Assembly: GCA_035569735.1 (NCBI GenBank)
Contig: DATMMM010000443.1
Coordinates: forward strand, 1 to 36,683
Direction: 5' to 3'
Source: Stellaceae bacterium
GTDB taxonomy: Bacteria > Pseudomonadota > Alphaproteobacteria > ATCC43930 > CGMCC-115725
Length of the DNA stretch: 36,683 nucleotides
Below are positions 1 through 36,683 of the stretch, in pieces (position 1 is the first letter of the stretch; each line of letters starts with the position of its first letter). The position numbers were made by a program, and so were the translations under genes. Below the pieces are notes generated by a model. That model was given only the letters and a program-made list of their open reading frames with translations. It did not search any database and was not told the origin of the DNA.

Positions 1-1
1 A

Positions 2-208
2 TCGGCATTGCGGCGAACCGACATTCTTCTCTGGACGCCGGTTACGGGCTTCGCGCTGAAGCTCGTCCTGAATTACATTCTCATTTCCGTCATGGGCCTG
101 CCCGGCATAGGTTTGTCTACCACTCTCTGTTATGCCGCGACGGCGACGATCGCTCTTATCCTCTGCCGTCGCGCGCTGACAAAGGCCCACGAGCGAGAAA
201 CTCGATAA
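2..208 (+). CDS. C-terminal fragment of a polytopic membrane protein, MOP-flippase-like (Wzx/MurJ-type exporter); 5' end lies outside the window
   Basis: The frame is open to the window edge. Two hydrophobic helices (GFALKLVLNYILISVMGLPGIGL and TTLCYAATATIALILC) are followed by a basic tail and a TAA at 206-208. The family call rests on resemblance only. Confidence 0.4.
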   Translation, partial: SALRRTDILLWTPVTGFALKLVLNYILISVMGLPGIGLSTTLCYAATATIALILCRRALTKAHERETR

Positions 209-871
209 ACGCGATTGGGAGAGCCTGTGGCAGCCGGCAGCGGTGCCGCGCCGAGTCTTTTCCAAGCAGGACACGTTGCGCGATCACTCCTATCACCATA
301 TGCACCGGTATTTCGACGAGATCATACGTCCGGTTGCTGTGCCGGGCGCCCGCCTCATGGCGTTCGGCTGCACTCAATCGAACTGGCTGTCGGGCGATCT
401 ACGAGATTCACGTCGTCATGGACAAGGCTGCGCTCGCTGACGCGCATCGCCGCGCCGGCCTCCATCCCGTCGATGCCAGATACCTGGTGTGCTCGAACTT
501 CGGAGTCGTTGCGATTGACCCGTCCTCGCCTGCGAGAGTGAAGCGCGGGCTTCGTCTGGCGCTGATTGGGGCTCTCGGCATGGCTGTGGTTTATTGATCG
601 TCATATCGCCACTGTTGTCGAGACTCGGACGCTCTCGCCCTATGTGATCTGCACGGCGCGCAATCCGTCCTCATGACCGCGGAACCAGCCGAAAACCGGG
701 ACCCTCTGCCAATCATAGGTGTGCAGCGCGGTTCCCGATCCACCGCCGCGATTTGCCGAGAGACGCGGGCTCTTTTGTTGCCTCCGCCACGCCGAAGGAG
801 GAGGATCGCTTTCCCTCATCGCATCGCGCGGGAGGAGGCGGGCGGGACAAGACCGCATAGGGAGGCGGCCC

Positions 872-1228
872 ATGAGTGGCGTTAAGCTGATCGCTCCGGA
901 ACAGCGCAAGTTCGAGCAGATCGGCGGCGACGCCGGTGACATCCGGATTGGACGCGACGTCGCCGGCGACATCAGCAAGACCTTCGGTGCGGGAATAGCC
1001 GTCTTCGAGAACTGCTCCATGGAGTGGACGGTGCTCTATGACGAATATTTCTATTGCCTCGAAGGCACTCTCACCATCCGGACCAGGGAGGGCACGTTCG
1101 TTATGCGGCCGGGCTACGGACTGTGGCTGCCGAAAGGCACCTGGCTCGTCTATGAGGCCAAGGAGCGCGCCAAGGTCGTCTTCTCCATCTACCCCGTCGA
1201 TTGGCGCGAGCGCCAGTCGCAAACCTGA
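872..1228 (+). CDS. Cupin-domain protein, EutQ/cupin_3-like (no His-rich metal motif)
   Basis: ATG at 872 is preceded by GGGAGG (859-864). Beta-barrel signature WTVLYDEYFYCLEGTLTI...GYGLWLPKGTWLVY. The track ORF starting at 719 is an over-extension into Arg/Gly-rich non-coding-like sequence. Confidence 0.7.
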   Translation: MSGVKLIAPEQRKFEQIGGDAGDIRIGRDVAGDISKTFGAGIAVFENCSMEWTVLYDEYFYCLEGTLTIRTREGTFVMRPGYGLWLPKGTWLVYEAKERAKVVFSIYPVDWRERQSQT

Positions 1229-1239
1229 GAGGTGCTGCC

Positions 1240-2520
1240 GTGAGGAGTTCATCGCGCTCGGATTTGCCGGGCACGGCCGCCAAGGATGTGTCCGCCGTTG
1301 CGCACAAGACCCCGGTCGTCGCCATCACCGACACGGCAGCGACTCTCGATATGGCGCGCTTGCGCGGCTACCGCTTGGCCCGGCTCCGCGAGCAGCTCAA
1401 GAAGCACGATTGTGCGGGGTGCCTGCTGATCGACCCCATCAACATTCGCTATGCCACCGGCAGCCGGAACTACGGCATGTTCCAGTCGCATACGCCCGGC
1501 CGGTACCTTTTCGTGGCGGCGGAAGGACCGGTCGTGCTGTTCGACGCCGTGGCATGCCATGAGGTCGCGCGCGGTCTCGAGACGATCACCGAGCTGCGCC
1601 CGGCCGTCCCCTTCAGCTTTTTCTTCAGCGGGCCGCGGCTGGCCGAGAGCATCGAGGGCTGGGCCGCGGAGCTCGCCTCGCTCTCCCGCGGGTCGGCGGG
1701 GGGCAATAAGCGCCTTGCGGTCGATCGCTGCGATGTGATGTGCGCTTCGGCGCTGACCCGCCACGGACTGGAGCTCGTGGATGCCCAAGGTCCGGTCGAG
1801 CGCGCTCGCTCGATAAAATCCGCCGAAGAGATTCTCTGCATGAATTACTCGCTCGCGGTCGCGGATATCGCGATGGCGCGCATGCGCGAGGCGCTCAAGC
1901 CCGGCCTCACGGAAAACGAGCTCTTTGCGATCCTCTACCACACCAACATCGCGATGGGCGGAGAGTGGATCGACGCGCGCATGCTCACGTCGGGCGATCG
2001 CACGAATCCCTGGCTGCAGGAAAGCAGCGAGCGCCGGATTCGTCCGGGCGAGCTGGTGGCGTTCGACGCCGACATGGTCGGCCCCTTCGGCTATTGCTCG
2101 GACGTCTCGCGCACGTTCTTCTGCGGCCCGGGCCGGCCGTCCGACGCCCAGCGGCACCTCTACAAGCTCGCCTACGAGGAAATCCAGCACAACATGGCGC
2201 TGGTCAAAGCAGGCGTCGGATTCAGGGAGCTCGCCGAGAAGGCTTACCGACAGGCGGACGAATATGTGCCGAACCGCTACATGCTGCTCGCCCACGGCAT
2301 CGGCCTTTGCGACGAATATCCGTCCATCTACTATCGGCAGGATGTCGACAAATACGGCTTCGACGGCGTCCTCGAGGAGAACATGACGATCTGCATCGAA
2401 AGCTACGTCGGCGCGGTGGGCGGCAGGGAAGGAGTCAAGCTCGAGCATCAGGTCCTCGTGACCGCGAAAGGCTGCGAGCTGCTCTCGAAATTTCCATTCG
2501 AGGACGAGCTGCTGCGCTGA
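1240..2520 (+). CDS. M24 (creatinase/prolidase fold) metalloenzyme, DddP-like (DMSP-lyase family) rather than a canonical Xaa-Pro peptidase
   Basis: GTG at 1240 lies 7 nt after GAGAGG and 11 nt after the cupin stop. The pita-bread-fold C-terminal half carries ligand pattern D-x-D-x9-D (codons 2065, 2071, 2101), His +64 (2293), Asp +6 (2311), Glu +29 (2398) and Glu +15 (2443). This spacing matches my recollection of DddP ligands D295/D297/D307/H371/D377/E406/E421. It differs from the canonical M24B D-x10-D spacing. The start could be TTG 1201. Confidence 0.7.
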   Translation: MRSSSRSDLPGTAAKDVSAVAHKTPVVAITDTAATLDMARLRGYRLARLREQLKKHDCAGCLLIDPINIRYATGSRNYGMFQSHTPGRYLFVAAEGPVVLFDAVACHEVARGLETITELRPAVPFSFFFSGPRLAESIEGWAAELASLSRGSAGGNKRLAVDRCDVMCASALTRHGLELVDAQGPVERARSIKSAEEILCMNYSLAVADIAMARMREALKPGLTENELFAILYHTNIAMGGEWIDARMLTSGDRTNPWLQESSERRIRPGELVAFDADMVGPFGYCSDVSRTFFCGPGRPSDAQRHLYKLAYEEIQHNMALVKAGVGFRELAEKAYRQADEYVPNRYMLLAHGIGLCDEYPSIYYRQDVDKYGFDGVLEENMTICIESYVGAVGGREGVKLEHQVLVTAKGCELLSKFPFEDELLR

Positions 2521-2555
2521 TTGTCGCCGGCGAGAGCAACGAGGAGGGACTGGGA

Positions 2556-3686
2556 GTGGCGCGCGAATGTGATTTTCTCATCGTCGGCAGCGGCATAGCG
2601 GGCGCTTCCGCGGCTTATCACTTGGCGGACCGCGGCTCGGTGCTGCTGTTGGAGCGAGAGAGCCAACCCGGATATCATTCGACCGGCCGCTCGGCCGCCG
2701 TCTTCGCCGAGAGCTATGGGCCCCGCCTCATGCGAGCCGTGACGGTCGCGAGCGGTCCGTTCCTGCGCAATCCGCCGGAGGGCTTCTCGGACGTGCCGCT
2801 CATGCACCCCCGCGGCGCCCTCTTCATCGCGCGGCAAGACCAGCGAACGCTCCTCGAGGAGCTCGTCAAGGAGCTCAGCGAGCTTTCGGACGATCTCCAG
2901 CTCATCGGAGCCGAGGAGGCCTTGACGCTTTGCCCCGTGCTAAAGCGCGACTACGTCGCGCTGGCCGCGCGGGATCCGACGGTGATGGATATGGATGTGA
3001 ACGCCATCCATCAAGGCTACCTGCGCGGCGCGCGGAGCAAAGGCGCGGAGGTCGTCACCAACGCCGAAGTGACCGCGCTCGAGCGCCACGGCGGGGTTTG
3101 GCAAAGCAGAACCAAGGCGGGAGATTTCCGGGCGCCCATCGTGATCAACGCCGCCGGCGCCTGGGCGGATGTCGTCGCCGGGCTGGCGGGAGCCCGCAAG
3201 ATCGGGCTGCAGCCGAAGCGCCGAACGGTGATCGTCTTCGATGCGCCTGCCCGAACGGAAATGAGCCGGTTCCCGATCGCGGCCGATTGCAGCGAGCAGT
3301 TCTACTTCAAGCCGGAGTCGGGCCGGGTGCTCGCCTCGCCCGCCGACGAGACGCCGGTCGAGCCGCAGGACGTACAGCCGGAGGAATTGGACGTGGCCCT
3401 GGTCGTGGACCGCGTCGAGCGCGCGTCCACCCTCAAGGTCGAACGGATCTTCCGGCGTTGGGCCGGGCTCAGGAGCTTCGTCGCCGATAAGAATCCGGTG
3501 GTGGGCTTCGCGCCCGACGCCCCGGGTTTCTTCTGGCTCGCCGGACAAGGCGGCTACGGAATTCAAACCTCCTACGCCATGGGTCTGACGGCGGCCTCGC
3601 TCGCGACGGGCAAGGGCCTGCCCGAGTCGGTCAAGAAATTCGGCCTGAGTGAAACCGATCTCGGACCCGCGAGGCTATGGCGCTAG
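2556..3686 (+). CDS. FAD-dependent oxidoreductase, DAO family (sarcosine/glycine/D-amino-acid oxidase-like)
   Basis: GTG at 2556 follows GAGGAGGG (2541-2548). N-terminal dinucleotide fold CDFLIVGSGIAGASAAYHL...LLLERE. C-terminal GQGGYGIQ. The 648-aa track ORF from 1740 is an out-of-frame overlap of the previous gene. Confidence 0.8.
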   Translation: MARECDFLIVGSGIAGASAAYHLADRGSVLLLERESQPGYHSTGRSAAVFAESYGPRLMRAVTVASGPFLRNPPEGFSDVPLMHPRGALFIARQDQRTLLEELVKELSELSDDLQLIGAEEALTLCPVLKRDYVALAARDPTVMDMDVNAIHQGYLRGARSKGAEVVTNAEVTALERHGGVWQSRTKAGDFRAPIVINAAGAWADVVAGLAGARKIGLQPKRRTVIVFDAPARTEMSRFPIAADCSEQFYFKPESGRVLASPADETPVEPQDVQPEELDVALVVDRVERASTLKVERIFRRWAGLRSFVADKNPVVGFAPDAPGFFWLAGQGGYGIQTSYAMGLTAASLATGKGLPESVKKFGLSETDLGPARLWR

Positions 3687-3774
3687 CCCATCGTCCGCGC
3701 TGTCGCGCGATGCGCCCTGTCGAAGTGCGAGTTACATTTCGCACTCACTTCCCCTCCGGTGAAGTGAAAGCGCC

Positions 3775-5493
3775 ATGGCCTATGATTATGTGATTGTCGG
3801 CGGTGGCTCCGCCGGCTGCGTCCTCGCCAATCGCCTATCTGCCGATCCCCGCGCGAGCGTCGTGCTGCTGGAAGCGGGTGTGGACACTCTCCCCGAGCAC
3901 ATCTCGGACGAGATCTACACCTTGCCCTTCTTGCCGCATTATTTCCAGGACGACTACTACTGGACCGACATCCAGGCCTATATGGATCCCATCGGCAACC
4001 GGGCTCCTTCGGAGATTGCAGCGCTCATGCGGCCGCGGCGCTACGAGCAGGCGCGGGTCATGGGCGGCGGCTCCACGGTGAACGGCCAGATCGCGATCCG
4101 GGGCCTGCCATCCGATTACGACGAGTGGGAGGCGCTGGGCGCCACCGGCTGGTCTTTTCGGGATTGCCTGCCTTTTCTGCGCAAGCTCGAGCGCGATCTC
4201 GATTTCGACGGACCCTATCACGGCAAGGACGGGCCGATCCCGATCCATCGCACGTTTCCCGATAATTGGGGCGGACTGTCTCTCGCGTTCCGAAAGACCT
4301 TCGCCAAGAAGGGCATCCCCTATTTCGACGATTGCCATGCCGAGTTCGGCGACGGCTGCTTCCCGTTTCCCAAGAACAACGTCTACGGCCATCGCGTCTC
4401 CGCCGCCTTGGCCTATCTCGATGGCGCGACGCGGCAGCGCAAGAACCTGCGGATCCTGCCGAAGAGCCTGGTCGAGCGCATCGAGTTCGATGGAAAGCGC
4501 GCCGTCGCCGTGCAGGTCTCGCGGGGCGGCAAGCGCGAGCGGATCGAGGGGCGCGAGATCATCGTCTCCAGCGGCGCGCTCCATTCCCCGGCACTCCTCA
4601 TGCGCTCCGGCATTGGTCCGCAGGCGCATCTGCGCGAGCACGGGATCGCCGTAGTCGCGGACCGCCAGGGCGTCGGGTCGAATTTGCAAGAGCATCCCTT
4701 GGTCGGCATCGGTCTCCACATCAAGCCCGAGGGGCGGCTGCCGGCCAGCCTGCGCAACAATTTCCTGCTCTGCATGCGCTTCAGCTCGCATTATCCCGAT
4801 TGCCCGCCACAGGACATGAAGCTCTCTGTCTCGAACCGCTTCGCCTGGACCAAGGTCGGGTTTCAGCTGGGCACCATCCAGTTCGGACCCAACAAGGCCT
4901 TCTCGCGCGGCTTCGTGCGATTGCAAGGCAAGGATCCGCGCCAGGAGCCGCTGATCGCGTTCAACCTGCTGTCGGATCCGCGCGATCTCCAGCGCACCGT
5001 CGATGCGGTGCGCTTCGTCCATGAGGTGCTCAACACCTCGCCCGCCAAAGACATGATCTATTTTGCCTTCCCGGGCATTTACGCGGAGATGCAGCGCAAT
5101 CTGACCACCCAGTCGCGGCGCAACAAACTCCTGAGCGATGCCGCGGCCTGGCTCCTCGACCTCGGCGGTCCCGCGCGCGATTTCGTCATGCGCAACTTCA
5201 TCGTCACGGCGAAACACGGACTGGACGAGGTCGTGCGCGACGAGCGATTGTTGGTGGAATGGATACGCCTCGGCGTGCAAGGCGATTGGCACGCCTGCGG
5301 CACCTGCAAGATGGGCGCGCCCACGGACCCAATGGCGGTGGTCGGGCCCGATGCGCGGGTGGTCGGCGTCGAGAATTTGCGCGTTGCCGACGCCTCGATC
5401 ATGCCGACGGTACCCTGCGCCAATACGAACATCTCCACCATCATGATCGGCGAGAAGGTGGCGGACGCGATCCTGCGCGACCGCCAGGCTTGA
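3775..5493 (+). CDS. GMC-family flavoprotein oxidoreductase (choline/alcohol dehydrogenase-like)
   Basis: N-terminal YDYVIVGGGSAGCVLANRLS...VLLLEAG. GMC signature GGGSTVNG. C-terminal active-site region WHACGTCKMG and ADASIMP. Confidence 0.9.
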   Translation: MAYDYVIVGGGSAGCVLANRLSADPRASVVLLEAGVDTLPEHISDEIYTLPFLPHYFQDDYYWTDIQAYMDPIGNRAPSEIAALMRPRRYEQARVMGGGSTVNGQIAIRGLPSDYDEWEALGATGWSFRDCLPFLRKLERDLDFDGPYHGKDGPIPIHRTFPDNWGGLSLAFRKTFAKKGIPYFDDCHAEFGDGCFPFPKNNVYGHRVSAALAYLDGATRQRKNLRILPKSLVERIEFDGKRAVAVQVSRGGKRERIEGREIIVSSGALHSPALLMRSGIGPQAHLREHGIAVVADRQGVGSNLQEHPLVGIGLHIKPEGRLPASLRNNFLLCMRFSSHYPDCPPQDMKLSVSNRFAWTKVGFQLGTIQFGPNKAFSRGFVRLQGKDPRQEPLIAFNLLSDPRDLQRTVDAVRFVHEVLNTSPAKDMIYFAFPGIYAEMQRNLTTQSRRNKLLSDAAAWLLDLGGPARDFVMRNFIVTAKHGLDEVVRDERLLVEWIRLGVQGDWHACGTCKMGAPTDPMAVVGPDARVVGVENLRVADASIMPTVPCANTNISTIMIGEKVADAILRDRQA

Positions 5494-5503
5494 GGAAATC
5501 CGG

Positions 5504-6763
5504 ATGAATGAGACAAAAAAGCGGGCCGTCACCGTCATCGGTGCCGGCATCGTCGGCACCGTCTGCGCCAACTACCTCCTGCGCGACGGCCATAATGTGA
5601 CCCTGGTCGACCGTCTGGGACCGGGCGAGGCGACGTCGTTCGGCAATACCGGTGGCATCAGCCCGGCCTCGGTGGTCCCGATCGCCTACCCCGGAATGGC
5701 CAGGGACATTCCGAAATGGCTGCTCGATCCCAATGGGCCACTCTATCTCCATTGGTCCTACCTGCCGCAGGTCTTGCCGTGGCTCATCAAGTTCCTGCGC
5801 GCGGGACGGCGCGACCGCGTGGAGCGCATCTCGAAGGCGCTGGCGAGCCTCAACATGCCGACCTTCGAGGCCTATCGCCCGTTGCTCAAGGACGCGGGGC
5901 TAGAGCATCTTTTTCACCAGACCGGGCAGCTCTTCGTCTATCGAAGCAAAGAGGGGCTCGCGCACGATCAGTTCGGCATCGACCTGAAACGCGCGACCGG
6001 ACTGCGCGTCGATATTCTCAATGCCGACGAGATCCGCCAGCTCGAGCCGTCGCTGGCGCCGATCTTCTCCGCGGCTCACTTCATCAGCGATCACGGCCAT
6101 TGCAAGAATCCGTTCGGGTTGGTGCAGGGCCTCGCGGAGAATTTCGTGCGCCGGGGCGGCACTTTGCTGCGCGACGAGGTCCTGGGCTTCGAAATGGGCC
6201 CAGTGGGCCCGAGCGCGATCCTGACCTGCGGCGGCCGGCACGCTCTCGACCTCACCGTGATAGCGGCCGGCGTCTGGTCGAACGCGCTCACGAAACAGCT
6301 CGGCTATGACGTGCCGATCGAGACCCATCGCGGCTACCATGTGACCCTGCCCGATCCCGGCGTGATGCCGCGGATCATGGTCCTGCCGATGGACTACAAG
6401 ATCGCGATCACGCCCATGGAGATGGGGCTCCGATTGGCCGGCACGGTCGAGCTCGCCGCCATCGACGCGCCGCCTAATTACGCGCGCGCTCGAAACCTGC
6501 TGCGCATCGGCCGCGAGATTTTTCCGAGCCTCAATACCGAGGGCTACACCCATTGGATGGGCAACCGCCCGTGTTTCCCGGACAGCCTTCCGGTTCTGGG
6601 CGCGGTGCCGGGCGTGCCCAAGACCTACGTGGCGTTCGGTCACGGTCATCAAGGGCTGCTCGGCGCCTCACAGACCGGCAAGGTCATGGCCGAGCTCATC
6701 GGTGGCCGACCGCTGTCCATGGATTTGACGCCGTTCCGCATCGACCGCTTCTCGCGCGCATAG
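5504..6763 (+). CDS. FAD-dependent oxidoreductase, D-amino-acid dehydrogenase (DadA)-like
   Basis: ATG lies 10 nt after the GMC stop; GAGGA overlaps that stop. VTVIGAGIVGTVCANYLLRDGHNVTLVDR Rossmann motif. 419 aa, DadA-like length and layout (GHGHQG near the C-terminus). Confidence 0.8.
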   Translation: MNETKKRAVTVIGAGIVGTVCANYLLRDGHNVTLVDRLGPGEATSFGNTGGISPASVVPIAYPGMARDIPKWLLDPNGPLYLHWSYLPQVLPWLIKFLRAGRRDRVERISKALASLNMPTFEAYRPLLKDAGLEHLFHQTGQLFVYRSKEGLAHDQFGIDLKRATGLRVDILNADEIRQLEPSLAPIFSAAHFISDHGHCKNPFGLVQGLAENFVRRGGTLLRDEVLGFEMGPVGPSAILTCGGRHALDLTVIAAGVWSNALTKQLGYDVPIETHRGYHVTLPDPGVMPRIMVLPMDYKIAITPMEMGLRLAGTVELAAIDAPPNYARARNLLRIGREIFPSLNTEGYTHWMGNRPCFPDSLPVLGAVPGVPKTYVAFGHGHQGLLGASQTGKVMAELIGGRPLSMDLTPFRIDRFSRA

Positions 6764-6878
6764 CGCCACGACCTGCCGGGTCGCGGCTTGACGATCGACA
6801 GCCAGAGGCCATAGCTTTTTTTCAGATATCGGTTCGCCATTCCGGAAATCGGTACGCAATGAGATCGGGGGCTCGATC

Positions 6879-8924
6879 ATGCGCGACCCGCGCTTCGATA
6901 TTCTGTTCGAGCCCGTTCGGATCGGTCCGGTCGTCGCCAAGAACCGCTTCTACCAGCCGCCACACTGCAACGGCATGGGAAGTTGGCGCCCGCAGGCTCA
7001 CGCGGCCATGCGCGGGGTCAAGGCCGAGGGCGGCTGGGCTGTGGTCAATTCCGAGCATTGCTCGATCCATCCGACCTCGGACGTGGTCCCGGAGGTGCTG
7101 CACGCGCTCTGGGACGACGCGGACATCCCCAATCTCGCGCTCATGTGCGAGGCGGTTCACGCCCATGGCGCGCTCGCCGGGGTCCAGCTCGCCTACGCCG
7201 CCTACTACAACTCGAACCGCTACAGCCGCGAGGTGCCGATGGGGCCGGTGGCGCGGCCGGTCGACAGCTATTACCCCGTCCAGGTGCGCCAGATGGACAA
7301 GGCCGACATCCGCAACCTCAGGCGCTGGTGGGGCGATGCGGCGCGGCGAGCGCGCAAGGCTGGGTTCGACATCGTCAACGTCGATGCGAATTTCTCGACC
7401 GCCGCCTTTCAGTTCCTCTCGCCGCGCAATACGCGGACCGACGAATACGGCGGCTCGCTCGAGAACCGTGTCCGCCTCCTGCGCGAGCTTATCGAGGTGA
7501 CCCAGGAGGCGGTGCAGGGCGCCTGCGCGGTCAGCGTCCGCGTGATCATCGACGAGATGTGCGGCCCGCGCGGGCTCCAGGCGCACCAGGACGGGATCGC
7601 CGCGGTCGCGCTCCTGGGCGACCTGCCGGATCTCTGGGACATCGTGGTCGGCACCTGGGCCGACGATTCTCCGACCTCGCGCTTCGCGCCCGAGAATGCC
7701 CACGAGCCGTTCCTCAAGGGCATCAAGGCCGTGACCAAGCGGCCCGTGGTGGGGGTTGGGCGCTTCACCTCGCCCGACACCATGGCCTCGCTGGTCCGCC
7801 GCGGCATCCTCGACATGATCGGTGCCACCCGACCATCGATCGCCGATCCCTTCCTGCCCAAGAAGATCGAGGAGGGGCGGGAGGACGATATCCGCGAGTG
7901 CATCGGGTGTAACATCTGCGCCTCCAGCCATTTCCAGATGACGAACCTGCGCTGCACCCAGAACCCCACGATGGGCGAGGAATGGCGCAAGGGATGGCAT
8001 CCCGAGCGCGTTCCGCCGAAAGCGTCGGAGGATTCGGTGCTGATCGTGGGCGCGGGACCGGCCGGGCTCGAATGCGCGCGGGCCCTGGGCCAGCGCGGCT
8101 ATCGCGTCACGCTCGCCGAGCGCGGCAAGCAGCTCGGCGGCCGCGTCACCCACGAGGCGGGCCTGCCGGGTCTGCGCGAATGGCTTCGCGTGCGCGACTG
8201 GCGCGTGGGTCAGCTCCGCAAGCTCCTCAATGTCGAAATCTATAGGGAGAGCGATGTCACGCCCGAGACGGTGCTCGAGCTCGGCCCGAGCCACGTCGTG
8301 CTCGCCACCGGCGCTCGCTGGCGCGCCGACGGGGTCGGCCGCGCGACGCACCTGCCGGTGCCGGTCGAGGCGGGCGTGGCCGTCTTCACGCCGGACGATG
8401 TCATGGACGGGCGGACGATTCCCGGGCCGGTCTTGGTGCTCGACGACGATCATTATTATATGGGCAGCCTGGTCGCCGAGACGCTGGCGCGGGCAGGTGC
8501 CGCCGTCACGCTGGTCACCCCTGCGCCCGAAGTCGCCGCCTTCACGGAATCGACGCTCGAGCTTCGCCGCATCGCGCAACGTCTGGACGCGCTCAAGGTG
8601 CGCATGGTCACGCATCATATGCTGGCTCGCGCCGGCGCGGGCGAGGCGCAGCTTCTGCACGTTCACACGAACCGGTCGATGGGCCTTGCGGCCTCCGCGA
8701 TCGTCATGGTAACCGCCCGTTTGCCGGAGGACCGGCTCTATCGCGCGCTGGAGGCGATGCCGGACCGGCTTGCCGATGCCGGCATCAAATCGGTGACGCG
8801 CATCGGCGATTGCTTGGCACCCGGGGCGATCTTTCACGCGGTCTATGCCGGCCATCGCTACGCGCGGGAATTCGATGCGCCGCCGGTTGAGATCGCCTTC
8901 CAGCGCGAGCGGATTGTGCTTTGA
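6879..8924 (+). CDS. Trimethylamine/dimethylamine/histamine dehydrogenase-family iron-sulfur flavoprotein (OYE-like FMN barrel + 4Fe-4S + ADP-binding domains)
   Basis: N-terminus RDPRFDILFEPVRIGPVVAKNRFYQPPHC has Cys at codon 30 (6966-6968), the position of the 6-S-cysteinyl-FMN link in TMADH. RTDEYGGSLENR is present. Cys cluster CIGCNICx11C (7899-7955) is followed by TQNPTMGEEWRKGWHPE, then VLIVGAGPAGLE. 681 aa. Confidence 0.85.
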   Translation: MRDPRFDILFEPVRIGPVVAKNRFYQPPHCNGMGSWRPQAHAAMRGVKAEGGWAVVNSEHCSIHPTSDVVPEVLHALWDDADIPNLALMCEAVHAHGALAGVQLAYAAYYNSNRYSREVPMGPVARPVDSYYPVQVRQMDKADIRNLRRWWGDAARRARKAGFDIVNVDANFSTAAFQFLSPRNTRTDEYGGSLENRVRLLRELIEVTQEAVQGACAVSVRVIIDEMCGPRGLQAHQDGIAAVALLGDLPDLWDIVVGTWADDSPTSRFAPENAHEPFLKGIKAVTKRPVVGVGRFTSPDTMASLVRRGILDMIGATRPSIADPFLPKKIEEGREDDIRECIGCNICASSHFQMTNLRCTQNPTMGEEWRKGWHPERVPPKASEDSVLIVGAGPAGLECARALGQRGYRVTLAERGKQLGGRVTHEAGLPGLREWLRVRDWRVGQLRKLLNVEIYRESDVTPETVLELGPSHVVLATGARWRADGVGRATHLPVPVEAGVAVFTPDDVMDGRTIPGPVLVLDDDHYYMGSLVAETLARAGAAVTLVTPAPEVAAFTESTLELRRIAQRLDALKVRMVTHHMLARAGAGEAQLLHVHTNRSMGLAASAIVMVTARLPEDRLYRALEAMPDRLADAGIKSVTRIGDCLAPGAIFHAVYAGHRYAREFDAPPVEIAFQRERIVL

Positions 8925-8948
8925 CCGATAGGAGTAGGCGAAGGGATC

Positions 8949-9725
8949 ATGGACAAATTCATCATTTTCGAGAAGCGGGCTGAGATTGCGGTCATCACGT
9001 TCAATCGCCCATCGATCCTCAATGCTTGGCATACGCCCATGCGCCTCGAGATCACCGAGCGGCTCAAAGAGTGCAACGCCGATCCGGCCGTGCGCGCCGT
9101 CATCATGACCGGCGCGGGCGACCGGGGCTTCTGCGCCGGGCAGGATCTGAACGAGACGAAGCAGCTGCAGGGCGGCGAGGGCGGCGTCGCCTGGGCCGCC
9201 AGCTGGCCGCCGTTCTACGATGCGCTCCGCGGGATGGAAAAGCCGGTGGTCGCCGCGCTGAACGGCGTCGCCGCCGGCTCCGCCTTCCAATGGGCGATGA
9301 TGTGCGACGTTCGCGTCGGCCACAAAGGCGTGACCATGGGACAGCCCGAGATCAACGCCGGGATCGCCTCGACGCTGGGCCCGTGGCTCATGGTCGAGCG
9401 CATCGGCTGGTCGTGGATGGTCGAGCTCACCCTTTCCGGCCGGATGATGGACGCGGCGGAGTGTCACCATATCGGCCTCATCCATTACCTCGTGCCGCAA
9501 AACGAGGTCATGGCGAAATCCATCGAGGTGGCGGCGCACCTGGCCTCCAAGCCGCCGATCGCGATGAAGCTCAACAAACAGCACTTCCGCACGCTCTCCG
9601 AGCCCGCTTATCGGCTCGGTGTCGAGGAGGGTCGGCGCATCCAGCGCGAGGCCTATGCGAGCGGCGAGCCTCAGCTGTGGATGGAGAAGTTCTTCGCGGA
9701 GCGCGAGCGCCGCAAGCGGAAGTGA
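8949..9725 (+). CDS. Enoyl-CoA hydratase/isomerase (crotonase) family protein
   Basis: RBS GAAGGGA. ITFNRP...NAW...VIMTGAGDRGFCAGQDL oxyanion-hole region and KPVVAALNGVAAG. 258 aa. Confidence 0.85.
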   Translation: MDKFIIFEKRAEIAVITFNRPSILNAWHTPMRLEITERLKECNADPAVRAVIMTGAGDRGFCAGQDLNETKQLQGGEGGVAWAASWPPFYDALRGMEKPVVAALNGVAAGSAFQWAMMCDVRVGHKGVTMGQPEINAGIASTLGPWLMVERIGWSWMVELTLSGRMMDAAECHHIGLIHYLVPQNEVMAKSIEVAAHLASKPPIAMKLNKQHFRTLSEPAYRLGVEEGRRIQREAYASGEPQLWMEKFFAERERRKRK

Positions 9726-9771
9726 TCGGGTACATCCTCGGCCACGGCGTGCTATCGGCGGATTTTGCGGA

Positions 9772-11358
9772 ATGAGCCACAGCGAAGCTCCTGCGTTTCC
9801 CTGGGGAGCCGACGACGCGTCCGCGGGGACTTTGCTCACCCGTTTCGCACGGGACCACGGCGACCACGTCTATTGCCGGTTCGGCGCCCACTCTTCTTCC
9901 GTGCGCGAGATCGAGACGGCGGCGAACCGCGTCGCCCACGGGCTCGCGCGCCGCGACATCCTCGCCGGCGACCGGGTCGGCGTGATGCTGGATCACCATC
10001 CGGACCACGTCATCGTCTTCTTCGCGCTCGCCAAGCTCGGCGCCGTGATGGTGCCGCTCAACGTCCATCTGCGCGGCGCGAGCCTCGAGCATTTGCTGCG
10101 CGACGGCGACCTCGCGAGCCTGATCGTCGAAGCACGCTTCGCCGAAACGGTGCAGCCGATATTGCAAACGACGCCGGTCGGACGCGTGATCTGGCGGGAG
10201 AACCCGGCGGGGTCGGAAACTGACGATTTCGCCGCGCTTCTAGCGGATCCGGAGTCGGCGCCGCCCCGTCACGAGGTCGCACCCGACGACATCGCCGTGA
10301 TTCTCTATACGTCGGGCACAACAGGCCTTCCCAAGGGCGTGTTGCTCACCGACCGCATGGTGAGGGTCGCGGCCTGCGCGTCGGGACGCGTCGCGGAGGC
10401 GAGGGACGGCGACGTCTTCCTGATGTGGGAGCCCATCAATCACATCGGCGGCATGGAGGTGCTGGTCTTGGCGGCGCAACGCCGGATCACGCTCGTGATG
10501 GTCGAGCGCTTCAGCGTGTCGCGATTCTGGCCCGAGGTTCGGGAGCATGGCATCACGCACCTGCATTTCCTCGGCGGGGTGCTGGCGCTCCTCCTGAAGG
10601 CCGAGCCGCGGCCCGAGGACCGCGACCACGGGATTCGCGTGGCCTGGGGCGGCGGCTGTCCGCTCTCGATCTGGCGCGCGTTCGAGGAGCGCTTTGGCAT
10701 CCCCATCCGCGAGGGCTATGGCATGACCGAGTGCGCGAGTTTTTCCGCGCAGAACCTTACCGGCAAGCTTGGATCGATTGGCGCCTGTCTTCCCTATCTC
10801 GAAATGCGCGTGGTCGACGAGCGCGGGCAACCGCTGGGGCCCGGCAAACGGGGCGAGATCTGGATTCGCGGAAAGCTGCCAGGCATCATCACGCCCGGTT
10901 ATTGGCGCAATCCGGAGGCGACGGCTGCGCTGTTCGAGGGCGAATGGCTCAGGACCGGCGACATCGGCTGGCATGACGAGGACGGCGACTTCTATTACAG
11001 CGGCCGCAAGAAGGACAGCGTCCGGCGCCGCGGCGAGAATGTCGCGGCCTTCGAGGTGGAGCGCGTGCTGAACGAGCACCCCGCCATCGCGGAAAGCGCC
11101 ATGGTCGGGGTCCCTAACGCCCTTGCCGACGAAGACATCAAGGCGTTCATCCGGCTGAAGCCCGGTGCCACCCTCGACCCGCTCGCGCTCATCCAGTGGT
11201 GCGAAACCCGGATGGCTTATTTCCAGATCCCGCGCTACCTCGCCTTCGTCGACAGCCTTCCCAAGACGCCGAGCGAGCGCATTCGCAAGGACGCGCTGTC
11301 GCGCGGGACCGAGGATAGCTGGGACCTCGAGCGCTCGGGCTACAGTCTCCGGAGATAA
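9772..11358 (+). CDS. AMP-dependent acyl-CoA synthetase/ligase (CaiC/short-chain acyl-CoA ligase-like)
   Basis: ILYTSGTTGLPKGV, GYGMTE, TGDIG and GRKKD adenylate-forming motifs. ATG 9772 was chosen because the upstream part of the track ORF overlaps the crotonase gene out of frame. The RBS is weak, so the start is uncertain. Confidence 0.85.
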   Translation: MSHSEAPAFPWGADDASAGTLLTRFARDHGDHVYCRFGAHSSSVREIETAANRVAHGLARRDILAGDRVGVMLDHHPDHVIVFFALAKLGAVMVPLNVHLRGASLEHLLRDGDLASLIVEARFAETVQPILQTTPVGRVIWRENPAGSETDDFAALLADPESAPPRHEVAPDDIAVILYTSGTTGLPKGVLLTDRMVRVAACASGRVAEARDGDVFLMWEPINHIGGMEVLVLAAQRRITLVMVERFSVSRFWPEVREHGITHLHFLGGVLALLLKAEPRPEDRDHGIRVAWGGGCPLSIWRAFEERFGIPIREGYGMTECASFSAQNLTGKLGSIGACLPYLEMRVVDERGQPLGPGKRGEIWIRGKLPGIITPGYWRNPEATAALFEGEWLRTGDIGWHDEDGDFYYSGRKKDSVRRRGENVAAFEVERVLNEHPAIAESAMVGVPNALADEDIKAFIRLKPGATLDPLALIQWCETRMAYFQIPRYLAFVDSLPKTPSERIRKDALSRGTEDSWDLERSGYSLRR

Positions 11359-11470
11359 TCCTCCCTCGTCCCTTGGACGCGCCCCGTCCCATGCAAAGTC
11401 GAGGACCAATGGCTCGCCTTCTGCTATTGGCTGGACATCACTGGCACGCCGCTATCGAGGAGGTTCGACG

Positions 11471-11977
11471 ATGCGCACGCCCCCATCACGGTTTGCCGGC
11501 GCCGGACTTGCGCTGGCCGTTCTCGGCGGCTGGCTTGCCGGGCCCGCGCGAGGAGAGCTCCTGACGCACCACGATCTCCCCTATGACGTCGCGCTGACCA
11601 TCGCCAAGGGCGCGGTCGAGAGCTGCGCCGCGAAAGGATATCCGGAGTCCGCGGTCGTGGTGGACCGCGACGGCGAGACCATCGTGGCGATCCGCGGCGA
11701 CAACGCCGCGCCTCACACGATGGAAAACGCGCGCCGCAAAGCCTACACGGCGATGAGCTTTCGAACGGCCACGACCGAATACGCCAAGCGCTTCGCCGAC
11801 AACAATCCGGTGGTGCGCCAGCAGGTGACGCTGCCGAACGTCATCGCCATCCCCGGCGGCTTGCCGATCAAGGTCGGCGAAGAGATCGTCGGCGGCGTCG
11901 GCGCATCGGGCTCACCGGGAGTGGACGAGCCCTGCGTCCAAGACGGTCTCGACAAGGTGGCGGACCAGCTCAAGTGA
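11471..11977 (+). CDS. GlcG/HbpS-family (DUF336, heme-binding-like) protein with an N-terminal Sec signal peptide
   Basis: ATG follows GAGGAGG (11458-11464). Signal-like MRTPPSRFAGAGLALAVLGGWLAGPARG. Family core GGLPI...GGVGASG. Confidence 0.7.
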   Translation: MRTPPSRFAGAGLALAVLGGWLAGPARGELLTHHDLPYDVALTIAKGAVESCAAKGYPESAVVVDRDGETIVAIRGDNAAPHTMENARRKAYTAMSFRTATTEYAKRFADNNPVVRQQVTLPNVIAIPGGLPIKVGEEIVGGVGASGSPGVDEPCVQDGLDKVADQLK

Positions 11978-11987
11978 GGCACCGTTC

Positions 11988-12017
11988 TTGCCGACAGGAT
12001 CGGCCACATGGTATTAA
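11988..12017 (+). promoter_or_regulatory. Candidate sigma70-type promoter upstream of the PLP-enzyme/CoA-transferase/LLM sub-cluster
   Basis: TTGCCG (11988-11993), N18, TATTAA (12012-12017), in an unusually AT-rich stretch of the 89-nt spacer. Confidence 0.25.
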
Positions 12018-12066
12018 AATTAGGACGATAAGACGACTGGGCGTGAAGGCGTAGAGCGCGAGCATC

Positions 12067-13569
<1,503 letters not shown>

Positions 13570-13576
13570 GCAAGGG

Positions 13577-14542
13577 ATGGGGAGCGGATTGACCGAAGGA
13601 TATCTCGAGCTCCGGCGAAAGACCGTCGCGCGCGACCGAAGCCTGCGCGAGAAAGTGATGTCGCTCGAGGAGGCGGCGAAGCTCGTCAAGGACGGCGACC
13701 GCGTCGGCATCGGCGGCAGCACGCTCTCCCGCACGCCGATCGCCATGATCTGGGCGCTCATCCGTGCCGGGCGGAAAGGACTCTCCTGCTCGCGCGGCAT
13801 CATGTCGAGCGACGGCGAGCTCCTGCTGGGCTCGGGCGCCAGCGATCACCTGATCACCAGCTGGTTCAGCCAAGGCATCGTCTGGGGCGTCTCGAAGGTC
13901 ATGCGGCTCTACACGGAATCGAAGCGCGCGCGCTTCGAGGAGTGGAGCCACATGGCCATGGGTCTGCGCTTCCGCGCGGGCGCCATGGGCGTGCCGTTCT
14001 TGCCGATGCGCTCGATGATGGGCTCGGATGTGATCGCGCGGCTGCCCGAGGTGCGCCAGATCGATTGTCCCTTCACCGGCGAGAAGCTCGTCCTCGTGCC
14101 CGCGCTCAATCCCGACGTGGCGCTGATCCACGTGCAGCGCTGCGACCCCTATGGCAACGCGCAGATCGACGGCCTGCAATTCATGGACATCGATCTCGCG
14201 ATGGCGGCCAATCGCGTGATCCTGACCACCGAGCGGATCGTCTCCAACTAGCAGATCCGTCGCGCGCCCGACCAGACCAAGATCCCGTTCCTCGCGGTCG
14301 AGGCCGTGGTCGAGGTGCCCTTCGGCTGCGCGCCGCACGAGTGCTACGGCGTCTATGAGCCATTCTTCAAGCACCACGACATGTACGCCGGGCTGATGCG
14401 CAAGGATCCGGCCAAGGGTATCGCCGAGTACCTCGATCGCTATTTCCATGGGCCCAAGAGCTGGACCGAGTATCTCGACCTCATCGGCATGGAGGAGCTG
14501 CTCGATGCCGCGCGGCGCGGGAGGAGCATCTATGACGATTGA
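13577..14542 (+). pseudogene. Family-I (glutaconate-type) CoA-transferase subunit A interrupted by a single in-frame TAG at 14249-14251
   Basis: 224 codons (…DGDRVGIGGS…ALIHVQRCDPYGNAQIDG…TTERIVSN) are followed by TAG. The same frame then continues for 96 codons (QIRRAPDQTKIPFLAVEAVVEVPFGCAPHECYG…). It ends in a TGA that overlaps the B-subunit ATG. There are no frameshifts. Confidence 0.75.
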
Positions 14543-15323
14543 GACCACGAGCAAAGCCCCGGTGCGCAGTCACACGACCAGCGAGCTGCTCGCGGTCATG
14601 GCGAGCCGTCTCTTGAGAGACGGCCAGGTAGTTTTCGCCGGCGTGGGCATCCCGCTGCTGGCGGCGACCTTGGCGCAGCGCCTGCACGGGCCCGGCCTGA
14701 CGATCTTGTTCGAGGGCGGTACGATCGGCGCGTTCGTCGAGCCGGGGAAGCTGCCGCCCTCGACCAACGAGCAGCGCTGCACGCGGCGCGCCAACATGGT
14801 GCTGAGCAGCACCGACGTGCTGCTGCTCCTGCAGCGCGGCTACATCGACATCGGGTTCATGGGCGGCGCGCAGATCGATCAGTTCGGCAATCTCAACAGC
14901 TCTTTCATCGGTGATCCCGACAATCCGACGACGCGGTTGCCCGGAACGGGCGGCGGCAACGATATATCGAGCCTCACCGACATGATTGTCGCCATGAAGC
15001 ACGAGAAGCGGCGCTTCGTGCGCAAGGTCGATTTCATCACCAGTCCGGGATTCGTGCGGGGCGGCACGAGCCGGCGCGACAGCGGGCTGGTCGCCGGCGG
15101 CATGTACCGCGTGGTCACCGATCTCGGCATCATGGGCTTCGACGACGAGAGCCGGCGCATGACAGTGCTGGCGCTGCATTCCGGCGTCACGGTCGAGGAG
15201 ATCCAGGACAACACCGGTTTCGAGCTGCTGGTGGCCGACGATCTCGCCGTCACGGAGCCGCCGAGCGAGCGCGAGCTCTCGGTCCTGCGCCACCTAGACC
15301 CGGACAAACTCTATATCGCCTGA
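14532..15323 (+). CDS. Family-I CoA-transferase subunit B
   Basis: ATG 14532 is preceded by GGGAGGAG and overlaps the A-subunit stop by 11 nt. VFAGVGIPLLAA…ILFEGGTIG is at the catalytic-Glu position of the SENG-type motif. GGAQIDQFGNLN and PGTGGGNDI are also present. Confidence 0.85.
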   Translation: MTIETTSKAPVRSHTTSELLAVMASRLLRDGQVVFAGVGIPLLAATLAQRLHGPGLTILFEGGTIGAFVEPGKLPPSTNEQRCTRRANMVLSSTDVLLLLQRGYIDIGFMGGAQIDQFGNLNSSFIGDPDNPTTRLPGTGGGNDISSLTDMIVAMKHEKRRFVRKVDFITSPGFVRGGTSRRDSGLVAGGMYRVVTDLGIMGFDDESRRMTVLALHSGVTVEEIQDNTGFELLVADDLAVTEPPSERELSVLRHLDPDKLYIA

Positions 15324-15371
15324 CAAGCCGCGGCTGCGCAGGGCGGCCCCGCCGATCCACAGGAAAAAGAC

Positions 15372-16325
15372 ATGACCGGATTCTCGAACACCTTCGGCAT
15401 CGCGATGCGGAATTTCACGGCGTTCCCGCAATTGCCGGACGCGCAGGAGCTGGTCGAGTACGGCGTCCGGATGGAGGCGCTGGGCTTCGACTCTCTCTGG
15501 GTGTGGGACCATATCTTGCTGGGTGTTGAGCCGCATTTCCCGATCATCGATTCACTGTCGTTGCTGACCGCGGTGGGCGCGCGCACGAAGCGCATCAAGC
15601 TCGGCACCGGCGTGCTCATTTTGCCGCTCAGGAACCCGCTGTTGCTCGCCAAGCAGCTCTCGTCGATGGACCAGCTCAGCCAGGGCCGCCTTCTGCTCGG
15701 GGTGGCGTCGGGCTGGTACAAGCGCGAGTTCGATTCGGTCGGCGTGCCTTTCGAGAAGCGCGGCAAGATCATGGACGAGAATCTGACCATCATGACGCGG
15801 CTCTGGACCGAGGATGTCGTCGCCGGCGACTACCCGCCCTACCACATGAAAGCCGCGGTGATGTTTCCGAAGCCCTATCAGCGGCCGCGTCCCCCGATCC
15901 TGATCGGCGGCTACGTCGACCGGGTGTTGAAGCGAGCGGGCGTGGCGGGTGACGGGTGGCTCACGTATTTCTATACGCCCCAGAGCTTCACGAAATCCTG
16001 GAAGAAGGTGTGCGACTTCGCAGCCGAGGCGGGCAAGGACCCGGCGCGCCTGCTCAATGCCAATCAGCTGCCGATCATGGTGGGGCAGTCGCGTGCCGCG
16101 GTCGAGGCGCCGATGATGGAATGGCTCTCCAAGGAGTGGGACTATGCGTCCTGGAGCGAGTCCACCAAGGACTCCGCCATCATGGGCACGGTGGACGACT
16201 GCGTGGCGCAGCTCCAGGCGCATCTCGACGCCGGCGTGCAGAAGCTCATCTTCGTGCCCTATCAGTACCGCCCGGATCAGATCGACGTTATCGCCAAGGA
16301 AATCATTCCGCGCCTCAAGCGCTAG
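15372..16325 (+). CDS. Luciferase-like (LLM class) oxidoreductase, F420-dependent subtype likely (Rv2161c-like pattern)
   Basis: RBS AGGAAAAAG. GFDSLWVWDH, LPLRNPLLLAKQLSSMDQLSQGRLLLGVASGWYKREFDSVGVPFEKRGKIMDENL…LW. 317 aa. The F420 (rather than FMN) assignment is inferred from this motif pattern and from abutting the F420 operon. Confidence 0.75.
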   Translation: MTGFSNTFGIAMRNFTAFPQLPDAQELVEYGVRMEALGFDSLWVWDHILLGVEPHFPIIDSLSLLTAVGARTKRIKLGTGVLILPLRNPLLLAKQLSSMDQLSQGRLLLGVASGWYKREFDSVGVPFEKRGKIMDENLTIMTRLWTEDVVAGDYPPYHMKAAVMFPKPYQRPRPPILIGGYVDRVLKRAGVAGDGWLTYFYTPQSFTKSWKKVCDFAAEAGKDPARLLNANQLPIMVGQSRAAVEAPMMEWLSKEWDYASWSESTKDSAIMGTVDDCVAQLQAHLDAGVQKLIFVPYQYRPDQIDVIAKEIIPRLKR

Positions 16326-18766
16326 GCGGTTGCCGCGTCGGCCTCGCGCTGATACCGCCGCGCCGGCGCATTGACGACCTCGGCGAGGGGCGCCGCGGCG
16401 AGCGAGGCGCGCCGCCGCTCCTCGCCTGCGCTCTCATAAAGCGTGGTGCGCTGGATGGGCCGGCGTCCCGCCGCGAGAATGAGCGCCTCCATCCGCTCCG
16501 GCGACATCTCCTGGCCATGCGCGGCGCCGGCGGAGCGCGTGATCGTCTCGTTCATGAGCGTGCCGCCGAGGTCGTTCACCCCTGCCCGGAGACAGGCGGC
16601 AACGCCCTCCGGGCCCAGCTTTACCCAGGACGCCTGGATGCTTGGGATGTGCGGATGGAGAGCCAGGCGCGCCACCGCGTGCATCAGCACGGCCTCGCGG
16701 AACGTGGGTCCGCGGCGCGCGCGTCCTTTGAGATAGATCGGCGCTTCCATGTGGACGAAGGGCAAAGGGATGAACTCGGTGAAGCCGCCCGTGCGGGCCT
16801 GATGGCCGCGCACGCGCAACAGGTGCTTCGCCCAGTGATCGGGCCGGTCGACATGGCCGAACATGATCGTCACCGTGCTCTTGATCCCCATGGCGTGCGC
16901 GGCCTCCATCACCGCGAACCACTGGGCCGTATCGATCTTGTCCGGGCAGATTACGCGGCGGACTTCGTCGTCCAGGATCTCGGCGGCGGTGCCCGGCAGC
17001 GTGCCGAGCCCGGCCTCGCGCAGCCTCGCCAGGAAATCGGGGACGCCGACACCGAGCGTCTCGGCGCCTTGCCAGACCTCGAGCGCGGTGAAGGCGTGGA
17101 CGTGGATTCGCGGTGCCGCCTCTTTCACGGCCCGGCAGATATCGATGTACGTGGCACCGGTATAATCCGGGTGGATGCCCCCTTGCATGCAGACCTCGGT
17201 GGCACCCCGCGCCCAGGCTTCCCGCGTGCGGCGCCGGATCTCGGTGAGATCGAGGTCATAGGGACGCCCGCGCAGGTTCTCGCTCAGCTTGCCCTTGGAG
17301 AAGGCGCAGAACTGGCAGCGGAAATAGCAGACGTTGGTGTAGTTGATGTTCCGGTTGACCACGTAGGTGACGGCGTCGCCGTTGACGGAAGCGCGCAGCT
17401 CGTCCGCGGCCGCTGAGACCGCCGTGAACTCCTGTCCGCGAGCCGCGAACAGCCGCACGATCTCCGCTTCGGTCAGGTCCGCGCCCGCCTGCGCTCGCTC
17501 CAGCACGCGCATGAGCCCCGCGTCGAGATGCGCCGGCCTCGGCGCGCCGATAGAAGCCAACTCGCGCTCGGGTACCGCCGTCGCGACGCCCGGCGACCAC
17601 GTCTCGGCCCGCGCAAACCCCGCCGCATCCGAAAGGTGCAGCACCGCGCTCGAGAGCCGGGCATCGAGCCATCGGTCCGGCCGTTGCGCGTAGGTCGGAT
17701 AAATCGCGAGCCGCTCCACGAGCCCCTTGTCGGCGGCGTTGGTGGCGCGCTCGAGGACATCGAGGTGTGGCCATGGGGCCTCGGGATTGACATGGTCGGG
17801 CGTGACCGGCGAGACGCCGCCCCAATCATTGATGCCCGCGCCGACGAGCTGGCCGAGCGCGCCTGGATTGAGGTTGGGCGGCGACTGGATGTTCATCTCG
17901 GCTCCGAGCACGAGCCGCGCCACGGCGATGGTCCAGAGTTGCTCCTCGAGCGCGGCATCGGGCGCGCTCGCCATGCGCGTCTCGGGCTTGGCGCGGAAAT
18001 TCTGGACGATGACCTCCTGCAGATGGCCATGCCGGTCATGAAGCTCGCGGAGCGCGAGCAACGCCTCGATCCGCTCGCGCCGCGTCTCTCCGATGCCGAT
18101 CAGGATGCCCGAGGTGAGCGGCACCGCCGCCTCTCCGGCGAGGCGGATCGTCTCGAGCCGGAGAGCGGGTATTTTATCCGGAGAGCCGAAATGCGGGCCG
18201 CCTCGCTCGCAGAGCCGCTCGCTGCTGCTCTCGAGCATGAGCCCCTGGGAAACGGATACCGCGCGAAGCGCCGCGATGTCGCCCGCGGAGAGCAGACCGG
18301 GATTGGCGTGCGGCAGCAGCCCGGTCTCCTCGAAGACGAGCCGTGCTGCTTCCGCGAGATAGGCGATGGTCGTGTCGTGGCCGAGCGCTCGCAATTCCTC
18401 TCGCGCCAGGTCGTAGCGCAGCTCCGGCTTGTCGCCGAGCGTGAACAGCGCCTCCTTGCACCCGGCCGCCGCGCCCGCGCGCGCGATCGCCAAAACCTCC
18501 TCGCGCGAGAGATAGGCGCGCTCGCCCCGTCGCGGAGCGTGAGCGAAGGTACAGTAGTGGCAGACGTCGCGGCAGAGCTGCGTGAGCGGGATGAACACCT
18601 TTCGCGAGTAGGACACGATCGCGCCGTGGCCGGCGTCTCGCAAATCAGCCGCCGCCTCCATAAGGAGCGCGAGATCGGGGCACTCGCAGAGAGCGAGCGC
18701 CTCCGCCTCCGTCAGTCGCCGGCCCGCTCCCGCATCCTGCACCAAGGCATGCATAGGCTGTGGCAT
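16322..18766 (-). CDS. fbiC: FO synthase (7,8-didemethyl-8-hydroxy-5-deazariboflavin synthase), fused CofG+CofH
   Basis: Two radical-SAM CxxxCxxC motifs: CRDVCHYC (18551-18574) and CYFRCQFC (17306-17329). 814 aa. ATG 18766 is preceded by AGGAAA. The 1047-aa track ORF is an over-extension across cofC. Confidence 0.9.
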   Translation of the reverse strand: MPQPMHALVQDAGAGRRLTEAEALALCECPDLALLMEAAADLRDAGHGAIVSYSRKVFIPLTQLCRDVCHYCTFAHAPRRGERAYLSREEVLAIARAGAAAGCKEALFTLGDKPELRYDLAREELRALGHDTTIAYLAEAARLVFEETGLLPHANPGLLSAGDIAALRAVSVSQGLMLESSSERLCERGGPHFGSPDKIPALRLETIRLAGEAAVPLTSGILIGIGETRRERIEALLALRELHDRHGHLQEVIVQNFRAKPETRMASAPDAALEEQLWTIAVARLVLGAEMNIQSPPNLNPGALGQLVGAGINDWGGVSPVTPDHVNPEAPWPHLDVLERATNAADKGLVERLAIYPTYAQRPDRWLDARLSSAVLHLSDAAGFARAETWSPGVATAVPERELASIGAPRPAHLDAGLMRVLERAQAGADLTEAEIVRLFAARGQEFTAVSAAADELRASVNGDAVTYVVNRNINYTNVCYFRCQFCAFSKGKLSENLRGRPYDLDLTEIRRRTREAWARGATEVCMQGGIHPDYTGATYIDICRAVKEAAPRIHVHAFTALEVWQGAETLGVGVPDFLARLREAGLGTLPGTAAEILDDEVRRVICPDKIDTAQWFAVMEAAHAMGIKSTVTIMFGHVDRPDHWAKHLLRVRGHQARTGGFTEFIPLPFVHMEAPIYLKGRARRGPTFREAVLMHAVARLALHPHIPSIQASWVKLGPEGVAACLRAGVNDLGGTLMNETITRSAGAAHGQEMSPERMEALILAAGRRPIQRTTLYESAGEERRRASLAAAPLAEVVNAPARRYQREADAATA

Positions 18767-18777
18767 TCGAGGTTTTC

Positions 18778-19482
18778 CTAATTGGATTCGATCGCCGGGC
18801 GCGCCGGATCGATATAGGCCGCGGGGAGGCGCGCCGTCGCGTTGCACCGGTCGAGATAGGCGTGACTGAGCGTGGCCGAGCCGCAGGCGAGAAATTCCCT
18901 GAGGTCCTCGGGCCGATCGATATCGAGCCCGATGCCGCGAAGCCGCAGGATGCGCGGGGTGACGCCGCGCTCCAGCGCCGCCTCGAGATGGTGGAAGAAG
19001 CTCTGCTTGCCGAACCGGATCGGGATAGCGTCCATGGGCATGAGCGCGACCGCATTCGTTCCCATATCCGCGAGCGCAGGCACCAAAGTGACGGCGGGGC
19101 GGGTTTGGGGCGCAGCCAGGATCTCGCCGATCTCGGTGCTGGTCGCGAGCGGCACGTCGGCGGGAATCGCGAGCATGCCGGCCGCCCCCTCCGCCGCCAG
19201 CTCTTTCGCCGCCAGCATGATGGCCGCGTTCGGTCCGTCGTGGCGGAGGTCCGCGATCACGCGGGCACCGAACGAGTGCGCCGTCGCGGCGAGCGCGGCT
19301 TCGCGCGTGACCACGATCGTGCCGGCAAGCGCGGGGACGCCCGCGAGCGCGGTCAGGACGTCCTCCAGCATGGCCCGCGCCAGACCCTGCCGCTCCTCGG
19401 CGGTCAGAACACCCGCAAGCCGCCGCTTTGCCTGCGCCAGATCCTTCGCAGGGACCACTGCCCAAAGACCGTCACGGGCCAC
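18778..19482 (-). CDS. cofC: F420 biosynthesis guanylyltransferase (2-phospho-L-lactate / phosphoenolpyruvate guanylyltransferase)
   Basis: LWAVVPAKDLAQAKRRLAGVL N-terminus is typical of CofC/FbiD. GTG 19482 has GGAG 7 nt upstream and overlaps the cofD stop by 11 nt. The alternative start GTG 19512 is possible. Confidence 0.75.
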   Translation of the reverse strand: MARDGLWAVVPAKDLAQAKRRLAGVLTAEERQGLARAMLEDVLTALAGVPALAGTIVVTREAALAATAHSFGARVIADLRHDGPNAAIMLAAKELAAEGAAGMLAIPADVPLATSTEIGEILAAPQTRPAVTLVPALADMGTNAVALMPMDAIPIRFGKQSFFHHLEAALERGVTPRILRLRGIGLDIDRPEDLREFLACGSATLSHAYLDRCNATARLPAAYIDPARPAIESN

Positions 19483-20461
19483 GCGGCGTCTCCATCCTAA
19501 GTGGTTTCGCACGGCGATCGAGGCTGGCGCCGAACTCCAGCGCCTCGCGGGCCAATCGCTCGCGGTCTTCCAGCGAGGTCATCAGAATGCGGCTGCTCCT
19601 CGTCGTCAAAGGCAAGCTGGCGGCTTCGGCGTGGTCGGCACCGTCTATCATGATCCCATCGATGAGGCCGTGATAGTGGCTCGCAATCGAGGCCTGGGTC
19701 AGCGGCACACCGAGTTCGGCCATGATCTTCGCGGTGGGTCCTTTGACCGCCTGACCTCCAATTAAAGGCGAGATCCCGAGCGCCGGAGCAGCGCACTCCT
19801 GGAGCGCTTGTCTCAACGCAGGCAAAGCCAGGATCGGGCCCACGCTCAGGTAGGGGTTCGAGGGGCAGATCACCACCAATGCGAGATCGGGCGACCGCAG
19901 CGCCGCCATGACCTGTGCATTGGGCCTCGCCCGCTCGGCACCCTCAAAAATGATTCGGGTGACCGCGGGCTCGCAGCGGCGGGCGACGAAGTAGCGCTGG
20001 AAGGGCATCGTGCCCTCGGACGTCTCCACCAGGGTCCTGACGGGATCGTCGCTCATCGGCAGGAGCGCGGCGTCGATGCCGAGCCGGCGAGCAAAATCGT
20101 CGGTGACGGCCGTCAGGCTGTCGCCGCCGCCGAGCCTGCGCGTCCGCTGGACATGGGTGGCGAGATCGCCGTCGCCGAGCCGGAACCAGGTCTCGCCGCC
20201 GAGCGCCGCCAGTGCCTCCATGAACGTCCAGGTCTCGCCGCGGCGTCCCCAGCCGGTCTCGGGATTGCTGAGCCCGGCAAGGGTGTACATGACGGTGTCG
20301 AGATCGGGCGAAACATGCAGGCCGAGATGCACGAAATCGTCCCCTGTGTTGACGCAGAGGACGAGGTCGTTTGGTGCGAGGACCCGATAGAGTCCCAAGG
20401 CGAGCTTCGCCCCGCCGACGCCGCCGCAGAGGGCAAGCACCTTATGTCCGCGCGTGATCAT
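19472..20461 (-). CDS. cofD: 2-phospho-L-lactate (or EPPG):FO transferase
   Basis: KVLALCGGVGGAKLALGL N-terminus, PSNPYLSVGPIL and SPLIGGQAVKGP are CofD/FbiA hallmarks. The ATG at 20461 forms an ATGA overlap with the cofE stop. Confidence 0.85.
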   Translation of the reverse strand: MITRGHKVLALCGGVGGAKLALGLYRVLAPNDLVLCVNTGDDFVHLGLHVSPDLDTVMYTLAGLSNPETGWGRRGETWTFMEALAALGGETWFRLGDGDLATHVQRTRRLGGGDSLTAVTDDFARRLGIDAALLPMSDDPVRTLVETSEGTMPFQRYFVARRCEPAVTRIIFEGAERARPNAQVMAALRSPDLALVVICPSNPYLSVGPILALPALRQALQECAAPALGISPLIGGQAVKGPTAKIMAELGVPLTQASIASHYHGLIDGIMIDGADHAEAASLPLTTRSSRILMTSLEDRERLAREALEFGASLDRRAKPLRMETPRGP

Positions 20462-21231
20462 CGGAACAGATCGAGCTGCTTCGGCCGAATAAGAGCGCGC
20501 GCTGGAGACTCCGGCCGATTGCCCCAGTCCAACCCGTGCACGAGCACCGCCGGCTGGCGCTCGGCCGCCTGACCCATCACGAGGGAGGCCGCGGCGGCGA
20601 TCTCGTCGGCAAATCCGATCTGGGTCACGCGCAGCGTGCGGCCGAAAAGATCGGCTTCGCCCACCATATCCACGAGCGAGGGCAGACCCGCGGCGCCCAG
20701 CGCTATTCCCACCACGCCGTTCCGCCAGGCGCGACCGAAGCTGTCGTTGATGATGACGCCGAATGCCACGCCGAAATGCGCGTCGAGCCGGCGCTTGAGC
20801 CCAAGGCACGTGCCGTCTGGGTCCACCGGCAAGAGCAGCACGCGCTCGCCCTCCTCGGCGTGATCGATATTGGACTGGTCGACCCCGGCATTCGCCATGA
20901 CGAAGCCCAGGCGATGCTCGACGATCACCACGTCGCGCTTGCAGCGAAGGATCTCGGCCGATTCGGAAAGGATCACCTCGATGAGGCGTGGGTCCTTGTG
21001 GCTTTCGCGCGCGATCTCCTGGGCTCGCGGCGAGGCCGTCACCTCCTCGAGCCGGCGATAGCGCCCCTCGGCTTTCGAGACGATTTTCTGGGCGACTACC
21101 AGCACGTCCCGGTCGCGGGGCGCGTGCCCCGTCGCCTCGATCGCTTCGATCAGGATCGACGCGAGGTCGTCACCGGGCTCGATGAGCGGGATGCCCGGGA
21201 GTGCGATCAAGCCGACCCGTGCCGCGGCCAT
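20458..21231 (-). CDS. cofE: F420-0:gamma-glutamyl ligase, short form without the C-terminal FMN/nitroreductase domain
   Basis: LVVAQKIVSKAEGR, GFVMANAGVDQSN and INDSFGRAWRNG motifs. 257 aa. Confidence 0.85.
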   Translation of the reverse strand: MAAARVGLIALPGIPLIEPGDDLASILIEAIEATGHAPRDRDVLVVAQKIVSKAEGRYRRLEEVTASPRAQEIARESHKDPRLIEVILSESAEILRCKRDVVIVEHRLGFVMANAGVDQSNIDHAEEGERVLLLPVDPDGTCLGLKRRLDAHFGVAFGVIINDSFGRAWRNGVVGIALGAAGLPSLVDMVGEADLFGRTLRVTQIGFADEIAAAASLVMGQAAERQPAVLVHGLDWGNRPESPARALIRPKQLDLFR

Positions 21232-21277
21232 CCTCTACGCCTCGCTCTGCAGAGCCGATAATGCCGATAAGCCTCGC

Positions 21278-22054
21278 TCAGGTAAGCTTCATCTCTGTGA
21301 GCGGCAGGACGCGTACGCCCGCGGCTTCCAATTCCTGACGCACGCCGCGCGCCGCAACGACCGCGGTCGGCTCGTCGCCGTGGACGCAAAGGCTGTCGAT
21401 CTTGCGCGGCAAGTGCTTGCCGTTTCGCGAGACGATCTCCTCGTCGAGCACCATGCGGACGACGCGGTGCTTGATCTCCTCGGGGTCGTGCAGCACGGCA
21501 CCCGAAATCTTTCGCGAGGTGAGATTCCCGTCGTCGTCGTAGAGGCGGTCGCAGAAGCCCTCGCGCGCCAACGGCAGCTCGAGCTTGAGCGCGGCCGCTT
21601 CCATCTGCGATCCCGCGAGCGCCACATAGATGATGTTCCGATCGATGGTTTTGATGGCGCGGCCGATGGCGAGGCCGATCTCGAGGTCCTCGGCCGCCAT
21701 GTTGTTGAGGGAGCCGTGGGGCTTCAGATGAGTGACCTTGGTCCCTGCATAAGCCGCCATCCCCTGGAGCGCGCCGATCTGATAGGCGACCATGTACTCG
21801 AGATCGCGCGTGTTCATATCGATGCGGCGCCGGCCGAAGCCCCAGAGATCGTTGAAGCCCGGGTGGGCGCCGATGCTGACGCCCTTCTCCTTCGCGCGCG
21901 TCACCACGGTATGCATGGTGTTGGGATCGCCCGCATGGAACCCGCAGGCGATGCTCGCGGATTTGATGATGTCGAGCAGCGCATCATCGTTGCCGATCTT
22001 AAAGGCACCGAAGCTCTCGCCCATATCGGCATTCAAATTGACCTGGTTCGCCAT
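21278..22054 (-). CDS. pxpA: 5-oxoprolinase subunit A (LamB/YcsF family lactam hydrolase)
   Basis: VNLNADMGESFG…GFHAGDP…GAHPGFNDLWGFGRR…LKPHGSLNN. RBS GAGGAG. It sits 46 nt upstream of cofE on the same strand. Confidence 0.85.
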   Translation of the reverse strand: MANQVNLNADMGESFGAFKIGNDDALLDIIKSASIACGFHAGDPNTMHTVVTRAKEKGVSIGAHPGFNDLWGFGRRRIDMNTRDLEYMVAYQIGALQGMAAYAGTKVTHLKPHGSLNNMAAEDLEIGLAIGRAIKTIDRNIIYVALAGSQMEAAALKLELPLAREGFCDRLYDDDGNLTSRKISGAVLHDPEEIKHRVVRMVLDEEIVSRNGKHLPRKIDSLCVHGDEPTAVVAARGVRQELEAAGVRVLPLTEMKLT

Positions 22055-22082
22055 CGCGATCTCCTCGTCTCAAGCGCGCCCG

Positions 22083-22123
22083 GAGATATGGTATCAAGTT
22101 CCGGACGATGATAAGATAGTCTC
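22083..22123. promoter_or_regulatory. AT-rich imperfect inverted repeat in the pxpA/pxpB divergent spacer; candidate GntR operator
   Basis: GAGATATGGTATC (22083-22095) faces GATAAGATAGTCTC (22110-22123). The reverse complement of the right arm is GAGACTATCTTATC, which matches about 11 of 13 with one indel. It is the only AT-rich patch in a GC-rich spacer. Confidence 0.3.
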
Positions 22124-22210
22124 TTTGAGCGCGTCCGTTCAATGACTTAGCCTGCTCGGAATCGCAGCCGCCGTCGACTCCGGCGCGATCCGGGCGCCGG
22201 GTGTCCCGAG

Positions 22211-22933
22211 GTGGCCGTCAAATTCCTGCCCAGCGCCGACAGCGCCGTCATCGTCGAGTTCGGCGATCGGATCGACCGCGCGGTCAGCGATCAGGTGCTC
22301 GGTCTCGCCGCCCGGATGCGCGCGGCCGATATCGCCGGCGTCGTGGAGGTCGTGCCGAGTTTTCGCTCGCTCATGGTGCAGTATGACCCGCTGCGCACAA
22401 GCTCGGCCGAGCTCATCGGGGCCATCCAGACTCTGCTGACCAGGAAGACCGCGCTCGACCGGAAGCGGCGCCTCTGGCGCGTGCCCGTTTGTTACGAGAG
22501 CGACTTCGCGCCCGATCTCGAGAGTGTCGCCCGGCAGACCAAGCTTGCTCTCGAGGAGGTCATAGCGCTCCACGCGGGCACTCGATACCACGTCTACATG
22601 ATCGGCTTCGTGCCGGGCTATCCCTATATGGGAGGCCTCGCCGAAGCCCTGGTCCTGCCGCGGCGTGCCGATCCGCGCATTCGCGTCCCACCGGGCTCGG
22701 TCGCGATCGCGACCACCATGACCGCGATCTATCCGCTCGAGAGTCCCGGCGGCTGGCATCTCATCGGCACGACGCCGATCCGGATCTTCGACACGCTCGC
22801 CTCGCCCCCGGCGCTGTTCGCGCCTGGCGACGCCGTCGAGTTCGAGCCCGTGGATAGCGCGACCTTTGCCCGGATCCGATCCGCCACGGAACGGCGCGAC
22901 TATCGGCCGGCCTCGACGGAGCTCGCGGCATGA
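22211..22933 (+). CDS. pxpB: 5-oxoprolinase subunit B (KipI / allophanate hydrolase subunit 1 family)
   Basis: KFLPSADSAVIVEFGD…VVPSFRSLMVQYDP…GFVPGYPYMGGL. GTG start. The TGA overlaps the pxpC ATG (ATGA at 22930-22933). Confidence 0.8.
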   Translation: MAVKFLPSADSAVIVEFGDRIDRAVSDQVLGLAARMRAADIAGVVEVVPSFRSLMVQYDPLRTSSAELIGAIQTLLTRKTALDRKRRLWRVPVCYESDFAPDLESVARQTKLALEEVIALHAGTRYHVYMIGFVPGYPYMGGLAEALVLPRRADPRIRVPPGSVAIATTMTAIYPLESPGGWHLIGTTPIRIFDTLASPPALFAPGDAVEFEPVDSATFARIRSATERRDYRPASTELAA

Positions 22934-23964
22934 CGGCGGCGCTCAAGGTCGTGGCTCCCGGTATTCATACGACCATCCAGGATCTCGGCCGCTACGGCTA
23001 TCAAGCCTTTGGCGTGCCGGTATCGGGTGCGCTCGATGTCATCAGCCATCGGCTCGCCAATCGCATCGTCGGGAATGTCGATAACGCGCCGACACTGGAG
23101 ATCCTCTTTCAAGGACCGACGCTCGAAGTGATGGCGGACTCCGCGCGCATTGCCATCGCAGGCGGCGCCGCCGAGATCGAGCTCATGGGCGCTCGCCCGA
23201 GCAGCCTCGGTGGCTGGCGCAGCGCTTTGCTGCGCCGCGGGCAGAGATTTCGCGTGAGCAAGCTCGGCGAAGCCGCTTGCTGTTATCTCGCCGTGGAGGG
23301 CGGCTTCGGCATCGAGCCTTGCCTCGGCAGCGCATCGACCTACGCTCGCGGCGGCTTCGGCGGGCTCGAGGGCCGTGCGGTTCAGGCGGGCGATCTGGTG
23401 CCGCTCGTACGCGAGCAGGCCTCGGAGCGCGCCGAGCTCGGGCTTGCCGAGCCGCCTCGGCCAAGCCGGGAGCAGCGGATCCGGATCGTGCTTGGGCCTC
23501 AGCAAGACCACTTCACCGAGGCCGCGCTCGAGCGCCTCGTCAGCGAGGACTTCATCGTCTCCAAGCATGCGGATCGCATGGGGATGCGCCTCGACGGGCC
23601 GCTCCTCGCGCATCGCGACGGCTACAACATCGTCTCGGACGGCATCGCCACCGGCGCCATCCAGGTGCCGGGCTCCGGCCAACCCATCCTCCTACTCGCC
23701 GATCACCAGACCACCGGCGGCTATCCCAAGATCGCGACGGTGATCTCGGCGGATATTCCGGTGGTGGGCCGGCGCAAGCCCGGCGACCTCGTTCGATTCG
23801 CGGCCGTCAATGTCGCCGAGGCGGAACGGCTGCGCTGCGACCAGGAGGCCGCTTTCAAGGCTCTGGTTGCCGGCCTGGCGCCGCTCAAGCCGGCGGGAGG
23901 CCTCGATGCGGCGCGGCTCCTCGATGCCAATCTCATCAGCGGCGTGGTGTTCGACGAGACATGA
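22930..23964 (+). CDS. pxpC: 5-oxoprolinase subunit C (KipA / allophanate hydrolase subunit 2 family)
   Basis: TTIQDLGRYGYQAFGVPVSGALD…DHQTTGGYPKIATV. Confidence 0.85.
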   Translation: MTAALKVVAPGIHTTIQDLGRYGYQAFGVPVSGALDVISHRLANRIVGNVDNAPTLEILFQGPTLEVMADSARIAIAGGAAEIELMGARPSSLGGWRSALLRRGQRFRVSKLGEAACCYLAVEGGFGIEPCLGSASTYARGGFGGLEGRAVQAGDLVPLVREQASERAELGLAEPPRPSREQRIRIVLGPQQDHFTEAALERLVSEDFIVSKHADRMGMRLDGPLLAHRDGYNIVSDGIATGAIQVPGSGQPILLLADHQTTGGYPKIATVISADIPVVGRRKPGDLVRFAAVNVAEAERLRCDQEAAFKALVAGLAPLKPAGGLDAARLLDANLISGVVFDET

Positions 23965-23988
23965 CGTGGAGGGAGGGACAGGCGCACC

Positions 23989-24753
23989 ATGACTGAGCTT
24001 GCCAAGACGCTGCGGCTGAGCGCGGTTCCGCTCTATATTCAGGTCGCGGCGGAGCTCCGGCGGCGCATCGAGAGCGGCCACTGGGCATCCGGCCAGAAGA
24101 TCTCGACCATCGAGGATCTGCAGAGGGAGTTCGGGGTCGCGCGCGTCACCGTCCGCCAGGCCGTCGAGCTGTTGGAGAACGATGGGCTGGTGCGCCGCCA
24201 GCAAGGACGGGGGACCTTCGTCGCGGCGGAGCTCGAGGACACCCGCTGGCTCAAGCTCGACACCAGCTGGTCCTCGCTGATCGGCACGCTCAAGCACAAT
24301 GTGCCCAAATTCATGCCGGTGAGCGCGCCGACCGAGCCGCCCCGGCTCGGGCCCGAGGAGGGCAAACCCTCTCCCGACTATGTCTTCCTGCGCAGCGTGC
24401 AATATCGAGGCGACCGAGCCTATTCAGTCGTGAGCGTCCAATTGGCGAAAGACATTTACGAGCGCGATCCCCACGCGTTTCGGCGGCATGCTGCGCTCCC
24501 CATCGTGGCGGAAATGGCAGGGATAAAAATCGCCAGCGCCCGGCAGACGCTGGTCATCGGCAGCGCCGACCCCGAGATCGCGGGACTGCTCGGCGTGCCC
24601 CTCAATGCGCCCACCGCCGAGGCTCGCTGCGTGGTGATCGACCGTCGCGGCATCGCCATCTATGTCGCCGATATCATCTACCGCGGCGATTGCATCCGCC
24701 TGGAGACCACCTTGCTCAACGACGGCGGCTCCAAGCGGAGCGCGAAGGGCTGA
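23989..24753 (+). CDS. GntR-family transcriptional regulator, HutC-type (winged HTH + UTRA effector domain)
   Basis: PLYIQVAAELRRRIESGHW…KISTIEDLQREFGVARVTVRQAVELLENDGLVRRQQGRGTFV. 254 aa. Confidence 0.85.
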   Translation: MTELAKTLRLSAVPLYIQVAAELRRRIESGHWASGQKISTIEDLQREFGVARVTVRQAVELLENDGLVRRQQGRGTFVAAELEDTRWLKLDTSWSSLIGTLKHNVPKFMPVSAPTEPPRLGPEEGKPSPDYVFLRSVQYRGDRAYSVVSVQLAKDIYERDPHAFRRHAALPIVAEMAGIKIASARQTLVIGSADPEIAGLLGVPLNAPTAEARCVVIDRRGIAIYVADIIYRGDCIRLETTLLNDGGSKRSAKG

Positions 24754-24761
24754 CCGGGCAC

Positions 24762-25400
24762 TCACACCGGCGCATCGCGGGGCGTCCACGAGATCTCATC
24801 GATCGGCCGGCGCGTCGCGGGTTTGCCGGGTCCGGCGGGCCGGCCGAGCGTCACGATGGCCTGCGGCTCCCATCCCTTCGGCAGCCCCAACGCCTCGGTG
24901 ACCACGTCGGGACAGAAGAGCGGCGCGCACATCCAGCAGGCGCCGAGGCCCTCGGCGTGCGCCGCCAGCAGCAGGTTCTGCACCGCCATGGCGGCGCTCT
25001 GCACGGCCATGGTGTGCTCGGCCCGTCGCCGATCGTCGGGGTAGCGGTCCATGTCCGCCATGTCGAGCGCCACGACGATCACCACGGGGGCGCCAGTGAT
25101 GCGCGCGTAGGAGCGCGCGACGTCCTGCTCGATCGCGGCGACGGAATCGCCATCCGCCAGCCGGTCTCGCCGGAGCCGCTCGCCCATGGCGAGCGCGAGC
25201 CGGTCCTTCCAGTCGAACGCCGTCAGCATCGCGAAGCGCCAGGGCTGCCGGTTGTGCGCCGAGGGCGCCCAGCGCGCCGCCGCCAGGACGCGGTCGAGCG
25301 TTTCGGCCGGCACGGCGCTCGCTTCATAACGCCGGATCGAGCGCCGATCGGCCACCAGGCTATAGAAGATCTCCGCAGGAGACTGCCGGCCGGACGTCAT
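24762..25400 (-). CDS. Stand-alone nitroreductase-fold FMN protein
   Basis: RRSIRRY…AARWAPSAHNRQPWRF…AMAVQNLLLAAHAEGLGACWM. 212 aa. GGAG RBS. Confidence 0.85.
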   Translation of the reverse strand: MTSGRQSPAEIFYSLVADRRSIRRYEASAVPAETLDRVLAAARWAPSAHNRQPWRFAMLTAFDWKDRLALAMGERLRRDRLADGDSVAAIEQDVARSYARITGAPVVIVVALDMADMDRYPDDRRRAEHTMAVQSAAMAVQNLLLAAHAEGLGACWMCAPLFCPDVVTEALGLPKGWEPQAIVTLGRPAGPGKPATRRPIDEISWTPRDAPV

Positions 25401-25506
25401 TCCCGATCTCCATCCTGACTTACATGTCCTCGCATGTTGTCATAGGCCCGCGGCTGGAGCACCATCGGCGACCGAGGGAATTTCTCGAGCTCGAGGGAGG
25501 CGTGTC

Positions 25507-26085
25507 ATGAGTGTTGCGGATGCGAACCATGTGGTTCTGACCGGCGAAAATCCATTCATCCGGCTGAGCGAGCGCGACGGCGACCCCAACAAGACGGATG
25601 CGAGCTTCTGGCGCATCATCTTTTGCCCAGCAGGGCCGGGGCATGTGCTCTACCTCAAGAGCGAGCTCACGGAGAACCGCTGGCGCATTTATTCCGACAA
25701 CATCGCGATGGCGCGCTGGCTGCAATCGACCGTGCAGGGCATGCTCAATGCCGAGCTCGCCGACACCGGCATCCCCGTGATCGACGCCGGCTTCGAGAAG
25801 TCCGGAGACGTCCGCGACTTCTGGACCGAGCGCGTGGCCACGAGGAACGACGAGATCAGCCTCACCTGGTATCGGATCGGCGAGCCCCTGCTGATCCACA
25901 CTCAGCCGAATGCGGCACCGGACCGGCCCTACGGCGTGTGCACGGTTCTGATACCGGCGCTCGGCGCGCGGCTTTCGCGCAACGGCGTCGAGGCCACCGG
26001 CCGGCCCTGGCCGCGGCAGCGCGAAGGCCGGCCCTTCAGCACCTGCGCGCTCGCCTTCTCGGAAAGCTGGACCGAGGCCCGATAA
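25507..26085 (+). CDS. Hypothetical protein, no family recognised
   Basis: ATG is preceded by GGGAGG (25494-25499). Codon usage is gene-like, there is no competing ORF, and it is 192 aa. I recognise no motif. Confidence 0.6.
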   Translation: MSVADANHVVLTGENPFIRLSERDGDPNKTDASFWRIIFCPAGPGHVLYLKSELTENRWRIYSDNIAMARWLQSTVQGMLNAELADTGIPVIDAGFEKSGDVRDFWTERVATRNDEISLTWYRIGEPLLIHTQPNAAPDRPYGVCTVLIPALGARLSRNGVEATGRPWPRQREGRPFSTCALAFSESWTEAR

Positions 26086-26107
26086 GCGGCCCCACGAAAG
26101 CCGCTCG

Positions 26108-26899
26108 ATGAAGGCCGCGGGCCATGTCGTGGTGGTGACGGGCGGCGCCGGCGGCATCGGCCGCGCGCTCGCCGAGCGCTTTCACCGGGACGGCGCCAAG
26201 ACCGTCGTGATCGCCGATCTCGACACAGTCGGCGCAGATGCCGTCGCGGCCGGCATCGGCGGCGCCGCGATGCGCTGCGACGTCGGTAATGAGGCGGAGG
26301 TCGCGGCGCTGGTCGACGAGACGGAGCGCCGGTTCGGCCCCATCGGCCTCTTCTGCTCGAATGCGGGCGTCGCCGCCGGCTTCGATCTCCACGGCGAGAC
26401 CGTCGCGGGCGCCTCGAACGAGGATTGGGCGCGAAGCTGGGCCGTCAACGTGATGGCTCACGTCTATGCGGCGCGCGCCCTGGTTCCGCGCATGAAGGCG
26501 CGCGGCGGCGGGAATTTCCTGATCACGGTTTCCGCCGCCGGATTGCTGTCGCAGATCGGCAGCGCGACCTATTCGACGACCAAGCACGCCGCGGTCGGCT
26601 TTGCCGAGAGCCTCGCGATCGCTCATCGCGCCGACGGCATCCGGGTCTCGATCCTGTGTCCCCAGGGTGTCGATACCGCGATGCTGCGCTCGCTGCCCCG
26701 GGGACCGCAGTCCTTCGACGGCGTGCTGACGCCCAAGGAGGTCGCGGCCGCCGCCACCGCGGGGCTCGAGCGCGAGAGTTTCCTGATCTTGCCGCACCCC
26801 GAGGTTGAGACCTACGTGCTCCGGAAGACCGACAATTACGACCGCTGGATCGCCGGCATGGCGAAGCTGCTGAAAGCCACCCGCGAGGGCCGCGGGTGA
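26108..26899 (+). CDS. Short-chain dehydrogenase/reductase (SDR)
   Basis: VVVTGGAGGIGRA cofactor motif, NAG, and catalytic YSTTKHA (YxxxK). Confidence 0.85.
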   Translation: MKAAGHVVVVTGGAGGIGRALAERFHRDGAKTVVIADLDTVGADAVAAGIGGAAMRCDVGNEAEVAALVDETERRFGPIGLFCSNAGVAAGFDLHGETVAGASNEDWARSWAVNVMAHVYAARALVPRMKARGGGNFLITVSAAGLLSQIGSATYSTTKHAAVGFAESLAIAHRADGIRVSILCPQGVDTAMLRSLPRGPQSFDGVLTPKEVAAAATAGLERESFLILPHPEVETYVLRKTDNYDRWIAGMAKLLKATREGRG

Positions 26900-26908
26900 G
26901 CCGCCGGA

Positions 26909-27154
26909 TTAGCCGCCGGCCATTTTCGGGAGAATGACCACCTCGCTCCCCGGCGGGATCGCGCGCAGCCAGTCGTCGCGGTAGATCTCGCCGTTGATTG
27001 CCACGGCAACGCCGCGCTCGAGCATCGGCTTGAGCTTCGGATGATCCTGGCCGAGGCGCGACAGCAGCTGATGGATGGTCGCCGCCTCGACCTCGACCTT
27101 GGCCCGGCCGCCGGCCGCCGCCTTGAGCGGGCCCGACAGCATGACCTCGACCAT
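26909..27154 (-). CDS. MoaD/ThiS-family ubiquitin-like sulfur-carrier protein (C-terminal Gly-Gly)
   Basis: 81 aa ending …GSEVVILPKMAGG-stop, the beta-grasp length and layout of MoaD. Its ATG overlaps the TGA of the upstream Moco subunit gene (TGATG at 27152-27156). Confidence 0.7.
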   Translation of the reverse strand: MVEVMLSGPLKAAAGGRAKVEVEAATIHQLLSRLGQDHPKLKPMLERGVAVAINGEIYRDDWLRAIPPGSEVVILPKMAGG

Positions 27155-29430
27155 CAGCGGCGCCGGCTCCCGCGCTTGGCCTCGTCCATGGCCTTGAGAA
27201 CGCGGGGCGCCGACATCGGCAGCTGCGTCATGCGCACGCCCGCCGCCGCGGAGACCGCGTTGGCGACGGCCGCGAGCGGCGGCACGATCGAGGTCTCTCC
27301 GACGCCGCGCACCCCATAGGGATGGCCGGGATTCGGCACCTCGACGATCACGGTGTCGATCATCGGCAGGTCGGAGGCCACGGGAATGCGGTAGTCGAGG
27401 AAGCCGGGGTTCTGCAGCCGGCCGTCCTTGCCGTAGATATATTCCTCGTTGATCGACCAGCCGATGCCCTGCGCGGCGCCGCCCTGGAACTGGCCTTCGA
27501 CGTAGCTCGGATGCACCGCCTTGCCGGCGTCCTGCACCACCGTATAGCGCGTGATATGCGTGCGCCCGGTCTCGGGATCGATCTCGGCGTCGGCGATGTG
27601 CACGGCGAAGCTGACGCCGGCGCCATCCGCGTTCACCTCATAGTGGCCGGCGATCGGGCCGCCGGTCTTGGCGGCTTTCTTGGCGAGATCCTCCAGCGAC
27701 AGCGGCTCGAAGCTGCCGGCATTGGGGCCGGAGGGCCTGGCTTGGCCGTTCTCCCAGGTCACCGCGTCCGCCGGGATGCCCCAGATCTTCGCGGCGCGCG
27801 CGCAGAGCTTGGTGACGGCGTCGCGGGCGGCGCTGATGGTGGCGAGGCCGGTCGAGAAGGTGACGCGGCTCCCTTCGGAGATGTCGTTGTAGCCGAGCGA
27901 GCTGGTGTCGGCGACGATCGCGCGCACCTTGTCGTAGGGGATGCCGAGCTCCTCCGCTGCCATCAGGCACATCGAGGCGCGCGAGCCGCCGATGTCGGGC
28001 GTGCCGACCACCAGCGCCACGGTGCCGTCGATGTTGACGTTGAGCGAGACGCAGGTCTGGCCGCCGAAGTTGAACCAGAAGCCGGCGGCGACGCCGCGGC
28101 CCTGATTGGCGCCGAGCGGCGCCTTATAGTGCGGATGCTTGCGCGCAGCTTCAAGGCAATCGATGAGGCCGATGCGGTTGTACTTCGGCCCATAGGACGA
28201 GCGCGTGCCTTCCTTGGCGGCGTTCTTGAGACGCAGCTCGATCGGATCCATATGGATCTTCTTCGCGAGCTCGTCGAGCACGCTCTCGACCGCGAAGGCC
28301 GCCATCGGCGCGCCTGGTGCGCGATAGGCCGCCTGCTTCGGCCGGTTGGTGACCACGTCATAGCCCACCACCTTGACGTGCTCGAGGTCGTAGCAGGCGA
28401 AGGCCGACATGGCGCCCAGCACGACCGGTGAGCCCGTGAACGCGCCGCCCTGGAAGCGAAGCTCGGCATAGCCGCCGGTGATGCGGCCCGCCTTGGTCAC
28501 GCCGATCTTGACGGTCATGCTGGTGCTCGAGGTCGGGCCCGAGGCGCGGAACACCTCCTCGCGGCTCATGACGACCTTCACCGGCTTGCCGGCCTTGCGC
28601 GAGAGCGCCAATGCCACCGGCTCCACGAACACCGTGGTCTTGCCGCCGAAGCCGCCGCCGATCTCCGAGGCGGTGACGCGCAGCCTGGATACATCCATGC
28701 CCAGGAGTGCCGCGCAGGTATCGCGAACCATGAAATGGCCCTGGGTGCAGACCCAGAGCTCGCCCGAGCCGTCGGTGCCGACGCTCGCGAGGCAGGCGTG
28801 CGGCTCAATGTAGCCTTGGTGTGTCGCCTCGGTCTTGAAGACGCGCTCGACGACGTGGTCGGCCTGCTTGAACCCCTCCTCGGGGTCGCCATGGCCGAAC
28901 TCGTGCCGGCCCGCGATGTTGGAGGGCTTGGTCGGCGCGGGCTCGACGTTTTCCGTGATCATGTCGGCGTGCAGGATCGGCGCGCCCGGCTTCATCGCTT
29001 CGTCGACGTCGGTGACGTGCGGCAGGATCTCGTAGTCGACCTTGATCAGCTTCAGCGCCTTGCGCGCGATCGCCGTGCTGGTGGCGGCGACGGCCGCGAC
29101 CGCGTGCCCGTCGTAGAGCGCCTTCTCTCGCGCCATGACGTTGTAGAGCACGTCCCGCAGACTGGGATCGACGTCCGCCGGGAAATCATCGCGGGTGACG
29201 ATCGCCTTGACGCCCGGAAGCTTCGCGGCCTTCGTGGCGTCGATGGCGCGGATCCGCGCGTGCGGATGCGGGCTGCGCAGGATCTTGCCGACCAGCATGC
29301 CCGGCGCGTTGGCGTCGGCGCCGAACTTCGCGCGTCCGGTGACCTTGTCGACGCCATCCGGCCGCAGCGGCCGGGTGCCGACGATCTTGAACGAGTGCGT
29401 GCGGGGATCGAGATTTGCATCGAGCGGCAT
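27154..29430 (-). CDS. Xanthine dehydrogenase/aldehyde oxidase-family molybdopterin-binding large subunit
   Basis: FKIVGTRPLRPDGVDKVTGRAKF N-terminus. GGGFGGK. AYRAPGAP, a generic XDH-family motif and not the CoxL AYxCSFR motif. 758 aa. Confidence 0.9.
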   Translation of the reverse strand: MPLDANLDPRTHSFKIVGTRPLRPDGVDKVTGRAKFGADANAPGMLVGKILRSPHPHARIRAIDATKAAKLPGVKAIVTRDDFPADVDPSLRDVLYNVMAREKALYDGHAVAAVAATSTAIARKALKLIKVDYEILPHVTDVDEAMKPGAPILHADMITENVEPAPTKPSNIAGRHEFGHGDPEEGFKQADHVVERVFKTEATHQGYIEPHACLASVGTDGSGELWVCTQGHFMVRDTCAALLGMDVSRLRVTASEIGGGFGGKTTVFVEPVALALSRKAGKPVKVVMSREEVFRASGPTSSTSMTVKIGVTKAGRITGGYAELRFQGGAFTGSPVVLGAMSAFACYDLEHVKVVGYDVVTNRPKQAAYRAPGAPMAAFAVESVLDELAKKIHMDPIELRLKNAAKEGTRSSYGPKYNRIGLIDCLEAARKHPHYKAPLGANQGRGVAAGFWFNFGGQTCVSLNVNIDGTVALVVGTPDIGGSRASMCLMAAEELGIPYDKVRAIVADTSSLGYNDISEGSRVTFSTGLATISAARDAVTKLCARAAKIWGIPADAVTWENGQARPSGPNAGSFEPLSLEDLAKKAAKTGGPIAGHYEVNADGAGVSFAVHIADAEIDPETGRTHITRYTVVQDAGKAVHPSYVEGQFQGGAAQGIGWSINEEYIYGKDGRLQNPGFLDYRIPVASDLPMIDTVIVEVPNPGHPYGVRGVGETSIVPPLAAVANAVSAAAGVRMTQLPMSAPRVLKAMDEAKRGSRRR

Positions 29431-29434
29431 GGGA

Positions 29435-29911
29435 TCAGGCCTTTCTCATCTCGGCGGCGGCGGCTTGCACCGCGCGCACGATCTTGTCATAGCCGGTGCA
29501 CCGACAGAGGTTGCCGGCGAGCCCGAAGCGGATCTCGCTCTCGGTCGGGTTAGGATTTTGGTCGAGCAGCGCCTTCGCTGAGACCAGGAAGCCCGGCGTG
29601 CAGATGCCGCATTGCAGGGCCGCGAACTCCAGGAACTTCTCCTGCAGCGGATGCAGCTTGTCGCCGGCGGCGATGCCTTCAACCGTGCGGATCTCGCGCC
29701 CCTCGGCCTCGGCCCCCAGCACCAGGCACGAGCAGACCACGCGGCCATCGAGTGTCACGCTGCAGGCGCCGCAGTCGCCGGTGCCGCAGCCTTCCTTGCT
29801 GCCGGTCAGGCCCAGCCGGTCGCGCAGCACGTCGAGCAGCGTCTCGTCGACCTCACAGAGATAAGAGACGGCGTCGCCGTTGATCGTGGTGGAAACCCGG
29901 ACTTGCGGCAT
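29435..29911 (-). CDS. (2Fe-2S)-binding small subunit of the XDH-family enzyme
   Basis: GCGTGDCGACSV and CGICTPG…CRCTGY motifs. 158 aa. Its ATG overlaps the stop of the FAD subunit gene (TGATG at 29909-29913). Confidence 0.9.
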   Translation of the reverse strand: MPQVRVSTTINGDAVSYLCEVDETLLDVLRDRLGLTGSKEGCGTGDCGACSVTLDGRVVCSCLVLGAEAEGREIRTVEGIAAGDKLHPLQEKFLEFAALQCGICTPGFLVSAKALLDQNPNPTESEIRFGLAGNLCRCTGYDKIVRAVQAAAAEMRKA

Positions 29912-30771
29912 CAATTCCCCCTCGCGCGCTTCAGCGCCGCCTCGGCCGCGCGGCGCGCCAGCACGCCCGCGACCCGGATGCGGAACTCCTTGGTGCCGCG
30001 CTTGTCGTCGATCGGCCGGCAGGCCGCGGATGCGGCGGCGGCGAGCCGCTCGAGCGCCTTCGCATCGATGGTGCTGCCGATCAGCGCCTTGGCGGCATCG
30101 GGCACCAGGATCACGCGCTCGGCGACCGCCCCCAGGGCGACCCGCGCCGCCGTGCAGACGCCCTTGGCGTCGAGCGTCAGGCTGACGCCGGCGCCGACCA
30201 CCGCGATGTCCATCTCCGAGCGCGGAATGAAGCGCAGATAGGCGTCGCCCGAGCGCGGCGGCCGCTTCGGCAACAGGATCGCCTCGACCATCTCGCCACG
30301 CTTGAGCGAGGTCTTGCCCGGGCCCGTGGCGACCGCCTCGACCGGCACGGTGCGCTTGCCGCGCGGACCCGCGATCACCGCGGAGGCGCCCGCCGCGAGC
30401 AGCGCCGGCACGCTGTCGGCCGCCGGCGAAGCATTGCAGAGATTGCCGGCGAGCGTGGCGCGGGACTGGATCTGGTGCGAGCCGATCAGATTCGCGGCCT
30501 CGACCACGCCGGGCCACGCCTTGCGGAGTGCCTTGTGCTCGCCGAGCTCGGCGCCGGCAACCGCGGCGCCGATCCGGAAGGCACCGTTCTTGGCCGTGAT
30601 GGTGCGCAGGGCCGGGATGCGCTTCACGTCGACGATCAGGTCCGGCGTCACGCGGTCGGTGCGCATCTGGACCAGGAGATCGGTGCCGCCTGCCAGCACG
30701 CGGGCGACGCCCGCCTTGCCGGCGAGCAGTTTCACCGCGGCGTTGACGGTGGTGGGTGCTTCGAATCGCAT
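29911..30771 (-). CDS. FAD-binding medium subunit of the XDH-family enzyme (CoxM/molybdopterin dehydrogenase FAD-binding type)
   Basis: LAGGTDLLVQM, and TLAGNLCNASPAADS. 286 aa. Confidence 0.85.
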   Translation of the reverse strand: MRFEAPTTVNAAVKLLAGKAGVARVLAGGTDLLVQMRTDRVTPDLIVDVKRIPALRTITAKNGAFRIGAAVAGAELGEHKALRKAWPGVVEAANLIGSHQIQSRATLAGNLCNASPAADSVPALLAAGASAVIAGPRGKRTVPVEAVATGPGKTSLKRGEMVEAILLPKRPPRSGDAYLRFIPRSEMDIAVVGAGVSLTLDAKGVCTAARVALGAVAERVILVPDAAKALIGSTIDAKALERLAAAASAACRPIDDKRGTKEFRIRVAGVLARRAAEAALKRARGN

Positions 30772-30891
30772 GGTGCTCTTTTTCAGGTTGTGGATTCCCC
30801 GTCGAGACTGCCGCTGGCAACCTCGACGTGCCCGACCCTACCGCCCGGCTGATGCTTGTCAACTCGGAGCTTGCCGATCCACTCTCTGCGC

Positions 30892-31497
30892 ATGCCGGGC
30901 GAGACTAGAGGAAAACCCTGGGAGGACTACTACGCGGCGACCGCCGATCGTGCGCCCCGCCGCACGTTGCTGGAGGCGCTTGCGCGGTTTGCACCCTCGG
31001 CCTCGCTGCGCTTGGCTGTCGATCTCGGCTGCGGGGATGGGCGCGACACCATCGAGCTGCTGCGGCGCGGCTGGTCGGTCCTGGCGGTCGACGCCGAGCC
31101 CGCGGCCATCGCCCGGCTCCAGAGCCGAGCGGATCTGCCGGAGAGCGCGCGGCTCTCCTGCCTCCGCCGGCGCTTCGAGGATGCGGGTTGGCCCGCGGCC
31201 GATCTCGTCAATGCGAGCTTCTCCCTGCCGCTGTGCCCGCCGGAGCGGTTCCCGGCGCTCTGGCAGCGCATCCTCGCATCGCTGAAGCCGGGCGGACGCT
31301 TCTCCGGCCAGCTCTATGGCGACCGGGACGGGTGGGCCGGACGGCCCGGCATGACCCATCTGAACCGTGCCGCGGCCGAGCGCCTGCTGGGGGACCTCCG
31401 CGTCGAGCTCTTCGAGGAAGAGGAAGCGGATTCGGTCACGCCGCGCGGCAAGCCCAAGCACTGGCACATTTTTCATATTGTCGCCCAGCGGCCGTGA
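30892..31497 (+). CDS. Class I SAM-dependent methyltransferase
   Basis: Motif I AVDLGCGDGRDTIELL…VLAVD, then LKPGGRF. ATG 30892 is preferred over the track start TTG 30856. Confidence 0.7.
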   Translation: MPGETRGKPWEDYYAATADRAPRRTLLEALARFAPSASLRLAVDLGCGDGRDTIELLRRGWSVLAVDAEPAAIARLQSRADLPESARLSCLRRRFEDAGWPAADLVNASFSLPLCPPERFPALWQRILASLKPGGRFSGQLYGDRDGWAGRPGMTHLNRAAAERLLGDLRVELFEEEEADSVTPRGKPKHWHIFHIVAQRP

Positions 31498-31514
31498 CGG
31501 GCCTCGGCGCGCGT

Positions 31515-32192
31515 CTAGGCCAGGTAGGCCGCAATGATCCCCGAGAGCACGATGCCGTCGAAGGTGCCGGCGCCACCGATGCTGGCGACGCCGATGGCGC
31601 TTTCCTCGATCTCGCGGAGATGCAGGAGGTCCGCGCCGATGAGCGGGCCCAGGGTGCCCGCGACGAAGGCGACCGGCGCCGCCTGGTCGGCACCCAACAC
31701 CAGGCCCAGGAGGGCCGCCACCAACGCCGGGACGAAACCCGGTATCAGGATCCCGACGCCCGGCACCGGCCGCGCCACCAGATAGCAGACGACCACGTTG
31801 ACGGTGCAGGCGGCGATCCCGGCGACGAGAAAGCGGGAGCCGAGCCCTGCAAGATTGAGGAACTCATAAGCCGCCAGCCCAGCCGGGATCAGGCAGCCCC
31901 CGACATTGACGGCGATGATGGTCTGCTGCTGCATCCGGGTCATGTCCGGCAGCATCCCGCTGACCCCGAGGATCGCGAGCGGATGCGCCGGTACCTTCTG
32001 TGGCCGCTCTATGCGCTTGACCGGGATGTTGATCCCGCTGCCCACGATGATGCCCAGCATCAACAGCAGCGCGGTGCCCGGCTCCAGGTTCAGCTTCGCC
32101 AGGCTCGCCGCCATCAACTGCGCGAACAGCAGCGGCAGCAGGATCAGCAGGACCAGAAACGCGATCAGCGAGAGGGGGGTGAAGGCTCTCAT
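31515..32192 (-). CDS. Integral membrane protein (DUF1614-like)
   Basis: 225 aa with several hydrophobic helices. INIPVKRI and GGAGTFDGI segments resemble DUF1614. The family call is tentative. Confidence 0.55.
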   Translation of the reverse strand: MRAFTPLSLIAFLVLLILLPLLFAQLMAASLAKLNLEPGTALLLMLGIIVGSGINIPVKRIERPQKVPAHPLAILGVSGMLPDMTRMQQQTIIAVNVGGCLIPAGLAAYEFLNLAGLGSRFLVAGIAACTVNVVVCYLVARPVPGVGILIPGFVPALVAALLGLVLGADQAAPVAFVAGTLGPLIGADLLHLREIEESAIGVASIGGAGTFDGIVLSGIIAAYLA

Positions 32193-32194
32193 GC

Positions 32195-32246
32195 GCCGCT
32201 CACTTTGCGGCCGTCAGGGCCAGGCCGGCCCAAAGGTGAGAGCGGC
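32195..32246 (-). terminator. Long GC-rich imperfect stem-loop between the lon stop and the DUF1614 start (no U-tract)
   Basis: GCCGCTCAC…CTTTG pairs with CAAAG…GTGAGAGCGGC (with bulges). An inner GGCCG/CGGCC and GGGCC/GGCCC pairing is also present. About 18 bp in total. Confidence 0.2.
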
Positions 32247-32254
32247 ATCGCGTC

Positions 32255-34684
32255 TCAGGCCGCGTTGGCGCTGGACGCCGGTTGGAGCGCGGTGCTCAAG
32301 GCCTGGTCGACGTTTTCGAGCCAGACGAACTCGAGAGCTTGGCGCGCCTCCTCGGGGATATCGTCCCAGTCCTTGCGGTTGCGCGCCGGCAGCATGACGG
32401 TCTTGACGCCCGCCAGCATCGCCGCCAGCACCTTCTCCTTGATGCCGCCAACCGGCAGCACCAGGCCGCGCAGGCTGATCTCGCCGGTCATGGCGAGGTC
32501 GCCCCGCACGGGGCGGCCGGTCAAGAGCGAGGCGAGCGCCGTGAACATGGCGACGCCGGCGCTGGGCCCGTCCTTCGGCACGGCGCCCGCGGGCACGTGC
32601 ACGTGGATGTCGCTGGTCTCGAACAGCTTCGCATCGACGCCGAGTTCCCGGTGCTTCGACTTCGCAAGGCTCAAGGCCGCCTGCGCGCTCTCCTTCATGA
32701 CGTCGCCGAGCTGGCCCGTGAGGATGAGCTTGCCGTTCCCGGGCGTGCGCGTCGCCTCGATGAAGAGGATGTCGCCGCCGACCGGCGTCCAGGCGAGGCC
32801 GGTCGCGACGCCGGGCACGCTGGTGCGCAACGCCTGCTCCGCCTCGAACCGGCGCGGACCCAGAATGCGCGCGATGTCGACGCTGTCGATGATGGCTCGC
32901 TCGACCGAGCCCTCGGCGATGCGCACGGCCACGTTGCGCAGCACCGAGCCGATCTCGCGCTCGAGATTGCGCACGCCCGCTTCGCGCGTGTAGTCCTTGA
33001 TGATGGTCCGAAGCGCCTCCTCGGTGATGGCGCACTGCTCGGCCGTCAGGCCGTTTGCCTCGCGCTGGCGCGGCACCAGGTAGCGCTCGGCGATCTGCAG
33101 CTTTTCCGAGATGGTGTAGCCCGAGAGCTGCATCACTTCCATGCGGTCGAGCAGCGGTCCCGGCACGGTGTCGAGCATGTTGGCGGTGGCGATGAACACC
33201 ACCTTGCTCAGATCGAAGGCGACGCCGAGGTAATTGTCGCGGAAAGTCGAGTTCTGCGCGGGGTCCAGCACCTCCAGCAGCGCCGAGGACGGATCGCCCT
33301 GGATGCCGCGGCCGAGCTTGTCGATCTCGTCCAGCATCATCACGCAATCGCGCGTGCCCGCCTTGCGGATCGCCTGGATGATGTTGCCGGGGAGCGCGCC
33401 GATATAGGTCCGGCGGTGGCCGCGGATCTCGGCCTCATCGTGGATGCCGCCGAGGCTCACGCGCACGAACTCGCGGCCCATTGCGCGCGCGATGCTCTGG
33501 CCCAGCGAGGTCTTGCCGACGCCCGGCGGCCCCACGAAGCAGAGGATCGGCGCCTTGCCGGTCGGGTTGAGCTTGCGCACGGCGAGGTATTCGAGGATGC
33601 GGCGCTTGATCTTCTCGAGGCCATAGTGATCGGCCTCCAGGATCTTGCGCGCCTCGGCGATGTCGATCGGCTTGCCGCTCTCGACGCTCCAGGGCAGCTC
33701 CGTCAGCCATTCGAGATAGGTGCGCAGCATGGAGGATTCGCCGGACGCGTCCGACATCCGCTTGAGCCGCGCGAGCTCCTTCCTCGCGTGCTTCTCCACG
33801 TCCTCGGGCATCTTCGCCTTGGCGATCGCCTCGGCGAGACGGGTCGCCTCGGTGCTTTCGTCCTCCTCGTCGCCGAGCTCCTTCTGGATGGTCCGCAGCT
33901 GCTCGCGCAACAGATGCTCGCGCTGCCGGCCCTCGATCGATTCGCGCGTGCGCTGGCCGATGTCATGGGAGAGCCGCAGCACCTCGAGCCGATAGGCCAG
34001 GAACCAGAGCACCCGGTCGAGGCGCGCCTTCGGGTCGATGGTCTCGAGGACCTGTTGCTTCTCCTCGATCTTGAGGTCGAGGAAGCTGGCGACCATATCC
34101 GCGAGCACAGAGGGCGACTCCACCGACCGGACTGTGTCCTTGAGCTCGTCGGGCGCGTTCGGGATGAGCTGCAGCGCCTCGAGCGCGCGTTCTTTGAGTT
34201 GCATGAAGCGCGCCTCGACCTCGGCGCCGGTGGTCTCCGGCTCCGCGATGCGCTCGATGCGCGCGGCGAGGAAGGACTGCTCCTCCAGGAATTCGACGAC
34301 ACGGAACCGCTGCTCGCCGCGGCAGATCAGATGGTGGCTGCCGTCCTGAGCGGTCACGTACCTCAGGATCATCCCGATGGTGCCGATCTCGTAGAGGTCG
34401 GCGGGGCCGGGGTCGGCCTTCTCGGGATCGCGCTGGAGCAGAACCCCGATCGGCGCCTGGGCGCGCACGGCGTATTGGACGGCGGCGACCGAGCGTGGCC
34501 GGCCCACCGACAGCGGCATGACCACGGAGGGGAACAGGAGAGTGTTGCGCACCGGTACGATCACGACGGCATCGGCGGGCAGCTTCGGCGCCTCGCCGGC
34601 GGCGCCCGCCGGCGCTGTCGACCGGGCGGATTGGGGCGGCGCGGGCCCTTGTTGCTCAAGGAAATTAGGACCGATGTCTGTCAT
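32255..34684 (-). CDS. lon: ATP-dependent Lon protease (LonA type), probably a heat-shock paralogue
   Basis: Walker A GPPGVGKTSLG. MLDEIDK. Protease serine motif PKDGPSAGVAM. 809 aa from ATG 34684. The track ORF extension to 35077 overlaps hsp20 out of frame. Confidence 0.95.
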   Translation of the reverse strand: MTDIGPNFLEQQGPAPPQSARSTAPAGAAGEAPKLPADAVVIVPVRNTLLFPSVVMPLSVGRPRSVAAVQYAVRAQAPIGVLLQRDPEKADPGPADLYEIGTIGMILRYVTAQDGSHHLICRGEQRFRVVEFLEEQSFLAARIERIAEPETTGAEVEARFMQLKERALEALQLIPNAPDELKDTVRSVESPSVLADMVASFLDLKIEEKQQVLETIDPKARLDRVLWFLAYRLEVLRLSHDIGQRTRESIEGRQREHLLREQLRTIQKELGDEEDESTEATRLAEAIAKAKMPEDVEKHARKELARLKRMSDASGESSMLRTYLEWLTELPWSVESGKPIDIAEARKILEADHYGLEKIKRRILEYLAVRKLNPTGKAPILCFVGPPGVGKTSLGQSIARAMGREFVRVSLGGIHDEAEIRGHRRTYIGALPGNIIQAIRKAGTRDCVMMLDEIDKLGRGIQGDPSSALLEVLDPAQNSTFRDNYLGVAFDLSKVVFIATANMLDTVPGPLLDRMEVMQLSGYTISEKLQIAERYLVPRQREANGLTAEQCAITEEALRTIIKDYTREAGVRNLEREIGSVLRNVAVRIAEGSVERAIIDSVDIARILGPRRFEAEQALRTSVPGVATGLAWTPVGGDILFIEATRTPGNGKLILTGQLGDVMKESAQAALSLAKSKHRELGVDAKLFETSDIHVHVPAGAVPKDGPSAGVAMFTALASLLTGRPVRGDLAMTGEISLRGLVLPVGGIKEKVLAAMLAGVKTVMLPARNRKDWDDIPEEARQALEFVWLENVDQALSTALQPASSANAA

Positions 34685-34701
34685 TGCGGCGTCTGCTCTC
34701 G

Positions 34702-35106
34702 TCAGTCGACCCTGCGCAAGGAGAGCGCAAGGCAGCCATGCGTCAGTTGATAGCGCACCAGCTCGTACCGGCCCCCGGTTAGCGCCAGCCGGCGTTCGAA
34801 GCGGCCATAGGGGATCTCCAGGCGGTGGATCACCGCCGGCTCCGCGGCGCAAGGCAGCGGCCGCTCCCCTGCCACGGAAAGGATGCTGCCTTCGTAGGAG
34901 ATCTCGAGCCGCTCCGGGTCCACGCCCGGCAACGCGATCTCGATCAGCAAACCGCCGGACGTCTCGAAGATATCGACGGGCGGCTCCCACGAGGGTTGGC
35001 GGCCGGCGCGGGCCGGCTCGAAAAACCGCTGATGCAGGCGCTCGGCGCGCTCCAGCATCCGCTGCGCTTCCGCCCACATCCAGACGGAGGGATCAGGTGG
35101 CGGCAT
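34702..35106 (-). CDS. Hsp20/alpha-crystallin family small heat-shock protein
   Basis: WEPPVDIFETSGGLLIEIALPGVDPERLEISYEGSILSVAGER alpha-crystallin core. 134 aa. Ends 17 nt upstream of the lon start. Confidence 0.85.
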   Translation of the reverse strand: MPPPDPSVWMWAEAQRMLERAERLHQRFFEPARAGRQPSWEPPVDIFETSGGLLIEIALPGVDPERLEISYEGSILSVAGERPLPCAAEPAVIHRLEIPYGRFERRLALTGGRYELVRYQLTHGCLALSLRRVD

Positions 35107-35140
35107 ACGTTCGGGGTCCCTATTGTCGGCGGCTCTCTCA

Positions 35141-35169
35141 ATATGGCGACGGCACCGCGATCCTTCCAG
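35141..35169 (-). promoter_or_regulatory. Candidate sigma32 (RpoH)-type heat-shock promoter for hsp20-lon
   Basis: The minus strand reads CTGGAA-N15-CGCCATAT, against consensus CTTGAA-N13-17-CCCCATNT. It ends about 35 nt upstream of the hsp20 ATG. Confidence 0.3.
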
Positions 35170-35197
35170 GGTCGGGCGCAATCGGGAGTTAGGGACA

Positions 35198-36487
35198 ATG
35201 GGACAGGCGCCCTCTATCGTCGACACCGAGGCCAAGCGGGCGGCGCTTCGCCGGAACAAGCGGTCGGCGACAGGCCTCCTGCTGGCAGCGGTGGCGCTCG
35301 CCGTCGGGACGGCGCTGTGGCCCGATCGGCCCTTCGCGGTCCAGCTGATCAATGCCGCCGCCGAGGCCGCCATCGTCGGCGGGCTTGCGGATTGGTTCGC
35401 GGTGACCGCGCTCTTCCGTCGGCCGCTGGGCCTGCCGATCCCCCATACCGCGCTCATCCCCTCGCGCAAGGACGACATCGGCCGGTCGCTGGCGGGTTTC
35501 GTACGGGACCAGTTCCTCGACCCGCCCGTGCTGATCGAGCGCCTCCGGGCCGAAAACCGGGCACGGCAGCTGGGGCAGCTGCTGGCGAGCGACGCGGCCG
35601 CGGCCTTCATCGCCGAGCGTGTCTCTGCGGTGGTGCCGATCGTCTTGAGCTCGGTCGACGATGCCAGCATCCGGGCTTTCTTGCGCGATGTGGCACTGGA
35701 CGGGCTGCGGCGGCTCGACCTCGCCGCCACCATGGACGCGGTCATCGAGGCGATGATCCGGGACGGCAAGCACATGGAACTGGTGGATGCGCTGATCGAC
35801 GTCCTCGAGCCGTCGCTCGATGCGCTGGGCGACGTCATCGCCGAGAAAGTCGGCGAGCGTACCGGCCGGTTCTTCCCGAGCTATTTCGATCGCAAGATCG
35901 GCGACGGCATCATTTCGGGCGTCGAGAAATGGTTCCGGGCGGTCCGCACGCCCGAGAGCCTGGAGCGGGTGGGGCTCGACGCCTGGATCCGCGCGCGGAT
36001 GGCGGAGCTCCGGGCGTCCCCCGATTATGCGGCTCTGATCGAGCGCGCACAGGCGGCGATCGTCACGCATCCAGCGCTGTTGCATGCGCTTGCGACCATC
36101 TGGGATGAGATCAAGCGCGAGCTCGCCCAGGACGTGCGCTCGGCCCATCCGCGCGCCGGCAAGATCATGGGCGAGATCGCCCAGACCGTCGGCCGGCTGA
36201 TAGAGGAAACCCCCGAGCTTCAGCGGCTCCTCAACGCCGCGATCGAAGGCGTGGTTGTGGGCTACATCACGCCCTGGCGCGCACAGATCGCGGATTACAT
36301 CGCCGGCGTCGTAGCGTCCTGGGACGGCCGGAAGGTCGCCGAGGTGATCGAGCTCCAGGTGGGCAAAGACCTGCAATATGTGCGGATCAATGGCACCCTG
36401 GTCGGCGCCCTGATCGGCAGCGGCCTTTTCCTGATGCGGGCGGTATTGCCGAGGCTGCTGGCCGCGATCCCCGCTCTCGGAACCTGA
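35198..36487 (+). CDS. DUF445-family membrane-associated protein
   Basis: ATG is preceded by GGGAG/AGGGA. GGLADWFAVTALFRRPLGLPIPHTALIP is the DUF445 hallmark. C-terminal INGTLVGALIGSGLF. Confidence 0.65.
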   Translation: MGQAPSIVDTEAKRAALRRNKRSATGLLLAAVALAVGTALWPDRPFAVQLINAAAEAAIVGGLADWFAVTALFRRPLGLPIPHTALIPSRKDDIGRSLAGFVRDQFLDPPVLIERLRAENRARQLGQLLASDAAAAFIAERVSAVVPIVLSSVDDASIRAFLRDVALDGLRRLDLAATMDAVIEAMIRDGKHMELVDALIDVLEPSLDALGDVIAEKVGERTGRFFPSYFDRKIGDGIISGVEKWFRAVRTPESLERVGLDAWIRARMAELRASPDYAALIERAQAAIVTHPALLHALATIWDEIKRELAQDVRSAHPRAGKIMGEIAQTVGRLIEETPELQRLLNAAIEGVVVGYITPWRAQIADYIAGVVASWDGRKVAEVIELQVGKDLQYVRINGTLVGALIGSGLFLMRAVLPRLLAAIPALGT

Positions 36488-36500
36488 CCAGGCGGGCGTC

Positions 36501-36683
36501 TCACTCCGCGGCTTGCCGGCTCTCCGCATACGCGGTGAGCTTCGGCATCACCTGCTCCGCGAGGAGGCGCATCGATTTCTTGTGCAGCGCCTTGTCGTCC
36601 CAGTCCTTCTGCGTCACCAGCAGAGTGCCGAAATATCCAAGCCGGTCGATCAGTGCCACGAGCTGATCGAGCACGCTTTTCGG
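36501..36683 (-). CDS. C-terminal fragment of an LLM-class flavin-dependent oxidoreductase; 5' end lies outside the window
   Basis: The reverse frame is open to the window edge: …LIDRLGYFGTLLVTQKDWDDKALHKKSMRLLAEQVMPKL…AAE-stop (TGA at 36501-36503). This is not in the supplied ORF track because it has no start in the window. Confidence 0.55.
   Translation of the reverse strand, partial: PKSVLDQLVALIDRLGYFGTLLVTQKDWDDKALHKKSMRLLAEQVMPKLTAYAESRQAAE

Follow-up and report, generated by a model that had tools for sequence, protein, structure and literature searches.

The window, meaning the whole 36,683-nucleotide stretch of DNA that was analysed, carries 13 catabolic genes that all lie on the plus strand and span positions 872 to 16325 (15.4 kb), with intergenic gaps of 0–116 bp. 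The DNA most likely comes from a soil alphaproteobacterium whose nearest named relatives are Stellaceae MAGs. We assigned families with Pfam and NCBIfam searches and used independent gene calls on contig L174 (99.88% identity to the window). All enzyme classes that an earlier note had named for this block were found on the plus strand within a few bases of where it had placed them, confirming that the gene content is real and the family calls mostly right. The features are as follows.

872–1228, plus strand: EutQ-like cupin, 118 aa, module A (Pfam EutQ, E 1.6e-14; PDB EutQ 4axo/2pyt)
1240–2520, plus strand: DddP-type M24 binuclear-metal enzyme, 426 aa, module A (Pfam Peptidase_M24 and Creatinase_N)
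2556–3686, plus strand: DauA-like FAD-dependent D-amino-acid dehydrogenase, 376 aa, module A (PDB 3nyc, 371 bits)
3775–5493, plus strand: GMC flavoprotein oxidoreductase, 572 aa, module B (Pfam GMC_oxred_N/C)
5504–6763, plus strand: DadA-like FAD dehydrogenase, 419 aa, module B (Pfam DAO)
6879–8924, plus strand: TMADH/histamine-dehydrogenase-family amine dehydrogenase of an uncharacterised subfamily, 681 aa, module B (OYE-FMN, Fe-S and ADP domains)
8949–9725, plus strand: crotonase-fold protein, 258 aa, module B (Pfam ECH_1)
9772–11358, plus strand: AMP-forming acyl-CoA ligase, 528 aa, module B (Pfam AMP-binding and C-terminal domain)
11471–11977, plus strand: GlcG/HbpS-like protein, module C (Pfam HbpS-like, E 1.3e-27; gene call on L174)
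12067–13569, plus strand: fold-type-II PLP enzyme, 500 aa, distant cysteine-synthase relative, module C (Pfam PALP, 45 bits)
13577–14542, plus strand: family I CoA-transferase subunit A, module C (Pfam CoA_trans)
14532–15323, plus strand: family I CoA-transferase subunit B, 263 aa, partner of the gene at 13577, module C (Pfam CoA_trans)
15372–16325, plus strand: F420-dependent LLM-class oxidoreductase, 317 aa (Pfam Bac_luciferase)
16322–21231, minus strand: convergent F420 biosynthesis genes FbiC, CofD and CofE, context only (Radical_SAM and CofH_C, CofD, F420_ligase)

Four features had been overlooked or glossed over at first reading: the cupin, the GlcG/HbpS-like protein, the PLP enzyme and a TAG codon in CoA-transferase subunit A. 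As previously stated, no transporter or regulator gene lies within 872–16325. A simple scan found no convincing internal terminator within the block, so co-transcription of the 13 genes is possible. Genes for acyl-CoA ligases, crotonases and DAO, LLM, SDR and amidohydrolase proteins were scattered across every related locus inspected, and the co-occurrence of these classes within 15 kb is thus by itself not unusual for these genomes.

The M24 enzyme and its partners

The M24 protein scored 341.7 bits against the NCBIfam DddP model, below the cut-off of 600, with the next-best NCBIfam M24 model reaching only 60 bits and peptidase, creatinase and DoeA models all at or below that value. It matched PDB structures of DddP at E 1e-77 and is 34.6% identical to RlDddP (BLASTP). 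About 390 residues are alignable with DddP (RlDddP, PDB 4rzy; RdDddP, PDB 4b28) over a common Creatinase_N domain and pita-bread fold, although the roughly 50-residue N-terminal extension of DddP is unmatched. All six metal ligands (D295, D297, D307, H371, E406 and E421) are kept, as are Y366 and D377. Just as in DddP, D377 takes the place of the prolidase 'IHE' His, and both proteins read 'CDE' where peptidases have 'IHE'. Judged by sequence, the M24 protein has a far closer relative in DddP than in any peptidase, creatinase or DoeA, and the earlier description of it as DddP-like holds; yet it falls in a clade apart from RlDddP (bootstrap 95–100 for the window clade, 99 for the DddP clade), and the position of W95 is Phe in the M24 protein and throughout the window clade.

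One reading is that the M24 protein acts as DddP does, as a divergent but genuine DMSP lyase of a soil bacterium, and that the genes around it are irrelevant. A fungal DddP sharing just 32% identity with RdDddP has been reported as functional (PMC4108388), a precedent for the 34.6% identity found here, and every residue described as invariant among DddP lyases (the six ligands, Tyr366 and Asp377) is kept. However, the same catalytic residues are retained across many clades of a radiation of about 320 clusters, so that this constellation does not discriminate substrate. The shortfall against the DddP equivalog cut-off (342 versus 600 bits), the separate clade and the Phe in place of Trp95 also argue against a DMSP lyase, and we consider this reading unlikely. 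The soil alphaproteobacterial host and the partners of the M24 gene further set it apart from DddP: these are a cupin, a D-amino-acid dehydrogenase and a Liv-type amino-acid transporter rather than DMSP or acrylate genes.

Those partners recur in related genomes. The cupin gene, whose ATG at 872 is preceded by a GGGAGG ribosome-binding site, forms a triad with the M24 and DauA-like genes in L001, L002, L009 and L010 (75–84% identity), where it lies immediately 5' of the M24 gene (also 75–84%), the DauA-like gene comes after (83% identity) and a divergent Liv-type ABC transporter stands beside the triad. No module B or module C gene was found beside the triad in these four loci. M24 homologues at 83–89% identity occupy differing contexts in which only the cupin and DauA-like genes recur with M24, and further homologues (60–89% identity) occupy five more, unrelated contexts. 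In this small sample of eight distinct contexts, none contained acrylate-handling genes.

The DauA-like enzyme matches DauA (D-arginine dehydrogenase, PDB 3nyc) over its full length at about 371 bits and retains Y53, R222, Y249, R305 and G332, which hold the alpha-amino-acid moiety. The guanidinium-binding E87 of DauA is replaced by Ala, and H48 by Val, making D-arginine or D-lysine specificity unlikely. The block had been said to hold two amine/amino-acid oxidase-type flavoproteins; both belong to the DAO family, but the retained carboxylate-binding residues indicate that the DauA-like enzyme is not a simple amine oxidase.

By analogy with the pairing of creatinase with sarcosine oxidase, the M24 protein might instead be a hydrolase, either a dipeptidase or a creatinase-like amidinohydrolase, that supplies the DauA-like dehydrogenase with a D-amino acid or an N-substituted amino acid. 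Its M24 fold with a Creatinase_N domain would suit this role, as would the amino-acid dehydrogenase and Liv-type transporter that consistently accompany it and the hydantoinase A/B genes near M24 in L001 and L009. We nonetheless regard a hydrolase as improbable, given scores of at most 60 bits for peptidase, creatinase and DoeA models against 342 for DddP, the Asp that it shares with DddP in place of the prolidase 'IHE' His, and the presence of Asp297, the extra metal ligand specific to DddP (PMC4108388).

The amine dehydrogenase and modules B and C

The amine dehydrogenase had been assigned to the trimethylamine-dehydrogenase family, which our searches bear out: its best PDB match was histamine dehydrogenase (6de6, 734 bits), followed by 3k30 (723 bits), 6l6j (634 bits) and TMADH (564 bits), with FadH at only 118 bits. 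It shares with histamine dehydrogenase and TMADH (PDB 6de6, 3k30, 1djn) the full-length three-domain architecture, Cys30 (6-S-cysteinyl-FMN), the four 4Fe-4S cysteines (CxxCxxC...C) and equivalents of Trp264/267 and Asp267/270. In contrast, His replaces both trimethylamine-binding residues of TMADH, Tyr60 (Gln65 in histamine dehydrogenase) and Trp355 (Asp358), while Glu79, Phe77 and Asn115 of histamine dehydrogenase become Leu, Glu and Tyr, and the YVYGAH motif of TMADH (Tyr169/His172) reads NVDANFS, with the Tyr and His of YGAH gone. These altered signatures were present in nearly all homologues matched by motif search and define a large alphaproteobacterial subfamily.

Upstream, the GMC protein had HMF oxidase as its top PDB match (377 bits) and stayed under the cut-offs of the NCBIfam choline-dehydrogenase models, and the DadA-like protein scored 213 bits against an NCBIfam D-amino-acid dehydrogenase subfamily (cut-off 383). 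In both L172 and L173 the GMC gene holds the equal position 5' of the amine dehydrogenase and the 419-aa DAO gene lies between the two. Downstream, the crotonase (GSAFQWAMMCD...GQPEI) carries Gln in place of the first catalytic Glu and keeps the second, leaving one catalytic Glu only; we take these positions to be Glu144 and Glu164 of the rat enoyl-CoA hydratase motif, respectively. Its gene adjoins the ligase in L093, L094 and L173, and close relatives of the ligase (77–90% identity) retain the crotonase upstream. The ligase itself scored 445 bits against PRK06155 (cut-off 722) and 289 against the CaiC-type model (cut-off 651) in NCBIfam.

The GlcG/HbpS-like protein of module C begins with a hydrophobic, signal-peptide-like N-terminus (AGAGLALAVLGGWLAG), and the PLP enzyme scored 74 bits against NCBIfam cysK (cut-off 351) and at most 67 bits against PDB cysteine synthases. 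CoA-transferase subunit A is interrupted in the window by an in-frame TAG at 14249–14251, past which conserved-looking sequence carries on in frame; the L174 codon at this site is GAG, and an intact 321-aa gene is called there. The ATG of subunit B overlaps the stop codon of subunit A (ATGA), and the protein matched pcaJ/scoB weakly, at 47 bits. The LLM protein exceeded the TIGR03619 cut-off (196 versus 167 bits), consistent with the earlier view of an F420-type enzyme abutting F420 synthesis genes.

Distribution of the modules and interpretation of the block

The order GMC, 419-aa DAO, amine dehydrogenase, crotonase and ligase recurred in L173 (94% identity). In L172 (89%) the module B genes recurred with IclR, hydantoinase A/B, OCD and DAO genes inserted, and with NUDIX, amidohydrolase, LLM, SDR and ABC genes upstream in place of module A. 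No M24 gene was seen adjoining the amine-dehydrogenase homologues in L172 or L173, and L171 (90%) carries the amine dehydrogenase without any module B partner. Across 80 representative genomes with amine-dehydrogenase homologues at 54–73% identity, no island gene was syntenic with them, and the other hits were scattered 25–57% matches to common families. Module C, whose recurrence was assessed in L091 and L174, followed module B only in L174, with its first gene, GlcG/HbpS-like, after the ligase in the short contig L091 (97% identity). The complete 13-gene order was found only in L174. Modules A and B are thus distributed independently in relatives.

These data bear on the central proposal of the earlier note, that all genes of the island serve a single pathway. 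In that scheme an onium-propionate (DMSP or beta-alanine betaine) would undergo beta-elimination by the M24 enzyme, the acrylate would pass through the ligase or CoA-transferase, crotonase and GMC enzyme, and the TMADH-family enzyme and DAO flavoproteins would oxidise the amine leaving group. The acrylate route that the note invoked, through AcuN (CoA-transferase), AcuK (hydratase) and DddA/DddC, is attested (PMC3338564; PMC13104084). Like the Halomonas/Alcaligenes cluster (acuN, acuK, dddA, dddC, acuI, dddT and regulators), the block has CoA-transferase, crotonase-fold and alcohol-oxidising flavoprotein classes, all encoded on a single strand close to a gene of the DMSP-lyase type. Together with the complete DddP catalytic constellation, the tight spacing and the intact gene order in a second contig, this formal match favours one pathway. 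However, the block contains no AcuI-type or DddC-type gene, and it lacks the AcuI-type reductase, aldehyde dehydrogenase, BCCT/betaine-type transporter and LysR/TetR-type regulator functions of the Halomonas cluster (PMC13104084). Its crotonase lacks one catalytic Glu, its CoA-transferase is truncated by a nonsense codon in the window strain, and in relatives its acrylate-type genes are not linked to M24, being absent from all eight M24 contexts. The loss of TMADH Tyr60, Trp355 and the YGAH Tyr/His, and the amino-acid carboxylate-binding residues of the DauA-like enzyme, likewise argue against one pathway. The earlier note held that its proposal would fall if the neighbourhood were not conserved in related genomes; the 13-gene block is not conserved there, so the single-pathway reading fails on its own terms, and we consider it very improbable. 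The earlier interpretation as a whole is partly supported.

We instead favour, with some confidence, the reading that three separately inherited catabolic modules stand next to one another in the 15.4-kb block, in an arrangement specific to this lineage. The single strand, the short gaps and possible co-transcription stand against such a mosaic. Since evolution often builds new pathways out of modules that already exist, separate distribution elsewhere is no proof of functional independence here. What the data show directly are the family memberships, the active-site residues and the separate distribution of modules A and B; we infer the substrates, the reaction order and a lack of cooperation among the modules. 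Module C (11471–16325) brings together the GlcG-like protein, which is probably exported, with the PLP enzyme, both CoA-transferase subunits and the F420-dependent LLM enzyme. Module B (3775–11358) may oxidatively remove the amino group from a carboxylate-bearing amine, the product then being handled as a CoA thioester. Module A (872–3686) may degrade a zwitterion that derives from an amino acid and is imported by the cell: the metal pair of the M24 enzyme would bind the carboxylate of this substrate, the DddP-type Asp/Tyr pair would serve to break a C–X bond, either by elimination or by hydrolysis, and the DauA-like enzyme would then convert the D-alpha-amino-acid-like product to a 2-oxo acid.

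Gene content and conservation of the block

Positions 872-16325 of the window, whose GC content is 63-71%, hold thirteen plus-strand genes spaced 0-116 bp apart, which were assigned from Pfam, NCBIfam and PDB sequence searches.

Genes of the block and of the F420 operon that follows it (A, B and C denote modules)
872-1228, plus strand: EutQ-like cupin (A)
1240-2520, plus strand: M24 protein (A)
2556-3686, plus strand: DauA-like FAD dehydrogenase (A)
3775-5493, plus strand: GMC oxidoreductase, nearest to HMF oxidase (B)
5504-6763, plus strand: DadA-like FAD dehydrogenase (B)
6879-8924, plus strand: 681-aa enzyme with FMN, Fe-S and ADP domains (B)
8949-9725, plus strand: crotonase (B)
9772-11358, plus strand: AMP-forming acyl-CoA ligase (B)
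11471-11977, plus strand: GlcG/HbpS-like protein (C)
12067-13569, plus strand: 500-aa PLP enzyme (C)
13577-14542 and 14532-15323, plus strand: two subunits of a family I CoA-transferase (C)
15372-16325, plus strand: LLM enzyme, above the cut-off of the F420-dependent TIGR03619 model (C)
from 16322, minus strand: FbiC, CofD and CofE, convergent with the block

These searches bore out the gene inventory of an earlier note on this DNA and add to it the cupin, the GlcG-like gene, the PLP enzyme and an in-frame TAG in CoA-transferase subunit A. As that note had described, the block ends in an F420-type LLM enzyme abutting an F420 synthesis operon, and Pfam finds no transporter or regulator domain inside 872-16325. 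Beyond the F420 genes lie 5-oxoprolinase genes, a GntR regulator, a nitroreductase, an SDR, a xanthine-dehydrogenase-type enzyme and a Lon protease. The stretch 16322-25400 carries an alphaproteobacterial F420 biosynthesis set (fused FbiC, CofD, CofE and a nitroreductase-family gene at 24762-25400, with a CofC fragment of the same set at 18781-18927 of the sister contig L174), and it adjoins PxpABC-type 5-oxoprolinase genes and the GntR regulator.

On the other side, 1-207 is the end of a membrane-protein gene, and the 660 bp from there to the cupin (208-871) contain no convincing gene and no similarity to relatives, and an Rfam scan of this gap for riboswitches or small RNAs gave no match. 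In the related loci L001 and L009 the equivalent side carries an operon for a Liv-type ABC transporter, which in L009 includes an additional SBP gene; a remnant of this SBP/ABC transporter was searched for upstream of the cupin and not found. The block has no tRNA gene and no Rfam match. That the block is a genomic island or mobile element was rejected because tRNA genes are absent, no transposase or integrase occurs among the annotated ORFs, and GC is only slightly below that of the flanks.

We then compared gene neighbourhoods in relatives. Homologues of the M24 protein at 83% identity (L001, L002, L009 and L010) have the cupin and the DauA-like gene as neighbours, along with a divergent Liv-type ABC transporter, and then unrelated genes, while those at 84-89% (L005-L008) have neither cupin nor DauA-like gene, and those at 60-75% (L003, L004, L175 and L176) lie beside OpuAC or SSF transporters, MR_MLE, PhyH, 2-hydroxyacid dehydrogenases and SDRs. 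For the downstream genes, one relative (L173, 94%) retains the order GMC-DAO419-amine dehydrogenase-ECH-ligase before unrelated genes; a second (L172, 89%) has a NUDIX gene upstream of GMC and IclR, hydantoinase A/B, OCD and DAO genes inserted between amine dehydrogenase, crotonase and ligase; and a third (L171, 90%) has the amine dehydrogenase without any of these partners. None of 80 loci with 54-73% homologues of the amine dehydrogenase, from a search of 185 k species genomes, has syntenic island genes beside it. Relatives of the ligase at 77-90% have retained the upstream crotonase, one of them being also followed by the GlcG-like gene, and metagenome contigs around the ligase yielded only ECH-ligase, amine dehydrogenase...ECH...ligase and ligase-GlcG arrangements. 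The full 13-gene order was found only in L174, a contig that differs from the window by 22 SNPs over 18.9 kb (99.88% identity).

From these contexts the block resolves into three or more modules: A spans 872-3686, B spans 3775-11358 and C spans 11471-16325. Modules A and B are distributed independently. This comparison is the decisive one: the earlier note had set out beforehand that a neighbourhood not conserved in related genomes would refute its pathway, and this is what the relatives exhibit.

Hydantoinase A/B pairs of the N-methylhydantoinase/oxoprolinase type occur near the M24 triad (L001 12439-18960, L009 15786-20368) and near the amine-dehydrogenase module (L172 12873-16549), with none in the window's block. 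The SNPs that separate the window from L174 are unevenly spread, with three at 3-base spacing in the ligase gene (11040-11046) and five within 31 bp near the fbiC 3' end (16655-16685); these clusters are local micro-diversity or recombination patches. In L174, the codon that matches the TAG in CoA-transferase subunit A (14249-14251) is GAG (Glu), and the 321-aa gene is intact. The TAG is a nonsense allele of this strain or else a base-call error; pyrrolysine insertion or programmed read-through was rejected given the GAG of so close a contig.

The M24 protein and the DddP radiation

The M24 protein matches the NCBIfam model of the DMSP lyase DddP (NF043017) nearly end-to-end at 341.7 bits, below the cut-off of 600, compared to 60 bits for the next M24 model, PepQ, and lower scores for the creatinase and DoeA types. 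This agrees with its earlier description as DddP-like. Its best solved structures are likewise DddPs (RlDddP, PDB 4rzy, and RdDddP, PDB 4b28; E 1e-77), with prolidases next at 1e-17, and its identity to RlDddP by BLASTP is 34.6%. In RdDddP, the metal ligands are Asp295, Asp297, Asp307, His371, Glu406 and Glu421, and Tyr366 and Asp377 are invariant candidate catalytic residues (PMC4108388). Alignments to both structures, which run the full length of the protein, and a multiple alignment place all six binuclear-metal ligands within an M24B two-domain fold in the M24 protein, and both Tyr366 and Asp377 are kept in the protein and its clade. Where prolidases carry the peptidase motif 'IHE', both DddP and the M24 protein read 'CDE', with Asp opposite His. 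With eight DddP residues kept and 'CDE' in place of 'IHE', the active site is therefore DddP-type and not peptidase-type.

A search of 1.84 billion cluster representatives returned only 323 DddP-type clusters at E <= 1e-30, each defined at 50% identity. Representatives taken from across this radiation score 250-530 bits on the DddP model; even those nearest RlDddP reach just 469-530 bits, also under the 600 cut-off, and the same catalytic residues are kept in most clades. In a neighbour-joining tree (100 bootstraps, with fungal and Oceanimonas DddPs not included), RlDddP grouped with its homologues P0260 and P0292 (99%), separate from a clade in a different part of the radiation that unites the M24 protein with relatives from Stellaceae, Bradyrhizobium and Pseudomonas zhanjiangensis (95-100%). 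In this tree the protein lies outside the clade with functionally verified DddPs. We conclude that the M24 protein is a DddP-type, non-peptidase M24 enzyme of a distinct clade, for which DMSP lyase activity would be a candidate function.

Acrylate-handling genes are absent from all eight M24 contexts. Around the 60% homologue of Pseudomonas zhanjiangensis (L004, 6941-20957) are two genes each for OpuAC-type binding proteins, MR_MLE enolase-superfamily enzymes and HalD-family enzymes, plus SDRs and a tautomerase; such a setting resembles betaine catabolism and may point to the kind of substrate that the clade uses. Members of this clade, from soil Alphaproteobacteria and a few Gammaproteobacteria, combine the DddP-type metal site and the Asp/Tyr pair with Phe in place of Trp95. 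It is conceivable, if rather improbable, that they form a new family of carboxylate-directed C-X lyases acting on a terrestrial zwitterion other than DMSP, with the cupin and the DauA-like D-amino-acid dehydrogenase processing an amino-acid-like product. Substrates under such a scheme may include S-methylmethionine, a beta-alanine-type or amino-acid betaine, or an N-(carboxyethyl) amino acid, and this strain alone might have recruited the amine-dehydrogenase and CoA modules that lie downstream to finish degradation.

The amine dehydrogenase, its companion enzymes and the acrylate route

The 681-aa protein (6879-8924) matches histamine dehydrogenases in the PDB at 734 and 723 bits, 6l6j at 634, trimethylamine dehydrogenase (TMADH) at 564 and FadH at 118. 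FadH/2,4-dienoyl-CoA reductase and mycofactocin-type OYE, which hold the top NCBIfam ranks, were rejected because histamine dehydrogenase and TMADH score 560-730 bits versus 118 for FadH. Pfam finds the FMN (OYE), 4Fe-4S and ADP-binding domains, and alignment to 1djn (PHC, CxxCxxC...C) shows that Cys30 for covalent FMN, the four Fe-S cysteines and the equivalents of Trp264 and Asp267 are kept. The aromatic bowl that binds the trimethylammonium cation in TMADH consists of Tyr60, Trp264 and Trp355. Here Tyr60 is replaced by His and Trp355 lies opposite a gap beside a His, leaving only Trp264, and the YVYGAH motif that contains TMADH Tyr169 and His172 reads NVDANFS. The family placement in the earlier note holds, and the trimethylamine-binding Tyr60 and Trp355 are absent. 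Of the residues proposed to bind histamine (Gln65, Ile74, Phe77, Glu79, Asn115, Tyr181, Trp267 and Asp358; PMC10180351), only Trp267 is kept, the eight positions being His, Val, Glu, Leu, Tyr, Ser, Trp and His. The shared position of TMADH Tyr60 and histamine dehydrogenase Gln65 is His in this enzyme, as is that of Trp355 and Asp358.

Among the 120 closest homologues (P0121-P0240), from Mesorhizobium, Rhizobium, Dongia, Paracoccus and others, nearly all those matched by the motif search share these changes, with NVD[AGS]NFS in place of YVYGAH and His at the Tyr60 and Trp355 positions. In more distant members (L012, L013 and L016) an aldehyde dehydrogenase flanks the gene on one side and a class-III aminotransferase on the other, and a BKACE enzyme is often encoded nearby, a context that fits an amine dehydrogenase and not a trimethylamine-specific one. 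The protein belongs to a large subfamily whose predicted substrate differs from those of TMADH and histamine dehydrogenase.

In D-arginine dehydrogenase (PaDADH), Tyr53, Arg222, Tyr249, Arg305 and Gly332 hold the alpha-amino-acid moiety. The DauA-like protein keeps all five, with Glu87 changed to Ala and His48 to Val, and is a D-amino-acid-type dehydrogenase with a non-cationic side-chain pocket, not an oxidase of small amine leaving groups. The crotonase reads GSAFQWAMMCD...GQPEI, in which, at the catalytic positions of the rat enoyl-CoA hydratase motif, the first Glu is Gln and the second (GQPEI) is kept. This pattern typifies members of the crotonase fold with activities other than hydration, and this crotonase is probably not a simple hydratase; a functional acryloyl-CoA hydratase would have both glutamates, which counts against the suggestion that it could hydrate acrylyl-CoA. 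The GlcG/HbpS-like protein has a hydrophobic, signal-peptide-like N-terminus, which suggests export, odd for a member of a cytoplasmic CoA-dependent operon.

The acuN/acuK/dddA-type acrylate route that the earlier note named is confirmed in the literature: AcuN (acryloyl-CoA transferase) and AcuK (hydratase) yield 3-hydroxypropionate from acrylate, later steps fall to DddA and DddC, acryloyl-CoA is detoxified by AcuI, and the Halomonas acrylate cluster also has a transporter and two regulators (PMC3338564; PMC13104084). In contrast to that cluster, the window lacks AcuI-type and DddC-type genes, transporter and regulator (no Aldedh, MDR, transporter or regulator domain occurs in 872-16325), its crotonase is atypical, with Gln where a hydratase would have its first Glu, and its CoA-transferase subunit A is interrupted by the in-frame TAG. 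Nor are lyase and acrylate genes linked across genomes, as judged from the eight M24 contexts and more than 80 amine-dehydrogenase contexts.

Interpretation and significance

The observation behind the earlier note is real and its family assignments are largely right, but the integrated pathway that it drew from them, combining an onium-propionate lyase, acrylate conversion and trimethylamine oxidation, is unsupported. The most likely reading, which we favour at somewhat better than even confidence, is that the block brings together modules of amine and amino-acid catabolism in a lineage-specific arrangement. Two of its components are of continuing interest: the M24 enzyme, from a DddP-type clade that keeps company with a cupin and a D-amino-acid dehydrogenase, and the amine dehydrogenase, whose large TMADH-family subfamily has a remodelled active site.

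Metagenome surveys use counts of DddP as a marker of DMS production. Many of the ~320 DddP-type clusters, among them a soil clade in which all published 'invariant' DddP residues are kept, do not reach the curated DddP threshold and have gene neighbourhoods of an amino-acid type, and residue conservation alone is therefore insufficient to call DMSP lyases. Cleavage of another zwitterion by a DddP-type clade, if demonstrated, would extend the chemistry known for the M24 fold. JGI annotations call the alphaproteobacterial amine-dehydrogenase subfamily 'dimethylamine/trimethylamine dehydrogenase' although it lacks the trimethylamine-binding residues, which matters for annotation of the methylamine cycle.

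Follow-up and report, generated by a model that had tools for sequence, protein, structure and literature searches.

An M24-fold protein with a DddP-type metal site, encoded beside a histidine-free cupin and a DauA-type dehydrogenase in a Stellaceae bacterium

The protein encoded at positions 1240-2520 of contig DATMMM010000443.1 (Stellaceae bacterium) is named 'Xaa-Pro peptidase family protein' or 'M24 family metallopeptidase' in public records. The original prediction, made from the letters of the DNA, had assigned it a metal site of the type seen in the dimethylsulfoniopropionate (DMSP) lyase DddP, and had noted a cupin gene immediately upstream. The locus raises the question of what this protein does: it could be a peptidase, a DMSP lyase, a hydrolase or racemase of nitrogen compounds, or an enzyme that applies the DddP mechanism to a different substrate. 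The features of the window (the whole stretch of DNA that was analysed, 36,683 nt) on which the argument draws are as follows.

872..1228, + strand: EutQ-like cupin, 118 aa, the first gene of the co-directional cluster (Pfam EutQ, Cupin_3)
1240..2520, + strand: M24-fold enzyme of the DddP superfamily (426 aa; creatinase-type N-domain followed by a pita-bread C-domain)
2556..3686, + strand: FAD-dependent D-amino-acid dehydrogenase of the DauA type, 376 aa, conserved as the downstream partner of the M24 gene
3775..5493, + strand: GMC-family flavin oxidoreductase, choline-dehydrogenase/HMF-oxidase-like (Pfam GMC_oxred_N/C)
5504..6763, + strand: DadA-like protein of the FAD-dependent D-amino-acid dehydrogenase family (Pfam DAO, 1.4e-60)
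6879..8924, + strand: amine dehydrogenase of the histamine-dehydrogenase/trimethylamine-dehydrogenase (TMADH) family, with FMN, Fe-S and ADP-binding domains
8949..9725, + strand: enoyl-CoA hydratase (crotonase) family protein (Pfam ECH_1, 2.4e-44)
9790..11358, + strand: AMP-forming acyl-CoA ligase (Pfam AMP-binding, 7.3e-73), its start codon lying between 9619 and 9790

Read directly from the sequence, the M24 frame opens with GTG at 1240 and closes with the stop codon at 2518-2520. The cupin stop codon (TGA, 1226-1228) is separated from this GTG by 11 nt, which include a GAGG at 1229-1232, and the gene prediction made independently for a public contig of 99% identity gives the same 426-aa frame and a cupin of 118 aa. 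Canonical M24B enzymes have their two Asp ligands 11 residues apart (E. coli PepP D260/D271; MetAP D97/D108). Here, the Asp codons of the site are GAC 2065 (D276), GAC 2071 (D278), GAC 2101 (D288) and GAC 2311 (D358), with GCC 2068 between the first two, and the remaining site codons are CAC 2293 (H352), GAA 2398 (E387) and GAG 2443 (E402), the last being 24 residues from the C-terminus of the product. Relative to D288, the site residues lie at -12, -10, +64, +70, +99 and +114, and both the codon positions and the spacings of the original prediction were reproduced exactly. The ligands of DddP are Asp295, Asp297, Asp307, His371, Glu406 and Glu421, with Tyr366 and Asp377 as candidate bases, and methionine aminopeptidase has no counterpart of Asp297 (Hehemann et al. 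2014, PMC4108388); the DddP residue numbers given in the original prediction agree with this source.

In the alignment to the DddPs of Ruegeria lacuscaerulensis (RlDddP) and Roseobacter denitrificans (RdDddP) we observed no gaps across DddP residues 289-443, and none anywhere in the catalytic domain. Residues D276, D278, D288, H352, D358, E387 and E402 fall in the columns of D295, D297, D307, H371, D377, E406 and E421; all of these except D358 are metal ligands by this alignment, and D358 is the predicted catalytic base. Y366 is also kept, as Y347 (codon 2278). The protein shares with DddP (4rzy/4s00/4s01; 4b28; NF043017) the two-domain M24 fold, the six ligands with their 12/10 spacing, the Tyr and Asp above the metal site and the loss of the peptidase His, differing in that it is only 35% identical and its N-terminus is about 30 residues shorter. 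The site of M24B Xaa-Pro peptidases (five ligands, an 11-residue Asp-Asp spacing and the conserved His residues, which bind substrate and stabilise the tetrahedral intermediate) was not found in it. The His of 'HGIGLEIHE' in the Bacillus anthracis prolidase 3q6d aligns to D358, in agreement with the published replacement of a peptidase His by Asp in DddP (PMC5395565). Two substrate-binding His residues of M24 enzymes are replaced in DddP, by Asp and by Phe (PMC5395565); the Asp of this pair is present (D358), and Leu occupies the presumed Phe column (F278, 17 residues before D295, a mapping from spacing).

Database and structure comparisons show the same tendency. In a phmmer search of the PDB the best matches were to RlDddP (4rzy, E = 1.8e-77) and RdDddP (1.4e-75), whereas the best peptidase match was approximately 60 orders of magnitude worse (1.8e-17) and creatinase and the ectoine hydrolase DoeA (1chm, 6twk) gave 6.9e-9 and 6e-6. 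The identity is 33-35% to DddP versus 19-24% to Xaa-Pro peptidases and creatinase. The AlphaFold model (pLDDT 90.6) has DddP structures as its top four Foldseek matches (TM 0.89; rmsd 1.6 A to 4b28), with a prolidase next, and the TM values for prolidases, creatinase and DoeA are about 0.70. At the family level the protein matches Pfam Peptidase_M24 and Creatinase_N, and reaches 35-48 bits with the NCBIfam creatinase/DoeA models (TIGR02993, NF038259), against cutoffs of 575-613. The outgroup M24 genes in the sampled loci are metal-less and creatinase-like. Creatinase and DoeA/EutD have the same creatinase-type N-domain and pita-bread domain and act in the catabolism of small nitrogenous zwitterions, and the next enzyme in their pathways is a flavin amine oxidase (sarcosine oxidase in the case of creatinase), which resembles the flavoenzyme setting described below. 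However, the similarity to them is very weak (E from 1e-6 to 1e-9), the active site is built differently, and these enzymes hydrolyse, whereas DddP eliminates.

The original prediction of a DddP-type rather than a peptidase-type protein had been tied to coinciding ligand columns and to an identity to DddP above that to Xaa-Pro peptidases, and it is upheld on both points. We regard it as virtually certain that this is a non-peptidase enzyme of the DddP superfamily. Its metal pair is probably di-iron.

Within the superfamily, the protein does not count as an orthologue of the ratified Roseobacter-type DddP. The protein scores 341.9 bits with the DddP equivalog model NF043017, below the 600-bit cutoff, and its orthologue in locus L098 scores 351 bits. 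In a bootstrapped neighbour-joining tree (constructed without the O. doudoroffii DddP1, WP_094198963.1, and DddP2, AEQ39103/G5CZE7, the HWgs001 protein and the fungal DddPs of Aspergillus and Fusarium) the Roseobacter DddPs, including those of R. pomeroyi and R. lacuscaerulensis, form a clade with two intermediate representatives, P0242 and P0244, at 98% support. This clade leaves out our protein, which belongs to a clade of its own (95%) with proteins from Bradyrhizobium, Pseudomonas and soil metagenome-assembled genomes (MAGs). The deep branches are unsupported, bootstrap values falling below 30 once representatives of 50% clusters are included; a placement of true DddP as sister to the whole radiation, seen in the first tree, was dropped for this reason. 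The original prediction holds for the type of the site, but its implied reading as a DMSP lyase that works with a cupin is weakened by this placement, and further by the breadth of the signature, the narrowness of the cupin pairing and the better-conserved downstream partner, all described below. As judged from the sequences, the protein is a member of a distinct, mainly soil and rhizosphere clade rather than of the ratified marine one, and the earlier remark that the surroundings are not obviously marine was right, the closest relatives being Stellaceae soil MAGs and Bradyrhizobium.

The six ligands together with Y366 and D377 are present in approximately 97% of the large unnamed M24 radiation to which this clade belongs, and hence this signature is not specific to ratified DddP. 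R. lacuscaerulensis, the source of RlDddP, itself has a member of the radiation, which is 55% identical to our protein and 36% identical to RlDddP. A homologue on pSymA of Sinorhizobium meliloti has Gly at the D377 position; as it is also only 45% identical, we rejected it as a model for the protein.

The substrate pocket presents a second difference. The sulfonium-binding Trp of DddP is presumably Trp95. This column is Trp in all 21 true DddPs sampled and is divided in the radiation (W99/F96). Our protein lacks the Trp and has Phe81, a conservative substitution that is still aromatic; in DddP the DMSP sulfonium is held by 'tryptophan and tyrosine' (PMC5395565). In total, it differs from DddP at W95F, F101G, Y117A, F278L, W379Y and A408Y, and these columns presumably line the pocket. 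At W95F and W379Y one aromatic residue replaces another, so that a sulfonium could still be bound through cation-pi interaction.

Active DMSP lyases are known at some distance from the Roseobacter group. The Fusarium DddP, 32% identical to RdDddP, is active (PMC4108388), and so are DddP1 and DddP2 of O. doudoroffii and the short-type DddP of the scallop symbiont HWgs001 (PMC10989825). DddP2 and the HWgs001 protein are reported to be phylogenetically apart from Roseobacter DddP, yet active. The HWgs001 ligands D263/D265/D275/H339 imply a protein of approximately 413 aa, close in length to radiation members of 415 aa, and a Paraburkholderia homologue was aligned with the two proteins in PMC10989825; their hosts are marine, unlike that of our protein. 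A lyase of the DddP2 type could be close to our clade. Peptides deduced from the HWgs001 primers had no match among the sequences collected, and a literature search for a characterised member of the clade found none.

The cupin belongs to the EutQ family (Pfam PF06249, E = 1.3e-14, 54.7 bits against a gathering score of 21 bits; Cupin_3, 1.6e-5), and its PDB matches are EutQ structures (4axo, 2.3e-9; 2pyt, 1.7e-8). It contains no histidine at all and hence no cupin metal motif, which bears out the earlier description of a motif-less EutQ-like cupin 11 nt upstream, and for the same reason we rejected it as a lyase of the DddL/Q/W/K type. EutQ has acetate kinase activity. Like EutQ, the cupin is small and has no metal-binding His motif, but it corresponds to the C-terminal cupin domain only, is accompanied by no eut operon or microcompartment genes, and is paired instead with the M24 enzyme and a flavoenzyme. 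Besides the window, an orthologue directly upstream of the M24 gene was found only in L002, L082/83, L086 and L098; in three of these loci the M24 protein is at least 83% identical to ours, L098 being the fourth. The cupin is absent from L001 (84% identity); relatives at 70-75% identity lack it too, as does every one of the 78 more distant loci that were examined. Thus, the proposed pairing is real in close relatives, although narrow, and the cupin is best read as a lineage-specific accessory, being neither a second lyase nor an obligate subunit.

The downstream partner, which the original prediction did not mention, persists to approximately 70% identity and so is more widely conserved than the cupin. 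The M24 and DauA-like genes co-occur and co-diverge in L002, L082/83, L084, L086, L088 and L098, with M24/DauA-like identities of 83/83%, 72/70% and 70/68% across pairs. The DauA-like protein aligns to the D-arginine dehydrogenase of P. aeruginosa (PDB 3nyc, E = 4.4e-110) without gaps over 371 aa at 48% identity. It keeps R222, R305, Y53, Y249 and E246, which we take to bind the substrate carboxylate and amino group, but E87, presumably the ligand of the D-arginine guanidinium, is replaced by Ala and H48 by Val. Judging from these replacements, its preferred substrate is probably not D-arginine; neither dauB nor dauR was found near the gene.

The further genes of the cluster are mostly flavin-dependent oxidoreductases. 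The GMC protein, whose gene is co-directional and presumably part of the operon, scores 366 bits with the NCBIfam choline dehydrogenase subfamily (cutoff 605) and matches PDB 6f97 (9.5e-112); the gene order in L086 is the same. The DadA-like protein has 213 bits with PRK00711 (cutoff 383), and in L051 and L053 the gene that directly follows M24 encodes a homologue of it (38-43% identity). The TMADH-like protein matches 6de6 (1.1e-219) and TMADH itself (1djn, 4.6e-168); Cys30 is kept, Y60 of TMADH is replaced by His, and the position of W355 (D358 in histamine dehydrogenase) is also His. In 9 of the 78 loci a homologue of this family is encoded no more than 10 kb from the M24 gene. The enoyl-CoA hydratase gene is likewise co-directional and a presumed operon member, and the acyl-CoA ligase scores 445 bits with PRK06155 and 289 bits, below the cutoff, with the CaiC-type model. 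A scan of 150-3900 for promoters and terminators yielded nothing above the shuffled expectation.

Among the related loci, 34 of 78 contain a gene for an MttB-like, DMGDH-like, TMADH-like, GbcA-like Rieske or DAO-family protein within 10 kb, this being a raw tally rather than an excess over a genome-wide background rate. In annotated plasmid loci the M24 homologues are located beside betaine ABC transporters, a GlxA-type regulator and a GbcAB-like oxygenase. The neighbourhood varies even among close relatives: in L001 the gene upstream encodes a luciferase-like monooxygenase, and a DauA-like gene is missing. In contrast to our gene, which shares a catabolic operon with amine dehydrogenase genes in a soil rather than a marine host, the true dddP genes of R. 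pomeroyi and Lentibacter stand alone, adjoin glnB-glnA and have no amine-catabolic neighbours.

The best reading of these observations is a di-metal enzyme with the DddP mechanism that acts on a zwitterion other than DMSP, and we propose it tentatively, as its probability falls somewhat short of even. A small zwitterionic acid would bind the metal pair by its carboxylate, as in DddP; Asp358 would take the alpha-proton, and the positively charged group on the neighbouring carbon would be expelled by beta-elimination. The substrate would be an amino-acid-like or betaine-like nitrogen compound rather than DMSP, for which the relatives would have an ABC transporter of the LivK or betaine type, and the co-transcribed DauA-type dehydrogenase, together with the remaining amine dehydrogenases of the operon, would oxidise one of the products. 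Taken separately, DddP-type alpha-deprotonation chemistry seems reasonably probable, and a physiological substrate other than DMSP is quite likely; some measurable cleavage of DMSP in vitro is conceivable, if rather doubtful.

A genuine physiological lyase of DMSP (and DMSOP) in a soil bacterium, yielding DMS and acrylate, would be expected to have the full DddP catalytic set, which the protein has, and active DddPs are known at 32-55% identity and in non-Roseobacter hosts. The CoA ligase, enoyl-CoA hydratase and GMC dehydrogenase encoded downstream would then clear acrylate and 3-hydroxypropionate; the 3-hydroxypropionate dehydrogenase DddA is indeed GMC/choline-dehydrogenase-like (PMC7940609), and all DMSP lyases tested cleave DMSOP (PMC10686828). 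Nevertheless, we consider this variant improbable. The protein is under the NF043017 cutoff and outside the 98% clade, R. lacuscaerulensis has a radiation paralogue together with a true DddP, and the host lineage is from soil. A D-amino-acid dehydrogenase, an enzyme with no part in cleaving DMSP, is the neighbour that is conserved best, whereas the three acrylate-type genes are not kept with the M24 gene in L002, L082 and L098, and in the window we found no DddC-type aldehyde dehydrogenase, AcuI, dmd genes or DMSP-type transporter. The public annotation as an ordinary Xaa-Pro peptidase has the names and the Peptidase_M24 match on its side, but the peptidase scores that lag so far behind DddP, the extra Asp ligand with the 12-residue spacing, the replacement of the peptidase His by Asp358 and the Leu at the His243-equivalent position (as mapped from spacing) make it extremely unlikely.

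The amino-acid dehydrogenase partner fits two further variants. In the first, the protein would hydrolyse a C-N bond as creatinase and DoeA do, or would be an unusual dipeptidase, and the D- or N-substituted amino acid set free would be oxidised by the DauA-like enzyme. The fold and the two-domain architecture common to creatinase and DoeA agree with this, as do the isochorismatase-family amidase or hydantoinase genes adjoining some homologues, the M19 dipeptidase genes near others and, in L098, a DoeA-like/DoeB-like pair just upstream of the cupin-M24-DauA-like trio. Creatinase has lost its metal ligands, whereas all six of DddP are kept here, and Asp stands in place of the His that supports hydrolysis in M24B; moreover, the match to DddP is far stronger than those to creatinase and DoeA (1e-77 versus 7e-9 and 6e-6), and RlDddP is inactive on Val-Pro (PMC5395565). 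A hydrolase is thus unlikely. Alternatively, Asp358 and Tyr347 could serve as the two bases of a metal-dependent racemase or epimerase converting an L-amino-acid derivative to the D-form, which the DauA-like dehydrogenase would consume. The tight coupling to that dehydrogenase would be explained, and such a combination of an epimerase with a D-amino-acid dehydrogenase is established in hydroxyproline and proline-betaine catabolism. Two candidate bases do lie above the metal site of DddP (PMC4108388), and enolase-superfamily racemase (MR/MLE) genes occur near some homologues. The same MR/MLE genes, being separate, suggest that the role is already filled there, and the argument is purely inferential, which makes this variant very unlikely. 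We know of no racemase with the M24 fold.

The case bears on how DMSP lyases are counted. No DMSP-lyase gene is counted more often in ocean metagenomes than dddP, and surveys of this kind depend on where the boundary of the family falls. The full catalytic signature occurs in a large number of proteins whose only annotation is 'Xaa-Pro peptidase', including those of soil bacteria and of plasmids of Rhizobium, Sinorhizobium, Paraburkholderia and Pseudomonas. Should they act on DMSP, the terrestrial potential for DMS production is under-counted; if they do not, as the genes around them suggest, a search by the active-site motif alone calls too many DMSP lyases, and the DddP fold has a second substrate class tied to amine and betaine catabolism.

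A broader proposal, possible but on balance unlikely, is that our clade, possibly together with a large part of the 'short DddP-like' radiation, consists of di-metal lyases of the DddP fold that act on a C-N (or other non-DMSP) bond in betaine-like or amino-acid-like osmolytes. An example would be beta-elimination of the amine from a compound of the 3-ammonio-propionate type, the released amine passing to DauA-, DMGDH-, TMADH- or MttB-type enzymes. If true, this would be a new reaction class for the fold and a missing step in the cycling of methylated amines in soil and sea. The carriers of this radiation comprise rhizobia, Bradyrhizobium, Paraburkholderia, Pseudomonas and many marine Alphaproteobacteria.

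The protein encoded by the M24 gene (the query) is of the DddP type, not of the peptidase type.

1240-2520, plus strand: M24 gene, DddP-type; GTG start at 1240, stop at 2518-2520, 426 aa
Motif residues by codon position: D276 (2065), A277, D278 (2071), D288 (2101), H352 (2293), D358 (2311), E387 (2398), E402 (2443)

GAGG precedes the GTG, and an independent gene call on a 99%-identical public contig begins the M24 gene at the same codon and likewise has the 118-aa cupin gene upstream. Read directly from the window, the D/A/D, D, H, D, E and E codons are all as the original prediction named them, the C-terminus lies 24 residues beyond E402, and the start codon follows the cupin-gene TGA (1226-1228) by 11 nt, again as claimed there. 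The DddP residue numbers given there match the published ligands Asp295, Asp297, Asp307, His371, Glu406 and Glu421; Tyr366 and Asp377 are the candidate bases, and methionine aminopeptidase has no counterpart of Asp297 (Hehemann et al. 2014, PMC4108388).

Pfam assigns Creatinase_N and Peptidase_M24 to the protein. Its top matches among PDB sequences are the DddPs of Ruegeria lacuscaerulensis (RlDddP; 4rzy, 1.8e-77) and Roseobacter denitrificans (4b28, 1.4e-75), with the best peptidase (1.8e-17), creatinase (7e-9) and ectoine hydrolase (6e-6) far weaker. The alignment across DddP residues 289-443 is gapless, hence the ligand columns, Y366 and D377 all coincide between the query and DddP. D358 of the query occupies the column of the peptidase His in "HGIGLEIHE" (alignment to prolidase 3q6d), in agreement with the reported Asp in place of a peptidase His in DddP (PMC5395565). 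In a Foldseek search with the AlphaFold2 model (47-sequence input alignment, mean pLDDT 90.6), the first four ranks were the four DddP structures (TM 0.89, 33-34% identity; rmsd 1.6 A to 4b28), followed by prolidases, creatinase and DoeA at TM 0.65-0.74 and 18-24% identity. Neither outcome that would have overturned the original prediction was observed, be it a mismatch of the ligand columns with DddP or an identity to DddP no higher than to generic Xaa-Pro peptidases.

The query is not an ortholog of ratified DddP. It scores 341.9 bits with the NCBI DddP equivalog model, below the cutoff of 600. A search with RlDddP, which is 35% identical to the query, retrieves a tight set of 446-447-aa proteins (84-92% identical), many of them named DddP by NCBI. 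Relatives of the query have 415 aa and no names beyond "Xaa-Pro peptidase family protein" or "M24 family metallopeptidase"; among them are proteins of Stellaceae soil MAGs (83-89% identity), Bradyrhizobium (75%), Pseudomonas zhanjiangensis (60%) and several hundred more at 46-60% from Alphaproteobacteria, including marine ones. R. pomeroyi DddP, run with HMMER against the complete set of 1.84 billion cluster representatives, hit only 264 clusters at E <=1e-30, which makes the superfamily as a whole a modest one. In an NJ tree with bootstrap support, built from 66 sequences that included cluster representatives from this search and took the ratified DddPs from the Roseobacter type, the Roseobacter DddPs and two intermediate representatives formed one clade (98% bootstrap), and the query grouped with the soil-MAG, Bradyrhizobium and Pseudomonas proteins in a separate one (95%), the deeper branches being without resolution. 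R. lacuscaerulensis, the source of the crystallised DddP, also has a member (55% identical to the query, 36% to RlDddP) of the query's radiation, the large group of short DddP-like proteins. Thus, the two lineages behave as paralogues. The literature searched describes no characterised member of the query's clade, and public names in it are generic peptidase labels. The query shares the fold and catalytic apparatus of DddP but departs from it in lineage, pocket and genomic role.

Each of the six ligands, Y366 and D377 is present in 97-100% of 211 radiation members, and hence the "DddP signature" marks the superfamily and not the DMSP lyase alone. D377 or D297 is lost in some more distant cluster representatives, and the query retains all; the Sinorhizobium meliloti pSymA homologue (45% identical to the query) has Gly at the D377 position. 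In DddP the DMSP sulfonium is held by a Trp and a Tyr, and a second peptidase His is replaced by Phe (PMC5395565). Six positions invariant in true DddP are changed in the query.

Positions invariant in true DddP (RlDddP columns) and the residue in the query
W95: F81
F101: G
Y117: A
F278: L
W379: Y
A/C408: Y

The pattern F, small, small, F or L, Y, Y is common to the whole 95% clade. We take W95 to be the sulfonium-holding Trp and, judging from spacing, F278 to be the His-replacing Phe. These changes suggest that the metal-bound-carboxylate chemistry would be kept, and the leaving-group cavity reshaped.

The M24 gene is flanked by two partners.

872-1228, plus strand: EutQ-like cupin
2556-3686, plus strand: DauA-like dehydrogenase; 48% identity, gapless, to P. 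aeruginosa D-arginine dehydrogenase DauA (E 4.4e-110)

Of the two, the DauA-like gene persists further. In loci L002, L082/83, L088 and L084 it comes next after the M24 gene and co-diverges with it (M24/DauA-like identities of 83/83, 72/70 and 70/68%), and it is present again in L098. The carboxylate/amino-group-binding residues of DauA are conserved, but Glu87, the ligand of the D-arginine guanidinium in DauA, is replaced by Ala and His48 by Val; the product is probably a D-amino-acid dehydrogenase that prefers other side chains. In L002, L082/83 and L098 the cupin, M24 and DauA-like genes have a full ABC transporter or a LivK-type binding protein beside them, and the neighbours in L084 are an SBP_bac_1-type transporter, a TauD-like dioxygenase, a Rieske protein and an IclR regulator.

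The cupin is EutQ-like and metal-motif-less, as originally described: the Pfam EutQ profile hits it above threshold, EutQ structures align at 1e-8 to 1e-9, and it has no histidine, which rules out a metal cupin lyase of the DddL/Q/W/K type. Its whole detectable family comprises 28 clusters, every one at least 52% identical; one 53% homologue stands alone, adjoining an ABC transporter. In the window, L002, L082/83, L086 and L098 the cupin gene immediately precedes the M24 gene; it is missing beside the homologues of L001 (84%), L081 (75%), L088 (72%) and L084 (70%) and from every more distant M24 locus examined.

The genes after the DauA-like gene share its strand and are separated by short gaps.

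3775-5493, plus strand: GMC oxidoreductase
5504-6763, plus strand: DadA-like dehydrogenase
6879-8924, plus strand: histamine-dehydrogenase/TMADH-family amine dehydrogenase (PDB 6de6, E 1e-219)
then, same strand: crotonase, acyl-CoA ligase, GlcG-like gene, 500-aa PLP enzyme
then: CoA-transferase subunits and an F420-type luciferase-like oxidoreductase

The amine dehydrogenase keeps the FMN-linking Cys30 and has His at the positions of TMADH Tyr60 and of TMADH Trp355/histamine dehydrogenase Asp358; with His at both substrate-defining positions, its site is neither TMA- nor histamine-type. The order cupin-M24-DauA-like-GMC(-DadA-like) was seen again only in the near-identical contig L086, so the later genes are only presumed to belong to one pathway.

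Among 78 loci from species-representative genomes (10 kb either way of the M24 gene), 34 have at least one relevant gene, a raw count taken without a genome-wide background rate: MttB-family methyltransferase (n = 13), DMGDH-like flavoenzyme (n = 12), TMADH-family dehydrogenase (n = 9), GbcA-like Rieske oxygenase (n = 5) and other DAO-family genes. Tandem M24 pairs occur in 14 loci, 11 of which (within L067-L080) have an MttB-like gene divergently upstream. Many L067-L080 loci (e.g. L069, L070, L072, L075, L079) are marine alphaproteobacterial MAGs; their two tandem genes, 46-49% identical to the query, may encode a hetero-dimeric enzyme, and are followed by an EamA transporter and an IlvD/Edd-type dehydratase.

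By tblastn, homologues are on 184 plasmids (Rhizobium, n = 86; Sinorhizobium, n = 67; also Paraburkholderia, Caballeronia, Burkholderia, Paracoccus and Pseudomonas). On S. meliloti pSymA the M24 gene has a GlxA-type regulator, an MttB-family gene and a DMGDH-like gene on one flank, and an isochorismatase, a glycine-betaine-type ABC transporter, an enolase-superfamily (MR/MLE) protein and an Ldh-family reductase on the other; in L091 (pSymA, CP140933.1 775480-800571) it lies at 11803-13107 and overlaps the isochorismatase-family gene. In Caballeronia the homologue follows a GbcAB-like Rieske oxygenase/reductase pair. Plasmid pMPC6-328K of Pseudomonas sp. MPC6 (L092) carries a member of the query's clade (59% identical) with a proline/glycine-betaine ABC transporter ~6-9 kb downstream; at 8017-11559 the M24 gene is flanked by genes for a HalD-like Fe/2-oxoglutarate amino-acid halogenase/hydroxylase-family protein and an FrhB/FdhB-like (F420-related) protein. 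This strain is cultured and hence a possible test system. In an alphaproteobacterial MAG (L098, 56-8918), the SBP-cupin-M24-DauA-like unit is preceded by genes for a near-threshold DoeA-like ectoine hydrolase (520 bits vs 613 cutoff), a DoeB-like deacetylase (387 vs 403) and a KstD-like FAD dehydrogenase, a set that hints at catabolism of an ectoine-like solute. Unlike all this, true dddP stands alone next to glnB-glnA in R. pomeroyi and in Lentibacter-type contigs.

The analysis shows the DddP fold with its ligands and its catalytic Asp and Tyr, a clade of its own, a changed pocket, and a conserved link to a D-amino-acid dehydrogenase in neighbourhoods of the amine/betaine type. As a composite reading we tentatively favour a DddP-mechanism enzyme acting on a nitrogenous zwitterion rather than DMSP. 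The di-metal centre would bind the substrate carboxylate, as in DddP, Asp358 would abstract the alpha-proton, and a cationic group would leave from the adjacent carbon; the physiological substrate would be the zwitterion. The distinction matters for dddP counts in metagenomes, and its interest would grow if the substrate proved a nitrogen compound.

A C-N hydrolase like creatinase or DoeA, both of which rank below DddP in sequence and structure matches, seems rather unlikely. A genuine DMSP/DMSOP lyase we consider unlikely but not negligible, given the separate clade and the score below the DddP cutoff on the one hand, and on the other that the Fusarium DddP is active at 32% identity (PMC4108388), that divergent branches contain active DddPs (O. 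doudoroffii DddP1 and DddP2; HWgs001 DddP, a short protein of the radiation's kind to judge by its ligand numbering), and that the aromatic substitutes at W95 and W379 would still permit cation-pi binding. Such a lyase could also be served by the GMC enzyme, crotonase and CoA ligase, which could process acrylate and 3-hydroxypropionate; DddA resembles choline dehydrogenase (PMC7940609). A racemase or epimerase supplying the adjacent D-amino-acid dehydrogenase is improbable, and an ordinary Xaa-Pro peptidase, with Asp on the peptidase His column, very improbable indeed.

Several other genes of the window deserve mention. The PLP protein (12067-13569; PALP-fold, cysteine-synthase-like), just upstream of the two CoA-transferase subunit genes, has a catalytic domain beginning only near residue 93. 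The F420-class oxidoreductase at the end of the catabolic cluster (15372-16325) abuts a complete minus-strand coenzyme F420 biosynthesis set, notable in an Allostellaceae-like alphaproteobacterium; together they span 15372-21231.

16322-18781, minus strand: bifunctional cofGH/fbiC
18778-19512, minus strand: cofC
19472-20461, minus strand: cofD
20458-21231, minus strand: cofE

A PxpABC-type 5-oxoprolinase set (LamB/YcsF, 21278-22054, minus strand; CT_C_D and CT_A_B, 22211-23964, plus strand) is followed by a GntR/UTRA regulator (23989-24753). The window also encodes a molybdenum hydroxylase (XDH/CO-dehydrogenase-like large subunit, 27154-29430; FAD subunit, 29911-30771) and a 940-aa Lon protease (32255-35077) with an unusual N-terminal extension, its substrate-binding domain beginning only at residue 171.

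Follow-up and report, generated by a model that had tools for sequence, protein, structure and literature searches.

A coenzyme F420 gene set within a predicted regulon for lactam or N-heterocycle breakdown in an alphaproteobacterium

What would an alphaproteobacterium use coenzyme F420 for? Cultured Alphaproteobacteria make only trace amounts of this cofactor, and no role for it is known there in the reviewed literature (PMC8498797). We analyzed a 36,683-nt stretch of DNA from a Stellaceae bacterium (hereafter the window), in which a predicted control element common to F420 genes and neighboring breakdown genes suggests a use for F420 in these bacteria. The sequence-only reading of this DNA had missed pxpA, the nitroreductase, the four-gene LLM module, the 32-nt element, and both the fno gene of relatives and the stop codon in CoA-transferase A here (Table 1).

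Table 1. Coordinates and assignments of the genes and operator-like elements in the window (scores in bits against family cut-offs)
Feature	Position	Strand	Assignment and evidence
Element copy 2	12008-12039	+	ATGGTATTAAAATTAGGACGATAAGACGACTG; ends 28 nt upstream of PLP-enzyme start
PLP enzyme	12067-13569	+	Divergent fold-type-II, 500 aa; Pfam PALP 45 bits
CoA-transferase A	13577-14542	+	Glutaconate-CoA-transferase-like subunit A, 321 codons; GctA (PDB 1poi_A) E 5e-44
CoA-transferase B	14532-15323	+	Glutaconate-CoA-transferase-like subunit B, 263 aa; GctB (PDB 1poi_B) E 8.5e-46
LLM/LLHT oxidoreductase	15372-16325	+	TIGR03619 ("F420-dependent LLM") 196.2 vs 166.9
fbiC	16322-18766	-	CofG+CofH fusion (FO synthase), 814 aa; NF006687 1155.9 vs 1018
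cofC/fbiD	18778-19482	-	Guanylyltransferase, 234 aa, GTG start; TIGR03552 154.7 vs 105
cofD/fbiA	19472-20461	-	Phospho-lactyl (or enolpyruvyl) transferase, 329 aa; TIGR01819 290.4 vs 257.45
cofE	20458-21231	-	Single-domain gamma-glutamyl ligase, 257 aa; TIGR01916 267.6 vs 180.65
pxpA	21278-22054	-	LamB/YcsF family; NF003814 342 vs 226
Element copy 1	22088-22119	+	ATGGTATCAAGTTCCGGACGATGATAAGATAG; divergent pxpA/pxpB intergenic region
pxpB	22211-22933	+	Carboxyltransferase C/D subdomains; TIGR00370 192.7 vs 145.55; Pfam CT_C_D
pxpC-like	22930-23964	+	Carboxyltransferase A/B subdomains; TIGR00724 301.4 vs 230.2
GntR/HutC-type regulator	23989-24753	+	Winged HTH and UTRA domain; Pfam GntR, UTRA
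Nitroreductase	24762-25400	-	Stand-alone, 212 aa, FbiB-C-terminal/FbiE-like

The F420 biosynthesis genes

The cofE, cofD, cofC and fbiC genes lie on one strand, as had been claimed, and each product scores above its curated NCBIfam cut-off, with Pfam assignments in line. Since four consecutive family-specific matches of this kind exclude chance, their sequences confirm that the window carries a real, intact F420 biosynthesis gene set in an alphaproteobacterium. The closest CofD proteins are from Stellaceae MAGs (79-81% identity), which agrees with the proteobacterial host previously proposed. Base-by-base reading reproduced the junctions: cofE and cofD share an ATGA overlap (20461-20458), the GTG of cofC at 19482 and the TGA of cofD at 19474-19472 define an 11-nt overlap, and an 11-nt gap separates the TAG of cofC (18780-18778) from the ATG of fbiC at 18766. 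At the far end, a CTAG (16322-16325) interlocks the stop codons of fbiC and the LLM gene. When genes were called independently on a public contig of 99.9% identity, the starts and stops came out the same.

An NCBIfam profile search places CofG at residues 52-375 and CofH at residues 432-779 of FbiC, and both radical-SAM CxxxCxxC motifs expected of this fusion are there (CRDVCHYC, residues 65-72, and CYFRCQFC, residues 480-487). CofE is short, as described, in that its match to the FbiB model, which has 449 positions, spans just positions 9-243. Apart from one nonsense change discussed below, the window differs from the 99.9%-identical contig L081 at 12 coding positions, all synonymous and seven of them in fbiC, which fits purifying selection.

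The set had been called complete, which is right in that the four genes are present but safer only if the FbiE-like nitroreductase is included. The best PDB match of this protein is the FbiB C-terminal domain (4xom, E 2.5e-26), and its best NCBIfam match is TIGR03553, at 136.5 bits under the cut-off of 249.55, followed by BluB at 90.7. Relative to FbiB, R337, M372 and the AEHTM motif are conserved, and P289 is replaced by Ala. With WP_012643075.1 from a cofD-cofC cluster of Thermomicrobium roseum, an organism for which a review reports a demonstrated stand-alone dehydro-F420 reductase (PMC8498797), it shares 50% identity (E 6e-50), and in Variovorax and Ramlibacter the homologue comes immediately after fbiC. 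Judged by these similarities, the nitroreductase is a likely dehydro-F420-0 reductase that would complete the pathway. As for the C3 acid, CofC keeps none of the four residues that determine 3-PG use (PMC8764529), with S162 replaced by G158, H145 by M140, M91 by P84 and C95 by I88, so that classical lactyl F420 is predicted.

Neighboring modules and a shared operator-like element

The operon had been thought to begin at cofE. However, pxpA lies 46 nt upstream on the same strand, no terminator-like site was found in the gap, and pxpA is probably the first gene of a pxpA-cofE-cofD-cofC-fbiC transcription unit. Divergent from it run pxpB, a pxpC-like gene and a gene for a GntR/HutC-type regulator, which adjoins the cluster in 24 of 80 CofD-seeded loci. 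The pxpC-like product scores 225 against the PxpC equivalog model, under the cut-off of 500, and the lactam may thus not be 5-oxoproline.

The LLM gene had been described as closing a catabolic island. It belongs to a four-gene PLP-CoAT-LLM module that starts at 12067 and does not close the island as a whole; the genes from 1 to 11977 show no synteny, even in the closest relative. The PLP enzyme displays a CysK-like core at residues 90-400, extended at the N and C terminus; its top PDB matches are cysteine synthases (E 1e-17), and in the NCBIfam search no model scored above its cut-off. In CoA-transferase B, Glu61 (FEGG) aligns with E54 of GctB (VESG), so the catalytic Glu is kept, whereas the decarboxylase AibB has a Ser at this position. 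CoA-transferase A is interrupted in this copy by a premature TAG at codon 225 (14249-14251), which is GAG in L081. The LLM (luciferase-like) product exceeds its family cut-off, in agreement with the F420-type assignment made earlier, and is predicted to be F420-dependent; its PDB sequence matches are a mixture of F420- and FMN-dependent enzymes.

Two copies of a 32-nt operator-like element precede these units. The core of copy 1 is invariant in 10 relatives with diverged flanks (alignment A1), and copy 2 is kept in seven relatives, again with diverging flanks (alignment A2). With a PWM trained solely on relatives' pxpA/pxpB sites, the window being left out, copy 1 was the top match in the window and copy 2 scored 30.1 bits, against a maximum of 0.5 in the shuffled window. 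Copy 2 also overlaps the sole sigma-70-like promoter match in 11500-26200, a scan that is not enriched relative to shuffled sequence. That the element precedes pxpA/pxpB as well as the PLP-LLM module implies one regulon, and the GntR/HutC regulator would be a candidate binder of both copies. The nitroreductase gene is without a copy.

Gene-neighbor counts describe how far this association extends. Among the 80 CofD-seeded loci, 24 contain an LLM orthologue (at least 60% identical to that of the window), 26 the CoA-transferase and 23 the PLP enzyme; pxpA precedes cofE or fno-cofE in 22, and fno is found in 42. The one-strand order pxpA-fno-cofE-cofD-cofC-fbiC-PLP-CoATa-CoATb-LLM occurs in Bradyrhizobium, Afipia, Xanthobacter, Kaistia, Pseudolabrys, Roseiarcus and Pseudohoeflea, and many genomes have LLM orthologues (64-76% identical) that come after fbiC-PLP-CoAT in the same orientation. 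When loci are seeded with the LLM instead, the PLP gene always accompanies the CoA-transferase and LLM genes, and in metagenomes the three stay together wherever sequence reaches. Nine of the 16 such loci of at least 12 kb contain cof/fbiC genes, and in the other seven no cof genes accompany the module over the flank present. The order in Agrobacterium rubi is pxpB-pxpC-LLM-cofD-cofC-fbiC-gabT-cofE-npdG. The LLM module is missing from betaproteobacterial clusters, where pxpABC, fno and the cof genes remain, and given this, the consumer of F420 may differ between lineages. No gene is joined more tightly to (fno-)cofE than pxpA, including in clusters that lack the LLM module. CofD homologues are also present on 38 plasmids, 17 of them conjugative.

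In relatives, fno sits between pxpA and cofE, but it is absent from this locus in this lineage. The earlier failure to recognize an F420-reducing enzyme (Fno or Fgd) in the window was upheld, with tblastn searches using the Fno proteins of two relatives giving a best E of 0.066. Consequently, no route leading to F420H2 or away from it can be seen in the window.

A predicted role for F420 and its alternatives

Taken together, we favor, with a probability of roughly 0.6, a functional F420 cassette within a larger regulon, in which F420 would be made on demand for the catabolism of a lactam or N-heterocycle. From family membership, FbiC would make the deazaflavin FO, CofC would activate a C3 acid (PEP or 2-phospho-L-lactate, not 3-PG), CofD would transfer the C3 unit to FO and single-domain CofE would add the gamma-glutamyl tail; if PEP is used, the nitroreductase would reduce dehydro-F420-0. 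Sequence and conservation suggest that pxpA-cofE-cofD-cofC-fbiC is transcribed from a promoter region divergently shared with pxpB-pxpC-gntR and that these two units form one regulon with the convergent PLP-GctAB-like-LLM operon, which the adjacent regulator would probably repress and the pathway substrate induce. F420 would then serve as an on-demand hydride carrier for the LLM enzyme while a lactam or an N-heterocyclic carboxylate is broken down. The chemistry is speculative: the LLM might first reduce or oxidize the ring with F420, PxpABC might then open the lactam at the expense of ATP, the PLP enzyme might next carry out C-N chemistry, and the acid so formed might be activated with CoA. 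The trace F420 of cultured Alphaproteobacteria fits such inducible, pathway-dedicated synthesis. The LLM had already been put forward as a candidate F420-dependent catabolic step, a proposal strengthened by the proximity of its orthologues to cofD in 24 of 80 loci and by the shared element.

The F420 genes could instead provide a general supply, with the LLM module and pxpABC co-travelling by shared descent or on a mobile island. The plasmid-borne CofD homologues, which mean that the block may be transferred in one piece, and the seven long LLM-seeded loci without adjacent cof genes speak for this, but it is unlikely, as the linkage outlasts rearrangement (collinear in Hyphomicrobiales, the module is inverted here and has another order in A. 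rubi) and is kept across Alpha-, Beta- and Gammaproteobacteria, and a cis element shared by both promoters is not expected under passive synteny. We consider it improbable that the system is decaying in this lineage and the operon is a remnant out of use. The lack of an fno present in 42 of the 80 related loci, the stop in CoA-transferase A and the outright loss of cofC and fbiC from two sister Stellaceae loci (L001 and L084) would be explained by decay; yet the ORFs of cofE, cofD, cofC, fbiC, LLM, pxpABC and nitroreductase are intact, the fbiC differences are all synonymous, the stop, a single SNP that the 99.9%-identical contig does not have, may reflect strain variation or an error in the assembly, and fno may lie elsewhere in the genome.

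Two further alternatives concern individual enzymes. That PxpABC is cofactor housekeeping, recycling the 5-oxoproline to which activated glutamate or the gamma-glutamyl tail gives rise in the course of CofE chemistry, would suit the tight pxpA-(fno-)cofE joint and the scores of PxpA and PxpB above 5-oxoprolinase family cut-offs. We regard it as very improbable: PxpC fails its equivalog cut-off, and the ring-opening enzyme in the pxp position varies (dihydroorotase-like on pSymA, amidohydrolases elsewhere), which fits catabolic ring opening. To our knowledge, actinobacterial and archaeal F420 producers have no reported need for a 5-oxoproline recycling system. It is doubtful, too, that the nitroreductase is a catabolic FMN- or F420-linked reductase, with CofC working on 2-phospho-L-lactate, even though it falls under the TIGR03553 cut-off and has lost P289, betaproteobacterial clusters without the LLM offer no other candidate F420-binding enzyme apart from Fno and place it next to a diaminopropionate ammonia-lyase, and CofC enzymes of Gram-negative bacteria favored 2-PL in vitro (PMC8764529). 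Its relatedness to a protein embedded in the T. roseum cofD-cofC cluster and the conserved AEHTM motif and R337-equivalent Arg argue for the dehydro-F420 reductase, and bacteria have no known L-lactate kinase (PMC6450877).

Comparison with known systems

The novelty of the locus had been overstated, as proteobacterial F420 clusters with Fno and LLHT neighbors have already been reviewed (PMC8498797). Proteobacterial F420 operons have been on record since 2017, and F420 production is shown chemically for Oligotropha carboxidovorans and Paracoccus denitrificans (Ney et al. 2017, via PMC8498797). Like the operons drawn there for these two species, the window has a fused FbiC, stand-alone CofC, CofD and CofE, and an LLHT gene beside the biosynthetic genes; unlike them, it has no fno at the locus (PMC8498797). 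The stand-alone dehydro-F420 reductase of T. roseum is named FbiE in the same review (Braga et al. 2020, via PMC8498797). This organism belongs to another phylum, Thermomicrobiota, and its cofD-cofC-(DMT transporter)-nitroreductase cluster shares with the window the logic of a single-domain CofE and a free-standing FbiB-C-terminal homologue. However, the nitroreductase gene is within the cluster there, whereas here it is 3.5 kb from cofE, beside the regulator.

The four chemistries are the same as those of mycobacterial FbiA, FbiB, FbiC and FbiD, and the mycobacterial PEP route, in which a nitroreductase-fold domain reduces dehydro-F420-0, is a likely analogue; FbiB is a CofE-nitroreductase fusion, in contrast to the two separate genes of the window. 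Mycobacterial F420 genes are dispersed, and F420 there serves dozens of enzymes. The 3PG-F420 cluster of Mycetohabitans (Paraburkholderia) rhizoxinica is proteobacterial like the window and supplies the best PDB match for CofC (7p97, E 1e-23), but its four 3-PG residues all differ from those of the window CofC.

On Sinorhizobium meliloti pSymA, GctAB-like genes and a TIGR03619 LLM gene come directly after fno-cofE-cofD-cofC-fbiC on the same strand, and their products are 65-73% identical to those of the window (65% for the LLM); cofE is absent from the gene table of the record and was placed between fno and cofD by tblastn. A nodule-competitiveness GWAS (Bellabarba et al. 2021, PMC8407117) flags fbi genes, GctA/B, LLM, GntR, a Mo-hydroxylase, a dihydroorotase-like gene, an ABC transporter and PntAB, and lists these pSymA genes without reading them as one pathway. 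A dihydroorotase-like amidohydrolase and an ArgE/DapE deacylase stand there in place of the PxpABC and PLP enzyme of the window. The PxpABC 5-oxoprolinase of E. coli and B. subtilis is a three-part ATP-dependent lactam-opening enzyme, and lamA/lamB are lactam-utilization genes of Aspergillus nidulans. Unlike in E. coli and B. subtilis, pxpA is split from pxpBC in the window and is predicted to be joined transcriptionally to the cofactor operon.

Genes for F420 biosynthesis

The four-gene F420 set that the sequence-only reading had placed at 16322-21231 is borne out by curated profile scores and by base-level reading of the DNA. These four consecutive ORFs, all on the minus strand, each outscore the threshold curated for their NCBIfam equivalog model (listed in the table), and the Pfam families agree for CofE, CofD, CofC and FbiC alike. 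FbiC is indeed the CofG+CofH fusion that had been proposed, with both radical-SAM domains present (TIGR03550 and TIGR03551 are also passed) and two CxxxCxxC motifs starting at residues 65 and 480. The junctions likewise read as described: cofE and cofD overlap by ATGA (20461-20458), cofD and cofC by 11 nt (cofC GTG at 19482, with GGAG 7 nt upstream of it, and cofD TGA at 19474-19472), and a gap of 11 nt separates cofC from fbiC. An independent gene call on a public metagenome contig, 99.917% identical over 16.8 kb, gives the same boundaries. Because of the family membership of its proteins, production of F420 by this cassette is well supported.

Use of 3-phosphoglycerate is conferred by four CofC residues, Ser162, His145, Met91 and Cys95 (PMC8764529). 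All four differ in the window's CofC (S162 to G158, H145 to M140, M91 to P84 and C95 to I88, in Mycetohabitans numbering), and we therefore predict an F420 of the classical lactyl type, made from PEP or 2-PL. The nearest CofD proteins among GTDB species representatives come from Stellaceae MAGs (Alphaproteobacteria; 76-81% identity), and relatives are encoded in more than 545 loci of Alpha-, Beta- and Gammaproteobacteria. The G+C content is even over the region; CofD homologues also occur on 38 plasmids, 17 of which are conjugative.

Features of the window, with profile scores in bits against curated cut-offs
Feature	Positions	Strand	Assignment
Upstream "island"	719-11977		EutQ-like cupin, DddP-like M24 protein, two DAO-type oxidases, GMC oxidoreductase, OYE/FadH-type Fe-S flavoenzyme, enoyl-CoA hydratase, acyl-CoA ligase, HbpS-like protein
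Element upstream of PLP enzyme	12008-12039		Operator-like
PLP enzyme	12067-13569	plus	Divergent CysK-fold protein with extensions
CoA-transferase A	13577-14542	plus	GctAB-like; PDB 1poi, E 5e-44
CoA-transferase B	14532-15323	plus	GctAB-like; PDB 1poi, E 8.5e-46
LLM	15372-16325	plus	TIGR03619 subfamily, 196.2 vs 166.9
CofGH/FbiC, bifunctional	16322-18766	minus	NF006687, 1155.9 vs 1018
CofC	18778-19482	minus	TIGR03552, 154.7 vs 105
CofD	19472-20461	minus	TIGR01819, 290.4 vs 257.45
CofE	20458-21231	minus	TIGR01916, 267.6 vs 180.65
PxpA	21278-22054	minus	NF003814 (subfamily model), 342 vs 226
Element in pxpA/pxpB intergenic region	22088-22119		Operator-like
PxpB	22211-22933	plus	Equivalog model, 192.7 vs 145.55
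PxpC-like	22930-23964	plus	Equivalog model, 225 vs 500; broader TIGR00724 passed
GntR/HutC regulator	23989-24753	plus	
Stand-alone nitroreductase, 212 aa	24762-25400	minus	Pfam PF00881; FbiE-like
ORF, 192 aa	25507-26085	plus	Divergent from nitroreductase; 86% conserved in comparison locus L038
ORF	26900-27319		
Mo-hydroxylase, xanthine-dehydrogenase family	27154-30771	minus	FAD, 2Fe-2S and Mo subunits

Neighbouring enzymes and a shared operator-like element

On its 3' side, fbiC meets the LLM gene with interlocked stop codons (CTAG, 16322-16325), so that the F420-type LLM oxidoreductase previously noted beside the operon is confirmed both in position and, by TIGR03619, in family. Its sequence matches in the PDB mix F420- and FMN-dependent enzymes, and it adjoins F420 biosynthesis genes in many genomes, though not at every locus; it is a candidate F420 consumer. 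In the CoA-transferase, the catalytic Glu of family I is kept (E61 of the beta subunit corresponds to GctB E54), which differs from the decarboxylase AibAB. Homologues of the PLP enzyme are named just "cysteine synthase" or "PLP-dependent enzyme" in source records.

The stand-alone nitroreductase has a fold nearest the FbiB C-terminal domain, ahead of other nitroreductase subfamilies in both the PDB (4xom, E 2.5e-26; second match 2.6e-18) and NCBIfam (TIGR03553, 136.5 bits; next BluB, 90.7). It falls short of the curated TIGR03553 cut-off of 249.55, and we therefore claim membership only as "FbiE-like"; because this model was made for the equivalog domain within the FbiB fusion, the shortfall is uninformative for stand-alone forms. 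Among the proposed dehydro-F420 pocket residues of Mycobacterium tuberculosis FbiB, P289, R337 and M372 (PMC6450877), the alignment shows R337 and M372 to be kept (R96 and M131) and P289 to be replaced by A48. The protein also shares 50% identity (E 6e-50) with the nitroreductase of the Thermomicrobium roseum cofD-cofC cluster, the species for which a stand-alone dehydro-F420 reductase ("FbiE") is described as demonstrated in a 2021 review (PMC8498797), and homologues of the window's protein carry the JGI name "FbiB-like". It is thus a candidate dehydro-F420 reductase, which would fill the function missing from the "short" CofE.

Upstream of the cassette, pxpA lies 46 nt from cofE on the same strand, and a search of this gap found no terminator-like site. 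Divergent from pxpA run pxpB and pxpC, followed by the GntR/HutC regulator gene. The intergenic region between pxpA and pxpB holds a 32-nt block; ten relatives share its core without change, although their flanks cannot be aligned. A related block, conserved in seven relatives, stops 28 nt short of the PLP-enzyme start. When a position weight matrix trained solely on the pxp sites of nine relatives, the window excluded, was run against a null of 200 shuffled windows, the PLP-upstream site ranked second in the window at 30.1 bits, the shuffled maximum being 0.5 (mean -11.8, sd 4.1; n=200). The rest of the window, including the region upstream of the nitroreductase, scored below background, giving no third copy. 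Promoter and terminator scans of 11500-26200 returned counts no higher than shuffles, so their only useful part is the sole sigma-70-like match, which coincides with the conserved PLP-upstream element. At gathering thresholds, Rfam found no riboswitch or other RNA family in the whole window. Given the spacing, the conservation and the shared element, it is a reasonable inference that the cassette is transcribed together with pxpA and co-regulated with the PLP-CoA-transferase-LLM operon. The element-bearing units would belong to one regulon, and the GntR/HutC protein encoded nearby is the likely, putative binder of the element.

Conservation, losses and alternative explanations

To follow this context in relatives, the window's proteins were searched by tblastn against 80 CofD-seeded genome loci, an LLM orthologue being defined as at least 60% identical to the window's LLM. 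Of these loci, 65 have cofE, 62 cofC, 60 fbiC and 42 fno (also called npdG, for an NADPH-dependent F420 reductase), and 22 loci have pxpA, 23 the PLP enzyme, 26 the CoA-transferase subunits and 24 an LLM orthologue, with any LLM homologue in 55. The order pxpA-fno-cofE-cofD-cofC-fbiC-PLP-CoATa-CoATb-LLM, on one strand, is found in Bradyrhizobium, Afipia, Xanthobacter, Kaistia, Pseudolabrys, Roseiarcus, Pseudohoeflea and several MAGs. Genes of 1-11977 are excluded from the system, as they show no synteny with the F420 cluster even in the closest relative; among them, the DddP-like protein scores 342 bits, under its cut-off of 600. The Mo-hydroxylase, 93-97% identical in L038, is also excluded, being only 26-30% identical to the cluster-linked Mo-hydroxylases of other genera. 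For the ORFs at 25507-26085 and 26900-27319, Pfam and NCBIfam searches relaxed to E <= 1 found nothing.

Passive synteny, a less probable reading, might by itself have kept these neighbours linked. An Acidobacteria MAG has a 67%-identical PLP-enzyme homologue beside a Mo-hydroxylase, an amidohydrolase and an ABC transporter, without F420 genes, and cof/fbiC genes occur in nine of 16 LLM-seeded metagenome loci of at least 12 kb. In these same metagenome loci, PLP-CoATa-CoATb-LLM stay together wherever sequence exists; in Stellaceae, including the window, they are inverted as one block, and in the window a copy related to the pxpA/pxpB element precedes that block. PxpABC might instead, though this is improbable, serve 5-oxoproline salvage, as the equivalog score of PxpB would allow; PxpC passes the broader model only, and pxpA stands next to cofE or fno in the conserved gene order. 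As for the nitroreductase, its role may, less probably, be catabolic rather than biosynthetic. Its linkage to cof genes (no more than 10 kb from cofD in nine of the 80 loci, and immediately after fbiC in Variovorax and Ramlibacter) and its resemblance to FbiB are in line with biosynthesis.

A less probable alternative is that the cassette is decaying in the window's lineage. In 42 of the 80 loci, relatives carry fno between pxpA and cofE (e.g., L038:8539-9216 and, in another relative's locus, L007:8541-9200; TIGR01915, 184-204 bits against 149.8), the place of the 46-nt gap (21232-21277) in the window, and fno is missing at the locus in the window and several sister Stellaceae contigs. The earlier statement that no Fno is recognizable holds for the 36.7-kb window, where tblastn with two relatives' Fno proteins gave a best E-value of 0.066. 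In two sister Stellaceae loci (L001:10055-11947 and L084:10001-11893), cofD abuts the LLM gene with cofC and fbiC missing, so the cassette appears partly deleted in some relatives. Codon 225 (of 321) of CoA-transferase A is a premature TAG in the window (14249-14251, plus strand) and GAG in L081, a 99.9%-identical contig; the remaining coding differences between the two are all synonymous (12/12), and one SNP falls inside the PLP-upstream element (position 12026, C in the window, T in L081).

Proposed role and comparison with known systems

A further-reaching reading, to which we give a probability of about 0.4, would place the F420 cassette of this bacterium and of many other Proteobacteria inside a regulon for lactam or N-heterocycle catabolism, the two being under joint control by way of a common GntR/HutC-type operator. 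F420 synthesis would then be no standing trait, being tied to a regulon that comprises the ATP-dependent ring-opener PxpABC, the PLP enzyme, a GctAB-type CoA-transferase and the TIGR03619 LLM, and F420H2 would be the low-potential hydride donor when the ring is reduced. A role for F420 with the LLM in such a pathway is suggested by enzymes that keep turning up together. One is an amidohydrolase that would open the ring, be it PxpABC, a dihydroorotase-like protein or another type; a second would cleave C-N bonds and is a CysK-like PLP enzyme, a DAP ammonia-lyase, a deacylase or an aminotransferase. A Mo-hydroxylase and an ABC transporter often accompany them. The substrate may be pyrrole-2-carboxylate, an imidazolone or 2-oxoimidazolidine carboxylate, a pyridone or a pyrimidine, candidates that the evidence does not separate. 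If this is true, proteobacterial F420 would have a defined physiological role for the first time, and regulon-bound synthesis would explain why cultured strains contain mere traces of the cofactor.

Comparable blocks differ in composition. On S. meliloti pSymA (CP130049.1, 41106-61903), npdG, cofD, cofC and fbiC are followed by genes for the CoA-transferase, for an LLM of TIGR03619 and for an ArgE/DapE deacylase. Beside these lie PntAB, ABC-transporter and dihydroorotase-like genes; cofE, absent from the record's gene table, is placed by tblastn between npdG and cofD. In this model rhizobium, the fno-cof-fbiC-CoAT-LLM block thus resides on a megaplasmid that is conjugative. Genes of the block are GWAS hits for nodule competitiveness, reported without pathway interpretation (Bellabarba et al. 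2021, PMC8407117). Agrobacterium rubi has the order pxpB-pxpC-LLM-cofD-cofC-fbiC-gabT-cofE-npdG. Betaproteobacteria (Variovorax, Ramlibacter and Undibacterium) retain GntR, pxpCB, pxpA, fno, cofEDC and fbiC but lack the LLM module; fbiC of Variovorax and Ramlibacter is followed by the nitroreductase and one more PLP enzyme. In Variovorax humicola (L059:14241-16906), this PLP enzyme is a diaminopropionate ammonia-lyase (NF006058, 505 vs 276), and a beta-carbonic anhydrase is encoded after fbiC as well, along with the FbiE-like nitroreductase. Such a set may point to a substrate that is a small cyclic ureide or a lactam.

Methanogens and actinobacteria are the groups in which F420 is well understood. 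For Proteobacteria, the 2021 review states that no F420-dependent enzyme had been studied and that the reason for making F420 was unknown, and it already reports proteobacterial F420 biosynthesis, stand-alone FbiE homologues and Fno/LLHT neighbours (PMC8498797). Our literature search, with Ney 2017 and Braga 2020 known through that review, found no paper joining F420 with pxpA/LamB or glutaconate CoA-transferase as a pathway, nor one treating the F420 cassette, PxpABC, CoA-transferase and LLM as one regulon. The operon by itself is therefore not new; its context is a concrete, testable lead on the role of F420 in Proteobacteria, offering a conserved ten-gene block, a shared cis element, a candidate LLM consumer and a candidate dehydro-F420 reductase. 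Cultivable carriers include Bradyrhizobium, Kaistia, Xanthobacter and the pSymA strains of S. meliloti, where a statistical association ties the region to nodule competitiveness. The inducer, once found, would show what the pathway is and would probably lead to a new reaction that depends on F420 and is of interest for biocatalysis.
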